This document shows, in pieces, positions 1 to 64,000 of a stretch of 64,000 nucleotides of DNA. Numbering within the stretch: the first letter of the stretch is position 1; every line of letters starts with the position of its first letter. The notes below the pieces were generated by a model. It was not told the origin of the DNA. It ran no database searches and was given only the letters and a program-made list of their open reading frames with translations. A program made the translations under genes and the position numbers. The stretch covers positions 271,230 through 335,229 of the forward strand of contig JBMORT010000002.1 of the NCBI GenBank assembly GCA_049319825.1. Reading direction: 5' to 3'. This DNA comes from Patescibacteria group bacterium (GTDB taxonomy: Bacteria > Patescibacteriota > Patescibacteriia > UBA11705 > DATKZF01).

Positions 1-807
1 ACCGACGCTGACGCGGGTAAAATAATTCGCATCGGCTTCACTCGCGATAATCAGTTGTTTTACGTGGCCGGAACTTTCAATACCGGCTTGAATCGTTTTC
101 GCACCATCGAATTCATACCCCTGGAAGATTGCGCGGGCGCCGCATTGAATTCATGCGGTGAAATTCCGAAATGCTTGCCCAAAGGGGTTACGGTGACTCC
201 CTATATCAGATCGGCCAGCGTGCAAAACGGATTGACCGCGTTTCCGTTCGATGGACTGGTAGACACGGCCGGCAATTCGCTCGATGGCAATTACGATGGC
301 CAATCACAAGGTCCCAGCGCCGATGATTTTTCCTGGTCTTTTGAAACCAGCTCGGTTTTGGATTTGACGCCGCCCGTTATCGACAGCACCGAACCGTCCA
401 ATGTGCAGGGCGAGGTGGCCGTGGACGCGCCGGTTATCGCCGATTTTAACGAAGGGCTGAGCGCCGCCAGCGCTTCCAGCCGCAATGTGTTTCTGACCGG
501 TGACCATTGGTCCAAATGGTATGTTGTTCATTTTGAAAATGTTCAAGCCGCACCGGATGAAAACGGACAATCAACCACCACGACCAATAATGATGTTTTG
601 GTGATATCACACGGTGATTTTGATAAAGCGCCTGAACCGGTCGAAGGACAAATCGCCAATCCATATAAATATTATCCCATAATCACCAATAGAATCCGTG
701 ATCTGCAGCAGAATTGTTATTACCCGTGCGCCGGTCCGGGCTGCGCTTCGCCAAACCCTTCATGTTGTCAGGGACAAAGCCAAGCCGCGCCCGGCTGCGG
801 ATTTTGA
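1..807 (+). CDS. C-terminal fragment of a large secreted Cys-rich protein that continues upstream of the window
   Basis: Frame 1 is open from nt 1 with no stop until 807. The Cys-rich tail NCYYPCAGPGCASPNPSCCQGQ resembles the neighbouring giant surface proteins. Confidence 0.5.
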   Translation, partial: TDADAGKIIRIGFTRDNQLFYVAGTFNTGLNRFRTIEFIPLEDCAGAALNSCGEIPKCLPKGVTVTPYIRSASVQNGLTAFPFDGLVDTAGNSLDGNYDGQSQGPSADDFSWSFETSSVLDLTPPVIDSTEPSNVQGEVAVDAPVIADFNEGLSAASASSRNVFLTGDHWSKWYVVHFENVQAAPDENGQSTTTTNNDVLVISHGDFDKAPEPVEGQIANPYKYYPIITNRIRDLQQNCYYPCAGPGCASPNPSCCQGQSQAAPGCGF

Positions 808-875
808 GTAACCTGTCTTAGACCGGCTTGGGATAAATTATTTTCTGCCAGCCGATCAATCTACCAAACTGCGTT

Positions 876-3800
876 ATGAATAGATCTTGGAAAAATAAAA
901 TTCTGATCGCGGCGCTATTTTTAGTGGTCGGTGTTTTGCTATGTTCAACTTTTGTTTTGGCTCAGGGCGATTTGGGCGCCACCGAAGTGGCGGGCGAAGC
1001 TGGCTTGGCCGGCGAAGCTGATCCGCGAATTATCATCGCCCGAATCATCAGAATAGTCTTTGGTTTTTTGGGGGTGATCGCTCTGGCTTTGGTGATCTAT
1101 GGCGGATTCGTTTGGATGACCGCCGGCGGCGATCCGGAGCAAGTGTCTAAGGCCAAAAAAATATTGGTCAACGCGTTAATTGGTTTGGCCATTATTTTGC
1201 TGGCGTTTTCCATCACTTCCTTCATCATTAATCGGCTCGAAGAAGCCGCCGGTTTGGGCGTTCAGGAATTTCAGCCGGGCGATGGGGAGGGCGGAATCCC
1301 CGGTGGCGGCGGACCGGGATCATTCAAAGTTAAAAGTATTCAGCCCATGGGCAGTATTCCCATCAGAAACGTGGCTGTTCGTCTGACATTTAATGATAAA
1401 ATCGATCCGAATACCGCTCAAAACGCCGTCAGCGTGGTTCGAACCAGCGATGGGCAGCCTGTGCAAGGACAGTTATCAGCGGCAAAATACAACTTAACAT
1501 TTATTCCGAATTCACCTTGTCCCGAGCCGAATCAGAATTTATTTTGCTTTGACGCCAACACCGCCTATACCGTTCGGGTCAGCTCTCAATTAAAAAATTT
1601 GGGCGGCGATAATTTGTCATGCGGCATCGCCAGCGTTTGCCAAGCGGAATTTACCACCGGTGAGCTGGTGGATACGGCCGCGCCCGGGGTGTCCTTAACC
1701 TCGCCTTACAATAATCAAGCCATCAGCGAGTTTTCGTTTTTTACTTTGACCGCCGACACCAATGACGACAGCGGCATTTCCGCGGTTGAGTTTTACGTGG
1801 ACGATCAATTGGTTGGCGCCGACGGGCCGCTGGAGGCGTCGACCGCTTTTTTGGCGCAGTTGGAATGGGATAACAGCGATTTCGATCGCGGTAATCACAG
1901 CGTGTACGCGAAAGCCTACGATTTGGATGATAATGAAACCCAATCAAGTTCCAAAAATTTTCGAATATTGGCTGAACACTGCTTTGACGGTCAGCGAAAT
2001 TTCGATGAAACCGGCGTGGATTGCGGCGGCGCTGATTGTTCTGGTTGTGACGGCGATAATTGTTTAACAGATACAGATTGCGCTACGGGCATTTGCTCCG
2101 CCGGCGTTTGCAGCAGCTACCCGACGATTACCGGCGTGTCCGGTGAAATCGGGGCGGCCGGCAATTTGCTGACCATTTGGGGCAGCGGTTTTGGCGGTTA
2201 TTTGTCCGGATCCAGCAAAGTCGAGTTTTCCGGAGCCGGACAAGGGCTGATTGAAGCCGGAGTGGCGTGTGATGATCAGTTTAGCTGGACGAGCACTCAG
2301 GTGGTCGTTAAAGTGCCGACCGACGCCCAAACCGGCGCCATCAAATTGACCAATCGCGACGGCTACTGGGATGACACGGCCAATGACCGCGGCTGGATCG
2401 GCGAATACACCATTGATCCGGTTTTGGTTTGGCCGGGTTTATGCTCGGTCGTCAATTCGGAGAGCGGCTTGCCCGAAGGGCGGTTTCAAGACACGGCTCG
2501 CGCCAGCGGCGAAAACATGGGCCAAAACGGACAGGTGCTGTTCGGCACATATTCAGCCAGCTTTTCCGGCGATTGGAACGATGATCAGATTGCCGGCATT
2601 GAAATTCCCAATATCGATAACGGCCGGACACTGGTTAGAATTTTGGTAGGCGAGCGATTCAGCAATCCTTTTGAATTTACCATATTATCGGCGCAAACAT
2701 TGCCGCAAATTTTAGAAATCGATCCGACCAGCGGCGGTGTCGGTCAATATGTGACCATCAAGGGATCCAATTTCGGCAGCTCACCGATTCCTGTTTTTTT
2801 CATCGCTCAAGACGGCACCGAATATCTGGCGGATACCAGCTTCCCAGACGGTTGTACTGACGGTTTATGGTCAGACAATGAAATTTTGGTGAAAGTGCCT
2901 CAGGCGCCGGCATCGAATTACGCCGTGTTGATTAGGGGCGCGGAGATCGAAAGCAATACCGTGCCTTTTACCATCACCAATCAGGCGCCCGCTCCGGGCA
3001 TTTGCCAAATGACTCCGAACAACGGTCCGATCGGCACTTTGGTCGATGTTTATGGCGAGCGGCTCGGGCCTGACGGCAAATTTATTTTTTCCAATAATAT
3101 CGAGGCCGGTATATCCAATGCGACGTCCGATACATATTTTCGCACACAGGTGGCGCCGCTGGCCGTGTCTGGCTCGGCTTATTACCGTTCCGCAGACAAC
3201 CAAGGCAGCAATTCAATGAATTTCTCTGTCGGCTCCTGCCAGGTCGGTTCATGTCCGACCGGAGCAGAGTGTTGCGCTGACGGCGTCTGCCGCGCCAGCG
3301 GCGCGTGCGAGGCGGCGATCAGCGCCGGCAGCTGCGAATATGGCTGGATGTTCAGCACCGGTCAGCTGCCGCTGATTCCGCAGGTGATAGAGGATCAAAC
3401 CTGCGACGACGATCACAATCAGTCGCCATCGCCATGGAAAAATTCAGTGGATGCCTGCACCAACGCTTTGATCGGCGCCAGGTTCAACATGGAAATGCAG
3501 CTGAGCGGCGTTATCTCAAAGCTTAGAGTCGAACGCTGTAGAAATCAAAATGAAACTTGTTCCTTTAACCGGTGTGATCTTTTAGACTCCGATTGTCTGA
3601 TCGAAACCATCGACAGTATCAGCCCCGGAGATAAATTGAGCAATTATTTTGTGATAAATTCAGTCAGCGGCGCCAACACGCTGCTGGCCAATATGAATTA
3701 TCGTGTGACCATACTCGGCGGCGAAGATGCGGGCATCAAAGGCGAAAACGGCATCGCCCTGCCCAAAGATTACAGCTGGCAGTTTAAAACCCAAAATAGT

Positions 3801-6800
3801 CCGTGCGAAATCGCCAATGTGATTTTGGAGCCTTCAAAAACAACAATCAAAGAATATTTGGGACAAAAAATATTTTCAGTTTACGGACAGTCGGAAAATT
3901 GCAACATACTAAACGTCGCCAATTTTAATTGGAACTGGTCAATTTCCCAAACCGGCAATAAAGCGGTCATCGTTTCGACCGAAAATGAGAAAGCCACTGT
4001 CGAAGCTCGAGAAGAAACGGCGCCCAATCAACCGGCGGTGGTTCAGGCGTCGGCGCTGGTGCCGCAAACCGGCGCCAGTCAATCGGACACCGCGGATTTG
4101 ACCATTGATTTTACCGACCCCAGGGTCATTGATTACGGCCCGAATTGCGATTCCGCCTGCATCAATACGCTGGTTTGGGCCAAGTTTAACACGGCAATGC
4201 CCGATCGGCAGGCGCGTGAGGCGATTTCCGTTTATGAATGCGAAGCCAAGCAATGCGCCGCGTTCAGCCAAATCCAGCGAAACAGATTCAACGTTGAATA
4301 TAATCAGGCGGAGAAAACGCTGTATGTTTTTGGCCGCGGCGGATTTGTTTTTTCGCCCAATAGATATTACCGCGTGGCCATTTCCTCGGCGCTCCAAAGC
4401 CTTAGCGGCGTCAATTTGGCCGGTTTGAATTTTGACCTCAATAAAGACGGCATCAATGATTCATTCTCGTGGGTGTTCAAAACCAAAAATGACGTCACGC
4501 TATGCGATATGGAAAGCGCCAAGGTTAATCCGGCTGTTTACGAAAGCACGGAGCCGGGAGAAAAGATAGGTTATGTGGTTGAAGCGGTCGGTACGCCGGA
4601 CGAATGCAACCCCAACGGTCAAAAAATCAATCCTTATATTTTCAATTGGAGCTGGACCAGCTCAAACGCCACTGTCGCCGAAATCACCGGCGAGCTTTTC
4701 AGCTCCGAATTCCCGAAAGACGTGTGTTCCGATAATTGTTTAAATATCGGCTCGGATAAGGTGGCGGCCATTTGCGGTAACGGCATTATTGAATACGGCG
4801 AAGAATGCGATGATTCCAATACCGATACCGGCGACGGCTGCGCTCCGATTTGTTTGCATGAGCCCGTAACCGATGTCAGCAACAATGGCACCTGCGGCAA
4901 CGGCATCATTGATCCGGCGGCGGGGGAGGAGTGCGACTATGCGCTCAATCCGGATATTTGCACCGCGGTTTGTCAGCGAGCCGGATCTTTTTTCAGCGGG
5001 TATGAATGCGGCAATGGCGGCAATCCCGAACCGGGAGAAGATTGCGACGACGGCAATCGCACCAATGGCGACGGCTGCAGCTCCAATTGCTTATTTGAAG
5101 GCAGTAAATACACCGCCCAGCAGGCGGAATCGGTTTCTCTTTGCGGCAATGGCGGCAATCCCGAACCGGGAGAAGATTGCGACGATGGCAATACTGATAA
5201 TGGCGATGGCTGTTCGGCGCGCTGTCTGGCCGAAGGGAGCGCGAATACCTGCGGCAATGGCGTTATCGATAATGGCGAAAATTGCGATGATAATAATACC
5301 GTCAATGGCGATGGGTGCTCGGCGCGTTGTTTGCTTGAGGGATCCAGCTGGTCTTACGGCTCATTTTGCGGCAATTCATCGCTGGAAACCGGTGAAGCTT
5401 GTGAAGCGGCCGTTGGCAGTGAGCTAAGGGGATCGCCGGTTCAGCTGGCGGAAGTCATCGGCTCTTTCAGCCCCCTGATCAATTCGGATTCGACCGATAT
5501 TACCGCGCGCGCCAAAAATATTGCGGGGCAATCAAAAGAAGACAGCGGACGCTTGACATACACTCGCAGCACTTGCCAAGCCATTCCGGAATCATTTACC
5601 ACCGCGCCGGTCGGCACCGCTGTTTGCCGCAATGCGGCGATTCAGCTGACTGTCAATCAGCCGGTGCAGATATCGGGCATCGCCGACGCCATTAACATCA
5701 CTTATCCTTGCGGCACGCTGACGCTGCTTGATAAAATAAAGTCATTTTTCGCAGATATCAAAAATAAAATAATCAGCCGGGCCAATGCTCAGGCGGTCGG
5801 TGAAACGATTGAATACAGCGGCACCGTCACCGCCATCGCCTTTACGCGCGGTGAGGTTAATTTTTCCGTTTATGATCAGGGACGGGAGATAAGATCAGTT
5901 GTTGACCGAGCATTGGTGCCCAGTACAGTTTGGGAGCTAGCCCAGCAGATAGATAATGGGGTGTCGGTACGGGTGATCGGCACGGTGACGCAAAACGTGC
6001 CGGCGGAAAATCGAATCTACGTTCAGGTAAATAATCTGGAACGAATCATCGTACAGCGACCGCCGTTCGTGCCCCAATTACCCAGACCCAGAGGCGTTTG
6101 CAGCGTGCCGCTCCGCGATATCAATGTACTCTACGATTCCCAATCAAGCACTAGCACGATAACCATATATCCGGAAGGGCTTTTAGCAGAAAACACCACC
6201 TATACCGTCGACTACTCGGGCTTGCGCGACCATTGCGGCACTTTGTTCGGTAATAATTCATATATGTTTACCACCGGCGATCTTGGCAATATTTGTCGAC
6301 TGGACTATGTTGACGTGGTTCCGGGTGACTTGCTGGTGACCAGCAGAAACGCCGAAACGGATTATCAGGCGTTTGCCAGAAGTCAGTCGCTTGATGCGCC
6401 GATTAATCCGGTCCCTGGAATTTACGATTGGAATTGGAGCTGGCGGTTGGCGACTGATTTAGATGATGTCACTTTGCAGGACAATTTCATCGGTTTAATT
6501 TTTGGCGGCAGTGACGATAAAAAAACACTAAAGACCGGGACATCGAACGGGCAGGCCACCGTGTTCGCCGAAGCCTCCGTTAGCAGCAGCAATTACGGCG
6601 ATGCCGGTAAAACAGTTGAAGGATTGGGAAATGTCACCATATTTGTTTGCGAGAATTTATGGATCGGTGAACAGTTTGATCCGATCATCAATGGCGTTTG
6701 GCAAAACTCGACGTTTAATTTTAAAACTTTTTACTGCCGCGACGCCGGTAATCCGGGTCCGGAGGGCGATTTACCAGATTTGAAAATCATCGAGGCTCCC

Positions 6801-7691
6801 GGCTTTCAGGGCGATCCGTGGGCGGTGTCTGACCCGGTGGTGGTCAAAGAATATTTTTTGCTCAGAACCACGGACACTATCACTCCGGACGCAATCGCGG
6901 TCCGAGTGTATCCGAATTTGGAAGGCGTGGCGCCGAGCATCTGGTATGATTTGCACGCGCCCAATCCCGGCCAGTACCAGCAATTGGACATCAGCTGCAC
7001 CGCGGATGAAAACGGCGCGCAATTTTGCTATCAGGCGGTCCAAGATAATCGCACCGTTTATGTGTCGGCCGCTAATTTTATCAGTGGAATTCCCGGTTTA
7101 CCGGTGCTCAGCCGTTTTTACGATAATGTGTTCGTAATTTCGTACAGCGAGAACTCGAATCCGGAAACCGTGGCCATTTTCAGCCAACTTCTGGAAAATT
7201 TGAAATTCAACACCAACCAGCAATCAGGTGAAACAATCAATAAAATCAAGCGCGATCTAAAGCGGTTTCACGATATTACCTTTATTCGCAGCTTGATAAA
7301 CACCTATCGCAGTCAGAATGGTCGCTGGCCGCTGTTGGCCGCTGATGGTCAATATGTCGCCGGTACTTATGCGGGCGGGCAGTCGATCAGCACGTGGCCG
7401 TCTTGGAACGCTGTTTTTGGCAATGTGCTCGGCTCTTCCCTGCCGCAAGATCCGATCAATAATTTTGGCCTGGCCTGCACCCCGCCCAGCCCGGAAAAAT
7501 ACGATCAGCTGACGTGCTATAATTCCCAAGATCAAATTTTTTATGGCGATTACGACGCGTCGCTGGCCAACGTTTACGATTATCGTCTAACAGATAATAA
7601 TCAATCATTTGAAATTAAATTCAATCCGGAATTGTATACCGCGCTTCGGTATCCGGACATTTGCGCCTTGAGCGGCGTGGTTTGCCAATAA
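876..7691 (+). CDS. Giant (2271 aa) secreted/surface protein. Signal peptide, TrbC/VirB2-like pilin-type N-terminal two-helix domain, IPT/TIG-like and Ig-like domains, six Cys-rich DUF4215-type repeats.
   Basis: One uninterrupted 6.8-kb ORF. N-terminal MNRSWKNKILIAALFLVVGVLL followed by the hydrophobic segment GGFVWMTAGGDPEQVSKAKKILVNALIGLAIILLAFSI. Recurring xTGVSGxIGxxGxxLTIxGSxFG (IPT-like) units. CGNGxxExGEECDDxNxxxGDGC units. Confidence 0.8.
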   Translation: MNRSWKNKILIAALFLVVGVLLCSTFVLAQGDLGATEVAGEAGLAGEADPRIIIARIIRIVFGFLGVIALALVIYGGFVWMTAGGDPEQVSKAKKILVNALIGLAIILLAFSITSFIINRLEEAAGLGVQEFQPGDGEGGIPGGGGPGSFKVKSIQPMGSIPIRNVAVRLTFNDKIDPNTAQNAVSVVRTSDGQPVQGQLSAAKYNLTFIPNSPCPEPNQNLFCFDANTAYTVRVSSQLKNLGGDNLSCGIASVCQAEFTTGELVDTAAPGVSLTSPYNNQAISEFSFFTLTADTNDDSGISAVEFYVDDQLVGADGPLEASTAFLAQLEWDNSDFDRGNHSVYAKAYDLDDNETQSSSKNFRILAEHCFDGQRNFDETGVDCGGADCSGCDGDNCLTDTDCATGICSAGVCSSYPTITGVSGEIGAAGNLLTIWGSGFGGYLSGSSKVEFSGAGQGLIEAGVACDDQFSWTSTQVVVKVPTDAQTGAIKLTNRDGYWDDTANDRGWIGEYTIDPVLVWPGLCSVVNSESGLPEGRFQDTARASGENMGQNGQVLFGTYSASFSGDWNDDQIAGIEIPNIDNGRTLVRILVGERFSNPFEFTILSAQTLPQILEIDPTSGGVGQYVTIKGSNFGSSPIPVFFIAQDGTEYLADTSFPDGCTDGLWSDNEILVKVPQAPASNYAVLIRGAEIESNTVPFTITNQAPAPGICQMTPNNGPIGTLVDVYGERLGPDGKFIFSNNIEAGISNATSDTYFRTQVAPLAVSGSAYYRSADNQGSNSMNFSVGSCQVGSCPTGAECCADGVCRASGACEAAISAGSCEYGWMFSTGQLPLIPQVIEDQTCDDDHNQSPSPWKNSVDACTNALIGARFNMEMQLSGVISKLRVERCRNQNETCSFNRCDLLDSDCLIETIDSISPGDKLSNYFVINSVSGANTLLANMNYRVTILGGEDAGIKGENGIALPKDYSWQFKTQNSPCEIANVILEPSKTTIKEYLGQKIFSVYGQSENCNILNVANFNWNWSISQTGNKAVIVSTENEKATVEAREETAPNQPAVVQASALVPQTGASQSDTADLTIDFTDPRVIDYGPNCDSACINTLVWAKFNTAMPDRQAREAISVYECEAKQCAAFSQIQRNRFNVEYNQAEKTLYVFGRGGFVFSPNRYYRVAISSALQSLSGVNLAGLNFDLNKDGINDSFSWVFKTKNDVTLCDMESAKVNPAVYESTEPGEKIGYVVEAVGTPDECNPNGQKINPYIFNWSWTSSNATVAEITGELFSSEFPKDVCSDNCLNIGSDKVAAICGNGIIEYGEECDDSNTDTGDGCAPICLHEPVTDVSNNGTCGNGIIDPAAGEECDYALNPDICTAVCQRAGSFFSGYECGNGGNPEPGEDCDDGNRTNGDGCSSNCLFEGSKYTAQQAESVSLCGNGGNPEPGEDCDDGNTDNGDGCSARCLAEGSANTCGNGVIDNGENCDDNNTVNGDGCSARCLLEGSSWSYGSFCGNSSLETGEACEAAVGSELRGSPVQLAEVIGSFSPLINSDSTDITARAKNIAGQSKEDSGRLTYTRSTCQAIPESFTTAPVGTAVCRNAAIQLTVNQPVQISGIADAINITYPCGTLTLLDKIKSFFADIKNKIISRANAQAVGETIEYSGTVTAIAFTRGEVNFSVYDQGREIRSVVDRALVPSTVWELAQQIDNGVSVRVIGTVTQNVPAENRIYVQVNNLERIIVQRPPFVPQLPRPRGVCSVPLRDINVLYDSQSSTSTITIYPEGLLAENTTYTVDYSGLRDHCGTLFGNNSYMFTTGDLGNICRLDYVDVVPGDLLVTSRNAETDYQAFARSQSLDAPINPVPGIYDWNWSWRLATDLDDVTLQDNFIGLIFGGSDDKKTLKTGTSNGQATVFAEASVSSSNYGDAGKTVEGLGNVTIFVCENLWIGEQFDPIINGVWQNSTFNFKTFYCRDAGNPGPEGDLPDLKIIEAPGFQGDPWAVSDPVVVKEYFLLRTTDTITPDAIAVRVYPNLEGVAPSIWYDLHAPNPGQYQQLDISCTADENGAQFCYQAVQDNRTVYVSAANFISGIPGLPVLSRFYDNVFVISYSENSNPETVAIFSQLLENLKFNTNQQSGETINKIKRDLKRFHDITFIRSLINTYRSQNGRWPLLAADGQYVAGTYAGGQSISTWPSWNAVFGNVLGSSLPQDPINNFGLACTPPSPEKYDQLTCYNSQDQIFYGDYDASLANVYDYRLTDNNQSFEIKFNPELYTALRYPDICALSGVVCQ
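4770..5400 (+). repeat. Tandem array of about six 46-codon Cys-rich repeats (CGNG..E.GE.CDDGN...GDGCS..C..EG; Myxococcus-type/DUF4215-like) inside the giant ORF
   Basis: Two units (about 5006-5056 and 5144-5194) are identical at 50 of 51 nt: tgcggcaatggcggcaatcccgaaccgggagaagattgcgacga(c/t)ggcaat. Confidence 0.8.
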
Positions 7692-7715
7692 ACAATTATT
7701 AATAATCATATATTT

Positions 7716-8381
7716 ATGCCTCAGCTACCAAATCAAACCGCCGGCGATCAGCCGGTAGACATATTTGCCGACATTGAACCGGCCGCCAGCGCGGCGCCGA
7801 GCCCAAATTCGTCGGCCATTGGCGCCGCGCCCGCGCCCAGCGGCGATCAACCGATTACCATGAAAGCGGCCGCCGGTCCAAGCGCCGGCAAAAAAGCGGC
7901 GGTTGTTATTTTAATGATTGTCTTTATTGCAATAATTGCCGGAGTAGGGTACTTTATTTATACCAGATACATCGCGGCGCCGGCTCCGGCATCGCCATCA
8001 CCGATAGTGCCGGAAAGCCCGGCCGCCCCGACCATTGAACCGGAAATCACTACGCCGGCCGTACTGCCGTTGGCCACGACCGAACAGGCGGCCACGACCG
8101 AAACGGAATTGACGCCAACTGCCGTTGACACTGACAACGATCGTTTAACCGACAGCGAAGAAAGAACGCTGGGGACCGATATTGAAGCCATCGATACCGA
8201 TAACGACGGCCTGACCGATTACGAAGAAGTGAAAATATATAAAACCGATCCGCTTGATCCCGATTCCGACGATGATGGCTACAAAGATGGCGAAGAGGTT
8301 GCCGGCGGCTATGATCCAAACAACGCCACCAAGGGCGCCAGATTGCCGGGAATCCCGGTCGAACCAAATGTGATTGAATAA
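7716..8381 (+). CDS. Membrane-anchored protein with Ala/Pro-rich N-terminal region, one TM helix and three thrombospondin type-3-like Ca-binding repeats
   Basis: TM segment AAVVILMIVFIAIIAGVGYFIY. Repeats DTDNDRLTDSEE, DTDNDGLTDYEE and DPDSDDDGYKDGEE. Confidence 0.6.
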   Translation: MPQLPNQTAGDQPVDIFADIEPAASAAPSPNSSAIGAAPAPSGDQPITMKAAAGPSAGKKAAVVILMIVFIAIIAGVGYFIYTRYIAAPAPASPSPIVPESPAAPTIEPEITTPAVLPLATTEQAATTETELTPTAVDTDNDRLTDSEERTLGTDIEAIDTDNDGLTDYEEVKIYKTDPLDPDSDDDGYKDGEEVAGGYDPNNATKGARLPGIPVEPNVIE

Positions 8382-8394
8382 TTAATTTTATATT

Positions 8395-9396
8395 ATGAAT
8401 GCACAAAAAGGCACTGAAGAAATTCATGTCATGCCCAAGTCTGAAAAGGGAGGGGTAACCAAACCGGCTGTTTCCAGAGCGCCTTTGCCGCCCGTAAAAA
8501 CCGCTGGCGCGACCGAACCGGATGGCGGTCGTTCCTGGACGAAAGTCGTGCTGGTAATATTCATTTTGGCGCTGATCGCCGCGTCGGCTTATTTTCTGTA
8601 CAGCGCTTATGCGCCGTCATCATCGGAAAATCAGTCAACAGATCAGCAGTCAAATCAAAATTCAAATCAGACGCCGGCCACATCGGAAACCACCGATAAC
8701 AATCAAACCACGCCCAATCAGCCGGAGCAGCCGACAGCGACCGATGACGCCACACCGACATCAGTGCCCGGGTCAAAAAATGATTTTGAGTTTGGTACGG
8801 TCAAAGAACTGAATTTGGACATGGCCTCATCAAAGGATACCGACAAAGACAAGCTGACCGATGTCGAAGAAAGTTTGTTCGGCACGTCTATCGAAAATTT
8901 CGATAGCGACGGCGACACCTTCGGCGACGGTGAGGAAGTCATTCATTTGTACGATCCGAAAAAAGGCGATGGCGCCAAACTGTACGATAGCGCCTCGGTG
9001 CGGAGTTATGTCAATGACAATTATCAATACGCGGTACTTTATCCGGCGGCGTGGCTAGCGAAAAGTACGGATAAGTCCGATTCGGAGGTGGTCTTTACCT
9101 CTGCCAATAATGAATTCGTTTCCGTCTGGGTTGAGGAAAATACCCAGCGGCTCGAATTAAAAGATTGGTACGTCAAGCAAGCGCCCAATATAGCTCCTGA
9201 TGACATGCTGGAATTTCGGAATCAGAAGGGATTGACCGGCCTGAAAAGTCCGGATGGCTATACCATGTATTTTGCCAATAATGGCCTTATTTACATTTTG
9301 CATTATAATATCGGATTGAAATCGGCAGCTGACTACCCGGGAGTGTTTAAAATGATGATTGAGAGCTTTGATTTTATCCGAAACGAACAGGGATGA
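8395..9396 (+). CDS. Membrane-anchored TSP3-repeat protein (paralog of 7716..8381) with a C-terminal globular domain
   Basis: TM segment VVLVIFILALIAASAYFLY. Q/N/T-rich linker. Repeats DTDKDKLTDVEE and DSDGDTFGDGEE. Confidence 0.6.
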   Translation: MNAQKGTEEIHVMPKSEKGGVTKPAVSRAPLPPVKTAGATEPDGGRSWTKVVLVIFILALIAASAYFLYSAYAPSSSENQSTDQQSNQNSNQTPATSETTDNNQTTPNQPEQPTATDDATPTSVPGSKNDFEFGTVKELNLDMASSKDTDKDKLTDVEESLFGTSIENFDSDGDTFGDGEEVIHLYDPKKGDGAKLYDSASVRSYVNDNYQYAVLYPAAWLAKSTDKSDSEVVFTSANNEFVSVWVEENTQRLELKDWYVKQAPNIAPDDMLEFRNQKGLTGLKSPDGYTMYFANNGLIYILHYNIGLKSAADYPGVFKMMIESFDFIRNEQG

Positions 9397-9800
9397 TCAA
9401 ACTTGAGATAAATAATAGAACCGGCCGGACGATTTTTTTATCCAAATTGCTTGACGCGGCTCAAAGGACGTCCGCAATACAAAAGGTTCGTCAATCGCGC
9501 CGAGTATCAGTGGCCTTGGTGAATAATCGTGAAATTCAAAAGTTAAACAAACGGTATCGGGGAAAAAACAAGCCCACAGATGTTTTATCATTTGCGCTCG
9601 AGACGCCCGATTTGGGAGAAATCGTCATCTCCTTGCCGGAAGCCGTAAAATCCGCCAGCCGATTGGGACATTCCTGGCATCGGGAAATGCAATTTTTGTT
9701 GGTTCACGGCTTATTGCACCTTTTGGGGTATGACCATGAAACCGCGCGTGATCGCCGGCGAATGGAAGCCGTCCAAGATAAAATAATGTCCGCTTTATAA
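9393..9800 (+). CDS. ybeY: Endoribonuclease YbeY (rRNA maturation factor)
   Basis: Metal-binding motif HGLLHLLGYDHE (H-x3-H-x5-H). Length 135 aa. Overlaps the upstream gene by 4 nt. Confidence 0.85.
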   Translation: MIKLEINNRTGRTIFLSKLLDAAQRTSAIQKVRQSRRVSVALVNNREIQKLNKRYRGKNKPTDVLSFALETPDLGEIVISLPEAVKSASRLGHSWHREMQFLLVHGLLHLLGYDHETARDRRRMEAVQDKIMSAL

Positions 9801-9803
9801 TTT

Positions 9804-10172
9804 ATGTTTAATTTCGTCAGGCTGAAAAAAAGTTTTAAATTCGCCATTAACGGCTTGAAAATGATTTTTTCAAAGGAGCAGAACTTCAGAATTCATTTTG
9901 CCGTGGCCGCGGGCGTTGTCGCTTTCGGATTGATATTAAAAATAAAAAGCTGGGAATGGGTGGCCGTTATTTTAGTCATATTTTTTGTGTTGCTTTTGGA
10001 AATAGTTAACACCATTGTCGAGCGTATAATGGATATGTTAAAACCCCGGGTTAATATTTATGTGAAGGAAGCCAAAGATCTGATGTCCGCCGCTGTTTTA
10101 TTGGCGGCGATCTTATCAATAGTGATTGGTTTGATTATATTTATTCCGCATATAAAAAATTTGTTTTACTGA
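9804..10172 (+). CDS. dgkA: Diacylglycerol kinase / undecaprenol kinase, DgkA family
   Basis: 122 aa, three TM segments. Motifs EIVNTIVERIMDML and AKDLMSAAVLLAAILSIVIG align with E. coli DgkA EILNSAIEAVVDRI and AKDMGSAAVLIAIIVAVI. Classic ybeY-dgkA pairing. Confidence 0.8.
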   Translation: MFNFVRLKKSFKFAINGLKMIFSKEQNFRIHFAVAAGVVAFGLILKIKSWEWVAVILVIFFVLLLEIVNTIVERIMDMLKPRVNIYVKEAKDLMSAAVLLAAILSIVIGLIIFIPHIKNLFY

Positions 10173-10266
10173 TTTGGTTTTTTCCTTTTTTTGTTCTATA
10201 ATATTAAAATGAAAAAGAAGCTTAAGTTAAAGCGATTTTCTTTTTATTTTCAAAATAAAAAATAGT

Positions 10267-11517
10267 ATGGCTGAAAATTTAATAACCGGTATTGACCTGG
10301 GTACGTCGAACATCCGAGTCGTGGTCGCGCAGGAAGCGGAATTGGCCAATGAAAAGCAATTGAACATTATCGGCGTGATCGAAGTTCCGGCCACGGGCAT
10401 CAGCAAGGGGTCTATCGTCAGTATTGAGGATGCCGTGTCCAGCTTGTCGAATGCCTTGGAAAGCGCCGAACGGATGATCGGTATGCCCATTGAGCGCGCT
10501 TGGATCGGCATTTCCGGCACGCATATTTCATCACAGGAGAGCAATGGCGTCATCGCCATTTCCCGAACCAGCGGTGAAATTCAGGAAGATGATGTCGAAC
10601 GGGTCATCGAAGCGGCGCGCAGCGTGGCCGCGCCGGTTAATTATGAAATACTGCATGTTATTCCGAAATCTTTTACTATAGACAATCAGGCGGGCATTAA
10701 GGATCCGATCGGCATGTCCGGAATCCGGCTTGAGGTTTCGACGCAGGTAATCAGGGGGTTGTCATCCCATATTAAAAATTTGACCAAGTGCATTTATCGA
10801 ACCGGTCTGGATATAAATGACATTATTTTGGCGTCTTTGGCCGCCTCGGAATCAGTAATATCCAACAGGCAAAAAGAATTGGGGGTGGCCCTGGTTGATA
10901 TTGGCGCCGCCACCACAAATTTAATCGTTTTTGAAGAAGGCGATGTCCTGTATACATCGGTTATTCCCATTGGCGCCGATCACATTACCTCTGATATTGC
11001 CATTGGACTGCAGACATCAATTGAAATTGCGGAGCGAGTTAAATTGGACCAAGGCAGCGCCTCGCCCAAGGAAATAGATAAAAATGAGAAAATAAATTTG
11101 GCTGACCTGGGCGGGGAAAATCAAGAGTTCACCAAAAAATACATTGCGGAAATTATTGAAGCCAGAACAGAAGAAATTTTTGAAAAAATCGACGCTGAAT
11201 TGCAAAAAATCAATCGCAGCGGTTTATTGCCGGCGGGACTGGTATTGGTCGGCGGCGGCGCCAAATTGCCAGGAATCGTGTCGGTTGGCAAACGGAAAAC
11301 AATGCTGCCGGTTTCTATTGGAAAATTAAGGACTTTCACCACGGCTGTGGATAACGTTTCTGACGTGTCTTTTTCCACTGCCCTTGGCCTTGTTTTATGG
11401 GGGTATCAGATGGAACAAGAAACTGATAGCGGTAAATTTGGCATTTCCAATAAATTTGGTACAATAAGGAAACAAGCGGGCCGGATAAAAAATTGGTTCA
11501 AGTCATTAATATCATAG
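10267..11517 (+). CDS. ftsA: Cell division protein FtsA
   Basis: Actin-fold N-terminus ITGIDLGTSNIRVVVAQ. 416 aa. Immediately upstream of ftsZ. Confidence 0.9.
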   Translation: MAENLITGIDLGTSNIRVVVAQEAELANEKQLNIIGVIEVPATGISKGSIVSIEDAVSSLSNALESAERMIGMPIERAWIGISGTHISSQESNGVIAISRTSGEIQEDDVERVIEAARSVAAPVNYEILHVIPKSFTIDNQAGIKDPIGMSGIRLEVSTQVIRGLSSHIKNLTKCIYRTGLDINDIILASLAASESVISNRQKELGVALVDIGAATTNLIVFEEGDVLYTSVIPIGADHITSDIAIGLQTSIEIAERVKLDQGSASPKEIDKNEKINLADLGGENQEFTKKYIAEIIEARTEEIFEKIDAELQKINRSGLLPAGLVLVGGGAKLPGIVSVGKRKTMLPVSIGKLRTFTTAVDNVSDVSFSTALGLVLWGYQMEQETDSGKFGISNKFGTIRKQAGRIKNWFKSLIS

Positions 11518-11593
11518 GATCGTAGGCAGTAGGATGGCCGGAAGGTAAGAATGCCTCCATTCTACAGCCCTATCGCCCTACCAGCCTAATAAT

Positions 11594-12793
11594 ATGCCAG
11601 AAGTTAAACCGGAAATTGAAACCTTCGCCAAAATCAAGGTTCTTGGCGTTGGAGGAGGGGGAGGATCTGCTTTGAATCGCATGGTGCAGCAAAAAATAAG
11701 GGGAGTGGAATTCGTGGCCATTAACACGGATTTGCAGGCATTGCAATATTCATTAGCCGATCAGAAAATTCACATTGGCAGGACAACTACCAGGGGTCTT
11801 GGTGCTGGTATGAATCCGGAAATTGGACGCAAAGCCGCGGAAGAATCTCAAAATGAGTTAAGAGAAATATTAAAAGGCACAGACATGGCCTTTGTCACTT
11901 ATGGATTGGGCGGCGGCACCGGTTCCGGTGCCGGACCGATTGTTGCGGAATTAGCCAGAGAGCAGGGGGCTTTGACTATCGGCGTGGTGACAAAGCCTTT
12001 TTCATTTGAAGGCATGCCCAGAAAAAAAATCGCTGAAGAGGGTTTGGAAAAATTAAAAGAGCAGGTTGACACATTGATAATCATTCCCAATGACCGAATT
12101 TGGCAAATAATCGATAAAAAGACTCCTTTATTGGAGGCATTTTCCGTAGTCGATGAGGTATTAAAGCAAGGGGTTCAAGGCATTTCTGAATTAATAACAT
12201 TGCCGGGCTTAATAAATGTGGATTTCGCCGATGTTAAAACGATAATGAGAGATACGGGAGCGGCATTGATGGGAGTGGGCCATGGGACCGGAGAAAATCG
12301 AGCGATTGAAGCGGCCAGAGCGGCCATTTCCAGCCCATTGCTGGAATTGGCGATCGATGGCGCCAAGGGCATTTTATTTAACGTGGTTGGCGGCAACGAC
12401 ATCACTATGTATGAAGTCAGTGAAGCAGCCAAGGTGATCACCGAATCTGTTGACGCTGACGCCAAGATAATTTTTGGAGCGGTAATCGATGAGAATTTAA
12501 AGGATGAGATAAAAATCACGGTCGTCGCTACCGGATTCGATCCGAATATTACCTTCCACGATAAACCGCGCGTCACTAACAGCGTCACGCCGGTCACCAA
12601 GAGTTATTTTCAGGCCGATATTGAAAGAGAATCAGCGCCGATTTTCAAGGAAACAAAAATTGAAGGCGATAATTACCGAATGGATAAAACTCAGCCCAGG
12701 CCTGCGGAAAAACCGCCAATCAAGGCCGCTGACAGCGACAGCGATGAAGAAGATTTGGAAATCCCCGCGTTTATTAGGCGAAAAATGATGTGA
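11594..12793 (+). CDS. ftsZ: Cell division GTPase FtsZ
   Basis: Tubulin signature GGGTGSGAGP. Motifs VLGVGGGGGSALNRM and NTDLQAL. Acidic C-terminal tail ending DLEIPAFIRRK. Confidence 0.95.
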   Translation: MPEVKPEIETFAKIKVLGVGGGGGSALNRMVQQKIRGVEFVAINTDLQALQYSLADQKIHIGRTTTRGLGAGMNPEIGRKAAEESQNELREILKGTDMAFVTYGLGGGTGSGAGPIVAELAREQGALTIGVVTKPFSFEGMPRKKIAEEGLEKLKEQVDTLIIIPNDRIWQIIDKKTPLLEAFSVVDEVLKQGVQGISELITLPGLINVDFADVKTIMRDTGAALMGVGHGTGENRAIEAARAAISSPLLELAIDGAKGILFNVVGGNDITMYEVSEAAKVITESVDADAKIIFGAVIDENLKDEIKITVVATGFDPNITFHDKPRVTNSVTPVTKSYFQADIERESAPIFKETKIEGDNYRMDKTQPRPAEKPPIKAADSDSDEEDLEIPAFIRRKMM

Positions 12794-12841
12794 GAGTCAC
12801 GAATCTACAAATCAGCGCATTACATTATAAATAATTATAAA

Positions 12842-12866
12842 AGCCGCTCGAAAGGGCGGTTTTTTG
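12842..12866 (+). terminator. Rho-independent terminator after ftsZ
   Basis: Hairpin gccgctcgaaagggcgg followed by tttttt. Confidence 0.6.
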
Positions 12867-12999
12867 TCGCCGGCGAATACCGGATTACCGCCCGGTGAGT
12901 GGCTCTCCGATCGTCCTAGACCTTCCTGATGTCGGCATTGATTCGAGTTATTTATCCACAGAGGTTTTATGACGCAAAAATTCCTTTTGTTTTAGCAGA

Positions 13000-13201
13000 T
13001 GTTTCATGTTTTGAGTCGATATTTTATTTGTGTTATACTTTAAATAAGAAAGTGATTTGTACCAAATCCTGAAGACTATAAAACTTCAGGAGAACATGTG
13101 AGGAAGACTACAGCGGCGCCTGCCCAAGGGCTGGAGCTCGAATTGAGTCTTCTTTAATTTCCCCAAAAAAAAGCCGATGCTTTATCTAAATTTCCACTAA
13201 T
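13000..13201 (+). promoter_or_regulatory. nrdD promoter (TTGAGT-17-TATACT) and about 170-nt structured leader
   Basis: ttgagtcgatattttatttgtgttatact. Perfect 8-bp hairpin tcctgaag(actataaaa)cttcagga. Second long-range pairing gaagact...agtcttc. Weak SD before the ATG. Confidence 0.4.
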
Positions 13202-15280
13202 ATGTCTTTTCAGGACAATAAAATTTTTCAGATACGCAAAAGAGATGATCGCATTGTTGATTTTGAACAAGAAAAAATCACCAAAGCGATTTTAGCCTCC
13301 ATGCAGGCGGTTGACGAAGGCAATGTCGAGCTGGCCAATCGATTGTCTGATGAGGTGGTTGAGCAGCTGAACGCGCGTTTTCACGAGCGATCCATACCGG
13401 CGGTCGAGGAGATTCAGGATATTGTTGAAGAAATTTTAATGATTAATAAATTGTTCGGCTCGGCCAGAGCTTACATCATATACCGCGACCAGCATTCCAA
13501 AATGAGAGATTTGAAGTCAATGATTAATTCCGATGAATTGATGGACAGTTATTTGAAAAAAGTTGATTGGCGGGTGAAGGAAAACAGCAACATGGATTAT
13601 TCGCTGCAAGGGCTGAATAACTACGTGGCCTCGACGATCAGTTCTCATTATTGGCTCAATAAAATATATCCGCCCAAAATTCGAGAAGCTCACGTAAACG
13701 GCGATTTGCATATTCATGACCTCCAGCTGTTGTCCGCGTATTGCTGCGGTTGGGATCTTCGGGATTTATTAATTCGCGGATTTGGCGGCGTATCGGGCAA
13801 GGTGGAAAGCTCCGCGGCCAAGCATTTCGGCACCGCGCTCGGACAATTGGTCAATTTCTTTTATACGCTGCAGGGCGAATCCGCCGGCGCTCAGGCGGTT
13901 TCCAGCTTCGATACCTATTTGGCGCCGTTTATCCGCTATGACGGTTTGGATTTCAAACAGGTCAAGCAGCAGCTGCAAAATTTCATGTTCAACATGAATG
14001 TGCCAACCAGAGTCGGTTTCCAGACGCCGTTTACGAATATCACCTTGGATTTATTCGTCCCGGAAAATTTAAAAGATGAGCCGGTGATCGTCGGCGGCAA
14101 GCCACAGCGCGAAAAGCATGGTGAATTTCAAAAAGAAATGGATTTATTCAATGAAGCGCTGGTCGAGGTCATGCTTGAGGGAGACAACCGCGGCCGCGTG
14201 TTCTCGTTCCCCATTCCGACATACAATGTCAGTAAAAATTGGGATTGGCAGTCGCCGATTATTGACCGAATCATGGAAATGACCGCCAAATACGGAATTC
14301 CATATTTTTCCAATTTCATCAACAGCGACATGAAGCCGGAAGACGCGAGATCGATGTGCTGCCGGCTGAGATTGGATAATCGTGAGTTGAGAAAACGGGG
14401 CGGTGGCTTGTTTGGGGCCAATCCGTTAACCGGTTCGATTGGCGTCGTGACCCTGAATATGGCCAGAGTCGGCTATCTGGCAAAAAGCAAGGAAGATTTT
14501 TTTGAGCGAACCGCTCAATTGATGGATATCGCCAGAGAAAGCTTAAAAATTAAGAGAGATATTTTGGAAAGATTCACCGAGGGTAATTTATATCCGTACA
14601 CCAAACATTACTTGTCCTCCGTTAAAGAAAGATTCGGATATTTTTGGAAAAATCATTTCAACACCATCGGCTTGAACGGCGTTAATGAAGCTTGCCTAAA
14701 TTTACTGAAGGTTAATATTGTCGATCCGGAAGGCCATAAATTTGCCAAGCAAGTGCTCGATTTCATGAGGGAGCGACTGCACCAATATCAGCTGTCCGGC
14801 TCGGATTTATATAATTTGGAAGCGACCCCGGCCGAAGGCACGTCGTACCGATTCGCCAAAATCGATAAGGAAAAATATCCAGACATTACTTGCGCCAACG
14901 AAGAAGATTATCGCGATAAGGGATCAGATCCTTACTATACCAATTCCACGCATCTGCCGGTCAATTACACCGAAGACATGATTGAAGCGCTTAAAATGCA
15001 GGATGAATTGCAGACGCGCTATACCGGCGGCACGGTCTTTCACGGATTTATCGGTGAGCGCATGCCGTCAATCACGGCGACTAAAAGCTTAGTGAAGAAA
15101 ATAGCGGAAAATTTCCATCTGCCGTACTTTACCATCACTCCCACATTCAGTGTTTGCCCCAAGCACGGCTACATACCCGGAGAGCATGAATATTGTCCGC
15201 GCTGCGACGAGGAAATGGGCTATGGCGAAAGCGCTTTGCTTGAATGGAATCAAAAAGAAACCCAAACGGAACAATCTTAA
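13202..15280 (+). CDS. nrdD: Anaerobic (class III) ribonucleoside-triphosphate reductase NrdD body: ATP-cone plus catalytic barrel plus C-terminal Zn-ribbon. Glycyl-radical motif not in this ORF.
   Basis: N-terminal ATP-cone (IRKRDDRIVDFEQEKITKAI). 692 aa. C-terminal Zn ligands CPKHGY...CPRC. Followed by the radical-SAM activase nrdG. No RxxGY motif before the stop. Confidence 0.85.
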   Translation: MSFQDNKIFQIRKRDDRIVDFEQEKITKAILASMQAVDEGNVELANRLSDEVVEQLNARFHERSIPAVEEIQDIVEEILMINKLFGSARAYIIYRDQHSKMRDLKSMINSDELMDSYLKKVDWRVKENSNMDYSLQGLNNYVASTISSHYWLNKIYPPKIREAHVNGDLHIHDLQLLSAYCCGWDLRDLLIRGFGGVSGKVESSAAKHFGTALGQLVNFFYTLQGESAGAQAVSSFDTYLAPFIRYDGLDFKQVKQQLQNFMFNMNVPTRVGFQTPFTNITLDLFVPENLKDEPVIVGGKPQREKHGEFQKEMDLFNEALVEVMLEGDNRGRVFSFPIPTYNVSKNWDWQSPIIDRIMEMTAKYGIPYFSNFINSDMKPEDARSMCCRLRLDNRELRKRGGGLFGANPLTGSIGVVTLNMARVGYLAKSKEDFFERTAQLMDIARESLKIKRDILERFTEGNLYPYTKHYLSSVKERFGYFWKNHFNTIGLNGVNEACLNLLKVNIVDPEGHKFAKQVLDFMRERLHQYQLSGSDLYNLEATPAEGTSYRFAKIDKEKYPDITCANEEDYRDKGSDPYYTNSTHLPVNYTEDMIEALKMQDELQTRYTGGTVFHGFIGERMPSITATKSLVKKIAENFHLPYFTITPTFSVCPKHGYIPGEHEYCPRCDEEMGYGESALLEWNQKETQTEQS

Positions 15281-15364
15281 AACAAAAAATTAATTTATAT
15301 ATTGTGAGGAATATGGTGCCCTATTGGGCTAAAATAGGGCCCTTATTCATAATATACATTCGAT

Positions 15365-15511
15365 ATGGCATCACAAAAATTGGAAAGGCAAAAATGCGAA
15401 ATTTATTCGCGCGTAGTCGGTTATTTGAGTCCCGTTCAGCGATGGAACAAGGGTAAAAAAGCGGAATTCTCTGACAGGAAAGTGTATAATGCCATGAACG
15501 TCGCGGAATGA
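15365..15511 (+). CDS. 48-codon ORF encoding the NrdD glycyl-radical C-terminal motif (MASQKLERQKCEIYSRVVGYLSPVQRWNKGKKAEFSDRKVYNAMNVAE). Split nrdD tail.
   Basis: Same reading frame as nrdD (13202..15280, frame 2). Separated by an 84-nt spacer carrying in-frame stops at 15305, 15335 and 15350 and the hairpin gccctat(tgggctaaa)atagggc. RVVGYL and RWNKGK match the canonical NrdD glycyl-radical region. No obvious SD. Confidence 0.5.
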   Translation: MASQKLERQKCEIYSRVVGYLSPVQRWNKGKKAEFSDRKVYNAMNVAE

Positions 15512-15654
15512 TTGTAAAATACCTGTCCAGATGTTAAAATTAAGGCTGCTAGGCGGCCTTAATTTTATTCGTCGGCAAGAAATTAAAATCGACAAAAGTG
15601 CCGGCCGGCACTCACATACTTTTTTTCTCTTTCACCTGATATTATAAAGACACT

Positions 15655-16356
15655 ATGAAAATTGGCGGCATCCAAACGTTAACTTTGATCGATTATCCTG
15701 GCAAAGTGGCGGCGACTGTTTTTACTTTGGGTTGTAATTTTCGCTGCCATTTTTGTCATAATCCGGAGTTGGTCAATATCAAAAAAAAATCATGGACCAT
15801 GTCTTCGGCCAAGGTTTTTGAATTTTTAAAAAGTCGCGGCCAGTTTTTGGACGGCGTTTGCATTACCGGCGGCGAGCCGACAATTCATGCCGATTTCCTT
15901 AATTTTTTAAGTAAAATAAAAGCGCTCGGCTTGGCCGTTAAATTGGATACCAACGGATTGAATTTCCCGGCGCTGAAGCGGGCGATCGATCACCAGCTGG
16001 TCGATTATGTGGCCATGGATATTAAGGCGCCATGGGAAAAGTACCCGGTCATTGTGGGCGAACCGATCGAGGTCGAGCCGGTAAAAAAAAGCGCCGAGTA
16101 TCTTATGAACAGCGGGGTCGAATACGAGTTCAGAAGCACGGTGCTCCCGGCGCTTCACCCGCCGGCCGACATCATCGAAATGGCCAGGCAAATCAAAGGC
16201 GCGAAAAAATATTATTTACAACAGTTCAAACCTTTTGCTAAAATAGTAAATGATGACTACCGACAAGCCAAGTCATACACGCGTCAAGACTTGATTAAAA
16301 TAAAAAACAAAATTAAGAATTGGTTCGATACGGTGAGAATTAGGGAAAATATTTAA
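15655..16356 (+). CDS. nrdG: Anaerobic ribonucleotide reductase activating protein (radical SAM) NrdG
   Basis: CxxxCxxC radical-SAM motif GCNFRCHFCHNPE. 233 aa. Adjacent to nrdD. Confidence 0.85.
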   Translation: MKIGGIQTLTLIDYPGKVAATVFTLGCNFRCHFCHNPELVNIKKKSWTMSSAKVFEFLKSRGQFLDGVCITGGEPTIHADFLNFLSKIKALGLAVKLDTNGLNFPALKRAIDHQLVDYVAMDIKAPWEKYPVIVGEPIEVEPVKKSAEYLMNSGVEYEFRSTVLPALHPPADIIEMARQIKGAKKYYLQQFKPFAKIVNDDYRQAKSYTRQDLIKIKNKIKNWFDTVRIRENI

Positions 16357-16408
16357 TCGGAGATTGATTGGGGGATTTGTAGATTTGTAACTTATAATTT
16401 GTAATTAT

Positions 16409-16681
16409 ATGGAGGAAAAAAATTTAAAAGATGAGGTTGCGGAATTAAAACAGCTGGTCAGAAGAAATATTGAATACACGCAAGAGCTTCGAATGGTCTC
16501 GGACAAAACCAGAAAGTACATACTCTGGATACAAATCATCAATTTATTTAAATTGTTGATTATTTTAGTGCCATTGATTTTGGCTTTGATTTATCTGCCG
16601 CCGTTAATTCGTGATTTTGTGGAAAAATATAAAGAGCTTTTCGGATCGAGCGGGTTTTTTTTAGACATGTTTAATAGATAA
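16409..16681 (+). CDS. Hypothetical small protein: N-terminal coiled coil, C-terminal TM helix
   Basis: ORF only. Hydrophobic stretch INLFKLLIILVPLILALIYLPPL. Followed by a strong terminator. Confidence 0.4.
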   Translation: MEEKNLKDEVAELKQLVRRNIEYTQELRMVSDKTRKYILWIQIINLFKLLIILVPLILALIYLPPLIRDFVEKYKELFGSSGFFLDMFNR

Positions 16682-16694
16682 TGATTTTCAAGCG

Positions 16695-16726
16695 ATGCCC
16701 GCTGCGGCAGCGGGCATTTTTATAAC
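16695..16726 (+). terminator. Rho-independent terminator (perfect 10-bp stem)
   Basis: atgcccgctg-cgg-cagcgggcat followed by ttttat. It lies inside the ORF-track start of the next gene, so the true start of that gene is downstream. Confidence 0.65.
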
Positions 16727-16730
16727 GAAT

Positions 16731-17042
16731 ATGATGACTTTTTCCGAAAAAGTGCTGGCCGCCGTTAAAAAAATACCGCCCGGGCGGGTGACGACATATA
16801 AAAAATTGGCAGAGCAATGCGGCCGTCCGCTGGCCGCGCGCGCGGTCGGTCGAATTCTAAACGCCAGTAAATTTTCTTTTTTCGAAAACATATCGGAAAA
16901 AGAAAAAATTCCCTGTCATCGAGTGATTAAAAGCGACGGTACGATCGGCGGCTACTCGAAAGGGGCGAAAAAAAAGATTGTATTATTAAAAAGAGAGGGA
17001 ATAAACATCAACAACGGGAGGCTGCTAGCGAAGAATGAATGA
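16731..17042 (+). CDS. Methylated-DNA-protein-cysteine methyltransferase-like DNA-binding domain protein (Ogt/MGMT C-domain only)
   Basis: Active-site motif IPCHRVI. Motifs TYKKLAEQCGRPLAARAVGRILN. Start moved to ATG 16731 after the terminator hairpin. The ORF track gives 16695. Confidence 0.7.
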   Translation: MMTFSEKVLAAVKKIPPGRVTTYKKLAEQCGRPLAARAVGRILNASKFSFFENISEKEKIPCHRVIKSDGTIGGYSKGAKKKIVLLKREGININNGRLLAKNE

Positions 17043-17122
17043 AAATCAAAAAATCAAAATAAAAAACGCGTTTTTTTGATTTTTTACGCAATTTTACATT
17101 AAATTTTGTAATTTGGGAAAAT

Positions 17123-18373
17123 ATGACAGACCAAATAAAAAAGTATTCGAAAAAAACAATTGTTGCGGTGGTGATTATCACTTTGTTTTTCGGTAGCCTG
17201 CTGGGCTCGCTGGCCGGGTTTTTAGCCGGCACTGTTGGATTGAATGCAGCCGCTCCGTACTTAGCCAAAATCGACTGGGGTCAGGGTTTTTTTTCCAAGA
17301 GCGGGCAGCACGTCACCATTTCGGTGAATGAGGAATCCGAAACGATCGACGCCGTAGCTAAAGCATCGCCTTCAGTCGTCAGTATCGTCATTACCAAGGA
17401 ATTGACCAGTTTTTATAACATCAGCGGTCCCTTTGATTTTTTTAATAATTTCTTTGAATTTCGCGTCCCGGAAAATAAGTCGGGCCAATCGTCGGATCCG
17501 GTCAAGCGCCAGGTCGGCGGAGGCAGCGGATTCATTATATCGGCCCATGGCTTGATTATAACCAATAAACATGTGGTGAGCGATGAAAGCGCCGAATACA
17601 CAGTTGTTTTAAGCGACGGTTCAGAATATCCGGCCACGGTATTGGGGCGCGACATCATTAATGACATCGCGGTGATTAAAATCGAAGCGCAAAATTTACC
17701 GGTGCTGGAGCTGGGCGATTCTGACAATCTCCGTCCCGGACAGACGGTAATTGCCATCGGCAATGCTTTGGGCGAGTATTCGAACACCGTCACTAAAGGC
17801 GTGATCAGCGGCATTAATCGTCAGGTGACCGCGTCTGACAGCCGCGGCATGGCCGAGGAAATAAAAGAAGCGATACAGACCGACGCGGCCATTAATCCCG
17901 GAAATTCCGGCGGGCCGCTGATCAATCTGTCCGGACAGGTGGTTGGCGTTAACACCGCGGTCAGCTCCGATGGTCAGCTGGTCGGTTTTGCCATTCCCAT
18001 CAACGCCGCCAAGCAGGTGATTGACAGCGTTAAAGAACACGGCCGCATCATTACTCCATGGCTTGGCGTTCGCTATGTGCCGCTGAATGCGGAAATTGCC
18101 AAAGCCAATAATTTGGATTACGATTATGGGGCGCTTATTATCCGTGGACAAAGACAGTCAGAATTGGCCGTCTCCCCGGGCAGCCCGGCCGATAAAGCCG
18201 GCCTCGAAGAAAATGACATCATTTTGGAAATTAATGATCAAAAACTTGATGCCGATCATCTGCTGGGAGAAGAATTGCTGAAATATGGCCCGGGAGATAA
18301 AATTGAGATGTTGATTTTTCATGACGGTCAAGAAAAAAGCATTAAGGTGACGCTGGAGGAGAGGGTGGATTAA
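17123..18373 (+). CDS. htrA: HtrA/DegP-family serine protease with N-terminal TM anchor and C-terminal PDZ domain
   Basis: Catalytic triad contexts TNKHVV, NDIAVIKI and GNSGGPLINL. PDZ-like C-terminus. Confidence 0.85.
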   Translation: MTDQIKKYSKKTIVAVVIITLFFGSLLGSLAGFLAGTVGLNAAAPYLAKIDWGQGFFSKSGQHVTISVNEESETIDAVAKASPSVVSIVITKELTSFYNISGPFDFFNNFFEFRVPENKSGQSSDPVKRQVGGGSGFIISAHGLIITNKHVVSDESAEYTVVLSDGSEYPATVLGRDIINDIAVIKIEAQNLPVLELGDSDNLRPGQTVIAIGNALGEYSNTVTKGVISGINRQVTASDSRGMAEEIKEAIQTDAAINPGNSGGPLINLSGQVVGVNTAVSSDGQLVGFAIPINAAKQVIDSVKEHGRIITPWLGVRYVPLNAEIAKANNLDYDYGALIIRGQRQSELAVSPGSPADKAGLEENDIILEINDQKLDADHLLGEELLKYGPGDKIEMLIFHDGQEKSIKVTLEERVD

Positions 18374-18551
18374 CCTGTGGCACATCGCCCGCAGCATGCG
18401 GACTGGCATAATAGAATTGAAGCAGTTATAAAACACATTCAGTGTCAAAAATACGGGAATTCATCTGACTTCGTGGTATTTAGTCCGAAAATTTCGGCAT
18501 TTAATCATGACCTTCACCGATCGATAATTTTTTAACGTATTTATTATCCAT

Positions 18552-19616
18552 ATGTCCGAATCGAATTGGGTCGAAAAAGTGAGATCGCTCGCCAAGGTTT
18601 TGGATATGCCCAAACTCCAAAGCGATTTGAAAGAACTGGAGCGGCAAATGGCCGCGCCTGATTTTTGGTCCGATCAAAAAAAGGCGGCGCAAATTTCCCG
18701 GCAGGCCAGTTTTCGGTCCGAAACGATCGAAAAATTCAATGACTTGCAGCGGGCGGTCACCGAGATCTCGGAAATGAAATCGCTAGCGGCGAAAGAACAA
18801 AATTGGCAGTCGGAATTGGCGAATAAGGAAAAAGAAATTGAAATAAAATATGGTCAATTGGAGAATCAAGCTCTGTTTTCCGGCAAATACGATCAAGGAA
18901 ACGCGATTCTGTCCATATATGCCGGCGCTGGCGGCACCGACGCGCAAGACTGGGCGGAAATGCTGCTGCGCATGTATTTGAGATATTGCGAGAGAAAAAA
19001 TTGGCAGACGGAATTGATTGAAATCGCTGCCGGCCAGGAAGCGGGCATTAAATACGCGACCATTGAAGTCAAGGGTCCGACGGCTTACGGCCATCTGCGC
19101 GCGGAAAAGGGTGTCCATCGGCTGGTTAGAATTTCTCCTTTTGATGCGGAGAAGATGCGCCATACGTCGTTCGCCATGGTACAGGTGATGCCCGATCTGG
19201 AAGATGAAGCCGCTATACAAATCGATGAAAAAGATTTGAGAATCGATACCTATCGCTCCAGCGGCCATGGCGGACAGGGGGTCAATACCACGGATTCCGC
19301 GGTGCGCATCACTCATGTGCCCACGGGCATTGCCGCCTCATGCCAGAATGAACGGTCGCAGGCTCAGAACCGGGAAACGGCGATGAGAATTTTAAAATCA
19401 AAACTCAAAAGATATTTTGAAGCGGAAAAAGAGGAAGAAAAAAAAGAGATTCGCGGCGAATTCACGGAAGCGGCGTGGGGCAATCAAATACGCTCTTATG
19501 TGCTCCATCCTTATCATCATGTCAAAGATCACCGAACCGGCCACACGGTTGATGACGTCGAGTCGGTGCTGGACGGCGATCTGGACGGGTTTGTTTTCGA
19601 AAAATTGAAAAATTAA
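18552..19616 (+). CDS. prfB: Peptide chain release factor 2 (RF2), full length with no programmed +1 frameshift
   Basis: GGQ motif SGHGGQGVNTTDSAVRITHVPTG. SPF tripeptide (RISPFDA). 354 aa encoded in one frame. Confidence 0.9.
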   Translation: MSESNWVEKVRSLAKVLDMPKLQSDLKELERQMAAPDFWSDQKKAAQISRQASFRSETIEKFNDLQRAVTEISEMKSLAAKEQNWQSELANKEKEIEIKYGQLENQALFSGKYDQGNAILSIYAGAGGTDAQDWAEMLLRMYLRYCERKNWQTELIEIAAGQEAGIKYATIEVKGPTAYGHLRAEKGVHRLVRISPFDAEKMRHTSFAMVQVMPDLEDEAAIQIDEKDLRIDTYRSSGHGGQGVNTTDSAVRITHVPTGIAASCQNERSQAQNRETAMRILKSKLKRYFEAEKEEEKKEIRGEFTEAAWGNQIRSYVLHPYHHVKDHRTGHTVDDVESVLDGDLDGFVFEKLKN

Positions 19617-19640
19617 AAAGCTAAGCGAAAATTTATATTG

Positions 19641-19662
19641 TCCTGCCGCGCAGGATTTTTTT
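19641..19662 (+). terminator. Rho-independent terminator after prfB
   Basis: tcctgc-cgc-gcagga followed by ttttttt. Confidence 0.65.
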
Positions 19663-19763
19663 CGCTTCAGCGGCCGGTTTATCCGGCTGTTTTAAATAAA
19701 TGCCGTTTTTGATATAATATAGATAATATAATTTTCGGCACTATATCTAATTACTATATCCAT

Positions 19764-21926
19764 ATGACAAAAAACGAAAAAATTTCACTGATTATCATTA
19801 TTTCATTGGCGACGGTCATCATTGCCGGCGGTGTTTATTTTTGGTGGCAGTCCAGATCGATAGAAGTGGAAAACGTCACAACGCGACTGACGGAAAAAGT
19901 TGATGATTTGATCGCGCCCAATTCGGCTGTCGCTTCCAATTTCGCCACTTATAAAGAATATGATGTAAAAATATCGCCCGCTGTGCCCGAATACGCCGTT
20001 ATGTCGGATTTATCGAACATTACCAACCTGTCTCATTTCGAGTACCTCGATCCGGCAGCCATCGATCTGCTGAAAAAAAATAATTTCGTGGTGACCGCCG
20101 GATCGGAAAATGAGTTTTTTTCGCTTTACGAAACGAATCGCTATGATTTCACGCCAAGTTTCATCACCACCGACGCGGTGTTGCATAATTATCATTTGTT
20201 GTTCGATGATTTGCTCAAAAAAGTGGAGGAACGCAAGCTCATTAAAGCGGCCGAGGATTTAACCGGCATGCTTTTGAATGACTCGTTATCCCAGTATAAA
20301 AAATACAAAGGAACCGACTGGGAGCAGGCGGCCAGGCGCAATTTGGCTTTTTTCTCCGTGGCCGAGAAACTGCTCGATGATCGCGCCAAGATCGACAGTT
20401 CGGTCAAAGATGAAGTAAACGCGGAGCTGGCGCTGATCGAAGCTCGCGAAGGCATCATGATTTCCGAAGTGATCAACATCGGACAAAATAAAAATTCAGA
20501 CGAGGCGTACAAGGAAGATTATTCGCAATATGTCGCTCGCGGTCATTACACCAAATCTGAAGAGTTAAAAAAATATTTTAAGGCGATGATGTGGTACGGC
20601 CGCATTAATTGGCGTTTGAAAATGCCCGAAGAGACCAAGTCCGCGATTTTAATGACCGCGTCGCTTAGCAGCAGCCGCCAGGCTTATGCCAACTGGGAAT
20701 CCATCTATGAGCCGGTTAATTTTTTCGTCGGCCAAACCGATGATTTGAATTATTATGATTATGATTGGATATATGATCAGGTCTTTTCCGGCAATGATTT
20801 GACCGCTGCCGGACAGCTCGATAAGTTTATCGAGCTGGCGAAAAAATTGAATAAGCCGAAAATCAATTCAATGCCGATATACGATGAAACCGTAACGCCG
20901 GATCGCGACGAAGCCATCCAAGGCTGGAGATTGATGGGACAGCGCTATACCGTTGATGCGGAAGTGTTTCAGCATTTGATTTATCGCGAGGTTGACGATC
21001 GGTATTTGCCAAAGGCGCTGGATATTCCGGCCGCCTTCGGATCTGAATTGGCTTATGACCAGCTGCGTTCGCAAGGGGAATTCCAATACGGCAATTATCA
21101 GAAAAATCTGGATAAGCTGCGCCAGTATGTCAGCGGTCTCGGAACCGATGTCTGGACTCAAAATTTGTACTGGGGTTGGCTTTATGGATTAAATGATCTG
21201 CTGGAGGCGCCGGGAAAAGGATATCCGAGCTTTATGACCAATAAAGCATGGCAATATAAGGATTTACAAACATTTTTAGGCAGCTGGACAGAACTCAAGC
21301 ACGATACGATTTTATACGCCAAACAGGTTTACGCCGAATTGGGCGGTGGGCCGGAGGATGAAGGCGATGACCGCGGCTATGTGGAGCCGCGCCCCTATGT
21401 GTACGCTCGTCTGGCTTCGCTGGTAAAAATGACCGCCGAAGGATTAACGGCGCGGGATTTGATTGACGAAAAGGACGTGGCGCTGCTGGAAAAATTTGAA
21501 ACACTGGTTCTCAGACTGAAGGAAATAAGCGAGAAAGAATTAAATGGTCAATCTTTATCGACTCAAGATTTCGAATTTATCAAATTTTTCGGCGGGGATC
21601 TGGAACATTTATGGCTTGAAGTTCACGCCGATGAGGGCGCGACCGATCGATTTCAAACGGCCGATAACCCCGCCGCCCTGGTCGCCGACGTGGCGACCGA
21701 TCCAAACGGCCGAGTATTGGAAGAAGCCATTGGATTTGTCGATAATATTTACGTGGTTTTTCCGCTCGATGGTAAGCTAAAGATCGGTAAAGGCGGCGTT
21801 TTCTCTCATTACGAGTTCACCCAGCCGATCAGCGAACGGCTGACCGACGAAGCGTGGTACGAAAAACTGCAATCCTATGATTTGCCCGCGAGAGCAGACT
21901 GGCATAAATTCTTTTTCGCCGAATAA
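19764..21926 (+). CDS. Hypothetical 720-aa protein with N-terminal TM anchor (extracytoplasmic)
   Basis: Long ORF. N-terminal ISLIIIISLATVIIAGGVYFWW. The stop is 2 nt before the next start, suggesting translational coupling. No motif recognised with confidence. Confidence 0.5.
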   Translation: MTKNEKISLIIIISLATVIIAGGVYFWWQSRSIEVENVTTRLTEKVDDLIAPNSAVASNFATYKEYDVKISPAVPEYAVMSDLSNITNLSHFEYLDPAAIDLLKKNNFVVTAGSENEFFSLYETNRYDFTPSFITTDAVLHNYHLLFDDLLKKVEERKLIKAAEDLTGMLLNDSLSQYKKYKGTDWEQAARRNLAFFSVAEKLLDDRAKIDSSVKDEVNAELALIEAREGIMISEVINIGQNKNSDEAYKEDYSQYVARGHYTKSEELKKYFKAMMWYGRINWRLKMPEETKSAILMTASLSSSRQAYANWESIYEPVNFFVGQTDDLNYYDYDWIYDQVFSGNDLTAAGQLDKFIELAKKLNKPKINSMPIYDETVTPDRDEAIQGWRLMGQRYTVDAEVFQHLIYREVDDRYLPKALDIPAAFGSELAYDQLRSQGEFQYGNYQKNLDKLRQYVSGLGTDVWTQNLYWGWLYGLNDLLEAPGKGYPSFMTNKAWQYKDLQTFLGSWTELKHDTILYAKQVYAELGGGPEDEGDDRGYVEPRPYVYARLASLVKMTAEGLTARDLIDEKDVALLEKFETLVLRLKEISEKELNGQSLSTQDFEFIKFFGGDLEHLWLEVHADEGATDRFQTADNPAALVADVATDPNGRVLEEAIGFVDNIYVVFPLDGKLKIGKGGVFSHYEFTQPISERLTDEAWYEKLQSYDLPARADWHKFFFAE

Positions 21927-21928
21927 CT

Positions 21929-23635
21929 ATGAGCTTTAGTGAAAAAATTTCCAAAATAATTTTCATATTCATTTTGGTTTCTTGCTTTGTGCTGGAAGGC
22001 ACGTATTTGGTGGCGCTGACCACCTTGGCGCAAAATCAAATTGATTCCGTCGTGGAATTTTTGCCCGACGATCCGGCCCCGGTTTATTATTTGGAAGAAA
22101 CCACGGCGATTTTAAATGAAGTGAATCAGCGAGCGTCGAATAAATCAGAGCAGGCAACCGTCGCTTTGGTCGGGGACATGATGTTTTCCAGAACGGTAAA
22201 TGATAAGATGAAATCTTATGATAATTATTTTTATCCGCTCGAGGCGCTGGCGGATTTTTTAGCCGGTGCCGATTTGACTTTCGGCAATCTCGAGTCGCCC
22301 ATTTTTTCCGGCAAGCACGTACCGCCGGCCAGCTATAACTTTGATGCCGCTCCGGCCATCGCCGCCAATTTGGCCCGAGCCGGATTTGACGTGGTCTCGC
22401 TGGCCAATAATCACGCGGGCAATGCAGGCGCGGCCGGATTTTTAAAAAGTTTTGAGGAATTGAATAAGCGGGATATCAAGTACGTCGGTGCGGCCAAAAA
22501 CTCGGCTGATTTGAAAAATCAAGGGGTAATTACCGAAATCAACGGGGTTAAAATCGGCTGGTTGGCGTATGCTTATGGCCCGAGCCAATACCGGGCCGGC
22601 AAGGATTCTCCGGGCATGGCGCTGATGGATAAGGACCAGCTGAAAAGCGATGTGCTGCGGCTAAAAGATCAAGTCGATCATGTCTTTGTCTCCATGCACG
22701 CCGGTGACGAATACACGGAAAATATTTCCGCTCAGCAATCGGAATTCGCTCACTTGGCGATTGATTCGGGCGCCAGCCTGGTGATCGGCCACCATCCCCA
22801 TGTTGTCCAGCGTTTTGAATCTTACGGCGGCGGCTATATCTTTTACAGCTTGGGAAATTTTATTTTCGATCAAATGTGGTCCGAAAACACCCGGCGGGGA
22901 TTGGCGGTTAAGGTTTTTTTGGATAAACAAGCCATCAATACGATTGAGTTTTATCCGATAAAGATTTTTGATTTTGCTCAGCCAAAATTTTCCTTTGGCT
23001 CCGACCAGCAAGACGTGCTCGACCGCCTGAAAACGGATCTTGGCCGCGGACTGGCCGCCGATATCAATCATAATAAAATCAATATTGCCTTGTCGGCGCG
23101 TCAAGTTTTTTCGTCGCGGCCAGAATTATCGGATAATTTTTTATCGGCGGATATCAACGGCAATGCCATCCCGGAATATTTTTATTTGATAAATGAAAAA
23201 GCCTATATCATCGAAGACGGCCGGCTTCGATGGCAAAGTTTTCCCGATTGGCAGGTTAAAAAGATATTTTTGTCAGACGCCAACGCCGACAGCCGGCTTG
23301 ATTTTAATTTGATTTTGGAAAAATCGGACTTCATGCCTTCGGCGACCGTTTTTAATGAATGCCAGCAGGGATCAAACGGGTGTCATTGGTTCATATACGG
23401 GTGGCGTCGCGGCAGCTGGCAGCCGTACTGGGACTCTTCTCGCATTTATCCGCCGATATTGGATATTGAGCAGGTCGAGCCCGGATTATTTTTAATACTT
23501 GAATCAAACGGCGACACGGAAAATCTGACTTTATGGAAATGGAACAATTGGACGTTCGATTTGATTGACGAGATCTCGGAACTGAACTTGTCCGGACTGC
23601 ATCAGGTGGGGAGCGGGATGTTTTTGCTGGAATAA
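21929..23635 (+). CDS. CapA/PGA_cap-family metallophosphatase-like protein (poly-gamma-glutamate/capsule synthesis CapA-like) with C-terminal extension
   Basis: Motifs LVGDMMFSR, GNLESPI, SLANNHAGNAG, VSMHAGDEYT and VIGHHPHVVQ, typical of the CapA family. N-terminal TM segment. Confidence 0.7.
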   Translation: MSFSEKISKIIFIFILVSCFVLEGTYLVALTTLAQNQIDSVVEFLPDDPAPVYYLEETTAILNEVNQRASNKSEQATVALVGDMMFSRTVNDKMKSYDNYFYPLEALADFLAGADLTFGNLESPIFSGKHVPPASYNFDAAPAIAANLARAGFDVVSLANNHAGNAGAAGFLKSFEELNKRDIKYVGAAKNSADLKNQGVITEINGVKIGWLAYAYGPSQYRAGKDSPGMALMDKDQLKSDVLRLKDQVDHVFVSMHAGDEYTENISAQQSEFAHLAIDSGASLVIGHHPHVVQRFESYGGGYIFYSLGNFIFDQMWSENTRRGLAVKVFLDKQAINTIEFYPIKIFDFAQPKFSFGSDQQDVLDRLKTDLGRGLAADINHNKINIALSARQVFSSRPELSDNFLSADINGNAIPEYFYLINEKAYIIEDGRLRWQSFPDWQVKKIFLSDANADSRLDFNLILEKSDFMPSATVFNECQQGSNGCHWFIYGWRRGSWQPYWDSSRIYPPILDIEQVEPGLFLILESNGDTENLTLWKWNNWTFDLIDEISELNLSGLHQVGSGMFLLE

Positions 23636-23725
23636 ACTTTCGGGTCTTTTTTTCGGGGAATGGCCGGCCCCTTTGGGCAGAAAATTTATGTTCGGGGCAT
23701 TACCGATCGCCCTTGATGAAAAAAT

Positions 23726-24568
23726 ATGAAATCTCGACTTCAAAATTTATTTGACAAATACAATCTCAGCCCGAAAAAATTTTGGGGCCAGAATTTTTTA
23801 ATCGAATCAAAACCGCTCAGTGAAATAATTCAGGCGGCCAATATTAAAAGCACCGATAACGTGCTGGAGGTCGGTCCGGGTCTGGGTTTTTTAACCCAAA
23901 AATTATTGAGCCGGGCGAAAAAAGTCGTCGCCGTGGAAATTGATCCTGGTTTGCATTTTGTTTTAAAAAAAGAATTGAAAAACAAAGAAAATTTCACGCT
24001 GCTGAAAGCTGATATACTAGAAATGGATTTTGCCGCGTTGAGCAAAAACTTTGTCGGCCAGCCATATAAAATCGTGGCCAATTTGCCATATCAGATTACC
24101 GCCCATTTTTTAAAAAAATATTTATCGGCCGGCTACCACCCCGATCAAATGACACTGATGGTTCAGCGTGAAGTTGCCCAGCGGATATTGGCCCAAGCCG
24201 GCCGGCATAGTTTATTATCTTTGTCTGTGCAGTTTTACTGCCAGCCCGCCTGGGTGGCGGCGGTGCCGGCGGCAGCGTTTTTTCCCAAACCCAAGGTCGA
24301 TAGCGCCATCATCAAACTGGATAAAATTCAGCAAATAAAAATGCCCGTTGATGAAAAATTATTTTTTCGAATGCTAAAAATGGCCTTTTCATCCAAGAGA
24401 AAACAGCTTCAAAACAATCTGGCCGCCGGGCTTCATTGCTCCAAAGAAAACATAAAGAAAATATTATCAGCGGATAATTTTGGCCTAAAAATACGCGCAC
24501 AAGAAATTGATCTGCCCGATTGGCTGAAAATATATAATAAATTGACTGCCGCTGGTTTACTGAAATAG
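23726..24568 (+). CDS. rsmA: 16S rRNA (adenine1518/1519-N6)-dimethyltransferase RsmA/KsgA
   Basis: Motifs FWGQNFLIE, VLEVGPGLGFLT (SAM-binding) and NLPYQIT. 280 aa. Confidence 0.9.
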   Translation: MKSRLQNLFDKYNLSPKKFWGQNFLIESKPLSEIIQAANIKSTDNVLEVGPGLGFLTQKLLSRAKKVVAVEIDPGLHFVLKKELKNKENFTLLKADILEMDFAALSKNFVGQPYKIVANLPYQITAHFLKKYLSAGYHPDQMTLMVQREVAQRILAQAGRHSLLSLSVQFYCQPAWVAAVPAAAFFPKPKVDSAIIKLDKIQQIKMPVDEKLFFRMLKMAFSSKRKQLQNNLAAGLHCSKENIKKILSADNFGLKIRAQEIDLPDWLKIYNKLTAAGLLK

Positions 24569-24687
24569 TGGATAACTCCGCTATTTTTTTAATGAGTCGG
24601 TCAATTATTTATGGTATAATAATAATGTAGAATTTCGGTAAAAAAACAGCGGTTTTAAAAAACCAAACACTGTTTTTAATTTTTGAT

Positions 24688-25470
24688 ATGCAAGGAGTTC
24701 ATCCGCCTGATACAGAGACAATCGAGTCAGCGGCCGAATCGGAATATGTTTCACCCGTACGGGAACATCGGCTCGACCGGCAGCAAAAAATTTCATTGAC
24801 CGCGCTGGGAGCCATCGGCGTGGGTATTTTGATATTCGGTTTTTGGAGTCTGCGCAGCGGCATCAACATTCCCTTGCCCACCTTTGGTGATGCGGCGAAA
24901 AACAATACATCGGCCGAAACCGTGTTAGCTGACCAAACATTGAAAAATCAAGACACGGATCAGGACGGTTTGAGTGATTATGATGAAAAATACGTTTATC
25001 AAACCAGCCCATACCTGAGCGATAGCGACAGCGACGGCTATGTGGATAAGGAAGAAGTTGAGAGCGGACATGACCCCAATTGCCCGGCCGGTCAGAATTG
25101 CTTTAGCGAAGCGTTTGTCGATGACACCGGCGCGACTTTAACCGCCGCCGCTCAGGCAGATGTCGCGGGTATGACTCCGGCTGAGCTCCGCGCCAGACTG
25201 CTCGGCACTGGCGTAGTGGATGAAGAAACATTGAACCAAGTTGACGACGCCACATTGATGGATTTATATACTCAAACCATGAGCAGCAGTCAGGAGCCAA
25301 ACGCCGAGCCAAGCAATCCGCTCGATTACACGCCGGCCCAGATACGGGAAATGCTGATAGAAAACGGCGCCGAAGCATCGCTGGTTAACGCGCTCGACGA
25401 CGAAACGCTGATGGATTTATTCAAAGAAGCACTGGCCGAGGTGGAAACCATGCAAAATGAAAATCAATAA
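24688..25470 (+). CDS. Membrane-anchored TSP3-repeat protein (third paralog), acidic C-terminus
   Basis: TM segment ISLTALGAIGVGILIFGFWSL. Repeats DTDQDGLSDYDE and DSDSDGYVDKEE. Immediately precedes the 3153-aa giant ORF. Confidence 0.55.
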   Translation: MQGVHPPDTETIESAAESEYVSPVREHRLDRQQKISLTALGAIGVGILIFGFWSLRSGINIPLPTFGDAAKNNTSAETVLADQTLKNQDTDQDGLSDYDEKYVYQTSPYLSDSDSDGYVDKEEVESGHDPNCPAGQNCFSEAFVDDTGATLTAAAQADVAGMTPAELRARLLGTGVVDEETLNQVDDATLMDLYTQTMSSSQEPNAEPSNPLDYTPAQIREMLIENGAEASLVNALDDETLMDLFKEALAEVETMQNENQ

Positions 25471-25476
25471 ATATTT

Positions 25477-28400
25477 ATGAATTTAAGGCCAAAACAAAAA
25501 ATCATACTGGGCGTAATCGTATTCATCTGTTGTGGTATTTTTTTTCAGTTTTGTTTTTGGTTCGTCGCTTCAAAGCCGGCCAACGCGCAAATCGGAGAGA
25601 CGGCGCTGGAAGCGCAATTACGGTCGCTGCGCGAGCAGGGACAAGAAAACTATCGGGCTTTTCAAGAGGCCGTACGGCGCTATGAAGAAAAAGCGCAAGA
25701 GGAATTTGGTCAGCGGCTTAAGGAAGGATTTATCAGAACCGCGGCCATCACTTTAAAAAATACTTTAATATACACCATTCAGCAGGCCGGCCGACAAACC
25801 ATGCAGTACGTGGCTACCGGCCAGTGGGGGCAGGGCCCGATGTTCTGGGAACAAAGCTTTGACTACTTTAAGCAAACCATCGTCGGCGCGGCTACCCAGG
25901 AAATGCTGGACACGCTGGCTTATCAGCTTTGGTCAGAGACCGGTTTTGACATGTGCGATCCCGATGTCGATGTCAAATTGGCCATCATGTACAATTTGCA
26001 GCTTAATTTGCCCAATCCGCAATACGAACTGGTCGCCCCGCGTTGCGACTGGCGATTGGTAAAAAACAATTGGGAAGGTTTTTACGATGAAGTGCGCGGA
26101 CAGGTGAAAGACGCTGTCGGATTAACTTACGCGGCCATGGGGGCGATGCAAGATTCGCTCGATCCGAAGCAAAATGATTTCGGCATATTTTTAAAGGCGC
26201 TGGATCAAAATTTTGCCCGGCAAAAAGAAGAATACGAAGCGGCCAGAGACGAGCGGCTGGCGCCATCCAAATTAAAAGATCAAACTTCGGTGGTCACCGG
26301 ATTTGTGCAGACTCCCAGCTATGTGGTGGAGACTTCGGTTAAAAGCGATTGGGAAGCGGTGCTGGCCAGCCGTCGCGAAGAACTAAAGACCGGTGAAGCG
26401 GTATTGGCCGAAATTCCGGAAACGGTTTTAGCCGCCTTTATCCAAAGTTTCGGCCCGCAGCAATTCCTGGTCGCGTTTTTGAATAGAGTAAAAAGCGGTT
26501 TAATCAAGCGATCCGAAAGCTACAATCCGGTCCAAAAAGTGTATGAACAGAAAAAGTCAATCGAAAAGGTGAATACTGAAGTGCTGACCGCTGATTTTTC
26601 ATTTGAGCCGCGCAGTGTCAGCTTAATAGATGAATTCGTGAATTGTCCTTCGGAAAGTAATCGCAATACTCCGCGCGGACAAAATGATTGCGTCTTGGAT
26701 CGCAGTTTCGCCGAAGCGGTGCGGCGAGCGGCCTTGGGAGAACCGCTGACTTTGGAGCAGGCGATCGCTCAGGGGTTGATCAATGATACTCTGCCGTTCT
26801 ACGGCCCTCAAGATAAAGAAAATAACACTCCGGAATGCTATAATCGCGGTTTTTGCTACAGTAATTTGCAAAAGCTTCGAAAGGCCAGAATTATTCCGCT
26901 GGGCTGGGAGATGGCGGCGCTGAAAATGGCTGAAGAAGGCCGTAAAACTTTGAGAGAAGTGATTAATCAATTCAATAATCCGAATTCACCGTTTTATCGA
27001 TTGGTTGATCCCGGCTGGATATTAAAAGAGCCGTCCACCGTTTGCCGAGCCGAAGTGTACGGGCCGGATGTTATCGGCGAAGGCGCCTCCAGCCGATCCG
27101 AAGTTTGTTCCGATTATCGAAGCTGCGTCGACGAGCTGCCCAGCGGCGAATGCGTCGGCGGCTATGGCTATTGCGCCGAGGAAAAACGCACCTGGCTCCT
27201 CGAGGGCGATTCCTGCGACGGTCAGTTCGCTGGGTGCACCAATTTGTATGATCGCGGCGGTAATCAACAGAGCTGGGTGTTAAATACGCTGGACTCGTCC
27301 GGATGCGATTCCTCATCGGTCGGTTGCCGGCAGTACAGCTTATGGAAAGATGACGGCAAAGTTTGGACCAACAGCACACTGGCCGAACACAGCGATTCCG
27401 GCTATCAGCGCTGGATATTCTTAAATAAAAATATTGAATCCCTTTTATGCACGCCCGATAACGAGGGTTGTACCCGATTCATCAGGACCGCGGCAGATCT
27501 GGGCTCCAATTTATTGATTAATAGCGGCCTTGAAGACGCCGATGAAAATGGTGAAATCCCCGGCTGGCAAATTATGCTGGATGGCGGGGTCACCCGAGAG
27601 ATCGCGACTTCCATCGATATTGTAAACAGCGGTGCCAAGAGCGCTTACGTGCAAAAGGATTCAGCCGTGTCGAGCATTTGGCAATTAACATCCGATGAAA
27701 TTTCCATTGTGCCTAAAGACTACAGCCGATATTATATTTTGAGTTACTATCTCTATCAAACCGATCAAGACATTGTCGCTGCCGGCCTTCAATATAAAAA
27801 TTACACGGGAATCAACACCTTTAATTGGGCCGATGCCGTGCAGGTTTCCAGCTCATATTTGGATGGAATCAAAAATCCCGACGGTTCGCTGAATGCCGCA
27901 AGTATAAGCACCGGTATATGGCAGCGTCATTACGTACTGGTTAATTTGCCGCCCCAAACCGATGATGGTCGCCTAATCGACCGGCTGCGCGTCGCTTTTA
28001 ATTTCGGAGATGGCGGATCATATTATGTCGATGATCTGCAGATTGAAGAAGTGTTCAGCCCCACTACCTTTGCTTTATATGCGCCGTATGCCTCGACCAA
28101 CGCCGACTATTTAAAACAGGCGCCAGATTATTATAACTGCTACGACGAATTTCCAAATAACGACGCTCCGGAATGCGCCAATTTCATGCCGGTCTGCTCG
28201 GCCGAAGCAGTCGGCTGCGAGCGTTACACTCCGACCGACGGTGGCGCGGCGCAGACCGCGGTGGTCGGTCGATATAATTACTGCCCGGCCGAATGCGTCG
28301 GCTATCAATCGTTCTCTCAGTCAGAGACATTTTTCGAGCCGCTGACATTCCCCGTGTACTTTATCCCATCGACAGCCAGAACATGCGAACAAGAAAACGT

Positions 28401-31400
28401 CGGCTGTGAAACATACACCAATCTCGATGTGTTGGCTCAGGGCGGTGAAGCCATCAATTATTTCAAACAAGTTAAGCAGTGCTTAAAATCAGACCCGGAA
28501 AGTCCTCATCCCGATTGCGCCACTTTTTACACCTGGACCGGCTCCGGCGATTCGGGCTATCAGATTACCAATTACAGCTTGAGAGATCGAGACAAAGACG
28601 GCCAGCCGGACGTCACCGACCCGGCCAAAGACGCGGCTGAATGCGACGCGGATGTTTATAATTTTCAGCTTAATCCCGATTGCCGGCAGTTTTACAACCA
28701 AGCCGGACAAATTTCATATCATTTAATTTCTTTAACCATCACTTGCGCCGAGGATTGCAGTCCGTTTAGGCTGGAAGCTTCTTATGCCGATCTGGCCGCG
28801 GCTCGGGCTAAATGTGAGCCGCCAATTGGCAATGGCACATGGGACTTGACCACGAATAAGTGTATTTACCAAATCATCCCGTCCGAGGCGCTGACTTGCC
28901 CGGCCGCCGAATCCGGCTGCCGCGAATACAAAGGCAATTTTTCCGGAGATGTTGAAGTGCTGTACCAAGAAGATTTTGAAGCCGGATTGGGAACTTGGTT
29001 TGATAATGCTTCAAATAAAGATATCTCTTACTCATCGGAATCTCTTAATCTTGGCGGACATTCCATGGAAATCCCATCGACTGTTCCGGCTATTTATGAG
29101 CCGTCTGCCGATAACAGCGTCCCATTTTCATCGGGCGCTCAATATTCCGTTTCTTTCTGGGCCAAGCCGGACGCTGATTTGAACACGGAAGACTCGTCGG
29201 CTCGACTGCAGGTCTTATTGCAGACTTCTTACGCCGGTGGCGGAGATAGTATCCCTGTCGGTACTTTGAGCTATCGCGGCGGCGATTGGAATCTATATAC
29301 CGCCACAGTTAATTATACCGGCCCGGACGCTCAGCTTCTGCGATTGACCATTACCAATGTTTATTCCGCGGGAGATAATTCGGTTTACGTTGACAACATT
29401 AAAATTTCCAGAGTCAATCAATTTCAATATTTGGTCAAAAATTCATGGAGCACTCCGCAAATTTGCGATACCAGATTGGACGGAGTCGATCCATTGCCTC
29501 AGGCCATGCTCGGCTGCCGCGAATACAGCGACCGCGACGGTACATTGCATTATTTGCGGTCGTTCAATAATTTCTGCGGCGACGATGTAGTCGGCTGCGA
29601 GGCATTGATTGATACCAAAAATAACAGGGAATATCAAGAGAAAATTTATAATCCTGGAATTATTAATGTTTGCGAAGTTCCGGAAATTAAGTCACAACAA
29701 GTCACTGGAGGCAATTGCAATTTAAAGATGATGACCTACTTTTGTAATAATAGTGATGTCATTAACAATCCGACTGCTTGCATAAATGCCGGACAAGAGA
29801 GTTTGGAAGCGTTTTTCTCCCTCCTTGCGGGGTTAATTGCCGGCAATAATGCCAGTGAGGCTTCCTTGACCGCGTTGGTATGCAACGCTTTAAGCATACA
29901 GGAAGGCTATGATTATAGCTGGAACGTGCAATTAAATGCTTGCGTGAAAAATAATGCGCTCGACCAATTCGGCGTCCCCGCCGATGAGCTGGTTTACCGC
30001 GTCGTGTCCGAAGAAATGTCTTGCGACGCGGATCAAAAGGGCTGTACTGCAGCCGGACAAGCCGGGTTTTCATACGACCAAAGCATTGTCGAATGGTACG
30101 ATACATTCTTTATCCTCGATCCGGACAATTTGACCGGCCTGCTGTGCTCCGAGGCCAGTTTGGGCTGTGAGCAGTTCGCGGATTCCAATAAAAACATACA
30201 CTTTTTGAAGGACCCCGGATTAAGATATTGCGAATACCGAAGCGATCTGGCGCAAGCGGGTTGGTACGAGGCCGGTTCTGAGCCGCCGGCACCCTGCAAG
30301 ACATGGGAGCCTTATCAGGACGGAGTAAAAGCTGTTTTACCGAATTATCATCCTGATTATTTGCTTTCAAATCAAGACAGCACAGTGCTGGAAAACACCG
30401 GCTGGGCCGCGAGTTGTCCCGAAACTCAGTCCGCTTGCACCGCGTTCATTGATCCGGCTGATAAAACTTCTAACTATGTGGGCAGGACTTATTATTATAA
30501 AAATAATGATAAAATAGACCGCGACAGCTGCGATGGCGTGGTTGATCCGAAAGAGGGCTGCATGCTTTTTCAGGATACAGCAGCGGGTGAGGCGAAATTC
30601 AGCGCGGATGCCACTTATTTTCTGAATTACTTGTCCGATGACCCGACTGCTCCGTTCAATTTAAATAATTTAAGTGATTCTGATTTAATTTCTCTAAATG
30701 ACGGAACCATATCCAAACTAACCAACAATGATTATGATTGGTCGTATCAATCGATGCGGGTTTTATCACCGGTATCTAATATCAGCCCCAAGGATGAAGT
30801 GGAATATTCATTGTTGCTCAATGGCGGCCAGCAGACTATTTCTTCCGTGTATCAATTGATATCCGGCGACCAGGATTATCGTTTTACCAATGACTCGAAC
30901 ACGGTATTAAAGGTGAAGCAAGACCGCCAATGTTCCAAATGGTACAGCTGTCTGCCGAGCATGGCTTGGGACAATGCCAACACGCAGTGGGTGGAAGTCT
31001 GCGAGCTTTCCATTCTCTGCGATAAGTATTCGCGCAGCGGAGGCAGCGCTTATTGCAGCCACGCGATCGTGCCCGGCGCGGAATCGAGCACGCCGCTCAA
31101 CGAAAATGAGTACTTCACCGAAGCTAAATATGTTGACCGGCAATCGACTAAATTCCCATTCTTGAATTTATACCATGATTTATATACTCCCGATTATTCC
31201 GGCTATGCCATATATAATCAGGTGCCGCTGCAATTTCTGACGGCCGTTGATTTGGCCGATAGCTACGAATCATTGGGCCAGCACTTCAGTTTATTGGCTC
31301 AATTTGAAACCGCCGGCGCTTGCAATACCGATGCGGATTGCGCTTCAGCCTTAAGTGGCCAGTTTATTGAGGCGTACGGATCCGCTGTCCAAAGTACCAT

Positions 31401-34400
31401 TACCAAATGCATCAGTGGCGCTTGTTACGGGCCAAAGTCGTTGTTTGAAAACATCGGTCAACCGGCAGCGGATTCTTTTCCCGACGCCAAAATGTGCCGG
31501 GCATACCCGGAGCAAAATTCTCCATTGCCATTTTCCGCGATCTACGAAGTATATCCCTGGGCCGGAAAGAACGAGGTCAAATGGCAAAAGTATCGAAACG
31601 CCGAGTACCCATATATCGATAGCGAACGCGATGACAAGGATCAACGAGCGGAGATTGATTACGGCTGTCGCTATACCAATTATTCATACGGCAATAATCA
31701 AATCACTCTTCATGTGCCGCCGGGTGAATCGGTGCCGCCGGGCATTTGCTCCATCACGCGGCAATCATGCGCTTGCGGCGTGGTCACCGGACAAAACGGC
31801 GCGGAATATAAGGATTGTTCCAAGGGTTTTAATGAAGCTGGAGAAATCGTTTGCGATCAGAGCGAAACGTGTTTGGAGCGGGATAAAAGCATTACTGATA
31901 TTTATGGCTGGGAAGGCTATTGCCTCGAAGATGATTATTCGGTTTCGTTATATAATTCGGAAAGCGCGCATCCGTGCTTAACCTGGTATCCGGCGGATCA
32001 GGCGGCCGGATTAACTGACCGATATAATCAATATGCTCAAGCCGGTTATCAATCGGGTGATTTCCCATATTACTGCCTGACTTCAAGGCCGTATTTACAG
32101 GAAAAAGCTTATTTTTCCGGCGGAAACGGGCAAGGCTGGCTCAGGTGGCTGGTAATACCGCCCAGTGAAAAGATACAGGGCGAGTGCCATATGGATCAAG
32201 CAGGCCGATGGGAATTCTTCAATGAAATTTTGTATAGAATAATTGCCGATGAAACTGGATTTAGCGGCGGCAATCAGGCCAGCCTTGGCAATATCGCTTC
32301 ATCAATGGACAATCTTTTATCCGGAAAAGCAAAATCTTATGACACGTTGAGTGGTAATATTGATATCGAATTCCCCGACATTCGCAGCCGGTATTTGCAA
32401 TCGATGATGGCATACTATTTTTCCAATAAACTTTTGGTGATTGGTGAAAATCAGTTAACCGGCGAAAATAATATCAGCAAACAAAGTCAAGCTGATTATG
32501 CGCTCCGCACTTGTGGCGAAGGTTACTTCCCGGTATTTTCGCCATGCGACGACGGCAATGATGATTTTGCCGGTCTTCCGGGATATGGTTATAAAACCAC
32601 ATCGCCGGGTTTGACAATCGCCGCTGGCGTGTTGTGCGTGCCATACGGCTCGGTGATTGAAATTCCCGATTCGGAAATCGAAAAGTGGCGAGACAAGGTG
32701 CCCAATATCGATATGTTGCAAGGCGCACAGTGCGTTCCGCACTTTAAGCTGGGCGATTTGTTAAAGAAGGGTAGTATTAAAAATTCCTCCACCGATCAAT
32801 CATGCATTGCCGCTGATGGCACCTGGAATAATGGCGCTTGTTCGCCAATCCTAACCAATTATGAAATCGACGTGGACACGGTTTATGATTATGTGGTGGC
32901 GCAAAATAAAGTGGTTCCGGTGTATTCGCAAACGCCGCAAAGCAGCAAGGTGAATGTCCCCACGATTTTCAGCGGGCTGCTGGACATGGATGACCCATAT
33001 AATTATCAGCCTTTGGATAAAGCGCATCCGTTGACATTTTTTTACCTCAGTAAGGAGGACGTTAATTCCGGTTACTATTGGGGGTTGTGTTCCAATCAAA
33101 GCAATAACGAGTGCTCCGATAATAATTTCATGCCCGGCGACCAGCGTTGGCAAACCGTCCAGGCGATTCAAAGTAACGACGAACCCTCGGTCATTGACAT
33201 GAATTTTGATTTTATGACCCCGCTTTATCGTTATTGCGTCAAAACTCCTCAGGTGGCCGATGAAGGCAATGTTAACGTGGACGGCTTGGCCCAGCGGGGC
33301 ACCAATGAAGAATTTGCCGGAGACAGGCAATCGGTTGAATATGTTGAAAATTATTTACATGAGGGCAGCAATGAAGCGCCGCTGGTCGTGGACGTGGCTC
33401 TGGAAGATAAATATCTCAATCCGGCCGGCCAGACATTTGTCAGCGGGGAGATGCTGTGCGATAATGTGGCGGAAATTGAAATTGTCGGTGAAGGTGGCTT
33501 TGAAGATAAGGCCTGGACGAACCGAATGTTCAATACGTCCATATTAAAGAGAAATTTTGCCATCAACAGTCCCGATACTTTTGGATTCTATTATGATACT
33601 CCGCCGGGAGCCTATGGTCAGGTTGATGTTTTGCGCGGGAATTTGGGTGATTATATTAAATCCGATTCTTGCTATTATAACGAAGGAGGCAATTCCAGCT
33701 ATTTCAGCAATAACGCTTTGTACAACCCGCTGGTGGTTACCGATTTTTCCGCTGAAGATGCCCGGTACACTTATTGCCCGGATATTCAGGACACCACCAC
33801 GCTCCAATATAAAAATCAGGAACAGATAATCAATTCTCCCAAATCATACATGAAATACTCCATTGAGGGCGCGTCTTTCGGCAGTACCTCTTCTGCGTCA
33901 ACGAGCTACCCGATGCTTTCTTCTGCTTTAGAAAAATTCGAAAATTACAGCGCTTCGGAATTGGCCGCCCCGGGCAGTCAGACTGATCTGCATCGACTGG
34001 ACGAGCCTTTCAGCCGATTGTCATCTTTATTCGCTAAAGTTTTTAATGTTTACTCCTGGAATCCGGTAGAAAATAATTTTGATTTCTATAGAAATTTTTC
34101 GTATCAAGATGTTTCCGAAGATAAGGACATCAGCTATCAAACGGTCGTGGCCGATGGCTATCGCACCGTGCCGGTGGTGGCCGGTGTGCAGACGCTGGCT
34201 TCCGGAAAGTATCAAGCCGTCGGTGACACCATCACTCTGAAAACTCTGCATGAAAGCCGTACCAGCGGAATTGTTCGGGGATACGATGGCCAGTTATTGG
34301 TTCAGGCGCAGTTTTTCGGCTGGGCCGATAAAGACCATATGCCGATCAGGCAGGTGAGCATCGATTGGGGCGATCCTAATATATTCAAGCCCGGCCCGGA

Positions 34401-34938
34401 CGGTCAGTATAAAAATTATAAACCGATCTGCGCGGTCGATCGGAATGAAAGCTTGGATTATTGTGTGGAAGGCATACACGACGAGCAGTGCCGATCGATT
34501 GATGATTGCTCGGTCGGATCGTCGAATTGTGAAGGAGGAGGCGCTCCGAATTTCGGATCGATCCCCGATGCCTGCGCTCAGAGTTATTTTCAAAAACCGA
34601 ATTTTTATATTTGTTATGAAGGTGGAAGCAATTTGGCCAAGCCGGATGGGACTATCCCGATTTGTCCGGCCGGGTATCAAACAAACCCCGATTTGATCAG
34701 TGGCGAATTCATTGACGGCTGCTGGGATCCGGGATTCGAAAGCGGCATCGGCGCCTGCGTATTCCGCCCCGGAGCGCAGATAATTGATAATTGGGGATGG
34801 TGCAATGGGGATTGTTTTGGAGCAGGCAATGGATGTTATGAGGATCAACCATCAGATGCGCCATCTGCATTAAATCAATGTTCTGAAAGGGAAGCAGCAT
34901 TTACCAGATTTAATGGTGTTATTATAATTACACCTTAA
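25477..34938 (+). CDS. Giant (3153 aa) secreted Cys-rich surface protein, function unknown
   Basis: Single 9.46-kb ORF. N-terminal hydrophobic signal/anchor IILGVIVFICCGIFFQFCFWFVA. Very many Cys residues throughout. Start is 7 nt after the TSP3 gene. Confidence 0.8.
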   Translation: MNLRPKQKIILGVIVFICCGIFFQFCFWFVASKPANAQIGETALEAQLRSLREQGQENYRAFQEAVRRYEEKAQEEFGQRLKEGFIRTAAITLKNTLIYTIQQAGRQTMQYVATGQWGQGPMFWEQSFDYFKQTIVGAATQEMLDTLAYQLWSETGFDMCDPDVDVKLAIMYNLQLNLPNPQYELVAPRCDWRLVKNNWEGFYDEVRGQVKDAVGLTYAAMGAMQDSLDPKQNDFGIFLKALDQNFARQKEEYEAARDERLAPSKLKDQTSVVTGFVQTPSYVVETSVKSDWEAVLASRREELKTGEAVLAEIPETVLAAFIQSFGPQQFLVAFLNRVKSGLIKRSESYNPVQKVYEQKKSIEKVNTEVLTADFSFEPRSVSLIDEFVNCPSESNRNTPRGQNDCVLDRSFAEAVRRAALGEPLTLEQAIAQGLINDTLPFYGPQDKENNTPECYNRGFCYSNLQKLRKARIIPLGWEMAALKMAEEGRKTLREVINQFNNPNSPFYRLVDPGWILKEPSTVCRAEVYGPDVIGEGASSRSEVCSDYRSCVDELPSGECVGGYGYCAEEKRTWLLEGDSCDGQFAGCTNLYDRGGNQQSWVLNTLDSSGCDSSSVGCRQYSLWKDDGKVWTNSTLAEHSDSGYQRWIFLNKNIESLLCTPDNEGCTRFIRTAADLGSNLLINSGLEDADENGEIPGWQIMLDGGVTREIATSIDIVNSGAKSAYVQKDSAVSSIWQLTSDEISIVPKDYSRYYILSYYLYQTDQDIVAAGLQYKNYTGINTFNWADAVQVSSSYLDGIKNPDGSLNAASISTGIWQRHYVLVNLPPQTDDGRLIDRLRVAFNFGDGGSYYVDDLQIEEVFSPTTFALYAPYASTNADYLKQAPDYYNCYDEFPNNDAPECANFMPVCSAEAVGCERYTPTDGGAAQTAVVGRYNYCPAECVGYQSFSQSETFFEPLTFPVYFIPSTARTCEQENVGCETYTNLDVLAQGGEAINYFKQVKQCLKSDPESPHPDCATFYTWTGSGDSGYQITNYSLRDRDKDGQPDVTDPAKDAAECDADVYNFQLNPDCRQFYNQAGQISYHLISLTITCAEDCSPFRLEASYADLAAARAKCEPPIGNGTWDLTTNKCIYQIIPSEALTCPAAESGCREYKGNFSGDVEVLYQEDFEAGLGTWFDNASNKDISYSSESLNLGGHSMEIPSTVPAIYEPSADNSVPFSSGAQYSVSFWAKPDADLNTEDSSARLQVLLQTSYAGGGDSIPVGTLSYRGGDWNLYTATVNYTGPDAQLLRLTITNVYSAGDNSVYVDNIKISRVNQFQYLVKNSWSTPQICDTRLDGVDPLPQAMLGCREYSDRDGTLHYLRSFNNFCGDDVVGCEALIDTKNNREYQEKIYNPGIINVCEVPEIKSQQVTGGNCNLKMMTYFCNNSDVINNPTACINAGQESLEAFFSLLAGLIAGNNASEASLTALVCNALSIQEGYDYSWNVQLNACVKNNALDQFGVPADELVYRVVSEEMSCDADQKGCTAAGQAGFSYDQSIVEWYDTFFILDPDNLTGLLCSEASLGCEQFADSNKNIHFLKDPGLRYCEYRSDLAQAGWYEAGSEPPAPCKTWEPYQDGVKAVLPNYHPDYLLSNQDSTVLENTGWAASCPETQSACTAFIDPADKTSNYVGRTYYYKNNDKIDRDSCDGVVDPKEGCMLFQDTAAGEAKFSADATYFLNYLSDDPTAPFNLNNLSDSDLISLNDGTISKLTNNDYDWSYQSMRVLSPVSNISPKDEVEYSLLLNGGQQTISSVYQLISGDQDYRFTNDSNTVLKVKQDRQCSKWYSCLPSMAWDNANTQWVEVCELSILCDKYSRSGGSAYCSHAIVPGAESSTPLNENEYFTEAKYVDRQSTKFPFLNLYHDLYTPDYSGYAIYNQVPLQFLTAVDLADSYESLGQHFSLLAQFETAGACNTDADCASALSGQFIEAYGSAVQSTITKCISGACYGPKSLFENIGQPAADSFPDAKMCRAYPEQNSPLPFSAIYEVYPWAGKNEVKWQKYRNAEYPYIDSERDDKDQRAEIDYGCRYTNYSYGNNQITLHVPPGESVPPGICSITRQSCACGVVTGQNGAEYKDCSKGFNEAGEIVCDQSETCLERDKSITDIYGWEGYCLEDDYSVSLYNSESAHPCLTWYPADQAAGLTDRYNQYAQAGYQSGDFPYYCLTSRPYLQEKAYFSGGNGQGWLRWLVIPPSEKIQGECHMDQAGRWEFFNEILYRIIADETGFSGGNQASLGNIASSMDNLLSGKAKSYDTLSGNIDIEFPDIRSRYLQSMMAYYFSNKLLVIGENQLTGENNISKQSQADYALRTCGEGYFPVFSPCDDGNDDFAGLPGYGYKTTSPGLTIAAGVLCVPYGSVIEIPDSEIEKWRDKVPNIDMLQGAQCVPHFKLGDLLKKGSIKNSSTDQSCIAADGTWNNGACSPILTNYEIDVDTVYDYVVAQNKVVPVYSQTPQSSKVNVPTIFSGLLDMDDPYNYQPLDKAHPLTFFYLSKEDVNSGYYWGLCSNQSNNECSDNNFMPGDQRWQTVQAIQSNDEPSVIDMNFDFMTPLYRYCVKTPQVADEGNVNVDGLAQRGTNEEFAGDRQSVEYVENYLHEGSNEAPLVVDVALEDKYLNPAGQTFVSGEMLCDNVAEIEIVGEGGFEDKAWTNRMFNTSILKRNFAINSPDTFGFYYDTPPGAYGQVDVLRGNLGDYIKSDSCYYNEGGNSSYFSNNALYNPLVVTDFSAEDARYTYCPDIQDTTTLQYKNQEQIINSPKSYMKYSIEGASFGSTSSASTSYPMLSSALEKFENYSASELAAPGSQTDLHRLDEPFSRLSSLFAKVFNVYSWNPVENNFDFYRNFSYQDVSEDKDISYQTVVADGYRTVPVVAGVQTLASGKYQAVGDTITLKTLHESRTSGIVRGYDGQLLVQAQFFGWADKDHMPIRQVSIDWGDPNIFKPGPDGQYKNYKPICAVDRNESLDYCVEGIHDEQCRSIDDCSVGSSNCEGGGAPNFGSIPDACAQSYFQKPNFYICYEGGSNLAKPDGTIPICPAGYQTNPDLISGEFIDGCWDPGFESGIGACVFRPGAQIIDNWGWCNGDCFGAGNGCYEDQPSDAPSALNQCSEREAAFTRFNGVIIITP

Positions 34939-34961
34939 AAATAAATTCATTTAAAAATAAC

Positions 34962-34996
34962 AACTCCTTGGATAGTTTTCCAAGGAGTTTTTTTTA
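34962..34996. terminator. Bidirectional terminator between convergent genes
   Basis: Perfect 11-bp stem aactccttgga(tagttt)tccaaggagtt. Flanked by an A-run upstream and a T-run downstream. Confidence 0.7.
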
Positions 34997-35668
34997 GTTT
35001 TTGATGTAAGAGAAAAGCTTGTCTGTCTCCTGAGACTTGTATCGAATGGAAATCTCAGTGTCTCCAAGCGCGATTGGACCTGAAGACCATTCAAGATCAG
35101 CAGGCTCGTAATATGCGAATAACCGAATTTCGGTCTCGCTGATTCTTTCCAGAGGCAGGCCTTCTTCAGCAGGATAGAACCCCACCACATAGATTCCGTC
35201 CTGAATGGGATCGTTCACGCGCTCTTCGACGTACACGTCGACATTGCGCGGTCCAGTTTCGTACTGGTCGGTCCGCACCCAAGTGCCCTCGAGCCATCGG
35301 TACTCTTCGAGCAGGTCAGCCGCGGTCTCCAGCGTGACCGGATCGAGATCCATGTCATACTCGTAGCAGATCTCGTCGGTCCACTGTTCGTACCCATTCA
35401 GCGTCAGGCCGACTTCATGGCAGCCGGCTTCGACATAGACCGTGCCCGGCGTGGTTTTGCCGGATTCGTTGTCGTCCACCCAGATCGTCGCTCCGGGCGG
35501 ATCACTTTCGAAGCTGAGCTTCACCGTTCCGGGTGGTCGGGTGGTGTCTTCTCCCGGACCGTCCGGCGAGATGATCGAATCGGGTTGATTGCCGATGCCG
35601 CCGCTCTGGTCGTCGCAGCCAACCATGAAAATGGCGATGAACACGAAGCTGGTGATGATGTACTTCAT
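34994..35668 (-). CDS. Lipoprotein with PEGA domain. High GC, about 60%.
   Basis: Lipobox in MKYIITSFVFIAIFMVGCDDQ. PEGA-like segment GATIWVDDNESGKTTPGTVYVEAGCHEVGLTLNGYEQW. Codon usage (GAC/GTC/TGC) differs from neighbouring core genes. Confidence 0.65.
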   Translation of the reverse strand: MKYIITSFVFIAIFMVGCDDQSGGIGNQPDSIISPDGPGEDTTRPPGTVKLSFESDPPGATIWVDDNESGKTTPGTVYVEAGCHEVGLTLNGYEQWTDEICYEYDMDLDPVTLETAADLLEEYRWLEGTWVRTDQYETGPRNVDVYVEERVNDPIQDGIYVVGFYPAEEGLPLERISETEIRLFAYYEPADLEWSSGPIALGDTEISIRYKSQETDKLFSYIKN

Positions 35669-35799
35669 GGTGTCCCTCCGGCGCCGGGATTCCCGTGAAT
35701 CCGCGGCAATCTAAAGTTGGTTTTTCCCGTGTTTTTTAAAGGACTGGGCAGTATACCCCAGAGAGGAGAATTTGTCAAGTCCAAGCCGTGTTTGCCTGC

Positions 35800-35890
35800 C
35801 AGTCCGCCTACGCCGCGGTTTCGGCGGACAGGCCGTAGCCTCCTGACAGCCGTAGCTTCAAGCGAAGGCTGTTGGGCGTAGGCTGGACGC
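35800..35890. repeat. Cluster of REP-like palindromes with GTAG/CTAC motifs next to the RayT-like transposase
   Basis: Outer inverted repeat gcctacgcc (35806-35814) and ggcgtaggc (35875-35883). Direct repeat gccgtagc at 35832 and 35849. Internal hairpins ccgc-ggtttcg-gcgg and cagcc...ggctg. Confidence 0.5.
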
Positions 35891-35964
35891 ATTGACCCCT
35901 CTCTACTTATATTGTATGAATAATTCTCAAATGTTGTCAATAGAAATTGTGGAAAATTATAAAA

Positions 35965-36534
35965 TTAATGAATTATTTGGTCCAATTCCCATTTGAGGGG
36001 ATTATTTAATATGTATTTTTGTTTGTTGTATAATTCTTTTTCATCCCGGATGATTCGATCGTGGAAACGGGGTTGCCAAAATGGTTCCCCGATTGTGTTT
36101 TGATATAAATTTATTTGTTTCGCGGAAAATGTTTTAAATCCACGGATTATTTCAGACAATAAATATCGTTTTTTCCCCGCGCGAATATCAATTGGGCCAT
36201 CGCCGTCCGTAGAGACAGGTTTGAAACCTGTCTCTACGGCGTCGCGCGGTCGGTCATTATCAATAAAAATTATTCCATGGATATGATTTGGCATAATAAC
36301 GAAATAATCCAAAACGCAATTGGAATAATGTTTTGGCAAATCATACCAACAATTTATGGCCAATTGTCCTTGTTTCGATAAACATACAAATCCATTTTTA
36401 ATGTATCCCAAAATATTTTTTTTGTTTTTCGTGCAGATCGTAATAAAATAATATGCCTCGGATGAATAATCCCAGCCTTTCAATCTTGTTGATTCGATTC
36501 TGTATTTATTTTTAAATAGCGTGTTATCAAACAT
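35965..36534 (-). mobile_element. IS200/IS605-like HUH tyrosine transposase of the REP-associated (RayT/TnpA_REP) type
   Basis: HuH motif MPNHIHGIIFI. C-terminal WQPRFHDRIIRDEKELYNKQKYILNNPLKWEL (catalytic Tyr context as in E. coli RayT). 189 aa. AT-rich gene flanked by GC-rich DNA and REP-like palindromes. Confidence 0.75.
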
Positions 36535-36785
36535 TGTTGTTCATTTTAATTTTTACGTCTCTATATTTTTATTATTTCATTTTGATCAATTTTCGTCCAT
36601 ACATTTTTGTCGGTGTTTTTCGACAATTTTTTTATTTTATTTTGGCCAATATTTTAAAACCTGACGAACGTGGATAACATAAGATTGCTTGATATCAATA
36701 TGGCGCTGCTACGCTGAGAATAGGGAGAGCGGTCGCTCTTTGACAACGGACAAGCGTCCATTTATCCATCAACTGGAGGTGCGTC

Positions 36786-37406
36786 ATGAAGCGCGTGAAT
36801 CGAAAAACGATCCTGGCTTGGTTGGTTGTGCTGCTTGCCGGCTGCGATCAGCGTGCAAACCATGTGTTTCACGGCGGCGGGCGGGGAGATGTCGGGCAGA
36901 CCGACTTGAATTTCAGCTTCGATCTATCCGAACGGGAAAGATCGGTGTTTGAAGGGGTGTCATTTGTCAAACCCGATGAGCTGTTCGACGTCAAGGTGAC
37001 CAAAGGGCAGATTGTTCTCAAAGATACGGACCGGGAAGTGCTCGTCTCGAGCGGACTCGCGCCGGACGACTACTATCTGCCCAATGGCTTGGTGAATGAT
37101 GAAAAGTACGCGGAGCAGTATGTGCTGATCACGCTTGAGGTGTTCGACTTTCGCGTCAACACGGAAAACGATTGGCCGCTGTTTTTTCAAGAGAACATGC
37201 CGGAAATCATTTCCGCGCGGCCGATCGAAAACCTGGCCGGCAATCCGGCGGTCGAGCCGACCGCGTTTGCTGGTATCGTACTCGGCAACCGAATCGCCTT
37301 GGTCGCCGTGGCCGATAAAGTCATCCTGTTGCGAATGCTCGTTTCGGCCAGAGACGAGGATTCGGCCAATCATTGCTTCGATCAAATCGTCATCAGCCTG
37401 AACTAG
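36786..37406 (+). CDS. Hypothetical lipoprotein (GC-rich)
   Basis: Lipobox LAWLVVLLAGCDQ. No recognised domain. About 58% GC. Confidence 0.5.
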   Translation: MKRVNRKTILAWLVVLLAGCDQRANHVFHGGGRGDVGQTDLNFSFDLSERERSVFEGVSFVKPDELFDVKVTKGQIVLKDTDREVLVSSGLAPDDYYLPNGLVNDEKYAEQYVLITLEVFDFRVNTENDWPLFFQENMPEIISARPIENLAGNPAVEPTAFAGIVLGNRIALVAVADKVILLRMLVSARDEDSANHCFDQIVISLN

Positions 37407-37421
37407 GAAGGGAGGCCGGTC

Positions 37422-39782
37422 ATGAAAAGGATCAGCGTCATCTGGGCCATTTGTGCCATTCTCGACGTCGGCGGCACCGCTCGCGCCGAGCAAGTGATTC
37501 TCGATGTGCCATTCATCAGCCAGGTGCCGCCCGGCGACTGGAACAATACCAGAAATTGCGGTCCGACCGCGGCATTAATGCTGGCTTCATATTATCTCAA
37601 TGATCAGCCGACTTTGGAGGACATCAAAGCTATCGATGATTGGCTCTATGCCCATCAAATCATTTATCCGCAATATGGCATTGATTTATACAATGGCAAT
37701 TACACCGATTTCGGCGATTTGGCCGATTTGCTGGATGATTATTTCGGTTTGGGCGCGTCGGAAAAAGTATATGCTCAGTCTGAAGATTATATCAAACAGC
37801 AGATCAGGGCAGGCAATCCCGTGATCGTGGCCGTGCGGCTGAATATGCTGCCCGGCGGCCCCGGACATTTTATGCTGGTAATCGGCTTTGACGACACCGG
37901 CGTTATTGTTCATGATCCCGGCCACAGCGCTGAAAATGGGGGACTGGCCAAACATTATGACTTCAATAAATTTCGATCTTCTTGGGCCAGCTGGAGCAAT
38001 GCCAGCATGCATTTGACGCGATTCGTCACCTGGCATCCGAACGGCACGCTGATCAAAAAAGACGCTGATCCCAAAATTTACATGTTGCTTGACGGCTTTA
38101 AGCATCACGTGAAAAATTGGGAAGTGTTTTTGGCCCACGGATTCGATTCGAATAAAATCGTGGCCGTGTCTCAAACGGAGTTGGACTGTTATGCCGAATC
38201 ATGGGCCGTGGACTGGAAGCCTTATCGCCGGGTATTTGGCAATGCCGGCGATGGCAATTATTATTTGATGGAAAAAATGGACGCCAGCCATGCTGGCTGC
38301 GCCATTTACCGTTTCGCGTCTGACTTCGCGGCCGAGAGTTGGGGCAATTATTTACCCGATGTCAGCTGGGTGAACGCGTCCGACGCGGCCGATTATTTGA
38401 CCAATTGCGATCTGGGCGCTGATCTTTTCCTGCGCGATGGCAGTTTGGTCAAGCCCGAACCGGCGCTGGCCAATTTCGGCTATGGACAGGGCGCGGTGTT
38501 TGTCATTCACGATAACGGATTGGCCAGCGCTTTCAGCGATTGGCAGACATTCGAGCGGATGAATTACCATGCCGATGAAATTTGGTCGGTATCGGCCGCG
38601 GAGTTTCTTTCGGCCATCAGGGATTTCGATGTCCATATCTCTCAGTATGATTTGAATCGCTGCGGCGGCGGAGATCTGGGCAGCGGATCGAATTGCGAAG
38701 AAGATGCCATGTACGAATCATACGCCGGTCCGGAAAACACCGTTAATGTCGGCCAGTGCCTCGCCGAGGTCAAGCAATGCTTTGGCGGCCGCTTGTACGT
38801 GATCAGTCGCCAGGTTTTGCCAGAAGCGGAAATCGAAGATGGACTGGACAATGATTGTGACGGTGAGACAGATGAGGAAACCGGGCCGCTTAATAGCCCC
38901 GATGATCCGGAACCAGAACCGGAAGAAGTTTGCTCGAGCGGCCAAATCATCAGCTCATATTCGGGCGATATTTCAACTTACGGCATCGGTGCTTGCCGGC
39001 CGAGGATCGAGCAGTGTCAGAACGGCCAGTGGGTGCTGATTCAGCAGGAAATTTTGCCGCAGGCCGAGCAAAATGACGGACTGGACAACGATTGCGACGG
39101 CCTGCTAGACGATGGCTGGAACCAATATCCCGACCCGCCGCAGGACGACGAAGAATGCGTTGACGGGGAGATGAAAAACATCTACAGCGGACCGATCGCC
39201 ACTTTCGGCGTCGGCATTTGCCGGCCGGCTGTGGAGGAATGCGTTGACGGTTACTGGGAATTGGCACAGCCTGAAATTCTGCCGCAGATCGAGGTGCTGG
39301 ATGGACTGGACAACGATTGCGACGGCTTGGCCGATGAGAACCTGGAGCCGGAAGCAGATCCGGAGCCGGAGCCGGAACCGGATCCCAATGAAGAGAATCC
39401 GATCACGCCAAGCGGCAATGTCTGGGCGGCCAAGTCTTGCGGCCAATATTGCTTGGCGTTTGCCGGCGATTATTTGGCCGGTCATCCGCCCGTCGCCGTT
39501 CTGGTCGGAGATTTCCCGGGTATTGATTGGAACTATCAAAACGGCATTTCCATGCTGATTGCCTCGGACAGTTACTATCATATCAGTCTGATCGGCGCGC
39601 CGGCCGGCATTTATCGGGTGACTTACACCTCGGTTTCCGGCGTGTGGGCTCAGTACGGAGACGACACGCTCGATGATGTCGGACCGTTTCGCTGGTGCGG
39701 TTTTGACGGCAATACTCATACCTGCAGCATTAAGTTCCAGCTGACCGCTGGCGGACAGGTTTTGCCGGCGGGCAATAATTAA
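37422..39782 (+). CDS. Secreted protein: N-terminal papain-fold C39-like peptidase domain (Peptidase_C39_2-type) plus three C-terminal MopE-like putative metal-binding repeats
   Basis: Signal peptide. FISQVPPGDWNNTRNCGPTAALMLASYY (Cys in N-C-G-P context). Three repeats of about 60 aa: C..G.....YSG.I.T.G.G.CRP..E.C..G.W.L.Q.EILPQ.E..DGLDNDCDG..DE. About 58% GC. Confidence 0.6.
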   Translation: MKRISVIWAICAILDVGGTARAEQVILDVPFISQVPPGDWNNTRNCGPTAALMLASYYLNDQPTLEDIKAIDDWLYAHQIIYPQYGIDLYNGNYTDFGDLADLLDDYFGLGASEKVYAQSEDYIKQQIRAGNPVIVAVRLNMLPGGPGHFMLVIGFDDTGVIVHDPGHSAENGGLAKHYDFNKFRSSWASWSNASMHLTRFVTWHPNGTLIKKDADPKIYMLLDGFKHHVKNWEVFLAHGFDSNKIVAVSQTELDCYAESWAVDWKPYRRVFGNAGDGNYYLMEKMDASHAGCAIYRFASDFAAESWGNYLPDVSWVNASDAADYLTNCDLGADLFLRDGSLVKPEPALANFGYGQGAVFVIHDNGLASAFSDWQTFERMNYHADEIWSVSAAEFLSAIRDFDVHISQYDLNRCGGGDLGSGSNCEEDAMYESYAGPENTVNVGQCLAEVKQCFGGRLYVISRQVLPEAEIEDGLDNDCDGETDEETGPLNSPDDPEPEPEEVCSSGQIISSYSGDISTYGIGACRPRIEQCQNGQWVLIQQEILPQAEQNDGLDNDCDGLLDDGWNQYPDPPQDDEECVDGEMKNIYSGPIATFGVGICRPAVEECVDGYWELAQPEILPQIEVLDGLDNDCDGLADENLEPEADPEPEPEPDPNEENPITPSGNVWAAKSCGQYCLAFAGDYLAGHPPVAVLVGDFPGIDWNYQNGISMLIASDSYYHISLIGAPAGIYRVTYTSVSGVWAQYGDDTLDDVGPFRWCGFDGNTHTCSIKFQLTAGGQVLPAGNN

Positions 39783-39947
39783 ATTCAAAAGGGATTATTC
39801 ATAATAAATCCCTTTTTTTATTTAGGCAGTCGCCAATCAGCCGGAGGCAATGTCCAGGCCATTATGCGCAGGCTGGCACACCGCAGCGGGTGCTATGAGT
39901 TTTTTAAAAAAAATTTAAAAGAGCCTCGTCGGCTCTTTTTTGTAAAA

Positions 39948-40244
39948 TTATTTTTTATCCTTGTTCTTTATGGGAATCACATGAACGAATTTAACGTCTT
40001 CAAGATTGCCGGTAAATTTTTTTATTTTTTTATGGGAGAATGAAACATTGCCGTCAGTCGAGGCGAACAAAGTGTCGTCTTTGCCCGACATGACGTTTTG
40101 TCCGGCGCGGAATTTGGATCCTCGTTGCCGAATCAAAATATTGCCGGCCTTGGCAAATTCACCTTCGAATAATTTAACTCCCAGACGTTGTGCATTGGAA
40201 TCTCGGCCCAGTTTAGTACTGCCGGCCGCTTTTTTATGTGCCAT
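39948..40244 (-). CDS. rpmA: 50S ribosomal protein L27 (with short C-terminal extension), not adjacent to rplU
   Basis: [61 protein letters not shown] matches L27 throughout. Confidence 0.9.
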
Positions 40245-40384
40245 ATTGGGTTAGATTAAAGAAATAGTATTAAAGTTGAAGCTTCTAAGCTGCAAGCTGT
40301 AAATTATTCTAGCTCAATATTTGAAAAGAGTCAAGCAATTGACACATTTGACAGAAATGGCCGAATAAAATAGAATTAAATCAT

Positions 40385-41212
40385 ATGAAAAAGCTATTTT
40401 TTGCCATATTTATAGTAATTATTTTATCCGCCTGCGCCAACCAACAAGTTGATGACGTTGTTTTGGAAACACCGATTCGGCCTGCCGCGACAGTTGATTT
40501 AAATAGGGCGACACCTGAAACATTAGTTGATGTCGAGCCGCCGGCCACATCGCCCGATTCTTTGATGGCTAAGCCCAGACAGGTCCCATCAACGTTTGAC
40601 CAAGACGTGCTGTTCGCTTCGCAGGCGCCTTTTGGCAATTGGGAATTGCCATATCAAGAGGCCTGTGAAGAAGCCAGTCTGATCATGGCTTATAAATATT
40701 TCGCCAAGCAGGAGCTTGATAAAAACATCATGGATAAAGAAATCAATAAATTGGTTGACTGGGAATTGGGCCAATTTGGCTATTATACCGATACCAATCT
40801 GGATGAAGTCACATACATGGCTGAACAATATTTCGGTTTGGATGTTGAAATTTCGGAGAAGGCCGAGGTTGAATATTTTAAAGAGTTGATTTCCAGCGGC
40901 TATCTTTTAATTGTGCCCGCATCAGGCCGAGATTTGGATAATCCGAATTTTACTTCACCCGGACCGATATTTCATATGCTAATCGTCCGCGGCTATGATC
41001 GAAATCAATTTATTACCAACGACCCCGGCACCAGAAAAGGGCTAAAGTTTAAGTATCATTATAATAATTTGATCAGCGCCATTCATGATTTGATAGTGGA
41101 AAACAGCGAACAGTTCCGGCCGTATGAATTAAAAGATATGCCCGACAGCCAAAAATTGATAAAAATGCGCAGCGGCCCCCAGCGATTTTTAATAATCAAG
41201 GGATTAAAATAA
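40385..41212 (+). CDS. Lipoprotein with C39-like peptidase (Peptidase_C39_2-type) domain
   Basis: Lipobox ILSACANQ. FASQAPFGNWELPYQEACEEASLIMAYKYF, where the Cys lies in a Q-x-x-C-x-x-A-S context typical of this papain-like family. Followed by terminator ttggct-caaata-agccaa tttttt. Confidence 0.6.
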   Translation: MKKLFFAIFIVIILSACANQQVDDVVLETPIRPAATVDLNRATPETLVDVEPPATSPDSLMAKPRQVPSTFDQDVLFASQAPFGNWELPYQEACEEASLIMAYKYFAKQELDKNIMDKEINKLVDWELGQFGYYTDTNLDEVTYMAEQYFGLDVEISEKAEVEYFKELISSGYLLIVPASGRDLDNPNFTSPGPIFHMLIVRGYDRNQFITNDPGTRKGLKFKYHYNNLISAIHDLIVENSEQFRPYELKDMPDSQKLIKMRSGPQRFLIIKGLK

Positions 41213-41248
41213 ATAAAATTGGCTCAAATAAGCCAATTTTTTATTTTA

Positions 41249-41277
41249 TTGACATTTACAATGAAAATTGTTAAGAT
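41249..41277 (+). promoter_or_regulatory. Near-consensus sigma70 promoter (TTGACA-17-TAAGAT) for the 41326 gene
   Basis: ttgacatttacaatgaaaattgttaagat. RBS aaggagg lies 5 nt before the TTG start. Confidence 0.55.
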
Positions 41278-41325
41278 TTAGTTTCCGTGCAGTTTGACAA
41301 TTAAAACCAAGCAAAGGAGGATGCC

Positions 41326-43176
41326 TTGGGAAAAACAAGAAAAATCGAACCAGATCAACGTGATGTCGGCGTGCTTGCCAAGCAGCCCGGATTTTCCGAG
41401 CCCGGCACAGCCGTAGAATCGCCGACCGGATTTTCCCCGGAGGGGACGGTTTTGGATCACATTGACGATTTGGATGAATACCGCGGTGCGGCCTCGGTCG
41501 TGGATAACGACGCGGCCAGGAAAACGCCGTACGGTGAAGTGATCACTCCGGGGACAAAGGAATGGGACCACGTGGTCGAGGTGCATACCCGGGATACTGT
41601 CCCCGGCGACGGATCGGTCAGGCCGGAAAGTATTCTGCAGGTCCATCTGGATCGGCTGGAACTGGAGCCTCAAAACCGCAGAGAGATTTACGCGGTTTGT
41701 CAAATCTGGTTCCAAAATCCATTGGTGTTCAAAGGACTGGAATCTCATGTGCTGGAAAAATTTCAGCGTTTCGACGCTGAGGGCCTGGCCGCGTCTTTTC
41801 GCGATCAGATCGCCCAAGTGATGAATGGATTGCAGCAGCGCTTGCCCCCAAAGGCCGAACCGAAGGCAGCGGTGCCGGCGCCAAGGCCGGCAGCGGAGCC
41901 GAAACCGCCGGGAAATGAGCTCGATTGGGCGCTGGAAGATTTGCGCTCCGATTCCTTCGGGGCTTTGAAGCGTCTGTATTTGATCTTCCAAAATTCAACC
42001 AAGAAGCACTTGTTCGCCGGCCGTGAAGCCGACGTGATCGCGGCAATCCGATCGCGTGATTTTCAGAAACAAGATGAACAAGAATTGGCTGCTCGTCTGA
42101 CGGCACAACTCCAAGGAAAGGAGGCCCCCATGCCCCAAGACGTGAAGAGGGAGAATGAAAGGCCAGTGGCTGCACCGATTTCGGCGCCGCGCCTGGGGGG
42201 CCGCCGCACCGGCGAGTCCGCCGCCGCCCAGCCGCCGATCGAAAGCCAGACTCATGTGATGGCCGCGGCGGCCATTGCCAGTATCGAAGGGGCAGTGCCG
42301 GCACAGGCGCTAGATTGGAACGCCTGGAAGAAATCCGCGTTCCAAACGTGGGTTGATCTCGCCTTCAAGCGATATTTCTACGACTGGATTGACGCCCTGG
42401 CCGAACTGGTGCGCGCGACCGAGGTGCCGCGGCTGATCGAATTGAACGAGTATCTGTATCGCGCGGTCGATCGCCCGTGGCCCGGCCTGACTGTCGCCAA
42501 CTTCGGCAACGTTCGAGTTTACTTGCGCAGTGATCGACTCCGAGCCGATGACGGTTCATCGTCACTCGAGCTCAGCATTGATTTTGTCCGCGCGGCCGCG
42601 GCTGATCCGCCGCTCTCCCGCAAGGAAGATCAGGACAAACTCAAGCAGCTCTACAATTGGATGCTGGATCGTCTGGATATTCTCTTCGGCATGAAGCGGA
42701 CTCCAGCCGGGTTCAGCGAGTTTTTCTCGGGGATCAACCCGTCATTCGAGCAGGTGGTCGAAGAGTTTTGGGGCGACATCTGGAGCCTGTTCGGCGCCGC
42801 CTGCCGCGAGCTGACGGCGAACGAATTGGTGCCGGAAACCGAAGTCGATACCAGCTTCTGGCGGCAGGTGGAAGTGCTGTCCGAAACATTGCCGCGCGGC
42901 AGCTGGGTCGGGTTTCCGTTCCTGCGAGTCGGCGAGCTTTGTTTGTACTACTTCCGCGGCCGCTTGACCGTGATCCAGTGCGATCACAGCCTCGAAATGA
43001 GCCTGATTGCCGATCATGGCGCGGATGAAGCGGAAAAAGCGCTGCACGAATTGGCCGCGTCGGTCATCATGAAACTGCCGCTGAGCGTCGAAGCGCTCCA
43101 GCGTCAAATCTCCGCCATGAATCAACCGGACATGGTGGAAGAATTGCTGAATCATGCGCTCGAAAGTGAAAAATAG
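41326..43176 (+). CDS. Hypothetical cytoplasmic protein (616 aa). Largest member of a 3-gene paralogous family of unknown function, about 60% GC.
   Basis: TTG start with aaggagg RBS. Shares WPGLTVANFGNVRVYL and a C-terminal LPLSVEALQRQI motif with the two downstream paralogs. No signal peptide or known domain recognised. Confidence 0.6.
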   Translation: MGKTRKIEPDQRDVGVLAKQPGFSEPGTAVESPTGFSPEGTVLDHIDDLDEYRGAASVVDNDAARKTPYGEVITPGTKEWDHVVEVHTRDTVPGDGSVRPESILQVHLDRLELEPQNRREIYAVCQIWFQNPLVFKGLESHVLEKFQRFDAEGLAASFRDQIAQVMNGLQQRLPPKAEPKAAVPAPRPAAEPKPPGNELDWALEDLRSDSFGALKRLYLIFQNSTKKHLFAGREADVIAAIRSRDFQKQDEQELAARLTAQLQGKEAPMPQDVKRENERPVAAPISAPRLGGRRTGESAAAQPPIESQTHVMAAAAIASIEGAVPAQALDWNAWKKSAFQTWVDLAFKRYFYDWIDALAELVRATEVPRLIELNEYLYRAVDRPWPGLTVANFGNVRVYLRSDRLRADDGSSSLELSIDFVRAAAADPPLSRKEDQDKLKQLYNWMLDRLDILFGMKRTPAGFSEFFSGINPSFEQVVEEFWGDIWSLFGAACRELTANELVPETEVDTSFWRQVEVLSETLPRGSWVGFPFLRVGELCLYYFRGRLTVIQCDHSLEMSLIADHGADEAEKALHELAASVIMKLPLSVEALQRQISAMNQPDMVEELLNHALESEK

Positions 43177-43219
43177 TATTAATCTCCTATCAAAATAGGA
43201 GATTTTTTTCTTTTTATTC

Positions 43220-43248
43220 ATGTTTCGTGTTGACAGCCGCAATTGAAT
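43220..43248 (+). promoter_or_regulatory. Sigma70 promoter TTGACA-17-TATAAG
   Basis: ttgacagccgcaattgaatttgatataag. RBS aaggagg at 43284-43290. Confidence 0.55.
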
Positions 43249-43295
43249 TTGATATAAGAAAATGATCATTGACATTAAATATCAAGGAGGCAGCA

Positions 43296-44165
43296 TTGAC
43301 AAAGCAGTGGCCGTACCCATCTTTACTGACCAATATTTCTATGCCTCACCAGTGGCCGCGGGCGTCGGTTACGCCGAAAGAGTTTGAAAATTGGCAGGAA
43401 CAAGTTTTGGCCGTGATGAGGAAGACCTGCTGGGATCCTCATTATCGTCAATTCCATGGCGCGCTGATTGTCGTACTGCAAAGAGTGGAGTTCTGGGAGC
43501 TTTTTTCCGATTTGATTTCGATTTATCTTCGGGCGGAATTACCTTTCCCGGGTATGCCTATTTTGGAGGTCGCCAATGCCAAGGTGTTTTTGACCCACAA
43601 CACGATTAATATTGTTCGCGAGGGTGAAAAAAAGGAAATCGCGCTTTTACCCGATGAACAGAAAGGAATTTCCGAGTTTTCAGCTTGGCTTCGTGAATCC
43701 CCCATGGGTTTGTCCGCGGTAAAAACGACATCGGAACAAATTCGAACGCTGATTCAAGAGCGCCTGAAGCCCGCCGATCATTACCTGATTTGTTTGCGGG
43801 AAGTGATCAGGCGGTTCGTCGCTTCATTCATTGAATTTTATATGCAGCGGCCTCCGGCGTTTGATGAAATGTTCGGCTTGATTGAACATGAAGAAGGGTT
43901 TTGGCGTTATGGCATTATCCTCGGCAACCATGAGGGGCTGAAGATTTATTGGAAGAAAGATGAATTGATCGTAATTTTGCCGTCGATTCAAGAGAAAGGC
44001 GCGCCACCGGAGATCCTGTCTATTGCTGACGCTGATTTTGAGGACAGGCTGACGGAAGCTTTGAAACAAACCGCGCCGCAGGCGATATTCGCTCTGCCCA
44101 TGAGTATTGAAGAAATTCAGCAAAACCTGATTAAAAACAACAATGATCCGACTTTTATGTCCTAA
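43296..44165 (+). CDS. Hypothetical protein, paralog 2 of the family. Start reassigned to TTG 43296; the ORF track gives 43269.
   Basis: The RBS aaggagg (43284-43290) lies inside the ORF-track N-terminus, so the start 5 nt downstream is preferred. Motifs SIYLRAELPFPGMPILEVANAKVFL and C-terminal LPMSIEEIQQNL. Confidence 0.55.
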   Translation: MTKQWPYPSLLTNISMPHQWPRASVTPKEFENWQEQVLAVMRKTCWDPHYRQFHGALIVVLQRVEFWELFSDLISIYLRAELPFPGMPILEVANAKVFLTHNTINIVREGEKKEIALLPDEQKGISEFSAWLRESPMGLSAVKTTSEQIRTLIQERLKPADHYLICLREVIRRFVASFIEFYMQRPPAFDEMFGLIEHEEGFWRYGIILGNHEGLKIYWKKDELIVILPSIQEKGAPPEILSIADADFEDRLTEALKQTAPQAIFALPMSIEEIQQNLIKNNNDPTFMS

Positions 44166-44203
44166 TGAGCAGCCGCTTAAAATAACGGCTGTTTTTTATT
44201 TAT

Positions 44204-44232
44204 TTGACAATCTTTTCTTTTATGGATAAAAT
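44204..44232 (+). promoter_or_regulatory. Sigma70 promoter TTGACA-17-TAAAAT
   Basis: ttgacaatcttttcttttatggataaaat. The ORF-track start at 44204 is the -35 hexamer itself. RBS aggagg at 44259-44264. Confidence 0.55.
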
Positions 44233-44269
44233 GAGTTTTAAAATATTAACCAGAAGGCAGGAGGCAAAG

Positions 44270-45184
44270 ATGGCCGAGGTCACCGTCGCCAGCTGGGAAG
44301 GCCTTCAGTTTGCTCCGATTTTGGAGCATCTGAATGCGCTTTTCCCGGAGCAGGAAAAAGTGATCATCGATCCCAATATTGATCTGAAATTCAAAGAATG
44401 GCTGGAAGCGCTGACCAATCATGTTGTCCAGCGTTGCTGGCCGCAGTTTTTTAAAAAATGGTATCAAACGCTGCTCATCGCGATTGCCAGAGATGATGTC
44501 CGGCGGCTGGCTTCAAGCTCAATGTCCATTTACTTGAAGGCCGGTAAATGCGATAAATGGCCCGGGATAAAAGTCGCCGAACATGGCGTGATCAACGTAT
44601 TCTTATCTCGAGCGAAATTCGTCGTTATCGCGGGCAAAGATGACAAGCACTATCCGATTTTGCCCAAACAGGAAAGTGACAGCGTTTTAAGGTTCGCTCA
44701 GGGATTGATGGCGCTGCATCCGGTATTGGGCATGCGGCTCGACCCGCAGGAGCTTGCCGACTATATCTTGACCAACAACTCTTCGCATGGTTTATTGGCC
44801 GATTGCTGGCCAGATATTGTCGCGAATTTCGTCTCGGCCGTAATCGATACCAAAATATATGAAATTCCGGCCATCGCCGAGGTTGAAGCGCTCAGAACCG
44901 AGACAGGCAAAAAGCCGACTCCGTTTCTGTTGGCCACGGCCGGAAATTTCAAGATTTATATTCGCAGCGGCGTTTTGGTGGTGGTCAATGAAAAGAAAAT
45001 CGAAGGACCGACATTCGAGCCGACCAATCCTGAAGCGGTACAGGAACTAAGCGATTTACTGTCTAATTACGCCGAGCTGCTATTTTCCGTTCTGCCGATT
45101 ACCGTCTCGCAAGTCAAGCAGGCTCTGCATTCGCTCAATCCCTTGCCCGAAGAAACCTCTGCCGTGGCCGGGGAATCAAATTAA
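44270..45184 (+). CDS. Hypothetical protein, paralog 3 of the family. Start reassigned to ATG 44270.
   Basis: Motifs SIYLKAGKCDKWPGIKVAEHGVINVFL and C-terminal LPITVSQVKQAL align with paralogs 1 and 2. RBS 5 nt upstream. Confidence 0.55.
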   Translation: MAEVTVASWEGLQFAPILEHLNALFPEQEKVIIDPNIDLKFKEWLEALTNHVVQRCWPQFFKKWYQTLLIAIARDDVRRLASSSMSIYLKAGKCDKWPGIKVAEHGVINVFLSRAKFVVIAGKDDKHYPILPKQESDSVLRFAQGLMALHPVLGMRLDPQELADYILTNNSSHGLLADCWPDIVANFVSAVIDTKIYEIPAIAEVEALRTETGKKPTPFLLATAGNFKIYIRSGVLVVVNEKKIEGPTFEPTNPEAVQELSDLLSNYAELLFSVLPITVSQVKQALHSLNPLPEETSAVAGESN

Positions 45185-45287
45185 TGCCCTCTTAATAAAG
45201 CGGGCTTTTTGTTTTGACTGAAATCTTCGGATTTGCTATACTAAATCAACAGCCAAATGGAATTTTATAAATTAAAATATTTCATAT

Positions 45288-45653
45288 ATGTATTCTAAAC
45301 AGGTAATAGATCATTTTACCAATCCGCATAATCAGGGAAAAATGGATAATCCGGATGTGATCGGCGAAGCCGGAAACATTCGCTGCGGGGATATTATGAA
45401 AATCTATCTAAAAATAAAAGATAATATCATTGAAGATATCAAATTCGAGACTTTGGGCTGCGCCGCGGCGATCGCCACTTCCTCGGCGATGACCGATTTG
45501 GTTAAAGGCAAAACATTGGATCAGGCCGCGGCGGTGACGGATAAAGACATCGTCGATTCTCTGGGAGAATTGCCGCCGGTTAAATATCATTGCTCGGTTT
45601 TGGCCACGAAAGCGTTGGCTGACGCCATCGGCAAATATCTGAAGAAAAAATAG
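45288..45653 (+). CDS. iscU: Fe-S cluster assembly scaffold IscU/NifU N-terminal domain protein
   Basis: Three conserved Cys contexts: GNIRCGDIMK, FETLGCAAAIATSSA and YHCSVLATKALADA. Confidence 0.85.
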   Translation: MYSKQVIDHFTNPHNQGKMDNPDVIGEAGNIRCGDIMKIYLKIKDNIIEDIKFETLGCAAAIATSSAMTDLVKGKTLDQAAAVTDKDIVDSLGELPPVKYHCSVLATKALADAIGKYLKKK

Positions 45654-45685
45654 ATTAATTTTTTATTATTTACCTGCCACAATAT

Positions 45686-45928
45686 ATGGATTTCAATGAC
45701 CAGGTTAAGCAAGTGATTGAACAAATCAGGCCGCAGCTCCAAGCCGATGGGGGAGACATTGAATTGATAGAAGCTAATCAAGCGACGGGTCAGGTTAAAG
45801 TCAGTCTTCAGGGACATTGCCAACATTGTCCGATGGCCTCGTTCACGCTGGAAAAGCTAATAGAAAAAAAATTAAAACAAGAAATTAAGGGAGTGAAAGA
45901 AGTCGTGAATATTATCGTCGAAAAATAG
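45686..45928 (+). CDS. NifU C-terminal (Nfu-type) domain protein
   Basis: IRPQLQADGGDIELIE...VKVSLQGHCQHCPMASFTL (CxxC Nfu motif). 80 aa. Confidence 0.7.
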   Translation: MDFNDQVKQVIEQIRPQLQADGGDIELIEANQATGQVKVSLQGHCQHCPMASFTLEKLIEKKLKQEIKGVKEVVNIIVEK

Positions 45929-46014
45929 AATTTTGCTTTGTTAAATTATTCTTGATATTTTATTTGTTGTTTTGTCGAATCACATTATTTAATCAATAAA
46001 TTATAGTTATCAAT

Positions 46015-47187
46015 ATGCGAGTTTATTTTGATAATGCCGCCACCACCCCGGTCGATTCGGAGGTGATGAAATCAATGCTGCCGTTTTTTTCGGAGAAATT
46101 CGGCAATCCGTCTTCGGTCCACTCGTTTGGCCAGGAAGCGGAAGCAGCGCTATCAGAATCGAGAGATAAAATTGCCAAGGTATTGGGGGCGAAATCCAAG
46201 GAAATTATTTTTACTTCCGGCGCCACCGAAAGCAATAATCTGGCCATACTGGGTGTTGCCGAATACTTTGCCCGGAAAAAACCGCATTTTATAACCTCGA
46301 AAATCGAGCATCCGGCCGTGCTGGAAACATTCAAAGAATTAAAAAAGCGAGGCTTTGATGTCGATTTTATCAATGTTACCCCTGAAGGTTTGGTGCGGAT
46401 CGATGAGATTGAGAAAAAAATCAAAAAAAATACTGTGCTGGTTTCCGTGATGCTGGCCAATAATGAAATTGGCACGCTGCAGCCGGTACGGGAGATCGCG
46501 CCACTGATCGAGGCTGTTAGAAAAAAAAGAACGGCTAAAGACCTGCCGCTTTATTTGCACACCGACGCCGCTCAGGCATTCAATTACATCCCTTGCAGCG
46601 TTGATTATTTGGGCGTCGACTTGCTAACCATATCCGGCCAGAAAATTTTCGGTCCCAAGGGCATTGGTTGTTTGTATGTCCGGGAATCGGTAAAGATCAA
46701 GCCGATCGCCTTTGGCGGACATCAGGAACACGGTCTCCGTCCGGGCACCATTAATGTTCCGCTGATAGTGGGTTTGGGCAAGGCCATGGAACTGGCCGAT
46801 CGGGATCGCGCGTCAAATATCAAAAAAGTTAAAAAGCTACAGGATAAAATTTGGTCGGAGATTCAAAAAATCAAGGATGTCAGATTAAACGGCGATTGGC
46901 AGCAGCGTCTACCTAATAATTTGAATGTCAGTTTTAAAAATGCCGAAGGTGAAAGTATTTTAATGATGCTGGACATGGAAGGTTTTGCCGTTTCCACCGG
47001 ATCGGCCTGCTCTTCCGGGTCGCTTGAGCCATCGCATGTGTTAACGGCGATCGGCGTTAAACCGCAGTGGACGCATGGCAGTGTTCGAATATCTCTGGGC
47101 AAATACAACACCGAGGTGGAAGCCAAACAATTCCTTAACGTCCTGCCGAAAATAATCGAGCGCTTGCGCAAGATGGCGCCCAAGTGA
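46015..47187 (+). CDS. iscS: Cysteine desulfurase (NifS/IscS family, PLP-dependent)
   Basis: Motifs NNEIGTLQP, HTDAAQA, SGQKIFGPKG (PLP Lys) and active-site GSACSSGS. Confidence 0.9.
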   Translation: MRVYFDNAATTPVDSEVMKSMLPFFSEKFGNPSSVHSFGQEAEAALSESRDKIAKVLGAKSKEIIFTSGATESNNLAILGVAEYFARKKPHFITSKIEHPAVLETFKELKKRGFDVDFINVTPEGLVRIDEIEKKIKKNTVLVSVMLANNEIGTLQPVREIAPLIEAVRKKRTAKDLPLYLHTDAAQAFNYIPCSVDYLGVDLLTISGQKIFGPKGIGCLYVRESVKIKPIAFGGHQEHGLRPGTINVPLIVGLGKAMELADRDRASNIKKVKKLQDKIWSEIQKIKDVRLNGDWQQRLPNNLNVSFKNAEGESILMMLDMEGFAVSTGSACSSGSLEPSHVLTAIGVKPQWTHGSVRISLGKYNTEVEAKQFLNVLPKIIERLRKMAPK

Positions 47188-47356
47188 TGGTCGGCGAAGA
47201 TAGCTGCAGCTTCGCAAAGCGATCGGGATCGAGTCGAAGGTCGGGGGCCGATTAAAAAGTAACACAGCCTCTAAATTAAAAATCCCGCGGCGCGGGGCAC
47301 CAACTTTTACTAGATTATTTTTCGTTGAATTTAATTGATCAGCATTGAATATAAAA

Positions 47357-47385
47357 GCAGAGCCGACCGCTCTGTTTTTTCATGG
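47357..47385 (+). terminator. Terminator after iscS
   Basis: cagagc-cgaccg-ctctg followed by tttttt. Confidence 0.5.
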
Positions 47386-47391
47386 GGTTGA

Positions 47392-48549
47392 TTATTTCTT
47401 CCATGACGAAGTCACGGCGTTTGATTGAGGCAATGTGCTGGTTTGCCTGGAAATATTGACTAATATTCCGAATGCCGCCATACCGATCGCCAGCGCCGTG
47501 CCGCCATGGCTGACAAATGGCAGCGGGACGCCGGTCAATGGCGCGAGCCCGATCATGGCGCAGATATTGACAAAGGCCTGAACGATAAACCAGCTGCCGA
47601 TGCCGATGGCCAGCAGCCGGCCGAATTTATCCGGGCAATTGTTGGCGATTTTTAATATTTTGAAAAAAAATAAAATGAATAATGCGATCAGCATTACGGC
47701 AAACAGAAAACCGAGTTCTTCGCAGATGATGGCGTAAATCGAATCACCGGTAACTTCGGGCAGATACTGAAATTTTTGTCTGGAGTGGCCAAATCCTCGG
47801 CCAAAAAGTCCGCCCGAACCGATCGCCAAAAATGCCTGGTTGATGTGGTAGCCGATCCCCTGAGGATCCAGCTCCGGATATAAAAAAGTCATCAGCCGCG
47901 CCGTGCGATATGGCGATAGTTTTATCATCAGTAAGAGCAACCCGGCTCCGCCGATGCCGATGGTGGCGATGTGAGTGAGTTTGGCGCCCGATGCAAAAAA
48001 TACGATCAGCGATGAAGCCAAGATGATAATCATCGTGCCGGTATCCGGCTGCAAGGCCATCAACACGCATACCAATGAGGTGATGAATAAGAACGGCAGC
48101 AGACCGCTGGACCAGTTTTTGATGTCTTTATCCTGGCGTTTGGCCAGCCAGATTGACAAATACATTAGGAAAGTCAGCTTCACCAGCTCCGACGGCTGAA
48201 AAGACAGCGGTCCGAGGTTGATCCAGCTGCGCGCGCCCCCGTATTCGGCGCCGATCCCCGGCAGAAATACGCTGATCAGCAGGATGAGTGAAATAATGAA
48301 AAAAGCAAAAATGAATTTTTTCCATTTTTGATAATTCACCAATGAAAAAATAAGCAAAAATATAATTCCGGGCAATAAACCATGGACCAATTGTTGTTTT
48401 ATAAAATGATAGCTGTCCCCGAACCGATCAAAGCCTACGGCCGAGCTAGCTGATGTTAAAACGATCAAGCCGAACGCCAAAATCAGTCCGAAGAGCGCGA
48501 TCAGAATTATATCCGGGCGATGATAGATGGTTTTGGCTTTAGTGATCAT
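47392..48549 (-). CDS. ftsW: SEDS-family peptidoglycan glycosyltransferase FtsW/RodA
   Basis: 10-TM SEDS protein. Motifs LPEVTGDSIYAIICEELG and PLPFVSHGGTAL. Confidence 0.85.
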   Translation of the reverse strand: MITKAKTIYHRPDIILIALFGLILAFGLIVLTSASSAVGFDRFGDSYHFIKQQLVHGLLPGIIFLLIFSLVNYQKWKKFIFAFFIISLILLISVFLPGIGAEYGGARSWINLGPLSFQPSELVKLTFLMYLSIWLAKRQDKDIKNWSSGLLPFLFITSLVCVLMALQPDTGTMIIILASSLIVFFASGAKLTHIATIGIGGAGLLLLMIKLSPYRTARLMTFLYPELDPQGIGYHINQAFLAIGSGGLFGRGFGHSRQKFQYLPEVTGDSIYAIICEELGFLFAVMLIALFILFFFKILKIANNCPDKFGRLLAIGIGSWFIVQAFVNICAMIGLAPLTGVPLPFVSHGGTALAIGMAAFGILVNISRQTSTLPQSNAVTSSWKK

Positions 48550-48660
48550 TGGTTTGGTGAAAAGCGAGCTTCGAAATTAGAAAGTAAAAATTTTTAAAAT
48601 TGGACATCGATTGCCCATTTAAATAATGTGAATGTCCGTCAGTTATCTCATTTTTTATTT

Positions 48661-50079
48661 TTATCTGATTTCATCCGTATCCCGTTTTGTCGAAGCGTGC
48701 CGACCCCATAACACCTGGCCCCAGCGAGTTTCAATTTTTTGCCCGGCGTTCGACTTCACGTTTTTTCTGATTTTTTTTACCGCTTGTTTGAATTTGTCTC
48801 CTCGATCGAATTCGTTTTTGAATAAGCCAAAGCTGGCAAACCCCGGAGAAAAAAGTATCACATCTCCCGATTCGCTGGTTTCAAAGGCGTCGCCCACGCA
48901 TTTGGTCAAATTGTCGTAAACGTCTGCCGGCTCGCCGCCAAAAGACTCGATGCTTTTTTTGAATTCGGCAGTAGCCGTGCCCTGGAGCAAAAAGATCGCT
49001 TTGGCTTTGGTGGCCGCGTCTTTGGCCGCTTGCTTCGAGTCGAGCTTTTTATCGTTGCCGCCGGCGATTAAAATTATGGGAAAATCATCAAAGGCTTTGA
49101 GCGCCGCCTGCAGCGCCACCGGCGTGGTGCTGGTGGTGTCGTTGACAAATAAAACACCGTCGATTTCCGCGATCGGTTCGAGCCGATTTTCCACTCCTCG
49201 GAAATTTTCGCATACCCGACGCGCTTTTTTTTCGTCCAGGTCGAAAATTTTAGCGACTTTTAGCGCTGCCGCCACGTTTTCTTTATTGTGCTCGCCCAGT
49301 AGCTTTAGATCCCAATCCGCCGGAATGTCATCGGCCTCAAACCAGTAAACGGAAGATCTGGCTTCTTGGCCCATCTTTTTTGTTTCGGCGTTTTTACCGT
49401 TCAATATTAGATGGTCGGATTTTTTTTGAAATTCATAAATGTTTTTTTTATCCGCAATGTATTCTTCCATGTCTTTATAGCGGTTAAGGTGGTCAGGGTA
49501 AATATTGGTTACCACGGCAATGTGCGGGCTGATTTTATCCGCCCCAAAGCCTTGAAGCTGCCAGCTTGATAATTCTAATACCACAAGGTCGTCCTTTGTT
49601 ATTTTATCAATCAGCGGAAGAGTGGCGCTTCCCTGTATATTTCCTGCCAGATAGACTTTTTTTCCTGTTAATTTTAATATCTCGGCAATCAAAGTTGTGG
49701 TGGTGGTTTTGCCCCTGGTTCCGGTAATGCCAATGATCGGGCAGGGGCAATATTTGGCAAATAAAGATTCATCCATTTCGATTTCGACGCCGGCGTCCTT
49801 GGCGATTTTTAAAAATTCCGAGTCTTTTGGCACATCAGCATTTCGTAAAATGAGGTCAGCATTCTTAAAATCCTTAGGATCATGTTTTCCTAGCGTATAC
49901 GTAATTTTATAATTTTTAAGCTGATCAAGCGAGACGGTCAGTTCTTTTTTTGTTTTTAAATCCGTGACGGTTACGTCTGCCCCATGATCAATAAAAAATT
50001 TCGTATCGAGCAGTCCGCGGCCGAGCAGACCTAGACCCATGATGGTCACTTTTTTGTTGTTAAAGTTTGGAAAATTCAT
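48661..50079 (-). CDS. murD: UDP-N-acetylmuramoyl-L-alanine-D-glutamate ligase MurD
   Basis: N-terminal KVTIMGLGLLGRG. ATP-binding GITGTRGKTTTTTLIAEIL. Sits between mraY and ftsW. Confidence 0.85.
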   Translation of the reverse strand: MNFPNFNNKKVTIMGLGLLGRGLLDTKFFIDHGADVTVTDLKTKKELTVSLDQLKNYKITYTLGKHDPKDFKNADLILRNADVPKDSEFLKIAKDAGVEIEMDESLFAKYCPCPIIGITGTRGKTTTTTLIAEILKLTGKKVYLAGNIQGSATLPLIDKITKDDLVVLELSSWQLQGFGADKISPHIAVVTNIYPDHLNRYKDMEEYIADKKNIYEFQKKSDHLILNGKNAETKKMGQEARSSVYWFEADDIPADWDLKLLGEHNKENVAAALKVAKIFDLDEKKARRVCENFRGVENRLEPIAEIDGVLFVNDTTSTTPVALQAALKAFDDFPIILIAGGNDKKLDSKQAAKDAATKAKAIFLLQGTATAEFKKSIESFGGEPADVYDNLTKCVGDAFETSESGDVILFSPGFASFGLFKNEFDRGDKFKQAVKKIRKNVKSNAGQKIETRWGQVLWGRHASTKRDTDEIR

Positions 50080-50171
50080 ATTTATCTTAAAAATGAAAAA
50101 TTTCGTGGCTACCTTTGGGAGTTTTTTTATGTTTGCCTGAAGGCACTGCTTTTTACTTGATTGAATTTAAG

Positions 50172-51221
50172 TTAATACCAGCCTTTATCCAGCAGCGCTA
50201 AAATAATGCCGATCACCGCGGCGACACCGGAAACCACCCAGAACCGCATGACGATTTTCGGCTCTGACCAGCCGATCGCCTGAAAGTGATGATGAATCGG
50301 CGTCGATTGAAATATTTTTTTCTTACGGAATTTTTTGGAAATCAATTGAATAATTACCGACAATGATTCAATCAGCGGCACGATTAATATTACCAGCAGT
50401 AGCAAAGCGGTATTGGTCAGCATCGCCACGATAGCTAAAGTCACTCCCAAGGCCATGGCTCCGGTGTCTCCCATGAAAAATCTGGCCGGATTGATGTTAA
50501 ACCATAAAAACGCCAGTGTCGCTCCGGCGATGATGCCGCAAAATGCGGCCAGCTCGAATTTGCCCTGAGTAAAGGCGATTGCCCCGAACGCGCCGAACGC
50601 GATAGCCAAAACGCCGCCGGCCAGTCCGTCGAGCCCGTCGGTTTCGTTGATGGAAAAAGCGGTCGCCACCACCACGAAAATAAAAATCGGGATGTACCAC
50701 CAGCCGACATTGAAGTTATCCAAAAACGGAATATGAAACACATCCCAATCGAGCTTGAAGTAAAACCAAAACGCTCCAATCAGGGCGATGACCGTGTACA
50801 TTCCGAGTCTCATGCCCATGCTCAGTCCGCCGCCGTGCGGCCCGATTTTTTTTATGTTTAAAAAATCATCGGCTAAACCAAGCAAGGCGCAGGCGATTAA
50901 AGCGCCGAGCGGCAGCAGCGTTTGCGCCCGGGTCAAAATATTCAATTTATCGAAAAAATCAATATCGGTCAGCGTGGACATCAGCCAAAAGAACACGGTG
51001 ATCAAAAGCACCGTTCCCCAGATCAAAATGCCTCCCATTGTCGGCGTGCCGGCCTTTGATTGATGCAGTTTTGAAAAGATCGGTGTTTCCCGGCCATCCC
51101 TGATTGTTTTTCCCAGTTTATATTTGAATAAAAAGTGGCTTAGCAGCGGTGTCCAAAGTATGGCGATAATAAAAGTTAAAGTGGATAAAAGGGCGATTTT
51201 AAATACTAATGCGGTTTCCAT
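50172..51221 (-). CDS. mraY: Phospho-N-acetylmuramoyl-pentapeptide transferase MraY
   Basis: Motifs GLADDFLNIKK and NINPARFFMGDTGAMALG. Ten TM helices. Confidence 0.9.
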   Translation of the reverse strand: METALVFKIALLSTLTFIIAILWTPLLSHFLFKYKLGKTIRDGRETPIFSKLHQSKAGTPTMGGILIWGTVLLITVFFWLMSTLTDIDFFDKLNILTRAQTLLPLGALIACALLGLADDFLNIKKIGPHGGGLSMGMRLGMYTVIALIGAFWFYFKLDWDVFHIPFLDNFNVGWWYIPIFIFVVVATAFSINETDGLDGLAGGVLAIAFGAFGAIAFTQGKFELAAFCGIIAGATLAFLWFNINPARFFMGDTGAMALGVTLAIVAMLTNTALLLLVILIVPLIESLSVIIQLISKKFRKKKIFQSTPIHHHFQAIGWSEPKIVMRFWVVSGVAAVIGIILALLDKGWY

Positions 51222-51227
51222 AATTTT

Positions 51228-51626
51228 TTAAATGTTGATTAAAATCATCAAAATGACTGATATCAGCAGGAATATTTGGACCATGGCCGCGGAGACTATT
51301 AAAAAGTAACTGGCCAGTATTTTCAGACTGTAAAAATAAATGGCTAGGATAAAGTTAAAAATCAATATCGCCATTCCCAGCGCCGGCATGATAAAGCCTT
51401 GATACCATTGGCCGAAAAGGTCAATGCCCCAGTAAATGTTGTAGTGGAGCGGCAGGGTCAGTTTCTCTGGATTGGACAGCGCGATCGCCCGAAATTTTAT
51501 AATCAAAAGCAGCCAGATGCCGATGTTCAGGCCAAGCGCCAGAAAGAGGCTGATTAGTATGAGCTTGTTTTTCCTGGCCGGGCTGGTCTTAAGATTTTCG
51601 AATAATTGGTGGAAAAAGGCGAGCAT
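51228..51626 (-). CDS. Hypothetical small integral membrane protein (4 TM), upstream of mraY
   Basis: ORF and hydrophobicity only. Confidence 0.4.
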   Translation of the reverse strand: MLAFFHQLFENLKTSPARKNKLILISLFLALGLNIGIWLLLIIKFRAIALSNPEKLTLPLHYNIYWGIDLFGQWYQGFIMPALGMAILIFNFILAIYFYSLKILASYFLIVSAAMVQIFLLISVILMILINI

Positions 51627-51738
51627 GCGTTTTTTATTATTCTAAAATGAATATTATCACGAATTTTGAGATATTTAAAGTGCGCAATCTTGATTTTTTT
51701 GTGATTTTTTGGTATAATCGAGGTAATTAAATATATAA

Positions 51739-53157
51739 ATGATCAAAAATATGACTTACGAAGCGTTCCATAAAATACGTGATGATCAAGAACAGAAAAA
51801 GAGGTCGATCAAGCCGACAGCCAAGCTGTCGTCGGCTCGGGTACCTATGCCCAAGGTTTCGGCGCAACACGCGGAACTTTTAAATCCGGAAATCGTGCTT
51901 GATCCCGACGAGCTAAAAACTTTTTTGGAGGTATTGCCGCCCCCGATACCGGCCGCGAAAAAAGAAATGGAAATTCCGCCTATCCCCGCGGAAGCGAAAA
52001 AAACAATAACCGAAAAGCCAGCGGCTAAAGATCAAATATTGGAGCAGTACCGTCGATATGTGCGCCAAAGGCAAGAGGCGCACCAGCAACTGGACAAGCG
52101 GTTCAATTGTCCGCTGTTGCCGGAGCGCTCGAGTTTTCGCGGCGAAGGCTTCGTGGCGGTTGATGATCAGAGAGTGATGCAACTTGAATATTCTGGATTT
52201 ACGATGGAAAAAAAACCCGATGCCGGTCATCAATTCAATCAGGATTGCGCGCTGAGTGATCCGCGATCAAGAATCGTGGCGGTGTTTGACGGCGCCGGCG
52301 GCGCGAAAAATTCAGAAAGAGCCTCGCGGCTGACAGCCGAAGTGTTTCATAACCAATTTAAAGATGAAAAATTTCAATATTTTGAATCAGCTGAAGAGTT
52401 TGACGCGTTTCGAGCGGATTATGAAAAAAGAGTTCGCGCGGCCTTGCTTGAAGCCAACAGGCAAATTCTCAGCAAAGCCAAAGAATCAGCCACGACCATT
52501 GCTTTTTCACAGGTAGTGGGAGCAAGCGACGGTAAAATAAAGCTAGCTGTGGCCACGGTTGGCGATAGCCCGATTTACGTGATGAGCGGCCGGACCGGCA
52601 AAATCACCAAAATAAACGAAGATCATAACCTATTGACTCAGCTTAAAAATATTCCTCAGGAATTCCACAATAAAATCGCCATGGATTTGGCAGCCAGAAA
52701 CAGCAGCGTCGCCGCTGTCCGGCAAAAGGTCGGCGATGCCGGTTTCGTCGATTTGATGGACAAGCTGATCGGCGCGGAAAGCGCGGCTCAGGTTTATGGC
52801 AGCGGCCTAGAAAAAAAATACCCGGAATTGACCAGAGATGAGGTGATGACCGTATTCTTGGCCCTTAATAACCGAATCACCAGAGCGGTCGGCGATCCCA
52901 AATTAACCAAGGAGCAAGTGGACATAAATTGGGTGGAGTTGGCGGATGGCGATTCAATACTGGCCGCTTCCGACGCAGTTTTCGATAATGCCACCGTCGC
53001 TCAGCTGGAAAGGATTCTTAAAGGCGATATTAACAATTTAGATAAATTAAATGCACAACTGCTCAAAGCATTCGTCAATAAAGGATTATATGAGAAAGGT
53101 TTGGTTAAACCGGATGATTTGACAGAATGCGCGCTGAAAGTGAGTTTAGCCAAATAA
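51739..53157 (+). CDS. PP2C-family Ser/Thr phosphatase-like protein with Pro/Lys-rich N-terminal region
   Basis: VAVFDGAGGA (compare PP2C DGHGG), ATVGDSPIYVM and DGDSILAASDAVFDN (compare LASDGLWD). Confidence 0.5.
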   Translation: MIKNMTYEAFHKIRDDQEQKKRSIKPTAKLSSARVPMPKVSAQHAELLNPEIVLDPDELKTFLEVLPPPIPAAKKEMEIPPIPAEAKKTITEKPAAKDQILEQYRRYVRQRQEAHQQLDKRFNCPLLPERSSFRGEGFVAVDDQRVMQLEYSGFTMEKKPDAGHQFNQDCALSDPRSRIVAVFDGAGGAKNSERASRLTAEVFHNQFKDEKFQYFESAEEFDAFRADYEKRVRAALLEANRQILSKAKESATTIAFSQVVGASDGKIKLAVATVGDSPIYVMSGRTGKITKINEDHNLLTQLKNIPQEFHNKIAMDLAARNSSVAAVRQKVGDAGFVDLMDKLIGAESAAQVYGSGLEKKYPELTRDEVMTVFLALNNRITRAVGDPKLTKEQVDINWVELADGDSILAASDAVFDNATVAQLERILKGDINNLDKLNAQLLKAFVNKGLYEKGLVKPDDLTECALKVSLAK

Positions 53158-53205
53158 ACGATATTAAAAAAGAGAGTGAAAGTTTTCGCCCTCTTTTTTT
53201 ACCGA

Positions 53206-53583
53206 TTAAATTTTGTCAGCGTGGCTGTGAAAGATCAGTAGTTTAAATAATACCGTCAAGTTTTCCTGCTGGCTTCCGGTCGTCTGGCGATGCAAGTCAG
53301 AGACGGCAGTGGCCAGATAAGGAAATTGTTCCAGCAAATGATCGACAGCGGCATCGAAGTCAATATCGCCCTCATTAAGCGCTCGGACCTTTGGATGGTC
53401 CTCTCTGCAGGCGACGAACGAATCGTCGATCAGGATGTTTCCGAGCAGCATGATGAGCAGAAATCGATCCATAATGCCCAGCTGGGCATGCTGATCGATG
53501 AATGATTGAATAAATCCGGTGACGATCGGATTTAGAGCGATCCATTCTCGCGCTCTTTTGGGGATGATGGCCATGGCGATCAT
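53206..53583 (-). CDS. Hypothetical protein
   Basis: ORF only. Confidence 0.3.
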   Translation of the reverse strand: MIAMAIIPKRAREWIALNPIVTGFIQSFIDQHAQLGIMDRFLLIMLLGNILIDDSFVACREDHPKVRALNEGDIDFDAAVDHLLEQFPYLATAVSDLHRQTTGSQQENLTVLFKLLIFHSHADKI

Positions 53584-53729
53584 GAAAAAGCTCCTTTCAT
53601 GGTTTTGTGGTCATTGAACTTTACGACTAAATTATTAATTTGTCAAGGAGATAATTTAATTAAGCAATTATTTATCGCGCATGTCAAATCTATTGAATTT
53701 CAGCTTAAGATAAGGTATTTTTGTAATAT

Positions 53730-55034
53730 ATGAATAAAACCTACAAATTGCTTGTTTTAGGGTGCCAGATGAATAAATCGGATGCTGAGAGGATCGAAGC
53801 GGTTTTGCGCAGTCTGGGCTATTCTGAGGCCAAATCCGAAAGAGAAGCGGGTATATTAATGGTCGTGGCCTGTTCTGTGCGGCAAAAAGGCGTGGATCGG
53901 ATTTTTGGCAAGGCACAGGTTTGGAACAGATACAAGCAGAAATGCGAAAGGCGCGAGGCGATCGCCGAGAAGCTTACCATGCTCACCGGTTGCCTCGCTC
54001 TTCATGATAAAAATAAGCTTGAGAAAAAGTTTGATTTTATTTTTGATATAAAAAATTTATGGCAGCTGGAAAAATTTCTTTTTGACAAAGAAACTTTGCC
54101 CAAAGATTATTTAAAAATTATTCCCAAATACCAATCAACTTTTCAGGCGTTCCTGCCGATCATGACCGGCTGCAATAATTTTTGCTCATATTGCATCGTG
54201 CCGTATGTGCGGGGCAGAGAAGTCAGCGTGGATCTTAAAGATGTTTTGGCTCAGGCTGAGGATCTGGCTTGCGCCGGCCGCAAAGAAATCACCTTGCTCG
54301 GCCAGAATGTCAATTCCTACGATCCCAGGGACGCAAGCGAATTTTCACCTGCGAATCCATTTAAAAATAATTTTGCCCGGTTGCTTTGGGAGTTAAACCG
54401 GATTAACGGTCTTGAGCGCCTTCACTTCATGACCTCGCATCCCAAAGACATGTCAGACGACTTGATTCAGGCTTTATCTCTGCCAAAGCTTGTCAATTAT
54501 CTGCACTTGCCCGTTCAATCCGGTTCTGATAATATTTTGTCAGCCATGAATCGGAATTATAAAATCGATGATTATTTAAAAATAATTCAACAGGTGAGAA
54601 AAGTTAAGCCGGGAATCGCCATTGGCACGGATATCATTGTCGGCTTCCCGGGCGAAACCGAGAAAGATTTTCAGGAAACGGTTGATTTATGTAATAAAGT
54701 GAAGTTTGATATCGTCTACGCCGCACAATATTCGCCGCGGCCGCAAACAGCGTCGGCTAAGCTGGAAAATGATGTCTCCGGGGCGGAGAAGAAGCGGCGC
54801 TGGCAGATATTGCAGAATTTAAATGAGCAATATTCTTTTGAGAATAATAAAAAATATTTGAATAAAAAAGTTTCAGTTTTGATCGATACGAAAGTTGAAA
54901 ACAATTTATGGGAAGGCAATAGCCTGGAAATGAAAAGGGTAAGAGTAGCCGGCGATGAGAACTTGATTGGAAAAATCGTGGCGGTTGAGGTGAGGGAAGC
55001 GAAGGAGTGGATATTAATGGGAAATTCCAAATGA
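53730..55034 (+). CDS. miaB: tRNA-2-methylthio-N6-dimethylallyladenosine synthase (radical SAM methylthiotransferase) MiaB
   Basis: N-terminal MTTase GCQMNKSDAERIEAVL. Radical SAM CNNFCSYCIVPYVRG. C-terminal TRAM domain. Confidence 0.85.
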   Translation: MNKTYKLLVLGCQMNKSDAERIEAVLRSLGYSEAKSEREAGILMVVACSVRQKGVDRIFGKAQVWNRYKQKCERREAIAEKLTMLTGCLALHDKNKLEKKFDFIFDIKNLWQLEKFLFDKETLPKDYLKIIPKYQSTFQAFLPIMTGCNNFCSYCIVPYVRGREVSVDLKDVLAQAEDLACAGRKEITLLGQNVNSYDPRDASEFSPANPFKNNFARLLWELNRINGLERLHFMTSHPKDMSDDLIQALSLPKLVNYLHLPVQSGSDNILSAMNRNYKIDDYLKIIQQVRKVKPGIAIGTDIIVGFPGETEKDFQETVDLCNKVKFDIVYAAQYSPRPQTASAKLENDVSGAEKKRRWQILQNLNEQYSFENNKKYLNKKVSVLIDTKVENNLWEGNSLEMKRVRVAGDENLIGKIVAVEVREAKEWILMGNSK

Positions 55035-55100
55035 CAAATTACAATAATCAAAATCCCAAACGTTTGTTATTTGATATTTGGAGCTTGTAATTTGTTTTTT

Positions 55101-56030
55101 ATGAAAAAACGCAAAGTCATAATCGTTTTGGGCCCCACCGGTTCTGGGAAATCATCTCTTGCTTTAAAAGTCGCCAAAGAGCATGATGGTTTTTTAATTG
55201 CCGCTGATTCGCGCCAGATTTATAAATTTATGGACATCGGCACGAATAAAGATCGCGGTCAGTGGCGCGAAGACGGATTTTATGTGGATGGCATTCGGGA
55301 ATACGGAGTTGATATCATTGATCCCAAGCAAGACTTTACAGTCGCTGATTGGCTCAGGGAAGTCGATCGGGTAATCGCCGAGAATCCGGATAAGCTGCCG
55401 ATCATCGTCGGCGGCACCGGTCTTTATATCAGCGCCTTGACGCAGGGGTTTGAATTGGCGCCGGAGACTTCCAAAAAGCTTCGGGAAAAATTAAATAAGA
55501 AATTTGATAAAAAGGGTCTGGAATACCTGGTTAAAAAATTGTTAAAAATAGATCCGCAGGCCGGAGAATTTATTGATTTAAAAAATCCACGGAGAGTTTT
55601 GCGCGCGCTTGAAGTCATCATCACCACTAAAAAGCCTTTTTCGGAATATCAAAAAACTGCCAAATCAAGCAAATACCAATTTCTGCAGCTGGGCATGCTG
55701 GTTGAACGAGATCAATTGTATGAAAAAATCAATCAGCGGGTGGATGAAATGATCAAGGTCGGTTTGGTTGACGAAGTCAAAGAGCTCAATGAGAAGGGCT
55801 ATACTTGCGATCTGCCGATAATGAAAAATACGATCGGCTATATGGAGATTTGCGATTTTGTGCAGGGTCGGGCCGGATTAGCTGAAGCAATAGAGAAATT
55901 AAAGCAAAATACGAGAAATTACGCCAAGCGCCAATATACGTGGTTTATGCGCGATAAATCAATCAAGTGGGTGAAAGATTTCGATGAAGCAAATAAATGT
56001 GTTCAGCAATTTTTACATAATAGTAAATAG
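55101..56030 (+). CDS. miaA: tRNA dimethylallyltransferase MiaA
   Basis: P-loop VIIVLGPTGSGKSSLAL. ADSRQIYKFMDIGTNK. Start taken at ATG 55101 (MKKRKVII); the ORF track gives 55071. Confidence 0.85.
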   Translation: MKKRKVIIVLGPTGSGKSSLALKVAKEHDGFLIAADSRQIYKFMDIGTNKDRGQWREDGFYVDGIREYGVDIIDPKQDFTVADWLREVDRVIAENPDKLPIIVGGTGLYISALTQGFELAPETSKKLREKLNKKFDKKGLEYLVKKLLKIDPQAGEFIDLKNPRRVLRALEVIITTKKPFSEYQKTAKSSKYQFLQLGMLVERDQLYEKINQRVDEMIKVGLVDEVKELNEKGYTCDLPIMKNTIGYMEICDFVQGRAGLAEAIEKLKQNTRNYAKRQYTWFMRDKSIKWVKDFDEANKCVQQFLHNSK

Positions 56031-56140
56031 CAAAGAGAAAATAGTAAAATAACAAAATAAAAATAAAAGAAATTATTCGAATCGCTCTCGTATTTATTTA
56101 CTATTTATTCTGCATCTTTACTATTTACTATTTTCTCTTT
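56031..56140. repeat. 17-bp inverted repeat (aaagagaaaatagtaaa / tttactattttctcttt) flanking a 70-bp AT-rich spacer. Also local direct repeats tttactattt.
   Basis: 56031-56048 versus the reverse complement of 56118-56137, 17 of 18 identical. Lies between miaA and the GC-rich Cys-rich lipoprotein gene. Confidence 0.6.
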
Positions 56141-56231
56141 ACTTTCTAAAATAATTGGCATTTTGTATGTTTTAAAGGTGAGCTTTTTGCTCATTTTTTA
56201 TTTAATTTAAGATAAAAAACAAGGAAAAATA

Positions 56232-56260
56232 TTGATTTTTTTGTCAATATATGTTATAAT
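56232..56260 (+). promoter_or_regulatory. Sigma70 promoter TTGATT-17-TATAAT upstream of the Cys-rich lipoprotein
   Basis: ttgatttttttgtcaatatatgttataat. Confidence 0.5.
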
Positions 56261-56300
56261 ATAATGATATTTTCGAAAACAACGGAAAAGGAAGGAAAGC

Positions 56301-56912
56301 ATGAAACACTTGTTTTTGGCTCTCGTGGTGCTCAGTCTTTTCTCCAACTGCGATGAGGAGGATTTCGCGCCCGGGGTCACCATTCCCTGCGAATGGGACA
56401 TGGACTGCCCGTCGGACTCGTACTGCGATCAGTACTATTTCTGCGTCTGGCCCGAGGAGTACATCGTCGTGGAGGGTCAGCCGCAGCCTCAGACCGAAGT
56501 CATCGAAGAGGTCGTCTACGTGGACTGCGTCGACGACTGGGACTGCGACGTCGGCGAATACTGCTACCGGGACTTTTGTTACCGCGACGCCGAGTGCCTC
56601 GACGACCTGGACTGCGGCGCTTATGAAGACTGCGAAGGCGGCGAGTGCGTCGCGGTCGTCGAGTGCCTGCGCGACGAGCACTGCTACAGCGACGAGTACT
56701 GCGGCCAGGACGGGTTCTGCTACCAGAACGCGGATCAGTGCCAAAACAGCTACGACTGTCCGGAAAACACGGTCTGCGAGCGCGGCCGGTGCGTCGTGCC
56801 TTACGCGACGTACGCCTGCTGGACCAATCTCGACTGTCCGCCGGGCTTCAATGTCTGCGTGGACATCGTCTGTCCGACCGAAGAAGAGTGCCCGGGAATC
56901 TGCGCGCCCTGA
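56301..56912 (+). CDS. Cys-rich repeat lipoprotein. About 62% GC, a compositional outlier.
   Basis: Lipobox LVVLSLFSNCDEED. Six-plus units of DCxxDxxCxxxxxC(Y/V) such as CEWDMDCPSDSYCDQYYFC, CVDDWDCDVGEYCYRDFCY and CLRDEHCYSDEYCGQDGFCY. GAC/TGC/GTC codon bias unlike the neighbouring genes. Confidence 0.6.
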   Translation: MKHLFLALVVLSLFSNCDEEDFAPGVTIPCEWDMDCPSDSYCDQYYFCVWPEEYIVVEGQPQPQTEVIEEVVYVDCVDDWDCDVGEYCYRDFCYRDAECLDDLDCGAYEDCEGGECVAVVECLRDEHCYSDEYCGQDGFCYQNADQCQNSYDCPENTVCERGRCVVPYATYACWTNLDCPPGFNVCVDIVCPTEEECPGICAP

Positions 56913-57029
56913 GCGCCGACTAAAATCAAACCGCCAAAAGGCGCTGCAAACTGGCAGCGCCTGGAATTTTTTAAAAAACCCGACACGCTGTGCCGGGTTT
57001 TTCGCATCACAAACTGAAATTAGTCATCC

Positions 57030-58568
57030 CTATTTAAGTTTCTTTTCGAGAAGCTTTTTCGCTTTTTCCGGATTGGCTTTGCCCTGGGACTGCTTCATCA
57101 CTTGTCCGAGCAGGTATCTGATCACCGGTTCTTTGCCCGCTCGATATTCAGCGACTTGTTCTGGAAATTGTTTAACCACGGAATCAATCAGGGCATCAAG
57201 AGTCTCAACATCGTCCACTTGCTCCACGTTTAATTCCACCATGGCCTGCGACGGATCAATGCCGGTTTTGACCATTTGCTCCAAAATCTTAACTGCGCCG
57301 GCGCCGTTTACTTTCTTTTGATAAATAATGGCCATCAGCTCGGCGAAATTTTCTGGGTTGATTTCGCTTTCATCAAGATTAATTTTTTCTTTTTCCAATA
57401 CTGGCAGCAGCCGATTCACCAGCCAATCGCTCAGCAGCTTAATCAATTTTTTCCCCTCTGCTGTCCAAATTTCTTCTTTCGAACCCTCGACTTCCGGCAG
57501 AGTCGTTACCCACTCGTAAAGCTCGGATATTGAATGTTCCGCAAACTCAACAATATTTTTATCAGCAGTCAGTATTTTGGCTGTTTCTCCGGAAAAACCG
57601 TATTCCTGCATCAATCGTCGTCTTTTCGCCTGAGGCAATTCCGGCAGAGACTGTTTGATCGCTTCGATGCGTTCTTTCGTTATCATCAGCGGCGGAATAT
57701 CCGGTTCCGGAAAATACCGATAATCTTTGGCTTCTTCTTTACCTCGCAATTCAACCGTTTCATTGGTGTGATCATTCCAGCCGCGAGTGGTGGTTTGATC
57801 GGGCGGCGTGTGGTTTTCCCAGAGCAAGGTTTGTCTTTTTATTTCGAAGTCAAGGGCGTCCTCCAGCGCGCGAAACGAATTGATGTTTTTTATTTCCGTT
57901 TTGGGGTTAAGTTCTTTGTCATTTTCAGGCAGCAGTGAAATGTTCGCATCCACGCGCAGGTGGCCCTTTTCCATGTCCGCGTCGGAGATGCCCAGTTCGC
58001 GCACCATCAGCTGCAATTCCTGGCCGAACGTTTTGGCCTCATGAGCCGAACGCATATCCGGGTAGGTAACGATTTCTAGCAACGGCGATCCGCCGCGGTT
58101 AAAATCCAACAGACTTTTCGAGCCTGCTTTGGCATGAACCATTTTAGCGGTGTCTTCTTCCATGTGCACGCGCATGATTCGGATTTCTTTCAGCTCCTGC
58201 TCGTCATCCAGCCGGCCGGCTAGGCCGTCCAGCGCCCGATAATTGATTATCAATTCTCCTTCGGCGCAAATAGGCTGGTCAAACTGCGAAATTTGATAGC
58301 CTTTCGGTAAGTCTGGATAGAAATAATTTTTTCGGTCGAATTTGGTCAATCCCGCGATATGGCAGTTTAACGCCAGCCCCAGCTTGATGGCCCGGTCGAT
58401 GGCTTCGTCATTGACAACCGGCAGGGTGCCGGGGTGGCCGAGGCAAATCGGGCAAACAGAGGTATTCGGTTCGTCGTTTTCGTTTTGATTATTGCAGCCG
58501 CAGAACATTTTACTGCGTGTGTTTAATTGGATGTGAAATTCGAGGCCGATTATTGGTTTATATTTCAT
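57030..58568 (-). CDS. gatB: Asp-tRNA(Asn)/Glu-tRNA(Gln) amidotransferase subunit B
   Basis: MKYKPIIGLEFHIQLNTRSKMFCGC...VCPICLGHPGTLPV. 512 aa. Confidence 0.9.
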   Translation of the reverse strand: MKYKPIIGLEFHIQLNTRSKMFCGCNNQNENDEPNTSVCPICLGHPGTLPVVNDEAIDRAIKLGLALNCHIAGLTKFDRKNYFYPDLPKGYQISQFDQPICAEGELIINYRALDGLAGRLDDEQELKEIRIMRVHMEEDTAKMVHAKAGSKSLLDFNRGGSPLLEIVTYPDMRSAHEAKTFGQELQLMVRELGISDADMEKGHLRVDANISLLPENDKELNPKTEIKNINSFRALEDALDFEIKRQTLLWENHTPPDQTTTRGWNDHTNETVELRGKEEAKDYRYFPEPDIPPLMITKERIEAIKQSLPELPQAKRRRLMQEYGFSGETAKILTADKNIVEFAEHSISELYEWVTTLPEVEGSKEEIWTAEGKKLIKLLSDWLVNRLLPVLEKEKINLDESEINPENFAELMAIIYQKKVNGAGAVKILEQMVKTGIDPSQAMVELNVEQVDDVETLDALIDSVVKQFPEQVAEYRAGKEPVIRYLLGQVMKQSQGKANPEKAKKLLEKKLK

Positions 58569-58606
58569 ATGGTTGAAGCTAGAAGCTGGAATTTTGAAGC
58601 CGGTTA

Positions 58607-59245
58607 TTATAATATTTCACTGACTTTTTCCCAGATTTGATTTTGAATGTTTTCAATCGTGTCTTCAGCGTTTATTACTGTCCAGTTCGCTTCGGTTTTT
58701 GCCAGTGATAAATATCCCTGTCTGACTTTTTCATGGAATTCAATCTTTTCCGCGTCAAAGCGATCATCTTTTAAGTTGTTCCGATCTCGGCCGTTTTCCA
58801 CTCTGGCCAGTCCGATTTTAGGATCAATATCCAGCAGGATGGTTAAATCCGGATTGAGTCCGCCAGTGGCGAAGCTGTTTATTTGCTTGACTTTTTCCAG
58901 AGCGAAAAGACCTCTGCCAAAATGCTGATAGGCGAATGATGACCCTTGAAAGCGATCGCAGACGATAATAGTGCCTTTTTCCATTTCCGGCCCGACCACC
59001 TGCTTGACATGCTGAGCTCTGGCGGCCAGAAATAAAAATAATTCGGTTTCCGGTACCATTGCTTTATTGGCCGGATCTTTTAGCATTTCTCTGATTTTTT
59101 CCGCGATTGGGCAGTTGGCGCCGCCAGGCTCGCGGGTTGTTAAAACGTGATAGCCCGCAGCCGTAAGTTTTTGTTCTAAAAATTTGATTTGAGTGGTTTT
59201 ACCCGTGCCTTCGCCGCCTTCAAAGACAATGAATTTTCCAATCAT
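58607..59245 (-). CDS. tmk: Thymidylate kinase
   Basis: MIGKFIVFEGGEGTGKTTQ P-loop. DRF motif VCDRFQGSSFAYQ. Start trimmed to Met43 of the track ORF (58607..59371). Confidence 0.85.
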   Translation of the reverse strand: MIGKFIVFEGGEGTGKTTQIKFLEQKLTAAGYHVLTTREPGGANCPIAEKIREMLKDPANKAMVPETELFLFLAARAQHVKQVVGPEMEKGTIIVCDRFQGSSFAYQHFGRGLFALEKVKQINSFATGGLNPDLTILLDIDPKIGLARVENGRDRNNLKDDRFDAEKIEFHEKVRQGYLSLAKTEANWTVINAEDTIENIQNQIWEKVSEIL

Positions 59246-59388
59246 ATGGAAGTTATTTAGTATTATTGATATTTTATCACATTTCGTGGCCGAGTAGAAT
59301 AATTGACAATCATGAAAAAATCTGATAAAACTTAAATGTTGCCTCACCGGGGCAAGCGCAGTGAACCGCACTTTAGCAGGGGGAAAAA

Positions 59389-59808
59389 GTGCTGAATATT
59401 TTAGTCATCGGTTATGAAAGAAAAAATGCGGGCCGCATTGGATTGTGGTGTCAAGAAAATTTGAATTCAACCAACGTGGCATATGTTGATGAGCGCGAAT
59501 TGCGTGATCAGTTTGATGACCATGGGGTTACCCTGCCAGCCGGCGCTGATCTGGTGATTCTGGCCGAATTCAGCCGGGCGCATCGTTTTCTTACGCCATT
59601 GCTGCTTGCCGTGCACGCCGCGGCCATCAGGCAGCATAAAAAAATGTTGGTAATCACGGTCAACTCTAAGCTGACTGAAGCAAAGCCACTGCGTTTTCGG
59701 GATGGGTTTTGGCACCTGTGTCTCCCCCCCCAGGCGCTGATTTGGGGGGAAAGGATCACCGACGCGGTTGATGAAATCTTCCAGGTATCAGCGGCTTCGG
59801 TCGCCTAG
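59389..59808 (+). CDS. Hypothetical protein, opposite strand within the nucleotide-metabolism cluster. Contains C8 and G6 homopolymer tracts.
   Basis: ORF only. C8 at 59724-59731 and G6 at 59744-59749. Confidence 0.35.
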   Translation: MLNILVIGYERKNAGRIGLWCQENLNSTNVAYVDERELRDQFDDHGVTLPAGADLVILAEFSRAHRFLTPLLLAVHAAAIRQHKKMLVITVNSKLTEAKPLRFRDGFWHLCLPPQALIWGERITDAVDEIFQVSAASVA

Positions 59809-59864
59809 CGAGGATTGAAGAGCCAGATCATGTCGGCTCTTTTTTATTTGTCCCCGGGCGCGGG

Positions 59865-60305
59865 TTATAATCCGGTCGATCCGAAACCGCCTCGAGAAGT
59901 TCCGGCTATTTGGTCAGCTTCCTCGAATTCAACTTTTTCAATCGGCATTATTAAGGCTTGACACAGCCTGTCTCCGCGCTCAATTTTGACTGGTTTATTC
60001 GTAATATTATAGAGGCTTAAATTTATTTCATCATCAGGACCGCAATAATCTTGATCAACCACGCCGATATTGTTTGAGAGCGTCAGTCCCTTCTTAACGG
60101 CCAGGCTGGAGCGATCCGCGATGATCAGCGCGAATCCCTCGGGGACTTCGACAATCAAATTTGTCGGCAGTTTTTCGATGGACCGGGGCATTATTTCCTT
60201 ATCGATTCGGCTGTATAAATCAAAAGCGACCGACCCCGGGGTTTGATATTGCGGTATGGGCAGGTCTTTTTCAATTCGTTTGATTTTTATTTTCATACTT
60301 TTCAA
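59865..60305 (-). CDS. dut: dUTP diphosphatase (dUTPase)
   Basis: Motifs GSVAFDLY, RSSLAVKKGLTLSNNIGVVDQDYCG and SRGGFGSTG. Confidence 0.9.
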   Translation of the reverse strand: MKSMKIKIKRIEKDLPIPQYQTPGSVAFDLYSRIDKEIMPRSIEKLPTNLIVEVPEGFALIIADRSSLAVKKGLTLSNNIGVVDQDYCGPDDEINLSLYNITNKPVKIERGDRLCQALIMPIEKVEFEEADQIAGTSRGGFGSTGL

Positions 60306-60843
60306 CTAATTGATCAAGCCTGGAGTAAAGATCATCGTGAGTGCCATTATTGTCAATTACTTCGGTGGCTGCGGCCGCGATGACCGCGATGGTCTTTTCA
60401 GTTTCTTTCTCATGGTCTTTTTTAAAGTCTTTAAAAGTTTTTACCTGATCATCGGTATTTTCCGAACGATCGACGATTCGTTTATATCTTGTATCCATGT
60501 CGGCGAAAATGTTGATCAGCACGAAATTGGGAATGTTTTTTAGATAAATGATGTCTTCCGGTCGGCGAATGCCATCCACGCAAATTATCGGAGCGTTGTC
60601 GTCTTCGACTTCTTCGGCAATCACTTTGGCGAAAAGATCCTGGCCGAACTTTTGTCTCAAAAGAGTCGATATGCTCTGAAGATTTTCTCTGGTTTGTTCC
60701 AGGTATAATCGATCAAGGACATCTCGCAGTATTGTTGAATAGCGATGGTTGCCGGCGCCGTATTTGTTTATCAGATAATCGCAGGCGGTACCCTTGCCGC
60801 TGGCGATCTCGCCGACAAATCCGAAAATAATTTTATTGGGCAT
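60271..60843 (-). CDS. P-loop nucleotide kinase family protein (dNMP/cytidylate/dephospho-CoA-kinase-like fold). Exact substrate uncertain.
   Basis: Walker A FGFVGEIASGKGTACDYL. 190 aa. Overlaps dut by 35 nt. Embedded in the dTMP cluster. Confidence 0.5.
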   Translation of the reverse strand: MPNKIIFGFVGEIASGKGTACDYLINKYGAGNHRYSTILRDVLDRLYLEQTRENLQSISTLLRQKFGQDLFAKVIAEEVEDDNAPIICVDGIRRPEDIIYLKNIPNFVLINIFADMDTRYKRIVDRSENTDDQVKTFKDFKKDHEKETEKTIAVIAAAATEVIDNNGTHDDLYSRLDQLVEKYENKNQTN

Positions 60844-60846
60844 ATG

Positions 60847-62733
60847 TTATTTTTGAGTAATCGTCTGCGTGCCGCGCCTGATATCCCAATCGCTTTGCTC
60901 GAGATCCGAGTGGAGCTTGAGGGCGGGAAATCTTTCCCGGAGCGCGTGATGCATTTGATGAGCGATTTTTCTTAAGGTCGGATGAACCGGCTTGCCGGAT
61001 CTTAATTCGACGACATAAACGGTCGCCGGCAGGCCGTAGGCCACGCGGCAGGGGACATTGAATCCCAATGAAATGTAATATTGTTTGATTTCTTCGGCCG
61101 CGTTTAAAGCGGTAATGCGAATTTTTTGCTCCGCGATCAATTGCTTGGCTTTTTCCCGAATATTATCCGGCAATTGGTCCAGATACCATGCGTTGAAGCC
61201 TTTGTCTGTCGTTAGCAGCGGCATTCGGCAGACGCCGTTTCGGTGCCGCTGAATGTCGCGAAAAGATCCGTAGTCCAGGTCGAAATCGAACTGCACCAGG
61301 CCCAGTTCGGAAAGAAAGTGCGGCAGATTGGTTTTCAGCGGCCGCGAGCTGATAATATCGGAGTATTTGCTAAGCTCCACCGCGTTAATGGACGTTTGAC
61401 AAGAAAATTCGGGGCTGACGGCTGATCGGTAATAATAATATTTTGCGTTGGTGTATTGCCTGAATTTTTCCTGATCATCATACAGATTATGCGAGAAGCT
61501 GTTGGCATATTTTTCTTTAAGCGTCTTATGGATTTTTTCCGCGATTTCCCTGACTTCGGGCAGGGGATTGTGCCGGAGCAAAGCGATTTTATCCCAAGCT
61601 TGGCGCAGATTGGTATGCCAGCTAAGCTGAGTGGTGATGCCGGCGGGTAAAAAGCCGCGCATGATGTCAAAGGTGCGGGCCTTGACCGCGTTTTCGTAAA
61701 CAGTTTCATTTTCCTCAGGTTTTTTGGGATAGTTTTTCTTGATATGTTCGCTGACCGCCGGCTGGCTGGAGACGTAAAAATCCATCCATTTGGAAATAAT
61801 CAGTTTCGATTCGTCAGAATTGATCGGATCAACAATCGCTTGTTTGGACATGTCAACATAGCGGGTGCTGGTTTCTTGTCCATTATATAAAGGCCAGTCC
61901 TGTATCGCTTTATCGGCAAGAATGCTTATTTTTTCAATGAATAAAGTTGTCGAGCCGCAATCGGCGATACTCTGATGGCCGTAGCCCACATAATAGCGCT
62001 CCATGAATTTGCCTGACCCGGTTTCTTCCACTTTTTTCACGTGTTCGGTAACGCTTTGCGGGCTTCTCGAATACAGTGCCTGCAGCATGGCCGTGTCTTC
62101 TGGCGCGTATTGATCGTATAAATAAACCTGAGCCAGCTGATTGTTTGCGGGCTGCGCTTTTTCGTTCGATTCAATTGGCTGGTTTTGCTTGGCGTCTGGC
62201 CTTTTATCTGGTTCATTATACAGATGAACCAAATCCAATTCTAAAATTTCAGGATTAGGCTTTTGATGTTTTTCGAATTTCACTCCGGCTTCCAGAAATA
62301 ATTTTACAAAGTCATTATCATTGTAATCACGATAAGTCACCACTTTTTTAATGCCCGCGTTGACGATCATCTTGGCGCAAATAATGCATGGCGTGTGAGT
62401 GCAGTAAAGTGTCGCGCCTTCAAGATTTATTCCGTGAAACGAAGCTTGAATAATGGCGTTTTGCTCGGCATGCACAGCCCGGCAGATTTGATGCTGAGTG
62501 CCCGATGGAATCTTTAATTCATCTCGCAGACAACCAAGCTCAAGGCAGTCTTTGGTGCCCGCTGGCGCGCCATTGTATCCGGTGGCCAGCACGTGTTTGT
62601 TTTTAACGGCGATAGCGCCCACGCGATGCCTTAGGCAAGTGGCTCTTTCCGCAACCAGCATCGCCAGTTTTAAAAAGTATTGGTCCCAGGATGGTCTTGA
62701 ATAAGGTTTTTGTTCGCTGTTTTTTTCGGCCAT
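60847..62733 (-). CDS. Fusion protein: N-terminal dCMP deaminase (zinc CDA fold) plus C-terminal tandem-duplicated ThyX-like (flavin-dependent thymidylate synthase) domain
   Basis: Deaminase motifs HAEQNAI...PCIICAKMIV. ThyX-like repeat 1 GHQSIADCGSTTLFIEKISILADKAIQDWPLYNGQETSTRY (S-x-RY retained, RHR replaced). ARTFDIMRGFLPAGITTQLSWHTNLRQAWDKIALLR aligns with ThyX R..LP...T..W..N.R....FL.LR. Repeat 2 carries FRDIQRHRNG (RHR motif). Confidence 0.6.
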   Translation of the reverse strand: MAEKNSEQKPYSRPSWDQYFLKLAMLVAERATCLRHRVGAIAVKNKHVLATGYNGAPAGTKDCLELGCLRDELKIPSGTQHQICRAVHAEQNAIIQASFHGINLEGATLYCTHTPCIICAKMIVNAGIKKVVTYRDYNDNDFVKLFLEAGVKFEKHQKPNPEILELDLVHLYNEPDKRPDAKQNQPIESNEKAQPANNQLAQVYLYDQYAPEDTAMLQALYSRSPQSVTEHVKKVEETGSGKFMERYYVGYGHQSIADCGSTTLFIEKISILADKAIQDWPLYNGQETSTRYVDMSKQAIVDPINSDESKLIISKWMDFYVSSQPAVSEHIKKNYPKKPEENETVYENAVKARTFDIMRGFLPAGITTQLSWHTNLRQAWDKIALLRHNPLPEVREIAEKIHKTLKEKYANSFSHNLYDDQEKFRQYTNAKYYYYRSAVSPEFSCQTSINAVELSKYSDIISSRPLKTNLPHFLSELGLVQFDFDLDYGSFRDIQRHRNGVCRMPLLTTDKGFNAWYLDQLPDNIREKAKQLIAEQKIRITALNAAEEIKQYYISLGFNVPCRVAYGLPATVYVVELRSGKPVHPTLRKIAHQMHHALRERFPALKLHSDLEQSDWDIRRGTQTITQK

Positions 62734-62844
62734 ATATTTGGGTATTTAATTACAACCCCTCCTTTTTGGTGCTGTCATTTTAACAAAATTGCCCGGGTAA
62801 TGGAAGTGGAAAAGTGGGGCATTTTCCATTTTAATTAAGAACCA

Positions 62845-62872
62845 TTGACAGATGCCGTTGATGTGCTATGGT
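62845..62872 (+). promoter_or_regulatory. Sigma70-like promoter TTGACA-16-TATGGT
   Basis: ttgacagatgccgttgatgtgctatggt. RBS aaggagg before ATG 62897. Confidence 0.45.
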
Positions 62873-62896
62873 GAGTAAATAATCAAGGAGGGGAAA

Positions 62897-63214
62897 ATGA
62901 CCGGTTTTTACCTAAAATTGACGCGCGCGCCGGATAAATCGTCGGAGGTCCATGTAAAACTGGTCGGCTTGGACGAGGTTGAAGGAATTATATTGAAAGA
63001 CCCTGAATTAAAAGAAATTTTATTCATTTTCAAATCAAATGATCGGGAAATCGATATCGCCAGGGGATTTGCCGGACGCGGTTGGCGAGCTTTAGAAAAA
63101 CGACAATTGGATGTTTCTGAGGAATTTATGCGCGCCGCCCGGTTTTTTCTCAAAGATAGAAAAGCCCTCGAAGACCTTTGGGAAATTGAAAATAATAAAA
63201 GCGTGTCTTCATAA
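62897..63214 (+). CDS. Hypothetical small protein (105 aa)
   Basis: ORF with strong RBS. No motif recognised. Confidence 0.35.
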   Translation: MTGFYLKLTRAPDKSSEVHVKLVGLDEVEGIILKDPELKEILFIFKSNDREIDIARGFAGRGWRALEKRQLDVSEEFMRAARFFLKDRKALEDLWEIENNKSVSS

Positions 63215-63268
63215 GATCCGCTTTTTTTTAAAAAAATTATGCATTATCGATAATCATTACTAATAAAT

Positions 63269-63297
63269 TTGACAAAAGTATTTTTGTTTGCTATAAT
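63269..63297 (+). promoter_or_regulatory. Consensus sigma70 promoter TTGACA-17-TATAAT, followed by leader hairpin
   Basis: ttgacaaaagtatttttgtttgctataat. Then gaagctc-agtttt-cgagctt plus ttttt. Then RBS caaggagg. Confidence 0.55.
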
Positions 63298-63356
63298 GAT
63301 TACAGAAGCTCAGTTTTCGAGCTTTTTTCTTTTTAAACGGCTACAAGGAGGCTGTC

Positions 63357-63734
63357 ATGGTTGCCGCAAGAGCTCCGGATTACCTTGCGAATGCGACAAC
63401 AAGACCGATTCTTGAGCAGAATCAATGTCCTCGTCCGATTCGCCGCGAAATTCGGAGGCCGACAAGACAGATTTCTCGTATCAGGGTTAGGTTTGAAAAC
63501 TGCCATTTTATCGTGATTGTCGAAGTGGGAGCCACTCAGTTGCATACTCAGCTCAATGCTTATAAAAAAGTGGCGGGTGAAGCCTTTTTGAACAAAAATT
63601 CTGCCCTGCTTTGTTCAGTGGTCAATGCCATGATGAAAATCGTCTTGAAACTTCCGGAAAACGAGGCTGAAGCGTACTGGGTGCTGATTTGCGCCTATCT
63701 TCAGGAATTAAGACAGCTGTCCAAGGCCGCTTAA
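63357..63734 (+). CDS. Hypothetical protein (125 aa)
   Basis: ORF with aaggagg RBS. Confidence 0.35.
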   Translation: MVAARAPDYLANATTRPILEQNQCPRPIRREIRRPTRQISRIRVRFENCHFIVIVEVGATQLHTQLNAYKKVAGEAFLNKNSALLCSVVNAMMKIVLKLPENEAEAYWVLICAYLQELRQLSKAA

Positions 63735-63840
63735 GCTGCAGGTGACAATCACTTGCGGCTTTTTATTTCGGCTCTTGACGCCACAGCGATCGATTTGCTA
63801 GGATTGAGTGATTCACCGCTGTAAAAAAAGGAGATTGAGG

Positions 63841-64000
63841 ATGGAAATGCTTCAAGCGGCCTCAGATTGGGATAGCCAGATTGTTTGTGAAAAATGTGAA
63901 GCAAATTTTAAAATTACCGCGGATGATTTAATTTTAACTCCGAGCAGCGTCGCGGTTGCCAGACAAGCGTACGTATTATGTCCCTGCTGCCATGAGCGAT
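63841..64000 (+). CDS. Partial ORF (N-terminus) with zinc-ribbon-like Cys pairs. Continues beyond the window.
   Basis: MEMLQAASDWDSQIVCEKCEANF...YVLCPCCHE. Confidence 0.3.
   Translation, partial: MEMLQAASDWDSQIVCEKCEANFKITADDLILTPSSVAVARQAYVLCPCCHER

Follow-up and report, generated by a model that had tools for sequence, protein, structure and literature searches.

A putative two-subunit class III ribonucleotide reductase with a free-standing glycyl-radical peptide in Patescibacteria

To our knowledge, the catalytic chain itself holds the radical glycine in all characterized glycyl radical enzymes (GREs). In the characterized representatives of NrdD, the catalytic subunit of the class III (anaerobic) ribonucleotide reductases, the Zn ribbon, the radical loop and the tail form one C-terminal domain of that chain, and in the fused NrdD of P. 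copri cryo-EM and HDX reveal this radical domain to be a mobile, rigid-body element (PMC11226230). Free-standing radical domains have been described in GrcA/YfiD and the T4 protein Y06I, autonomous glycyl radical cofactors that repair pyruvate formate-lyase (PFL) after its cleavage by oxygen, and the authors of that work speculated that further spare parts might exist (PMC8683613). According to a 2026 review, spare parts are known for no GRE class other than the formate lyases (PMC13450708). Neither a split NrdD nor an NrdD spare part is described in the searchable full-text literature, though an earlier description is possible in subscription journals, which mostly lie outside it.

The locus considered here lies in a stretch of 64,000 nucleotides of a Patescibacteria group bacterium (contig JBMORT010000002.1, positions 271,230 to 335,229; hereafter the window). 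By profile, it falls in the same family as the canonical single-chain NrdD/NrdG systems of T4, E. coli, T. maritima (PDB 4COI/4U3E) and P. copri (8P23), and like canonical NrdD it has an ATP-cone, barrel, finger-loop cysteines, Zn ribbon, RVVGY loop, WNxGK tail and adjacent activase. In contrast to canonical NrdD, however, the chain is broken 3-4 residues past the last Zn ligand, with the loop and tail predicted to form a separate product.

Anatomy of the nrdD-nrdG locus

The catalytic body is encoded by ORF1 (13202..15280, plus strand; 692 aa), which scores above the curated thresholds of PF13597 (Pfam NRDD; 598 bits, cut-off 26.2), NF006126 (1030, cut-off 548) and TIGR02487 (510, cut-off 326). 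On these thresholds it is a member of the NrdD family, with glycyl radical formation and NTP reduction as predicted functions; its product shares 100% identity with a Patescibacteria protein at NCBI (P0001). An ATP-cone occupies residues 10-99 (PF03477), and a predicted Zn ribbon (CPKH...CPRC, residues 652-668, nt 15155-15205) uses C652, H655, C665 and C668 as ligands. C181, C386 and C387, found in the motifs YCCGWD and SMCCRLRL, are invariant in an alignment of 24 homologues including a canonical NrdD (P0112); by homology, these are assigned the roles of the barrel active-site and finger-loop cysteines. The first-pass annotation had remarked that this ORF stops after its Zn ribbon without the RxxGY motif, and the profile comparison bears this out: the match covers positions 1-530 of the 562 in PF13597 and ends at residue 671 (..CPRCDEE), RxxGY is absent, and the NrdD profile finds no glycyl-radical (GR) match in ORF1. 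Beyond the ribbon there is a C-terminal tail, DEEMGYGESALLEWNQKETQTEQS (15206..15277, plus strand), whose D-E-E-M/I-G-Y part is kept in the homologue alignment, the remainder being variable.

The radical loop and tail are found, as had been recognized from the first reading, on a 48-codon ORF (ORF2; 15365..15511, plus strand) encoding MASQKLERQKCEIYSRVVGYLSPVQRWNKGKKAEFSDRKVYNAMNVAE. Residues 9-41 of this peptide match positions 531-562 of PF13597 (E 1.2e-10) and include the RVVGY radical loop and the conserved WNKGK tail, with Gly19 (15419-15421) as the predicted radical residue; a GR HMM recovers ORF2 (E 3e-22) as its sole match in a six-frame translation of the whole window. When aligned to the solved NrdD of T. 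maritima (PDB 4COI), ORF1 residues 159-670 correspond to 101-610 and ORF2 residues 9-46 to 611-649; by this alignment the two products tile the solved enzyme exactly, with the junction at 610|611. Since ORF1 ends at profile position 530 and the RxxGY loop lies on ORF2, we regard the system as a split variant with a non-canonical architecture. Pfam and NCBIfam scans of ORF2 return NrdD models only, with no match to PF01228 (PFL/GrcA-type), and by its domain content it is derived from NrdD and not from the PFL/GrcA family.

Several observations mark ORF2 as a genuine gene. NCBI already calls it as a protein (P0121), and its 59 database homologues are all 42-77 aa in length. Searched by profile, 1.84 billion cluster representatives gave 5110 matches, of which the best 150 are all 48-149 aa long; judging from these lengths, ORF2 belongs to a dedicated small-peptide family. 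At the peptide gene, mean pS is 0.83 against a pN of 0.12 (0.88 and 0.022, respectively, between the window and the related locus L081), i.e. synonymous sites are saturated and the proteins conserved, and purifying selection on the small ORF is strong. An AlphaFold2 model of concatenated ORF1 and ORF2, made without an alignment, had a mean pLDDT of 33.6, and a MAFFT alignment scattered the short peptides along the body.

The downstream nrdG (15655..16356, plus strand), which the first-pass annotation had called intact, is indeed so: it encodes a radical-SAM activase for the glycyl radical (TIGR02495 NrdG2, 205.9 bits against a cut-off of 131.15; PF04055 also matched), and this cognate activase of NrdD adjoins the body and peptide genes. 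Upstream of nrdD, a consensus scan identified a putative promoter (13011..13039, plus strand) with TTGAGT and TATACT spaced by 17 nt and a TG preceding the -10 hexamer. In the aligned upstream regions of the window and three related loci (L081, L083 and L084), TTGAG of the -35 and TATA(C/A)T of the -10 are conserved columns; conservation of the 5' UTR among these loci is limited to the promoter hexamers. A search for NrdR boxes yielded nothing above chance. There is no SD sequence 5' of ORF2, and SD sequences are present in just 7 of the 42 window genes.

Between the two ORFs, which in the window share one reading frame, lies an intercistronic spacer of 84 nt (15281..15364, plus strand). The TAA of ORF1 (15278-80) is followed within it by the three in-frame stops that had been reported (TGA 15305-07, TAG 15335-37 and TAA 15350-52). 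The hairpin GCCCTAT-N9-ATAGGGC, likewise reported from the letters alone, is located at 15318-15340 and forms the core stem at the tip of a longer stem-loop (15298..15356, plus strand; MFE -23.8 kcal/mol, z -3.35), which none of 200 shuffles matched in folding; it ends 8 nt 5' of the ORF2 start codon and gives a weak terminator-like match. The only candidate for a take-off/landing pair, a repeated TATGGC, was rejected as its landing falls in the wrong frame. RNA folding is also pronounced at 15509-15654 (-36.2 kcal/mol, z -3.42): the gap between the peptide gene and nrdG holds a strong terminator-like hairpin, AAAATTAAGGCTGC-TAG-GCGGCCTTAATTTT (15535..15567, plus strand), and a second hairpin, GTGCCGGCCGGCAC, followed by a T-run 5' of nrdG (15597..15612, plus strand). 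A TTAAGGC...GCCTTAA hairpin occurs at the same position between the peptide gene and nrdG in L081, L083 and L084.

Distribution of the two-gene layout and its relatives

The 120 best homologues of the body, drawn from Falkow-, Kuenen-, Uhr- and Buchananbacteria among others (66-100% identity), end in all but one case shortly after CPxCDEE(M/I)GY, without RxxGY. Across 69 related split loci a separate ORF with a start codon of its own carries the radical peptide, preceded in 37 of them by SD-like motifs, several of these a canonical GGAGG. Body and peptide co-occur strictly: among 145 loci that include the C-terminal end of the body, a GR match is missing only in L008, whose contig ends 24 nt past the stop. 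Hundreds of uncultured bacteria and archaea share this two-gene layout. The comparative evidence from truncated homologues and split loci thus lends strong support to the suggestion of the first-pass annotation that this is a truly split enzyme whose radical domain is detachable, with the split itself, but not the spacer, being conserved clade-wide.

A neighbor-joining tree shows about 11 state changes, a figure which, being based on 249 aa, is only indicative of the number of origins. The body C-termini differ by clade (CPxCDEEMGY, CPYDHSPEEL, CPYHDHEAA and CPKCKAQKIED), and judging from the tree and these sequences the split arose several times, in Patescibacteria/DPANN, Leptospirales, Desulfuromonadales and Elusimicrobia. 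A phage collection gave three matches, two under anaerobic ribonucleoside triphosphate reductase genes and the third in an unannotated record, with no indication of a phage origin in these three.

The tail left on the body is itself informative. Among the 119 truncated homologues, the residues after the CxxC are D (119), E (94), E (117), M/I (112), G (119) and Y (113); the tail, with a median length of 20 aa, is variable beyond this DEE(M/I)GY. In L083 the body tail aligns to the GR peptide of the same locus (MGYLESPLIDWSGEKKAE vs VGYL-SPVQRWNKGKKAE; z 6, p<0.0005), and the corresponding comparisons gave p 0.02 for L081 and p 0.2 for the window. The body tail is probably a vestige of an ancestral resident radical loop, and the near-invariance of its D-E-E-M/I-G-Y hints at a role outside the two-subunit model set out below.

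We also found a sister arrangement in Moranbacteria, Pacebacteria and other Parcubacteria (L035, L077 and L165-L168), where an intact NrdD is accompanied by an 86-88-aa Zn-ribbon/GR protein encoded between nrdD and nrdG. This protein covers positions 509-562 of PF13597, and its GR segment co-varies with the resident one, the differences being mostly at third codon positions. Since it includes the Zn ribbon, it looks like a true spare part for the intact NrdD. As in the window, the stand-alone radical protein is derived from NrdD; unlike in the window, the body keeps its own radical loop and the small protein its Zn ribbon, whereas the window combines a peptide without the ribbon and a body without the loop. 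The sister arrangement is probably the evolutionary precursor state of the layout in the window, and one locus (L054) joins a truncated body with such a Zn-ribbon/GR protein.

Alternative explanations and a two-subunit model

Interrupted coding sequences have precedents in nucleotide-metabolism and phage contexts, such as the bypass of T4 gene 60, whose gap has a stop codon and a hairpin, and the group I intron of T4 nrdD (sunY). The first-pass annotation had accordingly considered that a single polypeptide might be made here by programmed bypassing or recoding. The in-frame ORFs of the window, the stable hairpin in the gap and the stop codon after the body are what a gene 60-like event, stop-codon read-through or other recoding with the hairpin as the signal would call for. 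Over the 69 split loci, however, the frame of the peptide relative to the body is random (23/24/22), which makes the in-frame arrangement, stressed in the first-pass annotation, a 1-in-3 coincidence. The gaps range from -20 nt, i.e. an overlap with the body, to +264 nt, with some peptide genes overlapping the body's stop; nrdG is intercalated between body and peptide genes in five loci (L042, L097, L113, L155 and L117); and every peptide ORF has its own ATG and a conserved N-terminal leader. As the spacer has all three stop codon types in frame, genetic-code reassignment could not give read-through either. Further, the spacer is unconserved even where the bodies of relatives are 84% identical, being 62, 32 and 53 nt long in L081, L083 and L084, with neither sequence nor length conserved relative to the window. 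The window's hairpin sequence is absent from these three loci, and only the folding tendency of the spacers is shared (mean fold z -2.06 over 36 related spacers, z < -2 in 16 of them); what stands of the hairpin as a feature is that spacer hairpins are statistically enriched across related loci. We hence consider recoding very unlikely. An equally slim chance attaches to the insertion into a continuous nrdD of a small element, be it an intron, a miniature transposon or the remnant of an intein, that is removed at the RNA or protein level. Relative to fused NrdD, an additional 174 nt, a length divisible by three, separate profile positions 530 and 531 and hold an inverted repeat, but this sequence corresponds to the vestigial GR tail and the peptide's own leader, together ~30 aa and lacking intein blocks. 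An intein is excluded by the stop codons; in many relatives the two genes overlap or lie just 0-30 nt apart, too close for an element to fit; and an Rfam search of 12700-16500 (E<=1) gave three chance-level matches, none in the spacer and none to a group I or group II intron.

The source is a metagenome-assembled Patescibacteria genome, in which frameshifts and misassemblies occur, and a recent disruption or an assembly error had also been proposed. Like a pseudogene or a sequencing error, this has next to no probability given that the truncation falls at one and the same point in 119 of the 120 closest homologues, that the same architecture is seen in >60 independent assemblies from many projects and lineages, that saturated synonymous sites go with conserved proteins, and that the active-site residues of the body are invariant and nrdG intact. 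The remaining alternative accepts two products, and posits that the body is self-sufficient, with MGY (Gly673) as a minimal resident radical site and ORF2 as a facultative GrcA-like spare part after oxygen damage. Gly673 and Tyr674 are almost invariant over the 119 homologues, the tail is homologous to the GR loop, and other genomes of the CPR (candidate phyla radiation, Patescibacteria) do have arrangements that look like genuine NrdD spare parts. Nevertheless, we judge it improbable: a Glu takes the place of the RxxGY Arg, the glycine lies 5 residues past the last Zn ligand as opposed to 12, most members have a degenerate WNxGK tail or none at all, the NrdD profile detects no GR segment in ORF1, and the independently split clades in Leptospirales, Desulfuromonadales and Elusimicrobia lack any GY in the body tail.

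On the strength of these homology and gene-layout data, we posit that the window very probably encodes a natural two-subunit class III (anaerobic) ribonucleotide reductase. Here, the ~5.5-kDa peptide would be translated independently from its own ATG, and NrdG would abstract a hydrogen from its Gly19. The peptide would then insert non-covalently into the barrel of the body, where the docked glycyl radical would generate a thiyl radical on a finger-loop cysteine, as in fused NrdD. Since the body has lost its radical domain, the peptide would be obligatory; fused enzymes tether the loop by a Zn ribbon that is absent from the peptide, and the model therefore has to assume stable binding. A likely advantage is that the activase could reach the glycine easily, whereas in fused enzymes the whole radical domain has to be swung out; likewise, after oxygen cleavage at the radical glycine, the cell might need to replace 48 residues rather than a 740-residue enzyme. 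Such a system could have originated when the 3' end of nrdD became duplicated. The intermediate would then have combined an intact NrdD and a stand-alone radical protein, until the resident loop decayed to the vestigial DEEMGY tail.

Extending the two-subunit reading, we lean slightly towards the view that a large, unnamed family of 45-90-residue NrdD-derived proteins supplies free-standing, exchangeable glycyl-radical cofactors. The window type would be an obligatory subunit that emerged convergently at least five times, the sister type a true spare part, and the invariant DEEMGY a docking or activase-recruiting element.

Comparison with known radical systems

If the two-subunit reading is true, this would be the first GRE in which a separate polypeptide constitutively bears the radical residue, as well as the first spare-part system beyond the formate lyases. 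A two-piece NrdD would show that the radical loop can work in trans, and the ~5.5-kDa peptide would offer a minimal substrate on which EPR, NMR and cryo-EM could follow how the activase recognizes it and how the radical is inserted. The arrangement would also suggest a cheap means for the upkeep of oxygen-sensitive dNTP synthesis in genome-reduced Patescibacteria and DPANN at oxic-anoxic interfaces. For annotation and metabolic reconstruction, truncated nrdD genes should be treated as functional and the small ORF be named. More generally, the locus would provide a worked example of gene fission, via duplication of the 3' end and subsequent decay of the resident copy.

Compared to gene 60 and sunY, the window shows neither a conserved gap, frame or landing codon nor a match to an intron model, and by the comparative data body and peptide are two independent genes. 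GrcA, like ORF2, is a small stand-alone protein with a glycyl-radical loop; it receives its radical from the cognate activase and stands in for the radical domain of a large GRE body that has no working one (PMC8683613), as we propose for ORF2 from its sequence. However, GrcA is homologous to the PFL C-terminus (PF01228), whereas ORF2 matches only NRDD PF13597. Moreover, GrcA measures ~14 kDa and is facultative, with PFL keeping its own radical domain, as opposed to the predicted obligatory role of the ~5.5-kDa window peptide; a partner with its own radical domain is lacking in the window and is seen only in L035, L077 and L165-L168. Hence, the GrcA/YfiD analogy drawn by the first-pass annotation holds for the stand-alone radical part, but not for its obligatory nature or its descent from NrdD.

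A further parallel is offered by class I ribonucleotide reductase (NrdA/NrdB), where the radical is handed to the same cysteine of the active site. The ferritin-fold metalloprotein NrdB measures ~40 kDa, and its tyrosyl or metal-centered radical is made with oxygen and transferred over a long distance. As proposed for the window, class I enzymes hold the stable radical on a polypeptide apart from the barrel (PMC9669993); in contrast to NrdB, the window would use a 48-aa peptide with a backbone glycyl radical that is required inside the barrel itself.

The nrdD locus and its flanking signals

The genes for FtsZ (11594-12793), the NrdD body (692 aa, 13202-15280), a peptide with the glycyl-radical loop (48 aa, 15365-15511) and NrdG (233 aa, 15655-16356) form a series in the window. 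The first-pass annotation had described an NrdD body lacking its radical loop, with the loop on a separate short ORF, and family profiles bear this out: the body (PF13597, 598 bits; NF006126, 1030 bits) covers positions 1-530 of the 562 in PF13597, the match stopping at residue 671 (..CPRCDEE), while the peptide accounts for the remaining positions, 531-562. Aligned to T. maritima NrdD, whose structure is solved, body and peptide meet at residues 610|611. The first-pass annotation had also correctly placed nrdG, identified as such by family models, downstream of the peptide gene, and had correctly recorded that the two ORFs share a frame across an 84-nt spacer with in-frame TGA, TAG and TAA stops. 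Upstream of nrdD, promoter-like -35 and extended -10 elements (13011-13039) are kept in the close relatives L081, L083 and L084; the ~160-nt leader that follows shows no conservation with them, and no NrdR box was found. The window additionally contains two very large plus-strand ORFs (876-7691 and 25477-34938; 2271 and 3153 aa).

The hairpin reported in the spacer is real, being the tip of a stem-loop at 15298-15356 (z -3.35), and its sequence is not conserved in relatives. Across 36 related spacers of 40-270 nt, folding is on average better than that of shuffled sequences (mean z -2.06; z < -2 in 16), which indicates that the body and peptide genes are often, though not always, separated by a stem-loop; it may tune the expression of one relative to the other or be a site of processing. 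A stronger, terminator-like hairpin (TTAAGGC...GCCTTAA, between an A-run and a T-run) lies 3' of the peptide gene at 15535-15567 and, unlike the upstream spacer, retains its position and core sequence in L081, L083 and L084. Together with a second hairpin before nrdG (15597-15612), this conserved element suggests that nrdG is transcriptionally separate from nrdD and the peptide gene.

Two independent genes across genomes

Among the 120 database proteins that best match the body (66-100% identity, chiefly from Patescibacteria), 119 lack the RxxGY motif and stop a few residues past a conserved CPxCDEE(M/I)GY; the exception, P0112, is of the canonical fused type. The 59 homologues of the peptide are all 42-77 aa long and are already called as genes by NCBI and JGI, and a peptide profile recovered 5110 matches from 1.84 billion cluster representatives, the best 150 of which are all 48-149 aa. 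The recurrence of this architecture, with protein-level conservation of the peptide ORF, argues against the recent disruption or assembly error initially entertained: the split is no accident of assembly.

To these we added 164 related loci, drawn from GTDB genomes and from metagenomes, as well as close relatives of the window. Here, too, the split proves conserved: in 69 loci the radical domain is encoded by a separate small ORF that has a start codon of its own. The peptide lies in frame 0, +1 or +2 relative to the body in 23, 24 and 22 loci, and the spacing between the two varies from an overlap of 20 nt to a gap of 264 nt. In five loci (L042, L097, L113, L155 and L117) nrdG is intercalated between body and peptide gene, with gaps of 720-1274 nt, that of L117 also holding a guanylate-kinase-like ORF. 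The radical domain is missing from one of the 145 loci with a body gene end, on a contig that stops 24 nt past the stop codon. When the small ORF is compared across ten Patescibacteria loci, its synonymous sites prove saturated (mean pS 0.83) with a pN of 0.12; for the window against L081, pS is 0.88 and pN 0.022. The window and its three closest relatives have the order ftsA-ftsZ-nrdD-peptide-nrdG in common, with bodies 84% identical; the spacers of these relatives are 62, 32 and 53 nt long, unrelated in sequence and in differing frames.

These observations jointly exclude the other readings of the locus. Programmed bypassing, recoding or read-through is ruled out by the even spread of frames, the independent starts, the range of gaps and the intercalated nrdG; that the window's two ORFs share a frame is a coincidence with odds of one in three. 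An intervening element, be it an intron, intein or mobile insertion, is incompatible with the overlaps and the intercalated genes, and a pseudogene with the low pN against saturated pS. Consistent with two genes, an SD-like motif precedes the peptide in 37 loci, including several textbook GGAGG sequences, some inside the last body codons. In L120, L137 and L157, the body tail ends in ..IGY(V/K/N)GGN*, its Gly-Gly codons encoding the GGAGG of the peptide gene, whose ATG lies 0-1 nt past the body stop, a layout indicative of tight translational coupling. The absence of such a motif before the window's peptide is uninformative, because only 7 of the window's 42 long ORFs have one; their leaders are AT-rich, and this genome appears to initiate mostly without SD.

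Certain homologues show further variation. In the stand-alone peptides of L003-L009, L115, L141 and P0162, the residue that follows the radical glycine is Trp where Tyr is the norm (RVVGW); this uncommon form of the glycyl-radical fingerprint is accompanied by LTPV and NYNPGK. Peptides P0165 and P0172-P0176 start with MKCG(K/R)KCEIYSRVVGYH and have a Cys-x3-Cys stretch resembling the last part of the Zn ribbon; this suggests that the chain is split a few residues closer to the N-terminus, in which case the metal site might bridge both chains. Internal tandem duplications of the radical motif in the database peptides P0180 and P0191 are probably assembly artefacts. Three homologues of ~1015 aa (P0054, P0056 and P0061), also devoid of the radical loop, have ~320 extra residues near PF13597 position 155 that gave no Pfam match; an intein or a domain insertion may account for them.

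Origin of the split and a sister arrangement

On a neighbour-joining tree built from the C-terminal 249 residues of the body, ~11 changes between fused and split states are required, and the split clades have distinct body ends: CPxCDEEMGY in Patescibacteria/DPANN, CPYDHSPEEL in Leptospirales, CPYHDHEAA in Desulfuromonadales and CPKCKAQKIED in Elusimicrobia. Hence, fission occurred on several occasions, each at or close to one common junction. In a sister arrangement (L035, 4659-4919; L077; L165-L168, 3001-3267), NrdD is intact, radical loop included, and the next gene encodes an 86-88-aa protein combining the Zn ribbon and radical loop (PF13597 positions 509-562); nrdG comes after it, and nrdR often lies upstream. 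Such proteins form at least 627 clusters, mostly from Moran-, Pace- and Parcubacteria. In each genome the stand-alone loop is nearly identical to, and co-varies with, that of the resident NrdD, the DNA differences falling mainly at third codon positions. The protein has the look of a spare part for NrdD, of the GrcA type.

The tree places L054 as sister to L035 and L077; this locus couples the same small protein with a truncated body. This series from intact to split suggests that the split arose when the nrdD 3' end was duplicated and the resident copy then decayed. Consistent with this, body tails in the window's subclade resemble the radical loop from the glycine onward: that of L083, MGYLESPLIDWSGEKKAE, aligns to VGYL-SPVQRWNKGKKAE with z 6, and that of L081 with p 0.02, the window alone not being significant. 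The model leaves unexplained the near-invariance of the D-E-E-M/I-G-Y stub in the 119 homologues.

A working model and its relation to known systems

In fused NrdD, the C-terminal domain comprises a Zn site, a buried glycine loop and a surface tail, and is a highly mobile rigid body that must exit the barrel for activation (PMC11226230). In the window, the body retains the Zn site, with loop and tail on the free peptide. The most likely working model from these sequences is that the peptide is translated independently, NrdG abstracts hydrogen from its Gly19, and it inserts non-covalently beside Cys386/387; it would be replaceable once oxygen cleaves at the radical glycine. We consider it quite probable that two separate polypeptides form the functional enzyme.

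We found no description of a split NrdD in the searchable literature, which omits most subscription journals, and it has apparently been present in database annotation but unremarked; according to a 2026 review, formate lyases are the one class of glycyl radical enzymes with known spare parts (PMC13450708), and earlier authors had speculated that there might be more (PMC8683613). As judged from the comparisons, the splitting of this textbook single-chain radical enzyme is real, conserved and recurrently evolved. The system belongs by sequence to NrdD/NrdG and differs in that the glycine is not on the catalytic chain. The analogy to GrcA/YfiD, the spare part of PFL, drawn in the first-pass annotation holds in part: the peptide would work alike, yet it lies outside that family, with no PF01228 match, is much smaller, and would be obligatory where GrcA/YfiD is facultative.

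Follow-up and report, generated by a model that had tools for sequence, protein, structure and literature searches.

Background

Uncharacterised, lineage-specific gene families ('orphan' or FESNov-type) have been catalogued (PMC10849945). Like the families of this type in Patescibacteria/CPR, the family that forms the three-gene array described here is found only in uncultivated Patescibacteria, lacks a Pfam or NCBIfam model, occupies a conserved context and is under purifying selection; in its case, a repeated ~130-aa module, four orthogroups and a conserved monocistronic cassette structure can be distinguished in addition. The array lies on the forward strand of a 64-kb stretch of DNA (the window) from a Patescibacteria group bacterium. 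It shares with prophage 'moron' cassettes the organization into self-contained units, in which every gene has a promoter close to the consensus and ends in an intrinsic terminator. However, it is chromosomal, syntenic and old, with no phage context and no PHROG or BFVD match. A moron identity was rejected on the basis of the neighbouring genes, which encode L27, C39_2, NifU, IscS, FtsW and MurD, and of the empty PHROGs search.

Individual genes led by a Shine-Dalgarno (SD) sequence also occur in SD-poor bacteria, e.g., rpsU in Bacteroidota. The array is comparable in that a small, conserved subset of genes has a strong SD while housekeeping genes have none, but its genes are not ribosomal. The 16S rRNA of roughly half of Parcubacteria is reported to lack the anti-SD (PMC9297842).

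Three Tandem Paralogs

The window contains three genes, ORF1 (41326..43176, 616 aa, the 'LONG' paralog), ORF2 (43296..44165, 289 aa, the position-3 paralog) and ORF3 (44270..45184, 304 aa, the position-4 paralog). They are real genes and anciently diverged, collinear tandem paralogs, as the first-pass annotation had claimed from shared motifs. Similarity is significant and collinear across all three (E 1e-13 to 3e-4): BLASTP aligns ORF2 with ORF3 at E=1e-13 (21% identity over 262 aa), residues 325-599 of ORF1 with ORF3 at E=7e-7, and ORF1 with ORF2 at E=3e-4. A profile of the module matches each protein exactly twice and has no further matches over the rest of the 64-kb window. Among the motifs themselves, the C-terminal LP.(S/T)V/I is found as described and WPG..V....V(F/Y)L is present, although ORF2 reads FPG, while SIYL(R/K)A is confined to ORF2 and ORF3, with EYLYRA in ORF1. 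The elevated GC content ascribed to the genes applies clearly to ORF1 (58%), but ORF2 (47%) and ORF3 (50%) are close to the window mean of ~47%.

The start sites used here, those of the first-pass annotation, are in better agreement with the SD spacing and with the N-termini of orthologs than are the public gene calls (P0001, 320 aa; P0002, 249 aa). For ORF2, the TTG start is favoured by an N-terminal YPSLL motif common to ORF2 and P0006.

Expression Signals

Each gene has its own predicted promoter, SD and terminator, in agreement with the earlier proposal of independently expressed units. The ORF1 promoter (41249..41277), recognised from its sequence as TTGACA-17-TAAGAT with a TG upstream of the -10 element (extended -10), lies directly 3' of the terminator (41215-41240) that closes the C39_2 lipoprotein gene upstream. 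It is followed by AAGGAGG at 41314..41320, 5 nt from a TTG start, and the gene ends in an intrinsic terminator (43181..43211) consisting of AATCTCCTAT-caaa-ATAGGAGATT and then T7. ORF2 has the promoter TTGACA-17-TATAAG (43230..43258), AAGGAGG at 43284..43290, also 5 nt from a TTG start, and the terminator CAGCCGcttaaaataaCGGCTG followed by T6 (44170..44197, fold dG -12.4 kcal/mol). The ORF3 promoter, TTGACA-17-TAAAAT (44204..44232), matches the consensus at 11/12 positions, AGGAGG at 44259..44264 precedes the ATG start by 5 nt, and a terminator-like hairpin with a T-run spans 45186..45215. Thus, a hairpin and T-run follow every gene, and the claimed spacing of AAGGAGG or AGGAGG exactly 5 nt before each start is accurate, while the claimed TTGACA-17-TA(A/T)(A/G)AT pattern is found at ORF1 and ORF3 but lacks its final T at ORF2. 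Independent promoters and terminators are equally compatible with paralogs that act separately.

Promoters close to the consensus are also found in front of nearby housekeeping genes (40348, 45214), the latter being the nifU promoter TTGACT-17-TATACT (45214-45242) directly after the ORF3 hairpin; hence the promoters of the array are not distinctive, whereas its SD sites are. The contention that most genes of this genome have weak SDs is supported by a count of 37 tabulated gene starts, only six of which have a strong SD, defined as at least 5 nt matching AGGAGG; there is one additional, weaker case (GAGGT). All six strong sites are located at 35-45 kb in the window.

The same signals are found at almost every paralog copy in eight loci. 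Orthologs of LONG in L002, L006, L011, L012 and L017 are preceded by TTGACA-17-TAnnAT, 53-72 nt from the start, and retain AAGGAGG or AGGAGG, while orthologs of ORF2 have the promoter TTGACA-17-TATAAA. The ATCTCCTA/TAGGAGAT terminator stem that follows ORF1 is also found 3' of paralogs in L002, L006, L011, L015 and L017. The contrast between SD and non-SD genes is kept across the eight loci examined, in which only the PEGA, 206-aa lipoprotein and large C39_2 genes share the strong SD and the slightly raised GC content with the paralogs.

Architecture of the Proteins

The core of each of the three proteins is a tandem duplication of the ~130-aa module (hhalign probability 97%, E 7.6e-11, 111 columns). 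The module consists of a long helix, a second helix, a three- to four-stranded β-meander and another helix, and each protein is closed by a conserved 'LPx(S/T)...' helix. The two modules are encoded at 43368-43703 and 43716-44144 in ORF2; in ORF3 module 1 comprises aa 36-152 (44375-44725), and module 2 with the terminal LPxT helix aa 153-292 (44726-45145). In ORF1 they occupy 42301..43125 (42301-42684 and 42685-43125; module HMM 7e-25 and 2e-30, and secondary structure), preceded by an extended N-terminal part. Residues 1-98 of this part are disordered but include two short motifs that are conserved, FSxxGTV and AARKTPYGE; next come two small helical bundles (aa 100-172 and aa 198-263), separated by a Pro/Ala-rich linker, and a disordered linker with APRLGGR (residues 266-317) leads into the double module. 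A half-size paralog found in related genomes consists of a single module and the terminal helix.

The family proteins are soluble and acidic (pI 4.5-6.7), and the annotation of ORF1-3 as lacking a signal peptide or recognisable domain is correct; they also lack a TM segment. Conservation falls almost entirely on hydrophobic or aromatic positions, a single Pro is the sole invariant column, and a search for conserved catalytic or polar residues across the family yielded none, with no Cys or His conserved. The AF2 model of ORF3 is confident (pLDDT 88.2, pTM 0.76). Foldseek with this model found no match in PDB or BFVD at E<=1e-3 or TM>0.5 to a confident model, the best hits having E 0.1 and 3e-3 with TM<0.2.

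Sequence searches give the same picture. An exhaustive HMM scan of 1.84e9 representatives returned 18 proteins at E<1e-3, three being those of the window and 15 others, and no homolog outside one small Patescibacteria clade. Pfam, NCBIfam, PHROGs, PADLOC profiles and PDB sequences provided no family for the paralogs, and in a scan of the full set of 18 members at E<=1, no known family was matched by more than one of them. Profile, HMM and fold searches thus agree with the original description of a family without a characterised relative. One borderline resemblance, covering 60 residues around 'LP(I/L)T.EELKQ.L' (E 0.005 against PDB), is to SSO0352 (PDB 6iqc), which we take to be PDCD5-like. 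The matching segment of the array family, however, is predicted by AF2 as a strand plus helices and structure searches do not support the match, which was judged spurious.

Conservation and Age of the Locus

Every member that could be located is found, where the flanks permit, in the same L27-C39_2-[array]-nifU locus of related Patescibacteria. The syntenic block reads giant protein-PEGA-lipoprotein-C39_2-L27-C39_2-[array]-nifU-iscS-ftsW-murD in at least six related genomes with widely differing GC contents of 35-47%. Relatives have four members in fixed order, a long one, the half-size single-module one and two of ~300 aa, which fall into one position-specific orthogroup each. The half-size gene has been lost in the genome studied here, and loci contain one, three or four members; the distant relative L021 has only one promoter-SD-CDS-terminator cassette.

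Paralog dN/dS values of 0.11-0.25 indicate purifying selection; the corresponding values are 0.20 in PEGA and 0.07-0.11 in L27, the C39 genes and the lipoprotein. Synonymous divergence across the syntenic genomes is saturated. Evolution of the family is roughly twofold faster than that of the neighbouring genes, a rate also compatible with diversifying binding proteins. In outgroups, lipoprotein-C39_2-L27-C39_2 is kept, but the slot of the array, which is delimited by nifU and the small C39_2 lipoprotein gene, contains prs and an Rrf2 gene (match to Rrf2 at 7e-33), or nothing. This slot is a site that varies at greater phylogenetic depth, and the outgroup content indicates that the array is a clade-level gain at it.

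The genes had initially been described as acquired, and one could regard them as recent mobile or phage-derived, moron-like cargo, perhaps moved by the nearby RayT-like transposase. Each gene indeed has its own promoter and terminator, SD sites stand out in an SD-poor genome, ORF1 has 58% GC, and a Y1/HuH transposase-like gene is present at 35965-36534. Recent acquisition is nevertheless contradicted by the synteny across genomes of differing GC content, the saturated synonymous divergence, the position-specific orthogroups, the purifying selection and the lack of a homolog outside the clade that would mark a donor, and neither PHROGs nor BFVD has a match. The relatives also retain the SD and the GC offset without decay. 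This explanation is therefore largely refuted and extremely improbable. A horizontally acquired island was likewise rejected, on the synteny, the lack of outside homologs and the absence of a tRNA gene, as a possible integration site, from the window. Position-specific orthogroups, fixed order and purifying selection instead point to old, clade-conserved, duplicated cassettes.

Relation to the Neighbouring Genes

It had also been suggested that the paralogs are cytoplasmic partners of the neighbouring secreted proteins (C39_2 peptidases, lipoproteins or the PEGA protein), either as immunity proteins or in the manner of secretion chaperones. Adjacency to genes for secreted proteins is conserved, the strong SD and slightly higher GC content are common to the paralogs and the PEGA, 206-aa lipoprotein and large C39_2 genes, and the modules are small acidic α/β units, which loosely resemble secretion chaperones. 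On the other hand, both C39_2 genes persist in outgroups that have no array, so that these genes do not depend on it, and the array genes are separate transcription units with no match to immunity, chaperone or defence families and no fold match. Both C39_2 peptidases have a signal or lipoprotein leader and hence act outside the cytoplasm, so that there is no obvious need for an immunity protein inside it. The sole link is the SD usage and GC content shared with the PEGA, lipoprotein and large C39_2 genes, and a partner role of this kind is improbable.

On the nifU side, the paralogs could be regulators or accessory factors of nifU-iscS Fe-S assembly that replace the Rrf2/IscR regulator of the outgroups. 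In every case nifU follows directly on the end of the array, Rrf2 occupies the slot in outgroups, and the C-terminal 60 residues are those with the weak match to SSO0352, a DNA-binding protein. However, each array gene is terminated before nifU, which has its own promoter, and because the whole region is syntenic, adjacency to nifU is little informative. The paralogs have no HTH or other DNA-binding domain and no Cys or His conserved family-wide, the SSO0352 alignment covers an AF2-predicted β-strand, and Foldseek does not recover SSO0352. A role in Fe-S assembly is therefore very unlikely; an Rrf2/IscR-type identity in particular was rejected, as the paralogs have no Rrf2 match and no conserved Cys.

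Proposed Origin and Function

The best overall explanation, put forward tentatively, is that the array consists of clade-confined paralogs that arose by cassette duplication and may serve as non-enzymatic scaffold subunits. The array was most probably built by duplication of a whole monocistronic cassette (sigma-70-type promoter, 36-90-nt leader, AAGGAGG, CDS and intrinsic terminator), which would explain the presence of own signals at every copy. The lack of catalytic residues, the pseudo-symmetric two-module bodies and the joint retention of non-redundant paralog lineages suggest, with low confidence, that the proteins most likely act in a cytoplasmic scaffold or adaptor of which they would be the hetero-oligomeric, non-enzymatic subunits. 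As its disordered regions carry conserved short motifs, the long member may serve as a docking arm. Separate promoters would allow the level of each subunit to be set independently, and the strong SD sites would secure translation while the other genes of the genome initiate without SD. A complex of fixed stoichiometry is not obligatory, given that the half-size member is missing here and that L021 makes do with a single member.

Alternatively, the paralogs could be independent, fast-diversifying binding proteins, each with a different ligand or partner (e.g., host-derived molecules in an episymbiotic lifestyle), rather than parts of one complex. Independent promoters and terminators, the copy number of one, three or four and the faster protein evolution are in line with such a role, but the proteins are cytoplasmic without an export signal, the genomes have kept every paralog lineage as well as the gene order, and dN/dS is well below 1. 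We consider independent binders unlikely. A more far-reaching proposal extends the scaffold reading: a new ~130-aa module fold would form a clade-specific cytoplasmic assembly within a conserved SD-led gene set (paralogs, PEGA, lipoprotein and large C39_2) that uses a translation route distinct from the SD-independent initiation of the other genes. Such a set would represent a regulon at the level of translation, in a lineage that is SD-poor or variable in its anti-SD. This proposal is quite unlikely.

Orphan families are common in Patescibacteria genomes, and the array family is limited to a handful of metagenomic lineages, which calls for restraint. Confirmation would bring a novel protein module or fold, and perhaps also a novel cytoplasmic structure of several subunits, into the cell biology of Patescibacteria, which is very poorly understood. 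The sharp separation of SD from non-SD genes, kept in every related locus examined, offers a tractable case for studying how translation initiation is partitioned where the anti-SD varies.

A tandem family of orphan proteins

ORF1 (41326-43176, 616 aa), ORF2 (43296-44165, 289 aa) and ORF3 (44270-45184, 304 aa) had been proposed in the first-pass annotation to be tandem paralogs, and both their coordinates and their relationship are confirmed. By BLASTP, the similarity is significant and collinear: ORF2 and ORF3 share 21% identity over 262 aa (E=1e-13), and the C-terminal ~280 residues of ORF1, which carries an extra N-terminal region of ~320 aa, match ORF3 (7e-7) and ORF2 (3e-4). The 'SIYL' motif once ascribed to all three proteins is missing from ORF1, and only for ORF1 (58%) is the GC content clearly higher than the window mean of ~47%. 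The public record P0002 begins ORF2 at an internal ATG (249 aa versus 289 aa from the TTG at 43296), and P0001 begins ORF3 16 codons upstream (320 aa versus 304 aa from the ATG at 44270). These public starts appear to be wrong, and the longer ORF2 and shorter ORF3 of the first-pass annotation are favoured, because Shine-Dalgarno (SD) spacing and ortholog N-termini fit them.

No family was recognised for ORF1-ORF3 in Pfam, NCBIfam, PHROGs or PADLOC, and Pfam returned nothing for all 18 family members. These members were collected by an exhaustive HMMER scan of 1.84 billion cluster representatives with a three-paralog profile (E<1e-3), which yielded the three window genes and 15 others, in ~300-aa and ~560-640-aa forms; the ten clusters checked hold 1-3 members each, seen on 1-4 contigs. 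Apart from the genes of this window, the only proteins recovered from 5.8e9 in three word-indexed searches were the long homologs P0018 and P0019; one window-gene record, on a 384,691-bp contig, bears the title 'MAG: hypothetical protein [Patescibacteria group bacterium]'. Among GTDB species-representative genomes, the family is present in one locus only, L014 (CAYPKD010000007.1). Its record is titled 'uncultured Gammaproteobacteria bacterium', the locus matches the Patescibacteria contig L002, and its paralog ORFs give HMM scores identical to those of L002; judged by these matches, the label is probably wrong. Since no known protein resembles it in sequence or fold, the family is not assignable to an existing kind; the most apt description is a new orphan family of narrow distribution whose module fold is probably new.

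Module architecture

The AlphaFold2 model of ORF3, built from the 18-sequence alignment, is confident (pLDDT 88.2, pTM 0.76) and predicts two repeats of a long helix, a helix, a 3-4-stranded β-meander and a helix, with one further, terminal helix after the repeats that starts at the sole invariant residue of the family, the Pro of 'LPx(S/T)'. Aligning the sequence profiles of the two halves with each other (hhalign probability 97%, E 7.6e-11, 111 columns) confirms that the module pair is an internal tandem duplication. A half-size paralog found in relatives consists of a single module and the terminal helix. The model of ORF1 (pLDDT 66.6) shows a disordered N-terminus with the conserved short motifs FSxxGTV and AARKTPYGE, followed by two small helical bundles, a disordered linker with APRLGGR, and the double module.

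The family proteins are acidic (pI 4.5-6.7), and none has a hydrophobic stretch of sufficient length to cross a membrane. Aromatic and aliphatic residues make up nearly all of their conserved columns, a pattern that speaks against an enzyme. Neither AlphaFold2 model found a match in PDB or BFVD by Foldseek; recurring sub-threshold matches to ThcOx, uL6 and the sliding clamp (TM<0.2) were treated as noise. PDB searches with whole-protein and module profiles gave only a borderline match to SSO0352, which overlaps a predicted strand, was not recovered by Foldseek and was rejected.

Expression signals and the SD split

DNA reading and a consensus scan locate a promoter in front of each paralog: TTGACA-17-TAAGAT at 41249-41277 for ORF1, TTGACA-17-TATAAG at 43230-43258 for ORF2 and TTGACA-17-TAAAAT at 44204-44232 for ORF3. 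The claim that each gene has its own near-consensus promoter thus holds for the TTGACA-17 element of all three, the -10 of ORF2 being without its terminal T. These promoters are not special, because near-consensus promoters also precede the neighbouring housekeeping genes in the same scan. A strong SD site, as previously reported, lies 5 nt before every start (AAGGAGG in ORF1 and ORF2, AGGAGG in ORF3), and a hairpin with a T-run lies downstream of each gene. Such SD sites are indeed unusual in this genome, GGAGG or longer being present at only six of 37 tabulated gene starts: those of the three paralogs, the PEGA gene, the 206-aa lipoprotein gene and the large C39_2 gene, all at 35-45 kb. Rfam identified no RNA family anywhere in the window, and hence no known leader element, and a tRNA scan found no tRNA genes there.

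The same layout recurs in the eight loci compared for promoter, SD and terminator signals. Almost every family gene has a TTGACA with a TAnnnT-like hexamer 16-18 nt on, mostly 36-72 nt and up to 90 nt upstream of the start, as well as AAGGAGG before the start and a downstream hairpin with T-run; the single family copy in locus L021 is organised likewise. Terminator stems after many paralogs (window 43181-43204; L002, L006, L011, L015 and L017) share a common ATCTCCTA-loop-TAGGAGAT, consistent with duplication of whole cassettes. SD-like and anti-SD-like strings are present within this stem. In the simplest reading, the complete promoter-leader-CDS-terminator cassette was duplicated and the signals of each copy were retained under selection, which would explain why each paralog has its own promoter and ribosome-binding site.

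In every locus examined (window 34994-45184; L002, L006, L011, L012, L015 and L017), AAGGAGG precedes the start by 5-7 nt in the paralogs and in the PEGA, lipoprotein and large C39_2 genes, whereas the leaders of L27, small C39_2, nifU, iscS, ftsW, murD and mraY are A/T-rich and lack an SD site. This contrast is sharp and evolutionarily conserved across these loci. The anti-SD motif is missing from about half of Parcubacteria (PMC9297842); the 16S rRNA gene of the present organism lies outside the window. Three small ORFs without a Pfam match, at 53206-53583(-) (125 aa), 62897-63214(+) (105 aa) and 63357-63734(+) (125 aa), have AGGAG at SD spacing and may be further members of the SD-led class.

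Genomic context and evolution

Every member on a contig retrievable with flanks occupies an identical genomic position. Upstream lie genes for a giant surface protein, PEGA(-), the 206-aa lipoprotein, the large secreted C39_2 protein and L27(-); downstream of these follow the small C39_2 lipoprotein, the array, nifU_N, nifU, iscS, ftsW(-), murD(-) and mraY(-). The window contains giant ORFs at 876-7691 (2271 aa) and 25477-34938 (3153 aa, with a CBM_4_9 carbohydrate-binding domain); the counterpart of the latter has 3210 aa in L002 and L003 and is shorter in L006 and L012. The large C39_2 protein (37422-39782) contains three Cys-rich repeats ending in DGLDNDCDG, which are metal-binding motifs of the MopE type (Pfam Cu-binding_MopE, 4.6e-10). 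The gene for this protein is probably co-transcribed with the lipoprotein gene, because it starts 15 nt past the stop of the latter with an SD site in between. A 189-aa IS200/RayT-like Y1 transposase with a HuH motif (MPNHIHGII) and only 34% GC is encoded at 35965-36534(-), its Pfam Y1_Tnp match falling below threshold (E 9e-4); its position holds a shorter ORF in L006, with a similar C-terminal motif encoded in flanking sequence, and a 230-aa ORF in L012.

The array has four members in L002, L006, L011 and L012: one long (585-641 aa), one half-size (170-204 aa) and two of ~300 aa. The half-size gene is missing from the window genome, where the ORF1-ORF2 gap is only 120 bp and a module HMM found no modules beyond ORF1-ORF3. 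In an NJ tree, proteins from the same place in the array (long, position 3 or position 4) cluster together whichever genome they come from, which places the duplications before these genomes diverged. Between L002 and L006, the paralogs show dN/dS of 0.11-0.25 at 59-76% amino-acid identity, compared with 0.07-0.11 at 83-90% for L27, both C39_2 proteins and the lipoprotein, and a dN/dS of 0.20 for PEGA. The paralogs are thus genuine genes kept by purifying selection, with a rate of evolution roughly double that of most neighbours; dN/dS and the confident fold rule out spurious ORFs.

With the small C39_2 protein as anchor, 80 loci from a metagenome collection were annotated. The lipoprotein-C39_2-L27-C39_2 ... 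nifU-iscS-ftsW-murD backbone is widespread among related Patescibacteria, and the array family occurs only in the closest relatives (small C39_2 identity at least 59%). The paralogs could be partners of their secreted neighbours, a reading that is rather unlikely. In outgroups (L026, L028, L033, L043, L064 and L070), the interval between small C39_2 and nifU holds, instead of the array, an SD-led prs gene (Pribosyltran_N, 1e-29; ribose-phosphate pyrophosphokinase) and an Rrf2/IscR-type regulator (Rrf2, 7e-33), and array-carrying genomes have no Rrf2 at this position. Paralogs acting as nifU/iscS-related factors are nevertheless improbable, and an Fe-S or IscR-replacement role is rejected, as they lack both a conserved Cys and a DNA-binding domain.

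The interval is essentially empty in L049 and L085, and in L021 (763-kb contig, 8798-15698) it contains five unrelated genes and one 364-aa family member that clusters with the long form. That the paralogs are mobile cargo is very improbable: synteny, orthogroups and the lack of homologs outside rule out both a prophage moron and a recent horizontal origin. The array is thus not 'acquired' in a recent sense, and represents a clade-level innovation at a site that varies at greater phylogenetic depth; no donor lineage is detectable. The three readings as secreted-neighbour partners, nifU/iscS factors and mobile cargo are each contradicted by at least one test.

Possible function

The family is clade-restricted, soluble, built of duplicated modules and non-catalytic-looking, and it retains three to four non-redundant paralogs in a constant order, every one of them a monocistronic unit. 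The favoured but tentative reading is that the paralogs form, or serve as, a cytoplasmic scaffold or adaptor without enzymatic activity, to which the long member would contribute disordered docking motifs. The main alternative, that they are independent binding proteins, is somewhat less probable still. Orphan families are frequent in Patescibacteria, which tempers the interest of this one; its internal-duplication architecture, its cassette-wise amplification and the conserved division between SD-led and SD-free genes are specific features that lend themselves to testing.

Follow-up and report, generated by a model that had tools for sequence, protein, structure and literature searches.

How a thymidylate synthase might be built from one chain is raised by a protein of 628 aa encoded in a 64,000-nt stretch of Patescibacteria DNA (the window, from whose first letter positions are counted). 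The protein joins a deaminase to a tandem of ThyX-like repeats, between which the known catalytic motifs of ThyX are divided. The gene and its parts are:

60847..62733 (-), whole fusion gene, 628 aa, an uninterrupted ORF for deaminase, linker, ThyX N-half and ThyX C-half
62335..62691 (-), dCMP deaminase domain, residues 15-133 (Pfam PF00383, 1e-26)
62137..62256 (-), polar inter-domain linker, residues 160-199, no domain predicted
61489..62136 (-), ThyX N-half, residues 200-415 (Pfam Thy1, 2e-17)
60850..61488 (-), ThyX C-half, residues 416-628 (Thy1 matches of relatives; AF2 model and Foldseek)

The fusion and its deaminase domain

An assembly or frameshift artefact that united two neighbouring genes is scarcely credible as the origin of this ORF. 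The public NCBI annotation of the same genome does list just a 413-aa ThyX that starts at M216, and the deaminase is a separate gene in most relatives. Against an artefact, the fusion ORF is continuous in the window, an independent Logan assembly holds an identical 628-aa gene with both PF00383 and PF02511, and 15 further fused homologs from different samples share the architecture but differ in their linkers. The linker (about 40 residues) has no family match in a Pfam-level profile search, and its length and sequence vary among the aligned fused homologs, which suggests that it serves as a flexible tether; the channelling proposed in the sequence-only reading is unsupported.

The deaminase domain is a member of the dCMP_cyt_deam_1 family (93.1 bits, cutoff 25) and includes both zinc/catalytic motifs, at verified coordinates:

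62464-62472 (-), H88-A-E90
62377-62391 (-), P115-C-I-I-C119

The HAE and PCxxC motifs are kept in the aligned fused homologs. The best PDB matches of the domain are all dCMP deaminases (2HVV, 8e-29; 4P9C, 2e-24; T4 1VQ2, 1e-21; human DCTD, 2W4L). Thus, the Pfam and PDB matches uphold the sequence-only reading of a genuine dCMP deaminase, although the 'dcd' label given to it is wrong, as the N-terminal enzyme appears to be of the ComEB/DCTD type and not Dcd (dCTP deaminase). Homology to the stand-alone dCMP deaminases (S. mutans 2HVV, 4P9C, T4 Cd 1VQ2 and the B. subtilis ComEB family) extends over the whole domain, motifs included, whereas the window domain is covalently tied to the enzyme that acts next in the pathway. 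With the ComEB equivalog TIGR02571 it scores 122 bits, below the cutoff of 219. The domain forms a separate lineage, whose closest stand-alone counterpart from a Patescibacteria operon shares 48% identity with it. The identity to the deaminase domains of 14 other fused proteins is 42-57%; those 14 reach 70-83% identity with deaminases that are separate operon genes. In a syntenic relative, the domain fused to ThyX is dCTP-deaminase-like rather than a dCMP deaminase. As judged from sequence, the deaminase-ThyX fusion arose more than once.

Two ThyX folds with divided catalytic residues

Pfam Thy1 (PF02511) matches residues 217-408 only (E = 2e-17, 64.1 bits, gathering score 24.8), and the NCBIfam equivalog TIGR02170 scores 27.7 bits, below its cutoff of 87.9. 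The family profile of the N-half finds M. tuberculosis ThyX 3GWC at 3.5e-8 with the whole fold covered, and hhalign aligns this half to canonical ThyX with 96.5% probability. The C-half is far more diverged: residues 409-628 of the window protein have no Pfam match, the C-half has no PDB sequence match, and profile comparison of the two halves is weak (E about 0.002-0.006). The second fold thus rests on relatives and predicted structures. The C-halves of relatives match Thy1 in 21 of 39 cases (best 1.9e-6). An AF2 model of residues 190-628 has a pLDDT of 95.6 and a pTM of 0.91, and its top Foldseek matches in the PDB are all ThyX, each covering one half (~220 columns); no solved chain in the PDB spans both halves (best TMq 0.37). 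Modelled alone, the C-half (pLDDT 92.7) matches 144 PDB chains at E <= 1e-3, of which the best 50 are all ThyX or PolB, with PolB entry 4P5A among them. On these models, both halves adopt the ThyX alpha/beta fold. The proposal that residues 200-628 comprise two ThyX folds is therefore sustained by the agreement of Pfam (Thy1 similarity in the N-half here and in the C-half through relatives), AF2 and Foldseek.

The ThyX active site is composed of elements from three subunits: RHR and R199 of subunit A, S71 and R190 of subunit B, and Q103, S105, R107 and Y108 of subunit C (PMC6514825, section 3.1). Similarly, Ser88/Gln89 and Arg182/Gln75 are provided by different monomers (PMC3498832). The corresponding positions of the fusion protein are:

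61969-61977 (-), H253 and S255, N-half, kept
61891-61899 (-), D279-W280-P281, N-half, in the position of RHR (HMMER and hhalign alignments)
61858-61869 (-), S289-T-R291-Y292, N-half, kept, with E287 kept just before
61657-61659 (-), R359, N-half, kept
61603-61605 (-), R377, N-half, the Arg of role B, kept
61255-61260 (-), R492-D493, C-half, kept
61240-61248 (-), R496-H497-R498, C-half, kept
61000-61002 (-), R578, C-half, kept
60982-60984 (-), H584, C-half, kept

The N-half retains S-x-R-Y but lacks a conserved Arg where R174 would align; the C-half retains RHR but is missing the H53/T55 loop, S-x-R-Y and the equivalents of R147 (Q551) and R165 (P569). When both halves are aligned to canonical ThyX by hhalign, the RHR of the C-half falls on RHR and R578 on R174; the pairing of H584 with H178 is two residues out. 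A complete RHR...S-x-R-Y set was looked for and is absent from both repeats, such that the contiguous RHR-x7-S-x-R-Y motif is found within neither fold and is present solely as the sum of the halves. These results match the sequence-only reading of the two repeats except in one detail, the 'WPLY' placed at RHR, which is one residue off from the aligned D279-W280-P281.

Conservation was assessed in three sets: 72 diverse members, which share 35-70% identity with the window protein (mean column identity 35%); 78 species-representative genomes; and 62 unique viral homologs. In the diverse set, H253, S255, S289 and R291 of the N-half are each kept in 72/72, and Y292, E287 and R359 each in 70/72. 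The C-half residues R492, D493, R496, R498, R578 and H584 are likewise kept in 72/72, and H497 in 70/72. R377 is less strictly kept (61/72 diverse members, 43/62 viral homologs). The degenerate positions are variable in the 72 members or fixed to non-catalytic residues, and the split pattern is repeated in the 78 genomes and the 62 viral homologs. The complementary degeneration noted earlier is thus conserved throughout, and the split of catalytic residues is real, family-wide and far beyond chance.

The protein is probably a bifunctional enzyme of dTMP synthesis, in which a zinc dCMP deaminase is joined to a tandem ThyX with roles divided between its folds. The N-terminal domain would convert dCMP to dUMP, and the C-terminal 430 residues would form a flavin-dependent thymidylate synthase in which two diverged ThyX folds split the work that the identical subunits of the canonical homotetramer share. 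The C-half is proposed to provide the elements of subunit A, namely RHR, which would contact the FAD phosphates, the ribityl, flavin N1/O2 and dUMP, and the uracil-binding Arg equivalent to T. maritima R174 and M. tuberculosis R199. The N-half would supply the substrate loop E-x-S-x-R-Y of subunit C as well as the subunit B elements, i.e., the equivalents of H53 and T55/S71 and, less strictly, of R165/R190. As the canonical site needs three subunits (PMC6514825), one chain with its two repeats falls short of a complete site, and with roles divided between N- and C-half, two chains should pair as a pseudo-tetramer. Thus, of the earlier suggestion of a pseudo-heterodimeric single-chain ThyX, the complementary halves stand, whereas a single chain is insufficient and a dimer is predicted. 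The two chains would pair round one true two-fold axis to generate two complete FAD/dUMP sites, each formed by one C-half together with the N-half of its own chain and that of the partner chain; the other two positions related by symmetry would be dead. The dimer-of-tandems assembly and its two-site stoichiometry are predictions deduced from symmetry; catalytic activity, and any advantage that the fusion may give besides a fixed 1:1 expression, are likewise inferred.

The tandem shares with canonical ThyX/FDTS enzymes (T. maritima TM0449, M. tuberculosis Rv2754c and PBCV-1 A674R; PF02511) the fold of both halves, the FAD- and dUMP-contacting residues found across them, and the pathway context. 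It differs in having two folds per chain, in the division of RHR...S-x-R-Y between folds, and in a predicted two active sites per four folds compared to the canonical four.

The thymidylate operon and rival functions

Downstream of the fusion, genes of the same pathway are encoded on the same strand:

60271..60843 (-), P-loop protein of 190 aa, NMP-kinase-like, with its start 3 nt past the fusion stop codon
59865..60305 (-), dut (dUTP diphosphatase; Pfam dUTPase, 1.4e-23), which overlaps the kinase gene at the latter's 3' end
58607..59245 (-), tmk (dTMP kinase; TIGR00041, 188.5 bits, cutoff 83)

The P-loop kinase matches Pfam AAA_17 (2e-8), PHROG 139 dNMP kinase (3e-19), and in the PDB the UPF0200/AdkA-like 3H0K (1.5e-8) and adenylate kinases. 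The dut product scores 124.9 bits with NCBIfam NF001862 (cutoff 103). The start of tmk is likely M at 59245 rather than GTG at 59371; the Logan record calls a protein of 212 aa. The minus-strand order of fusion, P-loop kinase, dut and tmk is as claimed from sequence, with gatB next. Between dut and tmk lies an interval of 619 nt that contains an antisense ORF. Among 80 long-ThyX loci surveyed (same strand, within 2.5 kb), tmk is nearby in 64, an NMP-kinase-like gene in 61 and dut in 46, while 58 have a deaminase, either as a neighbouring gene or fused. The fusion is probably co-transcribed with the NMP-kinase-like gene and dut, with tmk just downstream, as a thymidylate module. The bifunctional DHFR-TS of protozoa and plants, a classical case in the discussion of substrate channelling, likewise fuses consecutive enzymes around thymidylate synthesis; there, however, the synthase is ThyA and its partner a downstream folate reductase, whereas here ThyX is joined to the upstream supplier of dUMP.

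The tandem could be another flavin-dependent pyrimidine modifier, such as a PolB-like UMP/dUMP methylase or a modified-base hydroxymethylase, with the halved site reflecting an altered chemistry or substrate. PolB (4P5A) does turn up among the C-half fold matches, the family is frequent among large phages and possible giant viruses, groups in which DNA is often modified, and the TIGR02170 score is far under its cutoff. This function is nonetheless unlikely, since every known dUMP- and FAD-contacting residue is retained across the two halves, the Patescibacteria gene lies mostly beside tmk, dut and dCMP deaminase, the context expected of a housekeeping dTMP synthase, and the 64-kb window encodes no other thymidylate synthase. 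Similarly improbable is a C-half that acts as a mere structural scaffold or regulatory pseudo-domain, with catalysis by some other assembly (a tetramer of chains that holds eight folds, or N-halves alone). The much greater divergence of the C-half would fit such a role, but the N-half never carries RHR or a conserved R174 equivalent, the residues that contact FAD and uracil in all ThyX enzymes studied, and it is exactly those residues that the C-half keeps invariant in 212 sequences (H497 nearly so), a pattern hard to square with a non-catalytic scaffold.

A further possibility is that the deaminase and kinase serve not biosynthesis but defence against phage by nucleotide depletion, as anti-phage dCTP deaminases do, since they are homologous to the two domains of that protein: one half of PADLOC PDLC02373 is matched by the kinase (3.8e-14) and the other by the deaminase domain (1.1e-27), and the halves of NF041025 are matched likewise. 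These PADLOC matches are partial, and the NF041025 scores of 77.7 and 32.5 bits are far under the cutoff of 400. While the anti-phage enzyme is a single chain with an N-terminal kinase-like and a C-terminal deaminase domain, kinase and deaminase are not fused together in the window but are two genes in the opposite order, with the deaminase fused to ThyX in a conserved biosynthetic operon. Most of 80 species keep the arrangement together with thyX, tmk and dut, beside gatB, miaA and ribosomal protein genes, which is the behaviour of a core genome and unlike that of a defence island; a role in defence is thus very improbable, and biosynthesis of dTMP is the preferred function.

Distribution in Patescibacteria and large phages

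The tandem ThyX is no peculiarity of this locus: the survey finds it in at least 586 genomes that represent species and on about 100 viral contigs. It is the usual ThyX of many Patescibacteria and also of many large phages. The deaminase fusion is a minority variant (4/80 loci; 11 of the 120 closest clusters). Double-length ThyX is common in Patescibacteria and large phages, yet apparently no earlier work has described it as double-length. Whether the long ThyX forms an ancient, unrecognised class of single-chain, pseudo-heterodimeric FDTS is evenly balanced. In such a class, the duplicated copies would divide the three subunit roles and form a dimer with half the usual sites in both Patescibacteria and diverse large phages; a deaminase that produces dUMP or dUTP has been captured repeatedly as its N-terminal domain, possibly to hand over dUMP directly.

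The tandem architecture is shared by long 'thymidylate synthase' proteins of large phages, including Microcystis phage Ma-LMM01 (491 aa) and Vibrio phages vB_VmeM-Yong and BONAISHI, which are annotated merely as hypothetical or thymidylate synthase-like and have neither the deaminase fusion nor a Patescibacteria-type operon around them. The phage proteins align to the query with 30% identity across 100% of its length and with a BFVD TMq of 0.73 to 0.92 over 456-477 columns, and the split residues are kept in 62 viral homologs.

Fusion gene and its locus

The fusion gene reads from 62733 to 60847 on the minus strand as a single uninterrupted ORF of 628 codons (window ORF reading). Its product includes: (i) a dCMP deaminase (residues 15-133), (ii) a linker (160-199), and (iii) the N-terminal (200-415) and C-terminal (416-628) halves of a double-length, or long, ThyX. 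The minus-strand order of fusion, P-loop kinase, dut and tmk, as described in the sequence-only reading, is upheld, with gatB beyond.

Features of the thymidylate locus
62733-60847, minus strand: deaminase-ThyX fusion gene (deaminase domain at 62335-62691)
60843-60271, minus strand: P-loop protein of 190 aa, beginning 3 nt past the fusion stop codon
60305-59865, minus strand: dut, overlapping the end of the P-loop kinase gene
59245-58607, minus strand: tmk, downstream of dut across a 619-nt gap; gatB is next
59389-59808, plus strand: ORF of 139 aa inside the dut-tmk gap, convergent with dut

The 628-aa gene also occurs, identical and predicted as a single CDS with PF00383 and PF02511, in a Logan assembly made independently from a sequencing run. 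An assembly or frameshift artefact as the source of the fusion is rejected on the continuous ORF, this Logan copy and the other fused homologs. The NCBI product of the same gene, P0001 ('FAD-dependent thymidylate synthase [Patescibacteria group bacterium]', on a contig of 384,691 bp), is only 413 aa and starts at the internal M216; the NCBI annotation thereby omits the deaminase part.

The deaminase domain matches Pfam dCMP_cyt_deam_1 at 1e-26 and the ComEB profile at 2e-35, the latter yet under the cutoff. Among solved PDB structures its nearest relatives are dCMP deaminases without exception (S. mutans 2HVV at 8e-29, 4P9C, T4 1VQ2 and human DCTD), and the zinc/catalytic motifs H88-A-E90 and P115-C-x-x-C119 are both present. 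The linker is polar and varies in length and sequence across fused homologs.

The kinase has an NMP-kinase fold, with matches to UPF0200/AdkA-like proteins (1.5e-8) and to a PHROG dNMP kinase (3e-19). In the anti-phage dCTP deaminase models PADLOC PDLC02373 and NF041025, one half is matched by the kinase and the other by the deaminase domain; the parts are arranged differently in the window. A defence role is rejected on this arrangement, on scores far under the cutoff and on the conservation of the core operon; the window kinase and deaminase domain may instead be housekeeping relatives of the anti-phage dCTP deaminase.

The dut-tmk gap (59246-59864) breaks up the operon. The 139-aa ORF inside it is absent from the Logan gene calls and has no Pfam or NCBIfam match; a hairpin lies downstream of the dut stop codon, and the gap has no Rfam match. 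Promoter and terminator scans gave signals not above chance, and neither tRNA genes nor Rfam families at gathering score occur in the 64-kb window. At 56301-56912 (plus strand) lies a 203-aa protein, rich in Cys, Asp, Glu and Tyr, whose N-terminus is hydrophobic and whose only match, to DUF7107 in the Logan record, is weak; the locally raised G+C around it yields many overlapping spurious ORFs.

Two ThyX folds with divided catalytic residues

The Thy1 similarity expected within residues ~200-628 was found by Pfam as one stretch (residues 217-408, 2e-17), and a family profile built from 72 diverse relatives matched the M. tuberculosis and Corynebacterium ThyX of the PDB through the N-half only (3.5e-8). 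Single-sequence phmmer of residues 200-628 against the PDB gave no match. The window C-half had no sequence-level match via Pfam or via phmmer or profile search of the PDB. The two repeats did not match each other by BLASTP, and their profiles aligned weakly by hhalign (E 0.002-0.006). Sequence alone does not prove a duplication.

Relatives and predicted structures bear on the second fold. When the C-halves of 39 diverse relatives were scanned separately, 21 matched Thy1 (best 1.9e-6), and no other family was matched by more than one of them. AlphaFold2 modelled residues 190-628 with a diverse alignment at pLDDT 95.6 and pTM 0.91, and the order of secondary-structure elements occurs twice over in the model. 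Against the PDB, the top Foldseek matches of this model are ThyX in every case, with ~220 columns, or one half, aligned in each; no solved chain spans both halves. Modelled on its own, the C-half reaches pLDDT 92.7 and matches 144 PDB chains at E <= 0.001 (Foldseek), of which the best 50 belong to ThyX or to the ThyX-like methylase PolB. On this evidence the architecture is taken to be a real tandem of ThyX folds, the second of which rests on the Thy1 matches in the C-halves of relatives and on predicted structures.

Residue equivalences were derived from HMMER alignment to M. tuberculosis (Mtb) ThyX and from hhalign of deep half-profiles to canonical ThyX, a set composed of Mtb and C. glutamicum fragments from a HMMER search and what we take to be the sequence of T. 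maritima (Tm) ThyX.

Residue equivalences of the two halves, and conservation among 72 members 35-70% identical to the window protein
N-half H253 / S255: Tm H53 / T55 (Mtb H69 / S71); each 72/72
N-half D279-W280-P281: at the canonical R-H-R position
N-half E287, S289, R291, Y292: Tm E86, S88, R90, Y91; S289 and R291 each 72/72, E287 and Y292 each 70/72
N-half R359: Tm R147; 70/72
N-half R377: Tm R165 (Mtb R190); 61/72
C-half R492 / D493: at Tm R74 / Q75; each 72/72
C-half R496-H497-R498: canonical R-H-R; R496 and R498 each 72/72, H497 70/72
C-half Q551: at the Tm R147 position
C-half P569: at the Tm R165 position
C-half R578: Tm R174 (Mtb R199); 72/72

The C-half has a deletion of the H53 loop and nothing resembling S-x-R-Y. 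Its H584 is conserved in 72/72, and the equivalence to H178 is uncertain, as the two lie two positions apart in the alignment. Degenerate positions either vary among the 72 members or are fixed there (D/x/P, Q or P). The same residue pattern recurs across 78 genomes that each represent a species and among 62 unique homologs from viruses; the earlier proposal that the catalytic motifs are split between the repeats is therefore correct. The 'WPLY' that it placed at the RHR position of repeat 1 was one residue out of register with the aligned D279-W280-P281.

Predicted active-site assembly

ThyX attracts study both for its odd mechanism and because antibiotics could target it; to our knowledge, all that is known of it stems from homotetramers. 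Three different subunits contribute to one canonical site (roles A, B and C). In Mtb active site 1, subunit A provides the RHR (contacting FAD phosphates and ribityl, flavin and dUMP) and R199, subunit B contacts the FAD phosphates through its S71 and R190, and subunit C provides Q103, S105, R107 and the lid residue Y108 (PMC6514825). Ser88/Gln89 and Gln75/Arg182 likewise come from different monomers (PMC3498832), and H53 is held by Y91 and N85 (PMC11940539). In the tandem protein, role-A residues are kept in the C-half only, and role-B and role-C residues in the N-half only.

In a 222-symmetric tetramer, the four sites would draw on subunits (A;B;C), (B;A;D), (C;D;A) and (D;C;B). With C-halves occupying A and D while N-halves occupy B and C, sites 1 and 4 would be complete and sites 2 and 3 would be without any catalytic residues; either remaining placement would leave all sites missing role B or role C. 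The tandem protein is predicted to form a homodimer of chains with two FAD and two active sites, both chains contributing to each site, because role A is confined to the C-half and roles B and C to the N-half within this tetramer geometry.

A natural single-chain ThyX would independently confirm the residue-to-subunit roles and would test the need for four sites. It would also be a ready-made asymmetric scaffold in which the roles could be mutated singly, something that a homotetramer does not allow. Tandem ThyX is relevant to ThyX enzymologists and to annotation. Thousands of database entries have only one Thy1 domain detected, phage copies are labelled hypothetical, and the public record of the window genome truncates the gene and loses its deaminase. 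JGI labels the fusion 'deoxycytidylate deaminase/thymidylate synthase ThyX', and database entries carry ThyX names. In the literature searched (limited access), no description was found of a tandem, duplicated, fused or split-site ThyX, or of ThyX in Patescibacteria. Chlamydial ThyX, at ~529 aa, is possibly a characterised relative of the long ThyX. It was too divergent for the original 2002 phylogeny (PMC6171736).

Recurrent fusion and distribution of long ThyX

Neighbours on the same strand within 2.5 kb were counted at 80 species-level Patescibacteria loci.

Genes near long ThyX (loci of 80)
tmk: 64
NMP-kinase-like gene: 61
Any deaminase, adjacent or fused: 58
Separate dCMP deaminase: 47
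dut: 46
tmk and dut as a single ORF: 23
Separate dCTP-deaminase-like gene: 8
dCMP deaminase fused to ThyX: 4

A Moranbacteria genome carries dCMP deaminase, kinase, ThyX, tmk and dut as separate genes in that order. Locus L003 is syntenic with the window (ThyX fusion, kinase, tmk-dut, gatB, miaA), and its long ThyX (P0056, 5001-6983) is fused instead to an N-terminal dCTP-deaminase-like domain (PF22769). Single Tmk-Dut ORFs occur in L003 (5001-8900; a 447-aa protein), L004, L006, L010 and other loci, and this fusion is another consolidation of the thymidylate pathway.

The window deaminase domain shares 83% identity with that of the fused homolog P0002 but only 42-57% with the domains of the other 14 fused proteins, which in turn share 70-83% with stand-alone operon deaminases. 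Thus, fusion has originated at least twice with dCMP deaminases and once with a dCTP deaminase. Such repeated origin speaks for selection on coupling or on a fixed stoichiometry but is no demonstration of channelling. The recurrent dCMP/dCTP deaminase fusion and the frequent tmk-dut fusions illustrate the consolidation of the thymidylate pathway in very small genomes.

Long ThyX is encoded by at least 586 species (scan of one genome per species). An exhaustive representative search returned 1,965 clusters (50% identity) at E <= 0.001 and 512 at E <= 1e-30, with lengths mostly of 430-500 aa among the 150 matches listed. A word-indexed search returned >4,300 clusters at 90% identity, mostly of ~430 aa, named FAD-dependent thymidylate synthase or ThyX by NCBI/JGI; their sources are Falkowbacteria, Moranbacteria and further Patescibacteria. 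Little diversity was gained when homologs were searched again with the diverse profile.

Tandem ThyX is also found in ~100 IMG/VR contigs (L085-L164 among them), about a dozen of which have a DCD-like gene nearby. That the top IMG/VR matches are misbinned Patescibacteria DNA is rejected for most, as their flanks lack the Patescibacteria operon and GC spans 0.24-0.69. Two divergent representatives are located in phage-like contigs. Cultured Vibrio jumbo phages (MK308674-MK308677; MH595538) encode a tandem ThyX at 30% identity over the full length, labelled 'hypothetical protein' or 'thymidilate synthase-like', and full-length structural matches in BFVD include the 491-aa 'thymidylate synthase' of Microcystis phage Ma-LMM01.
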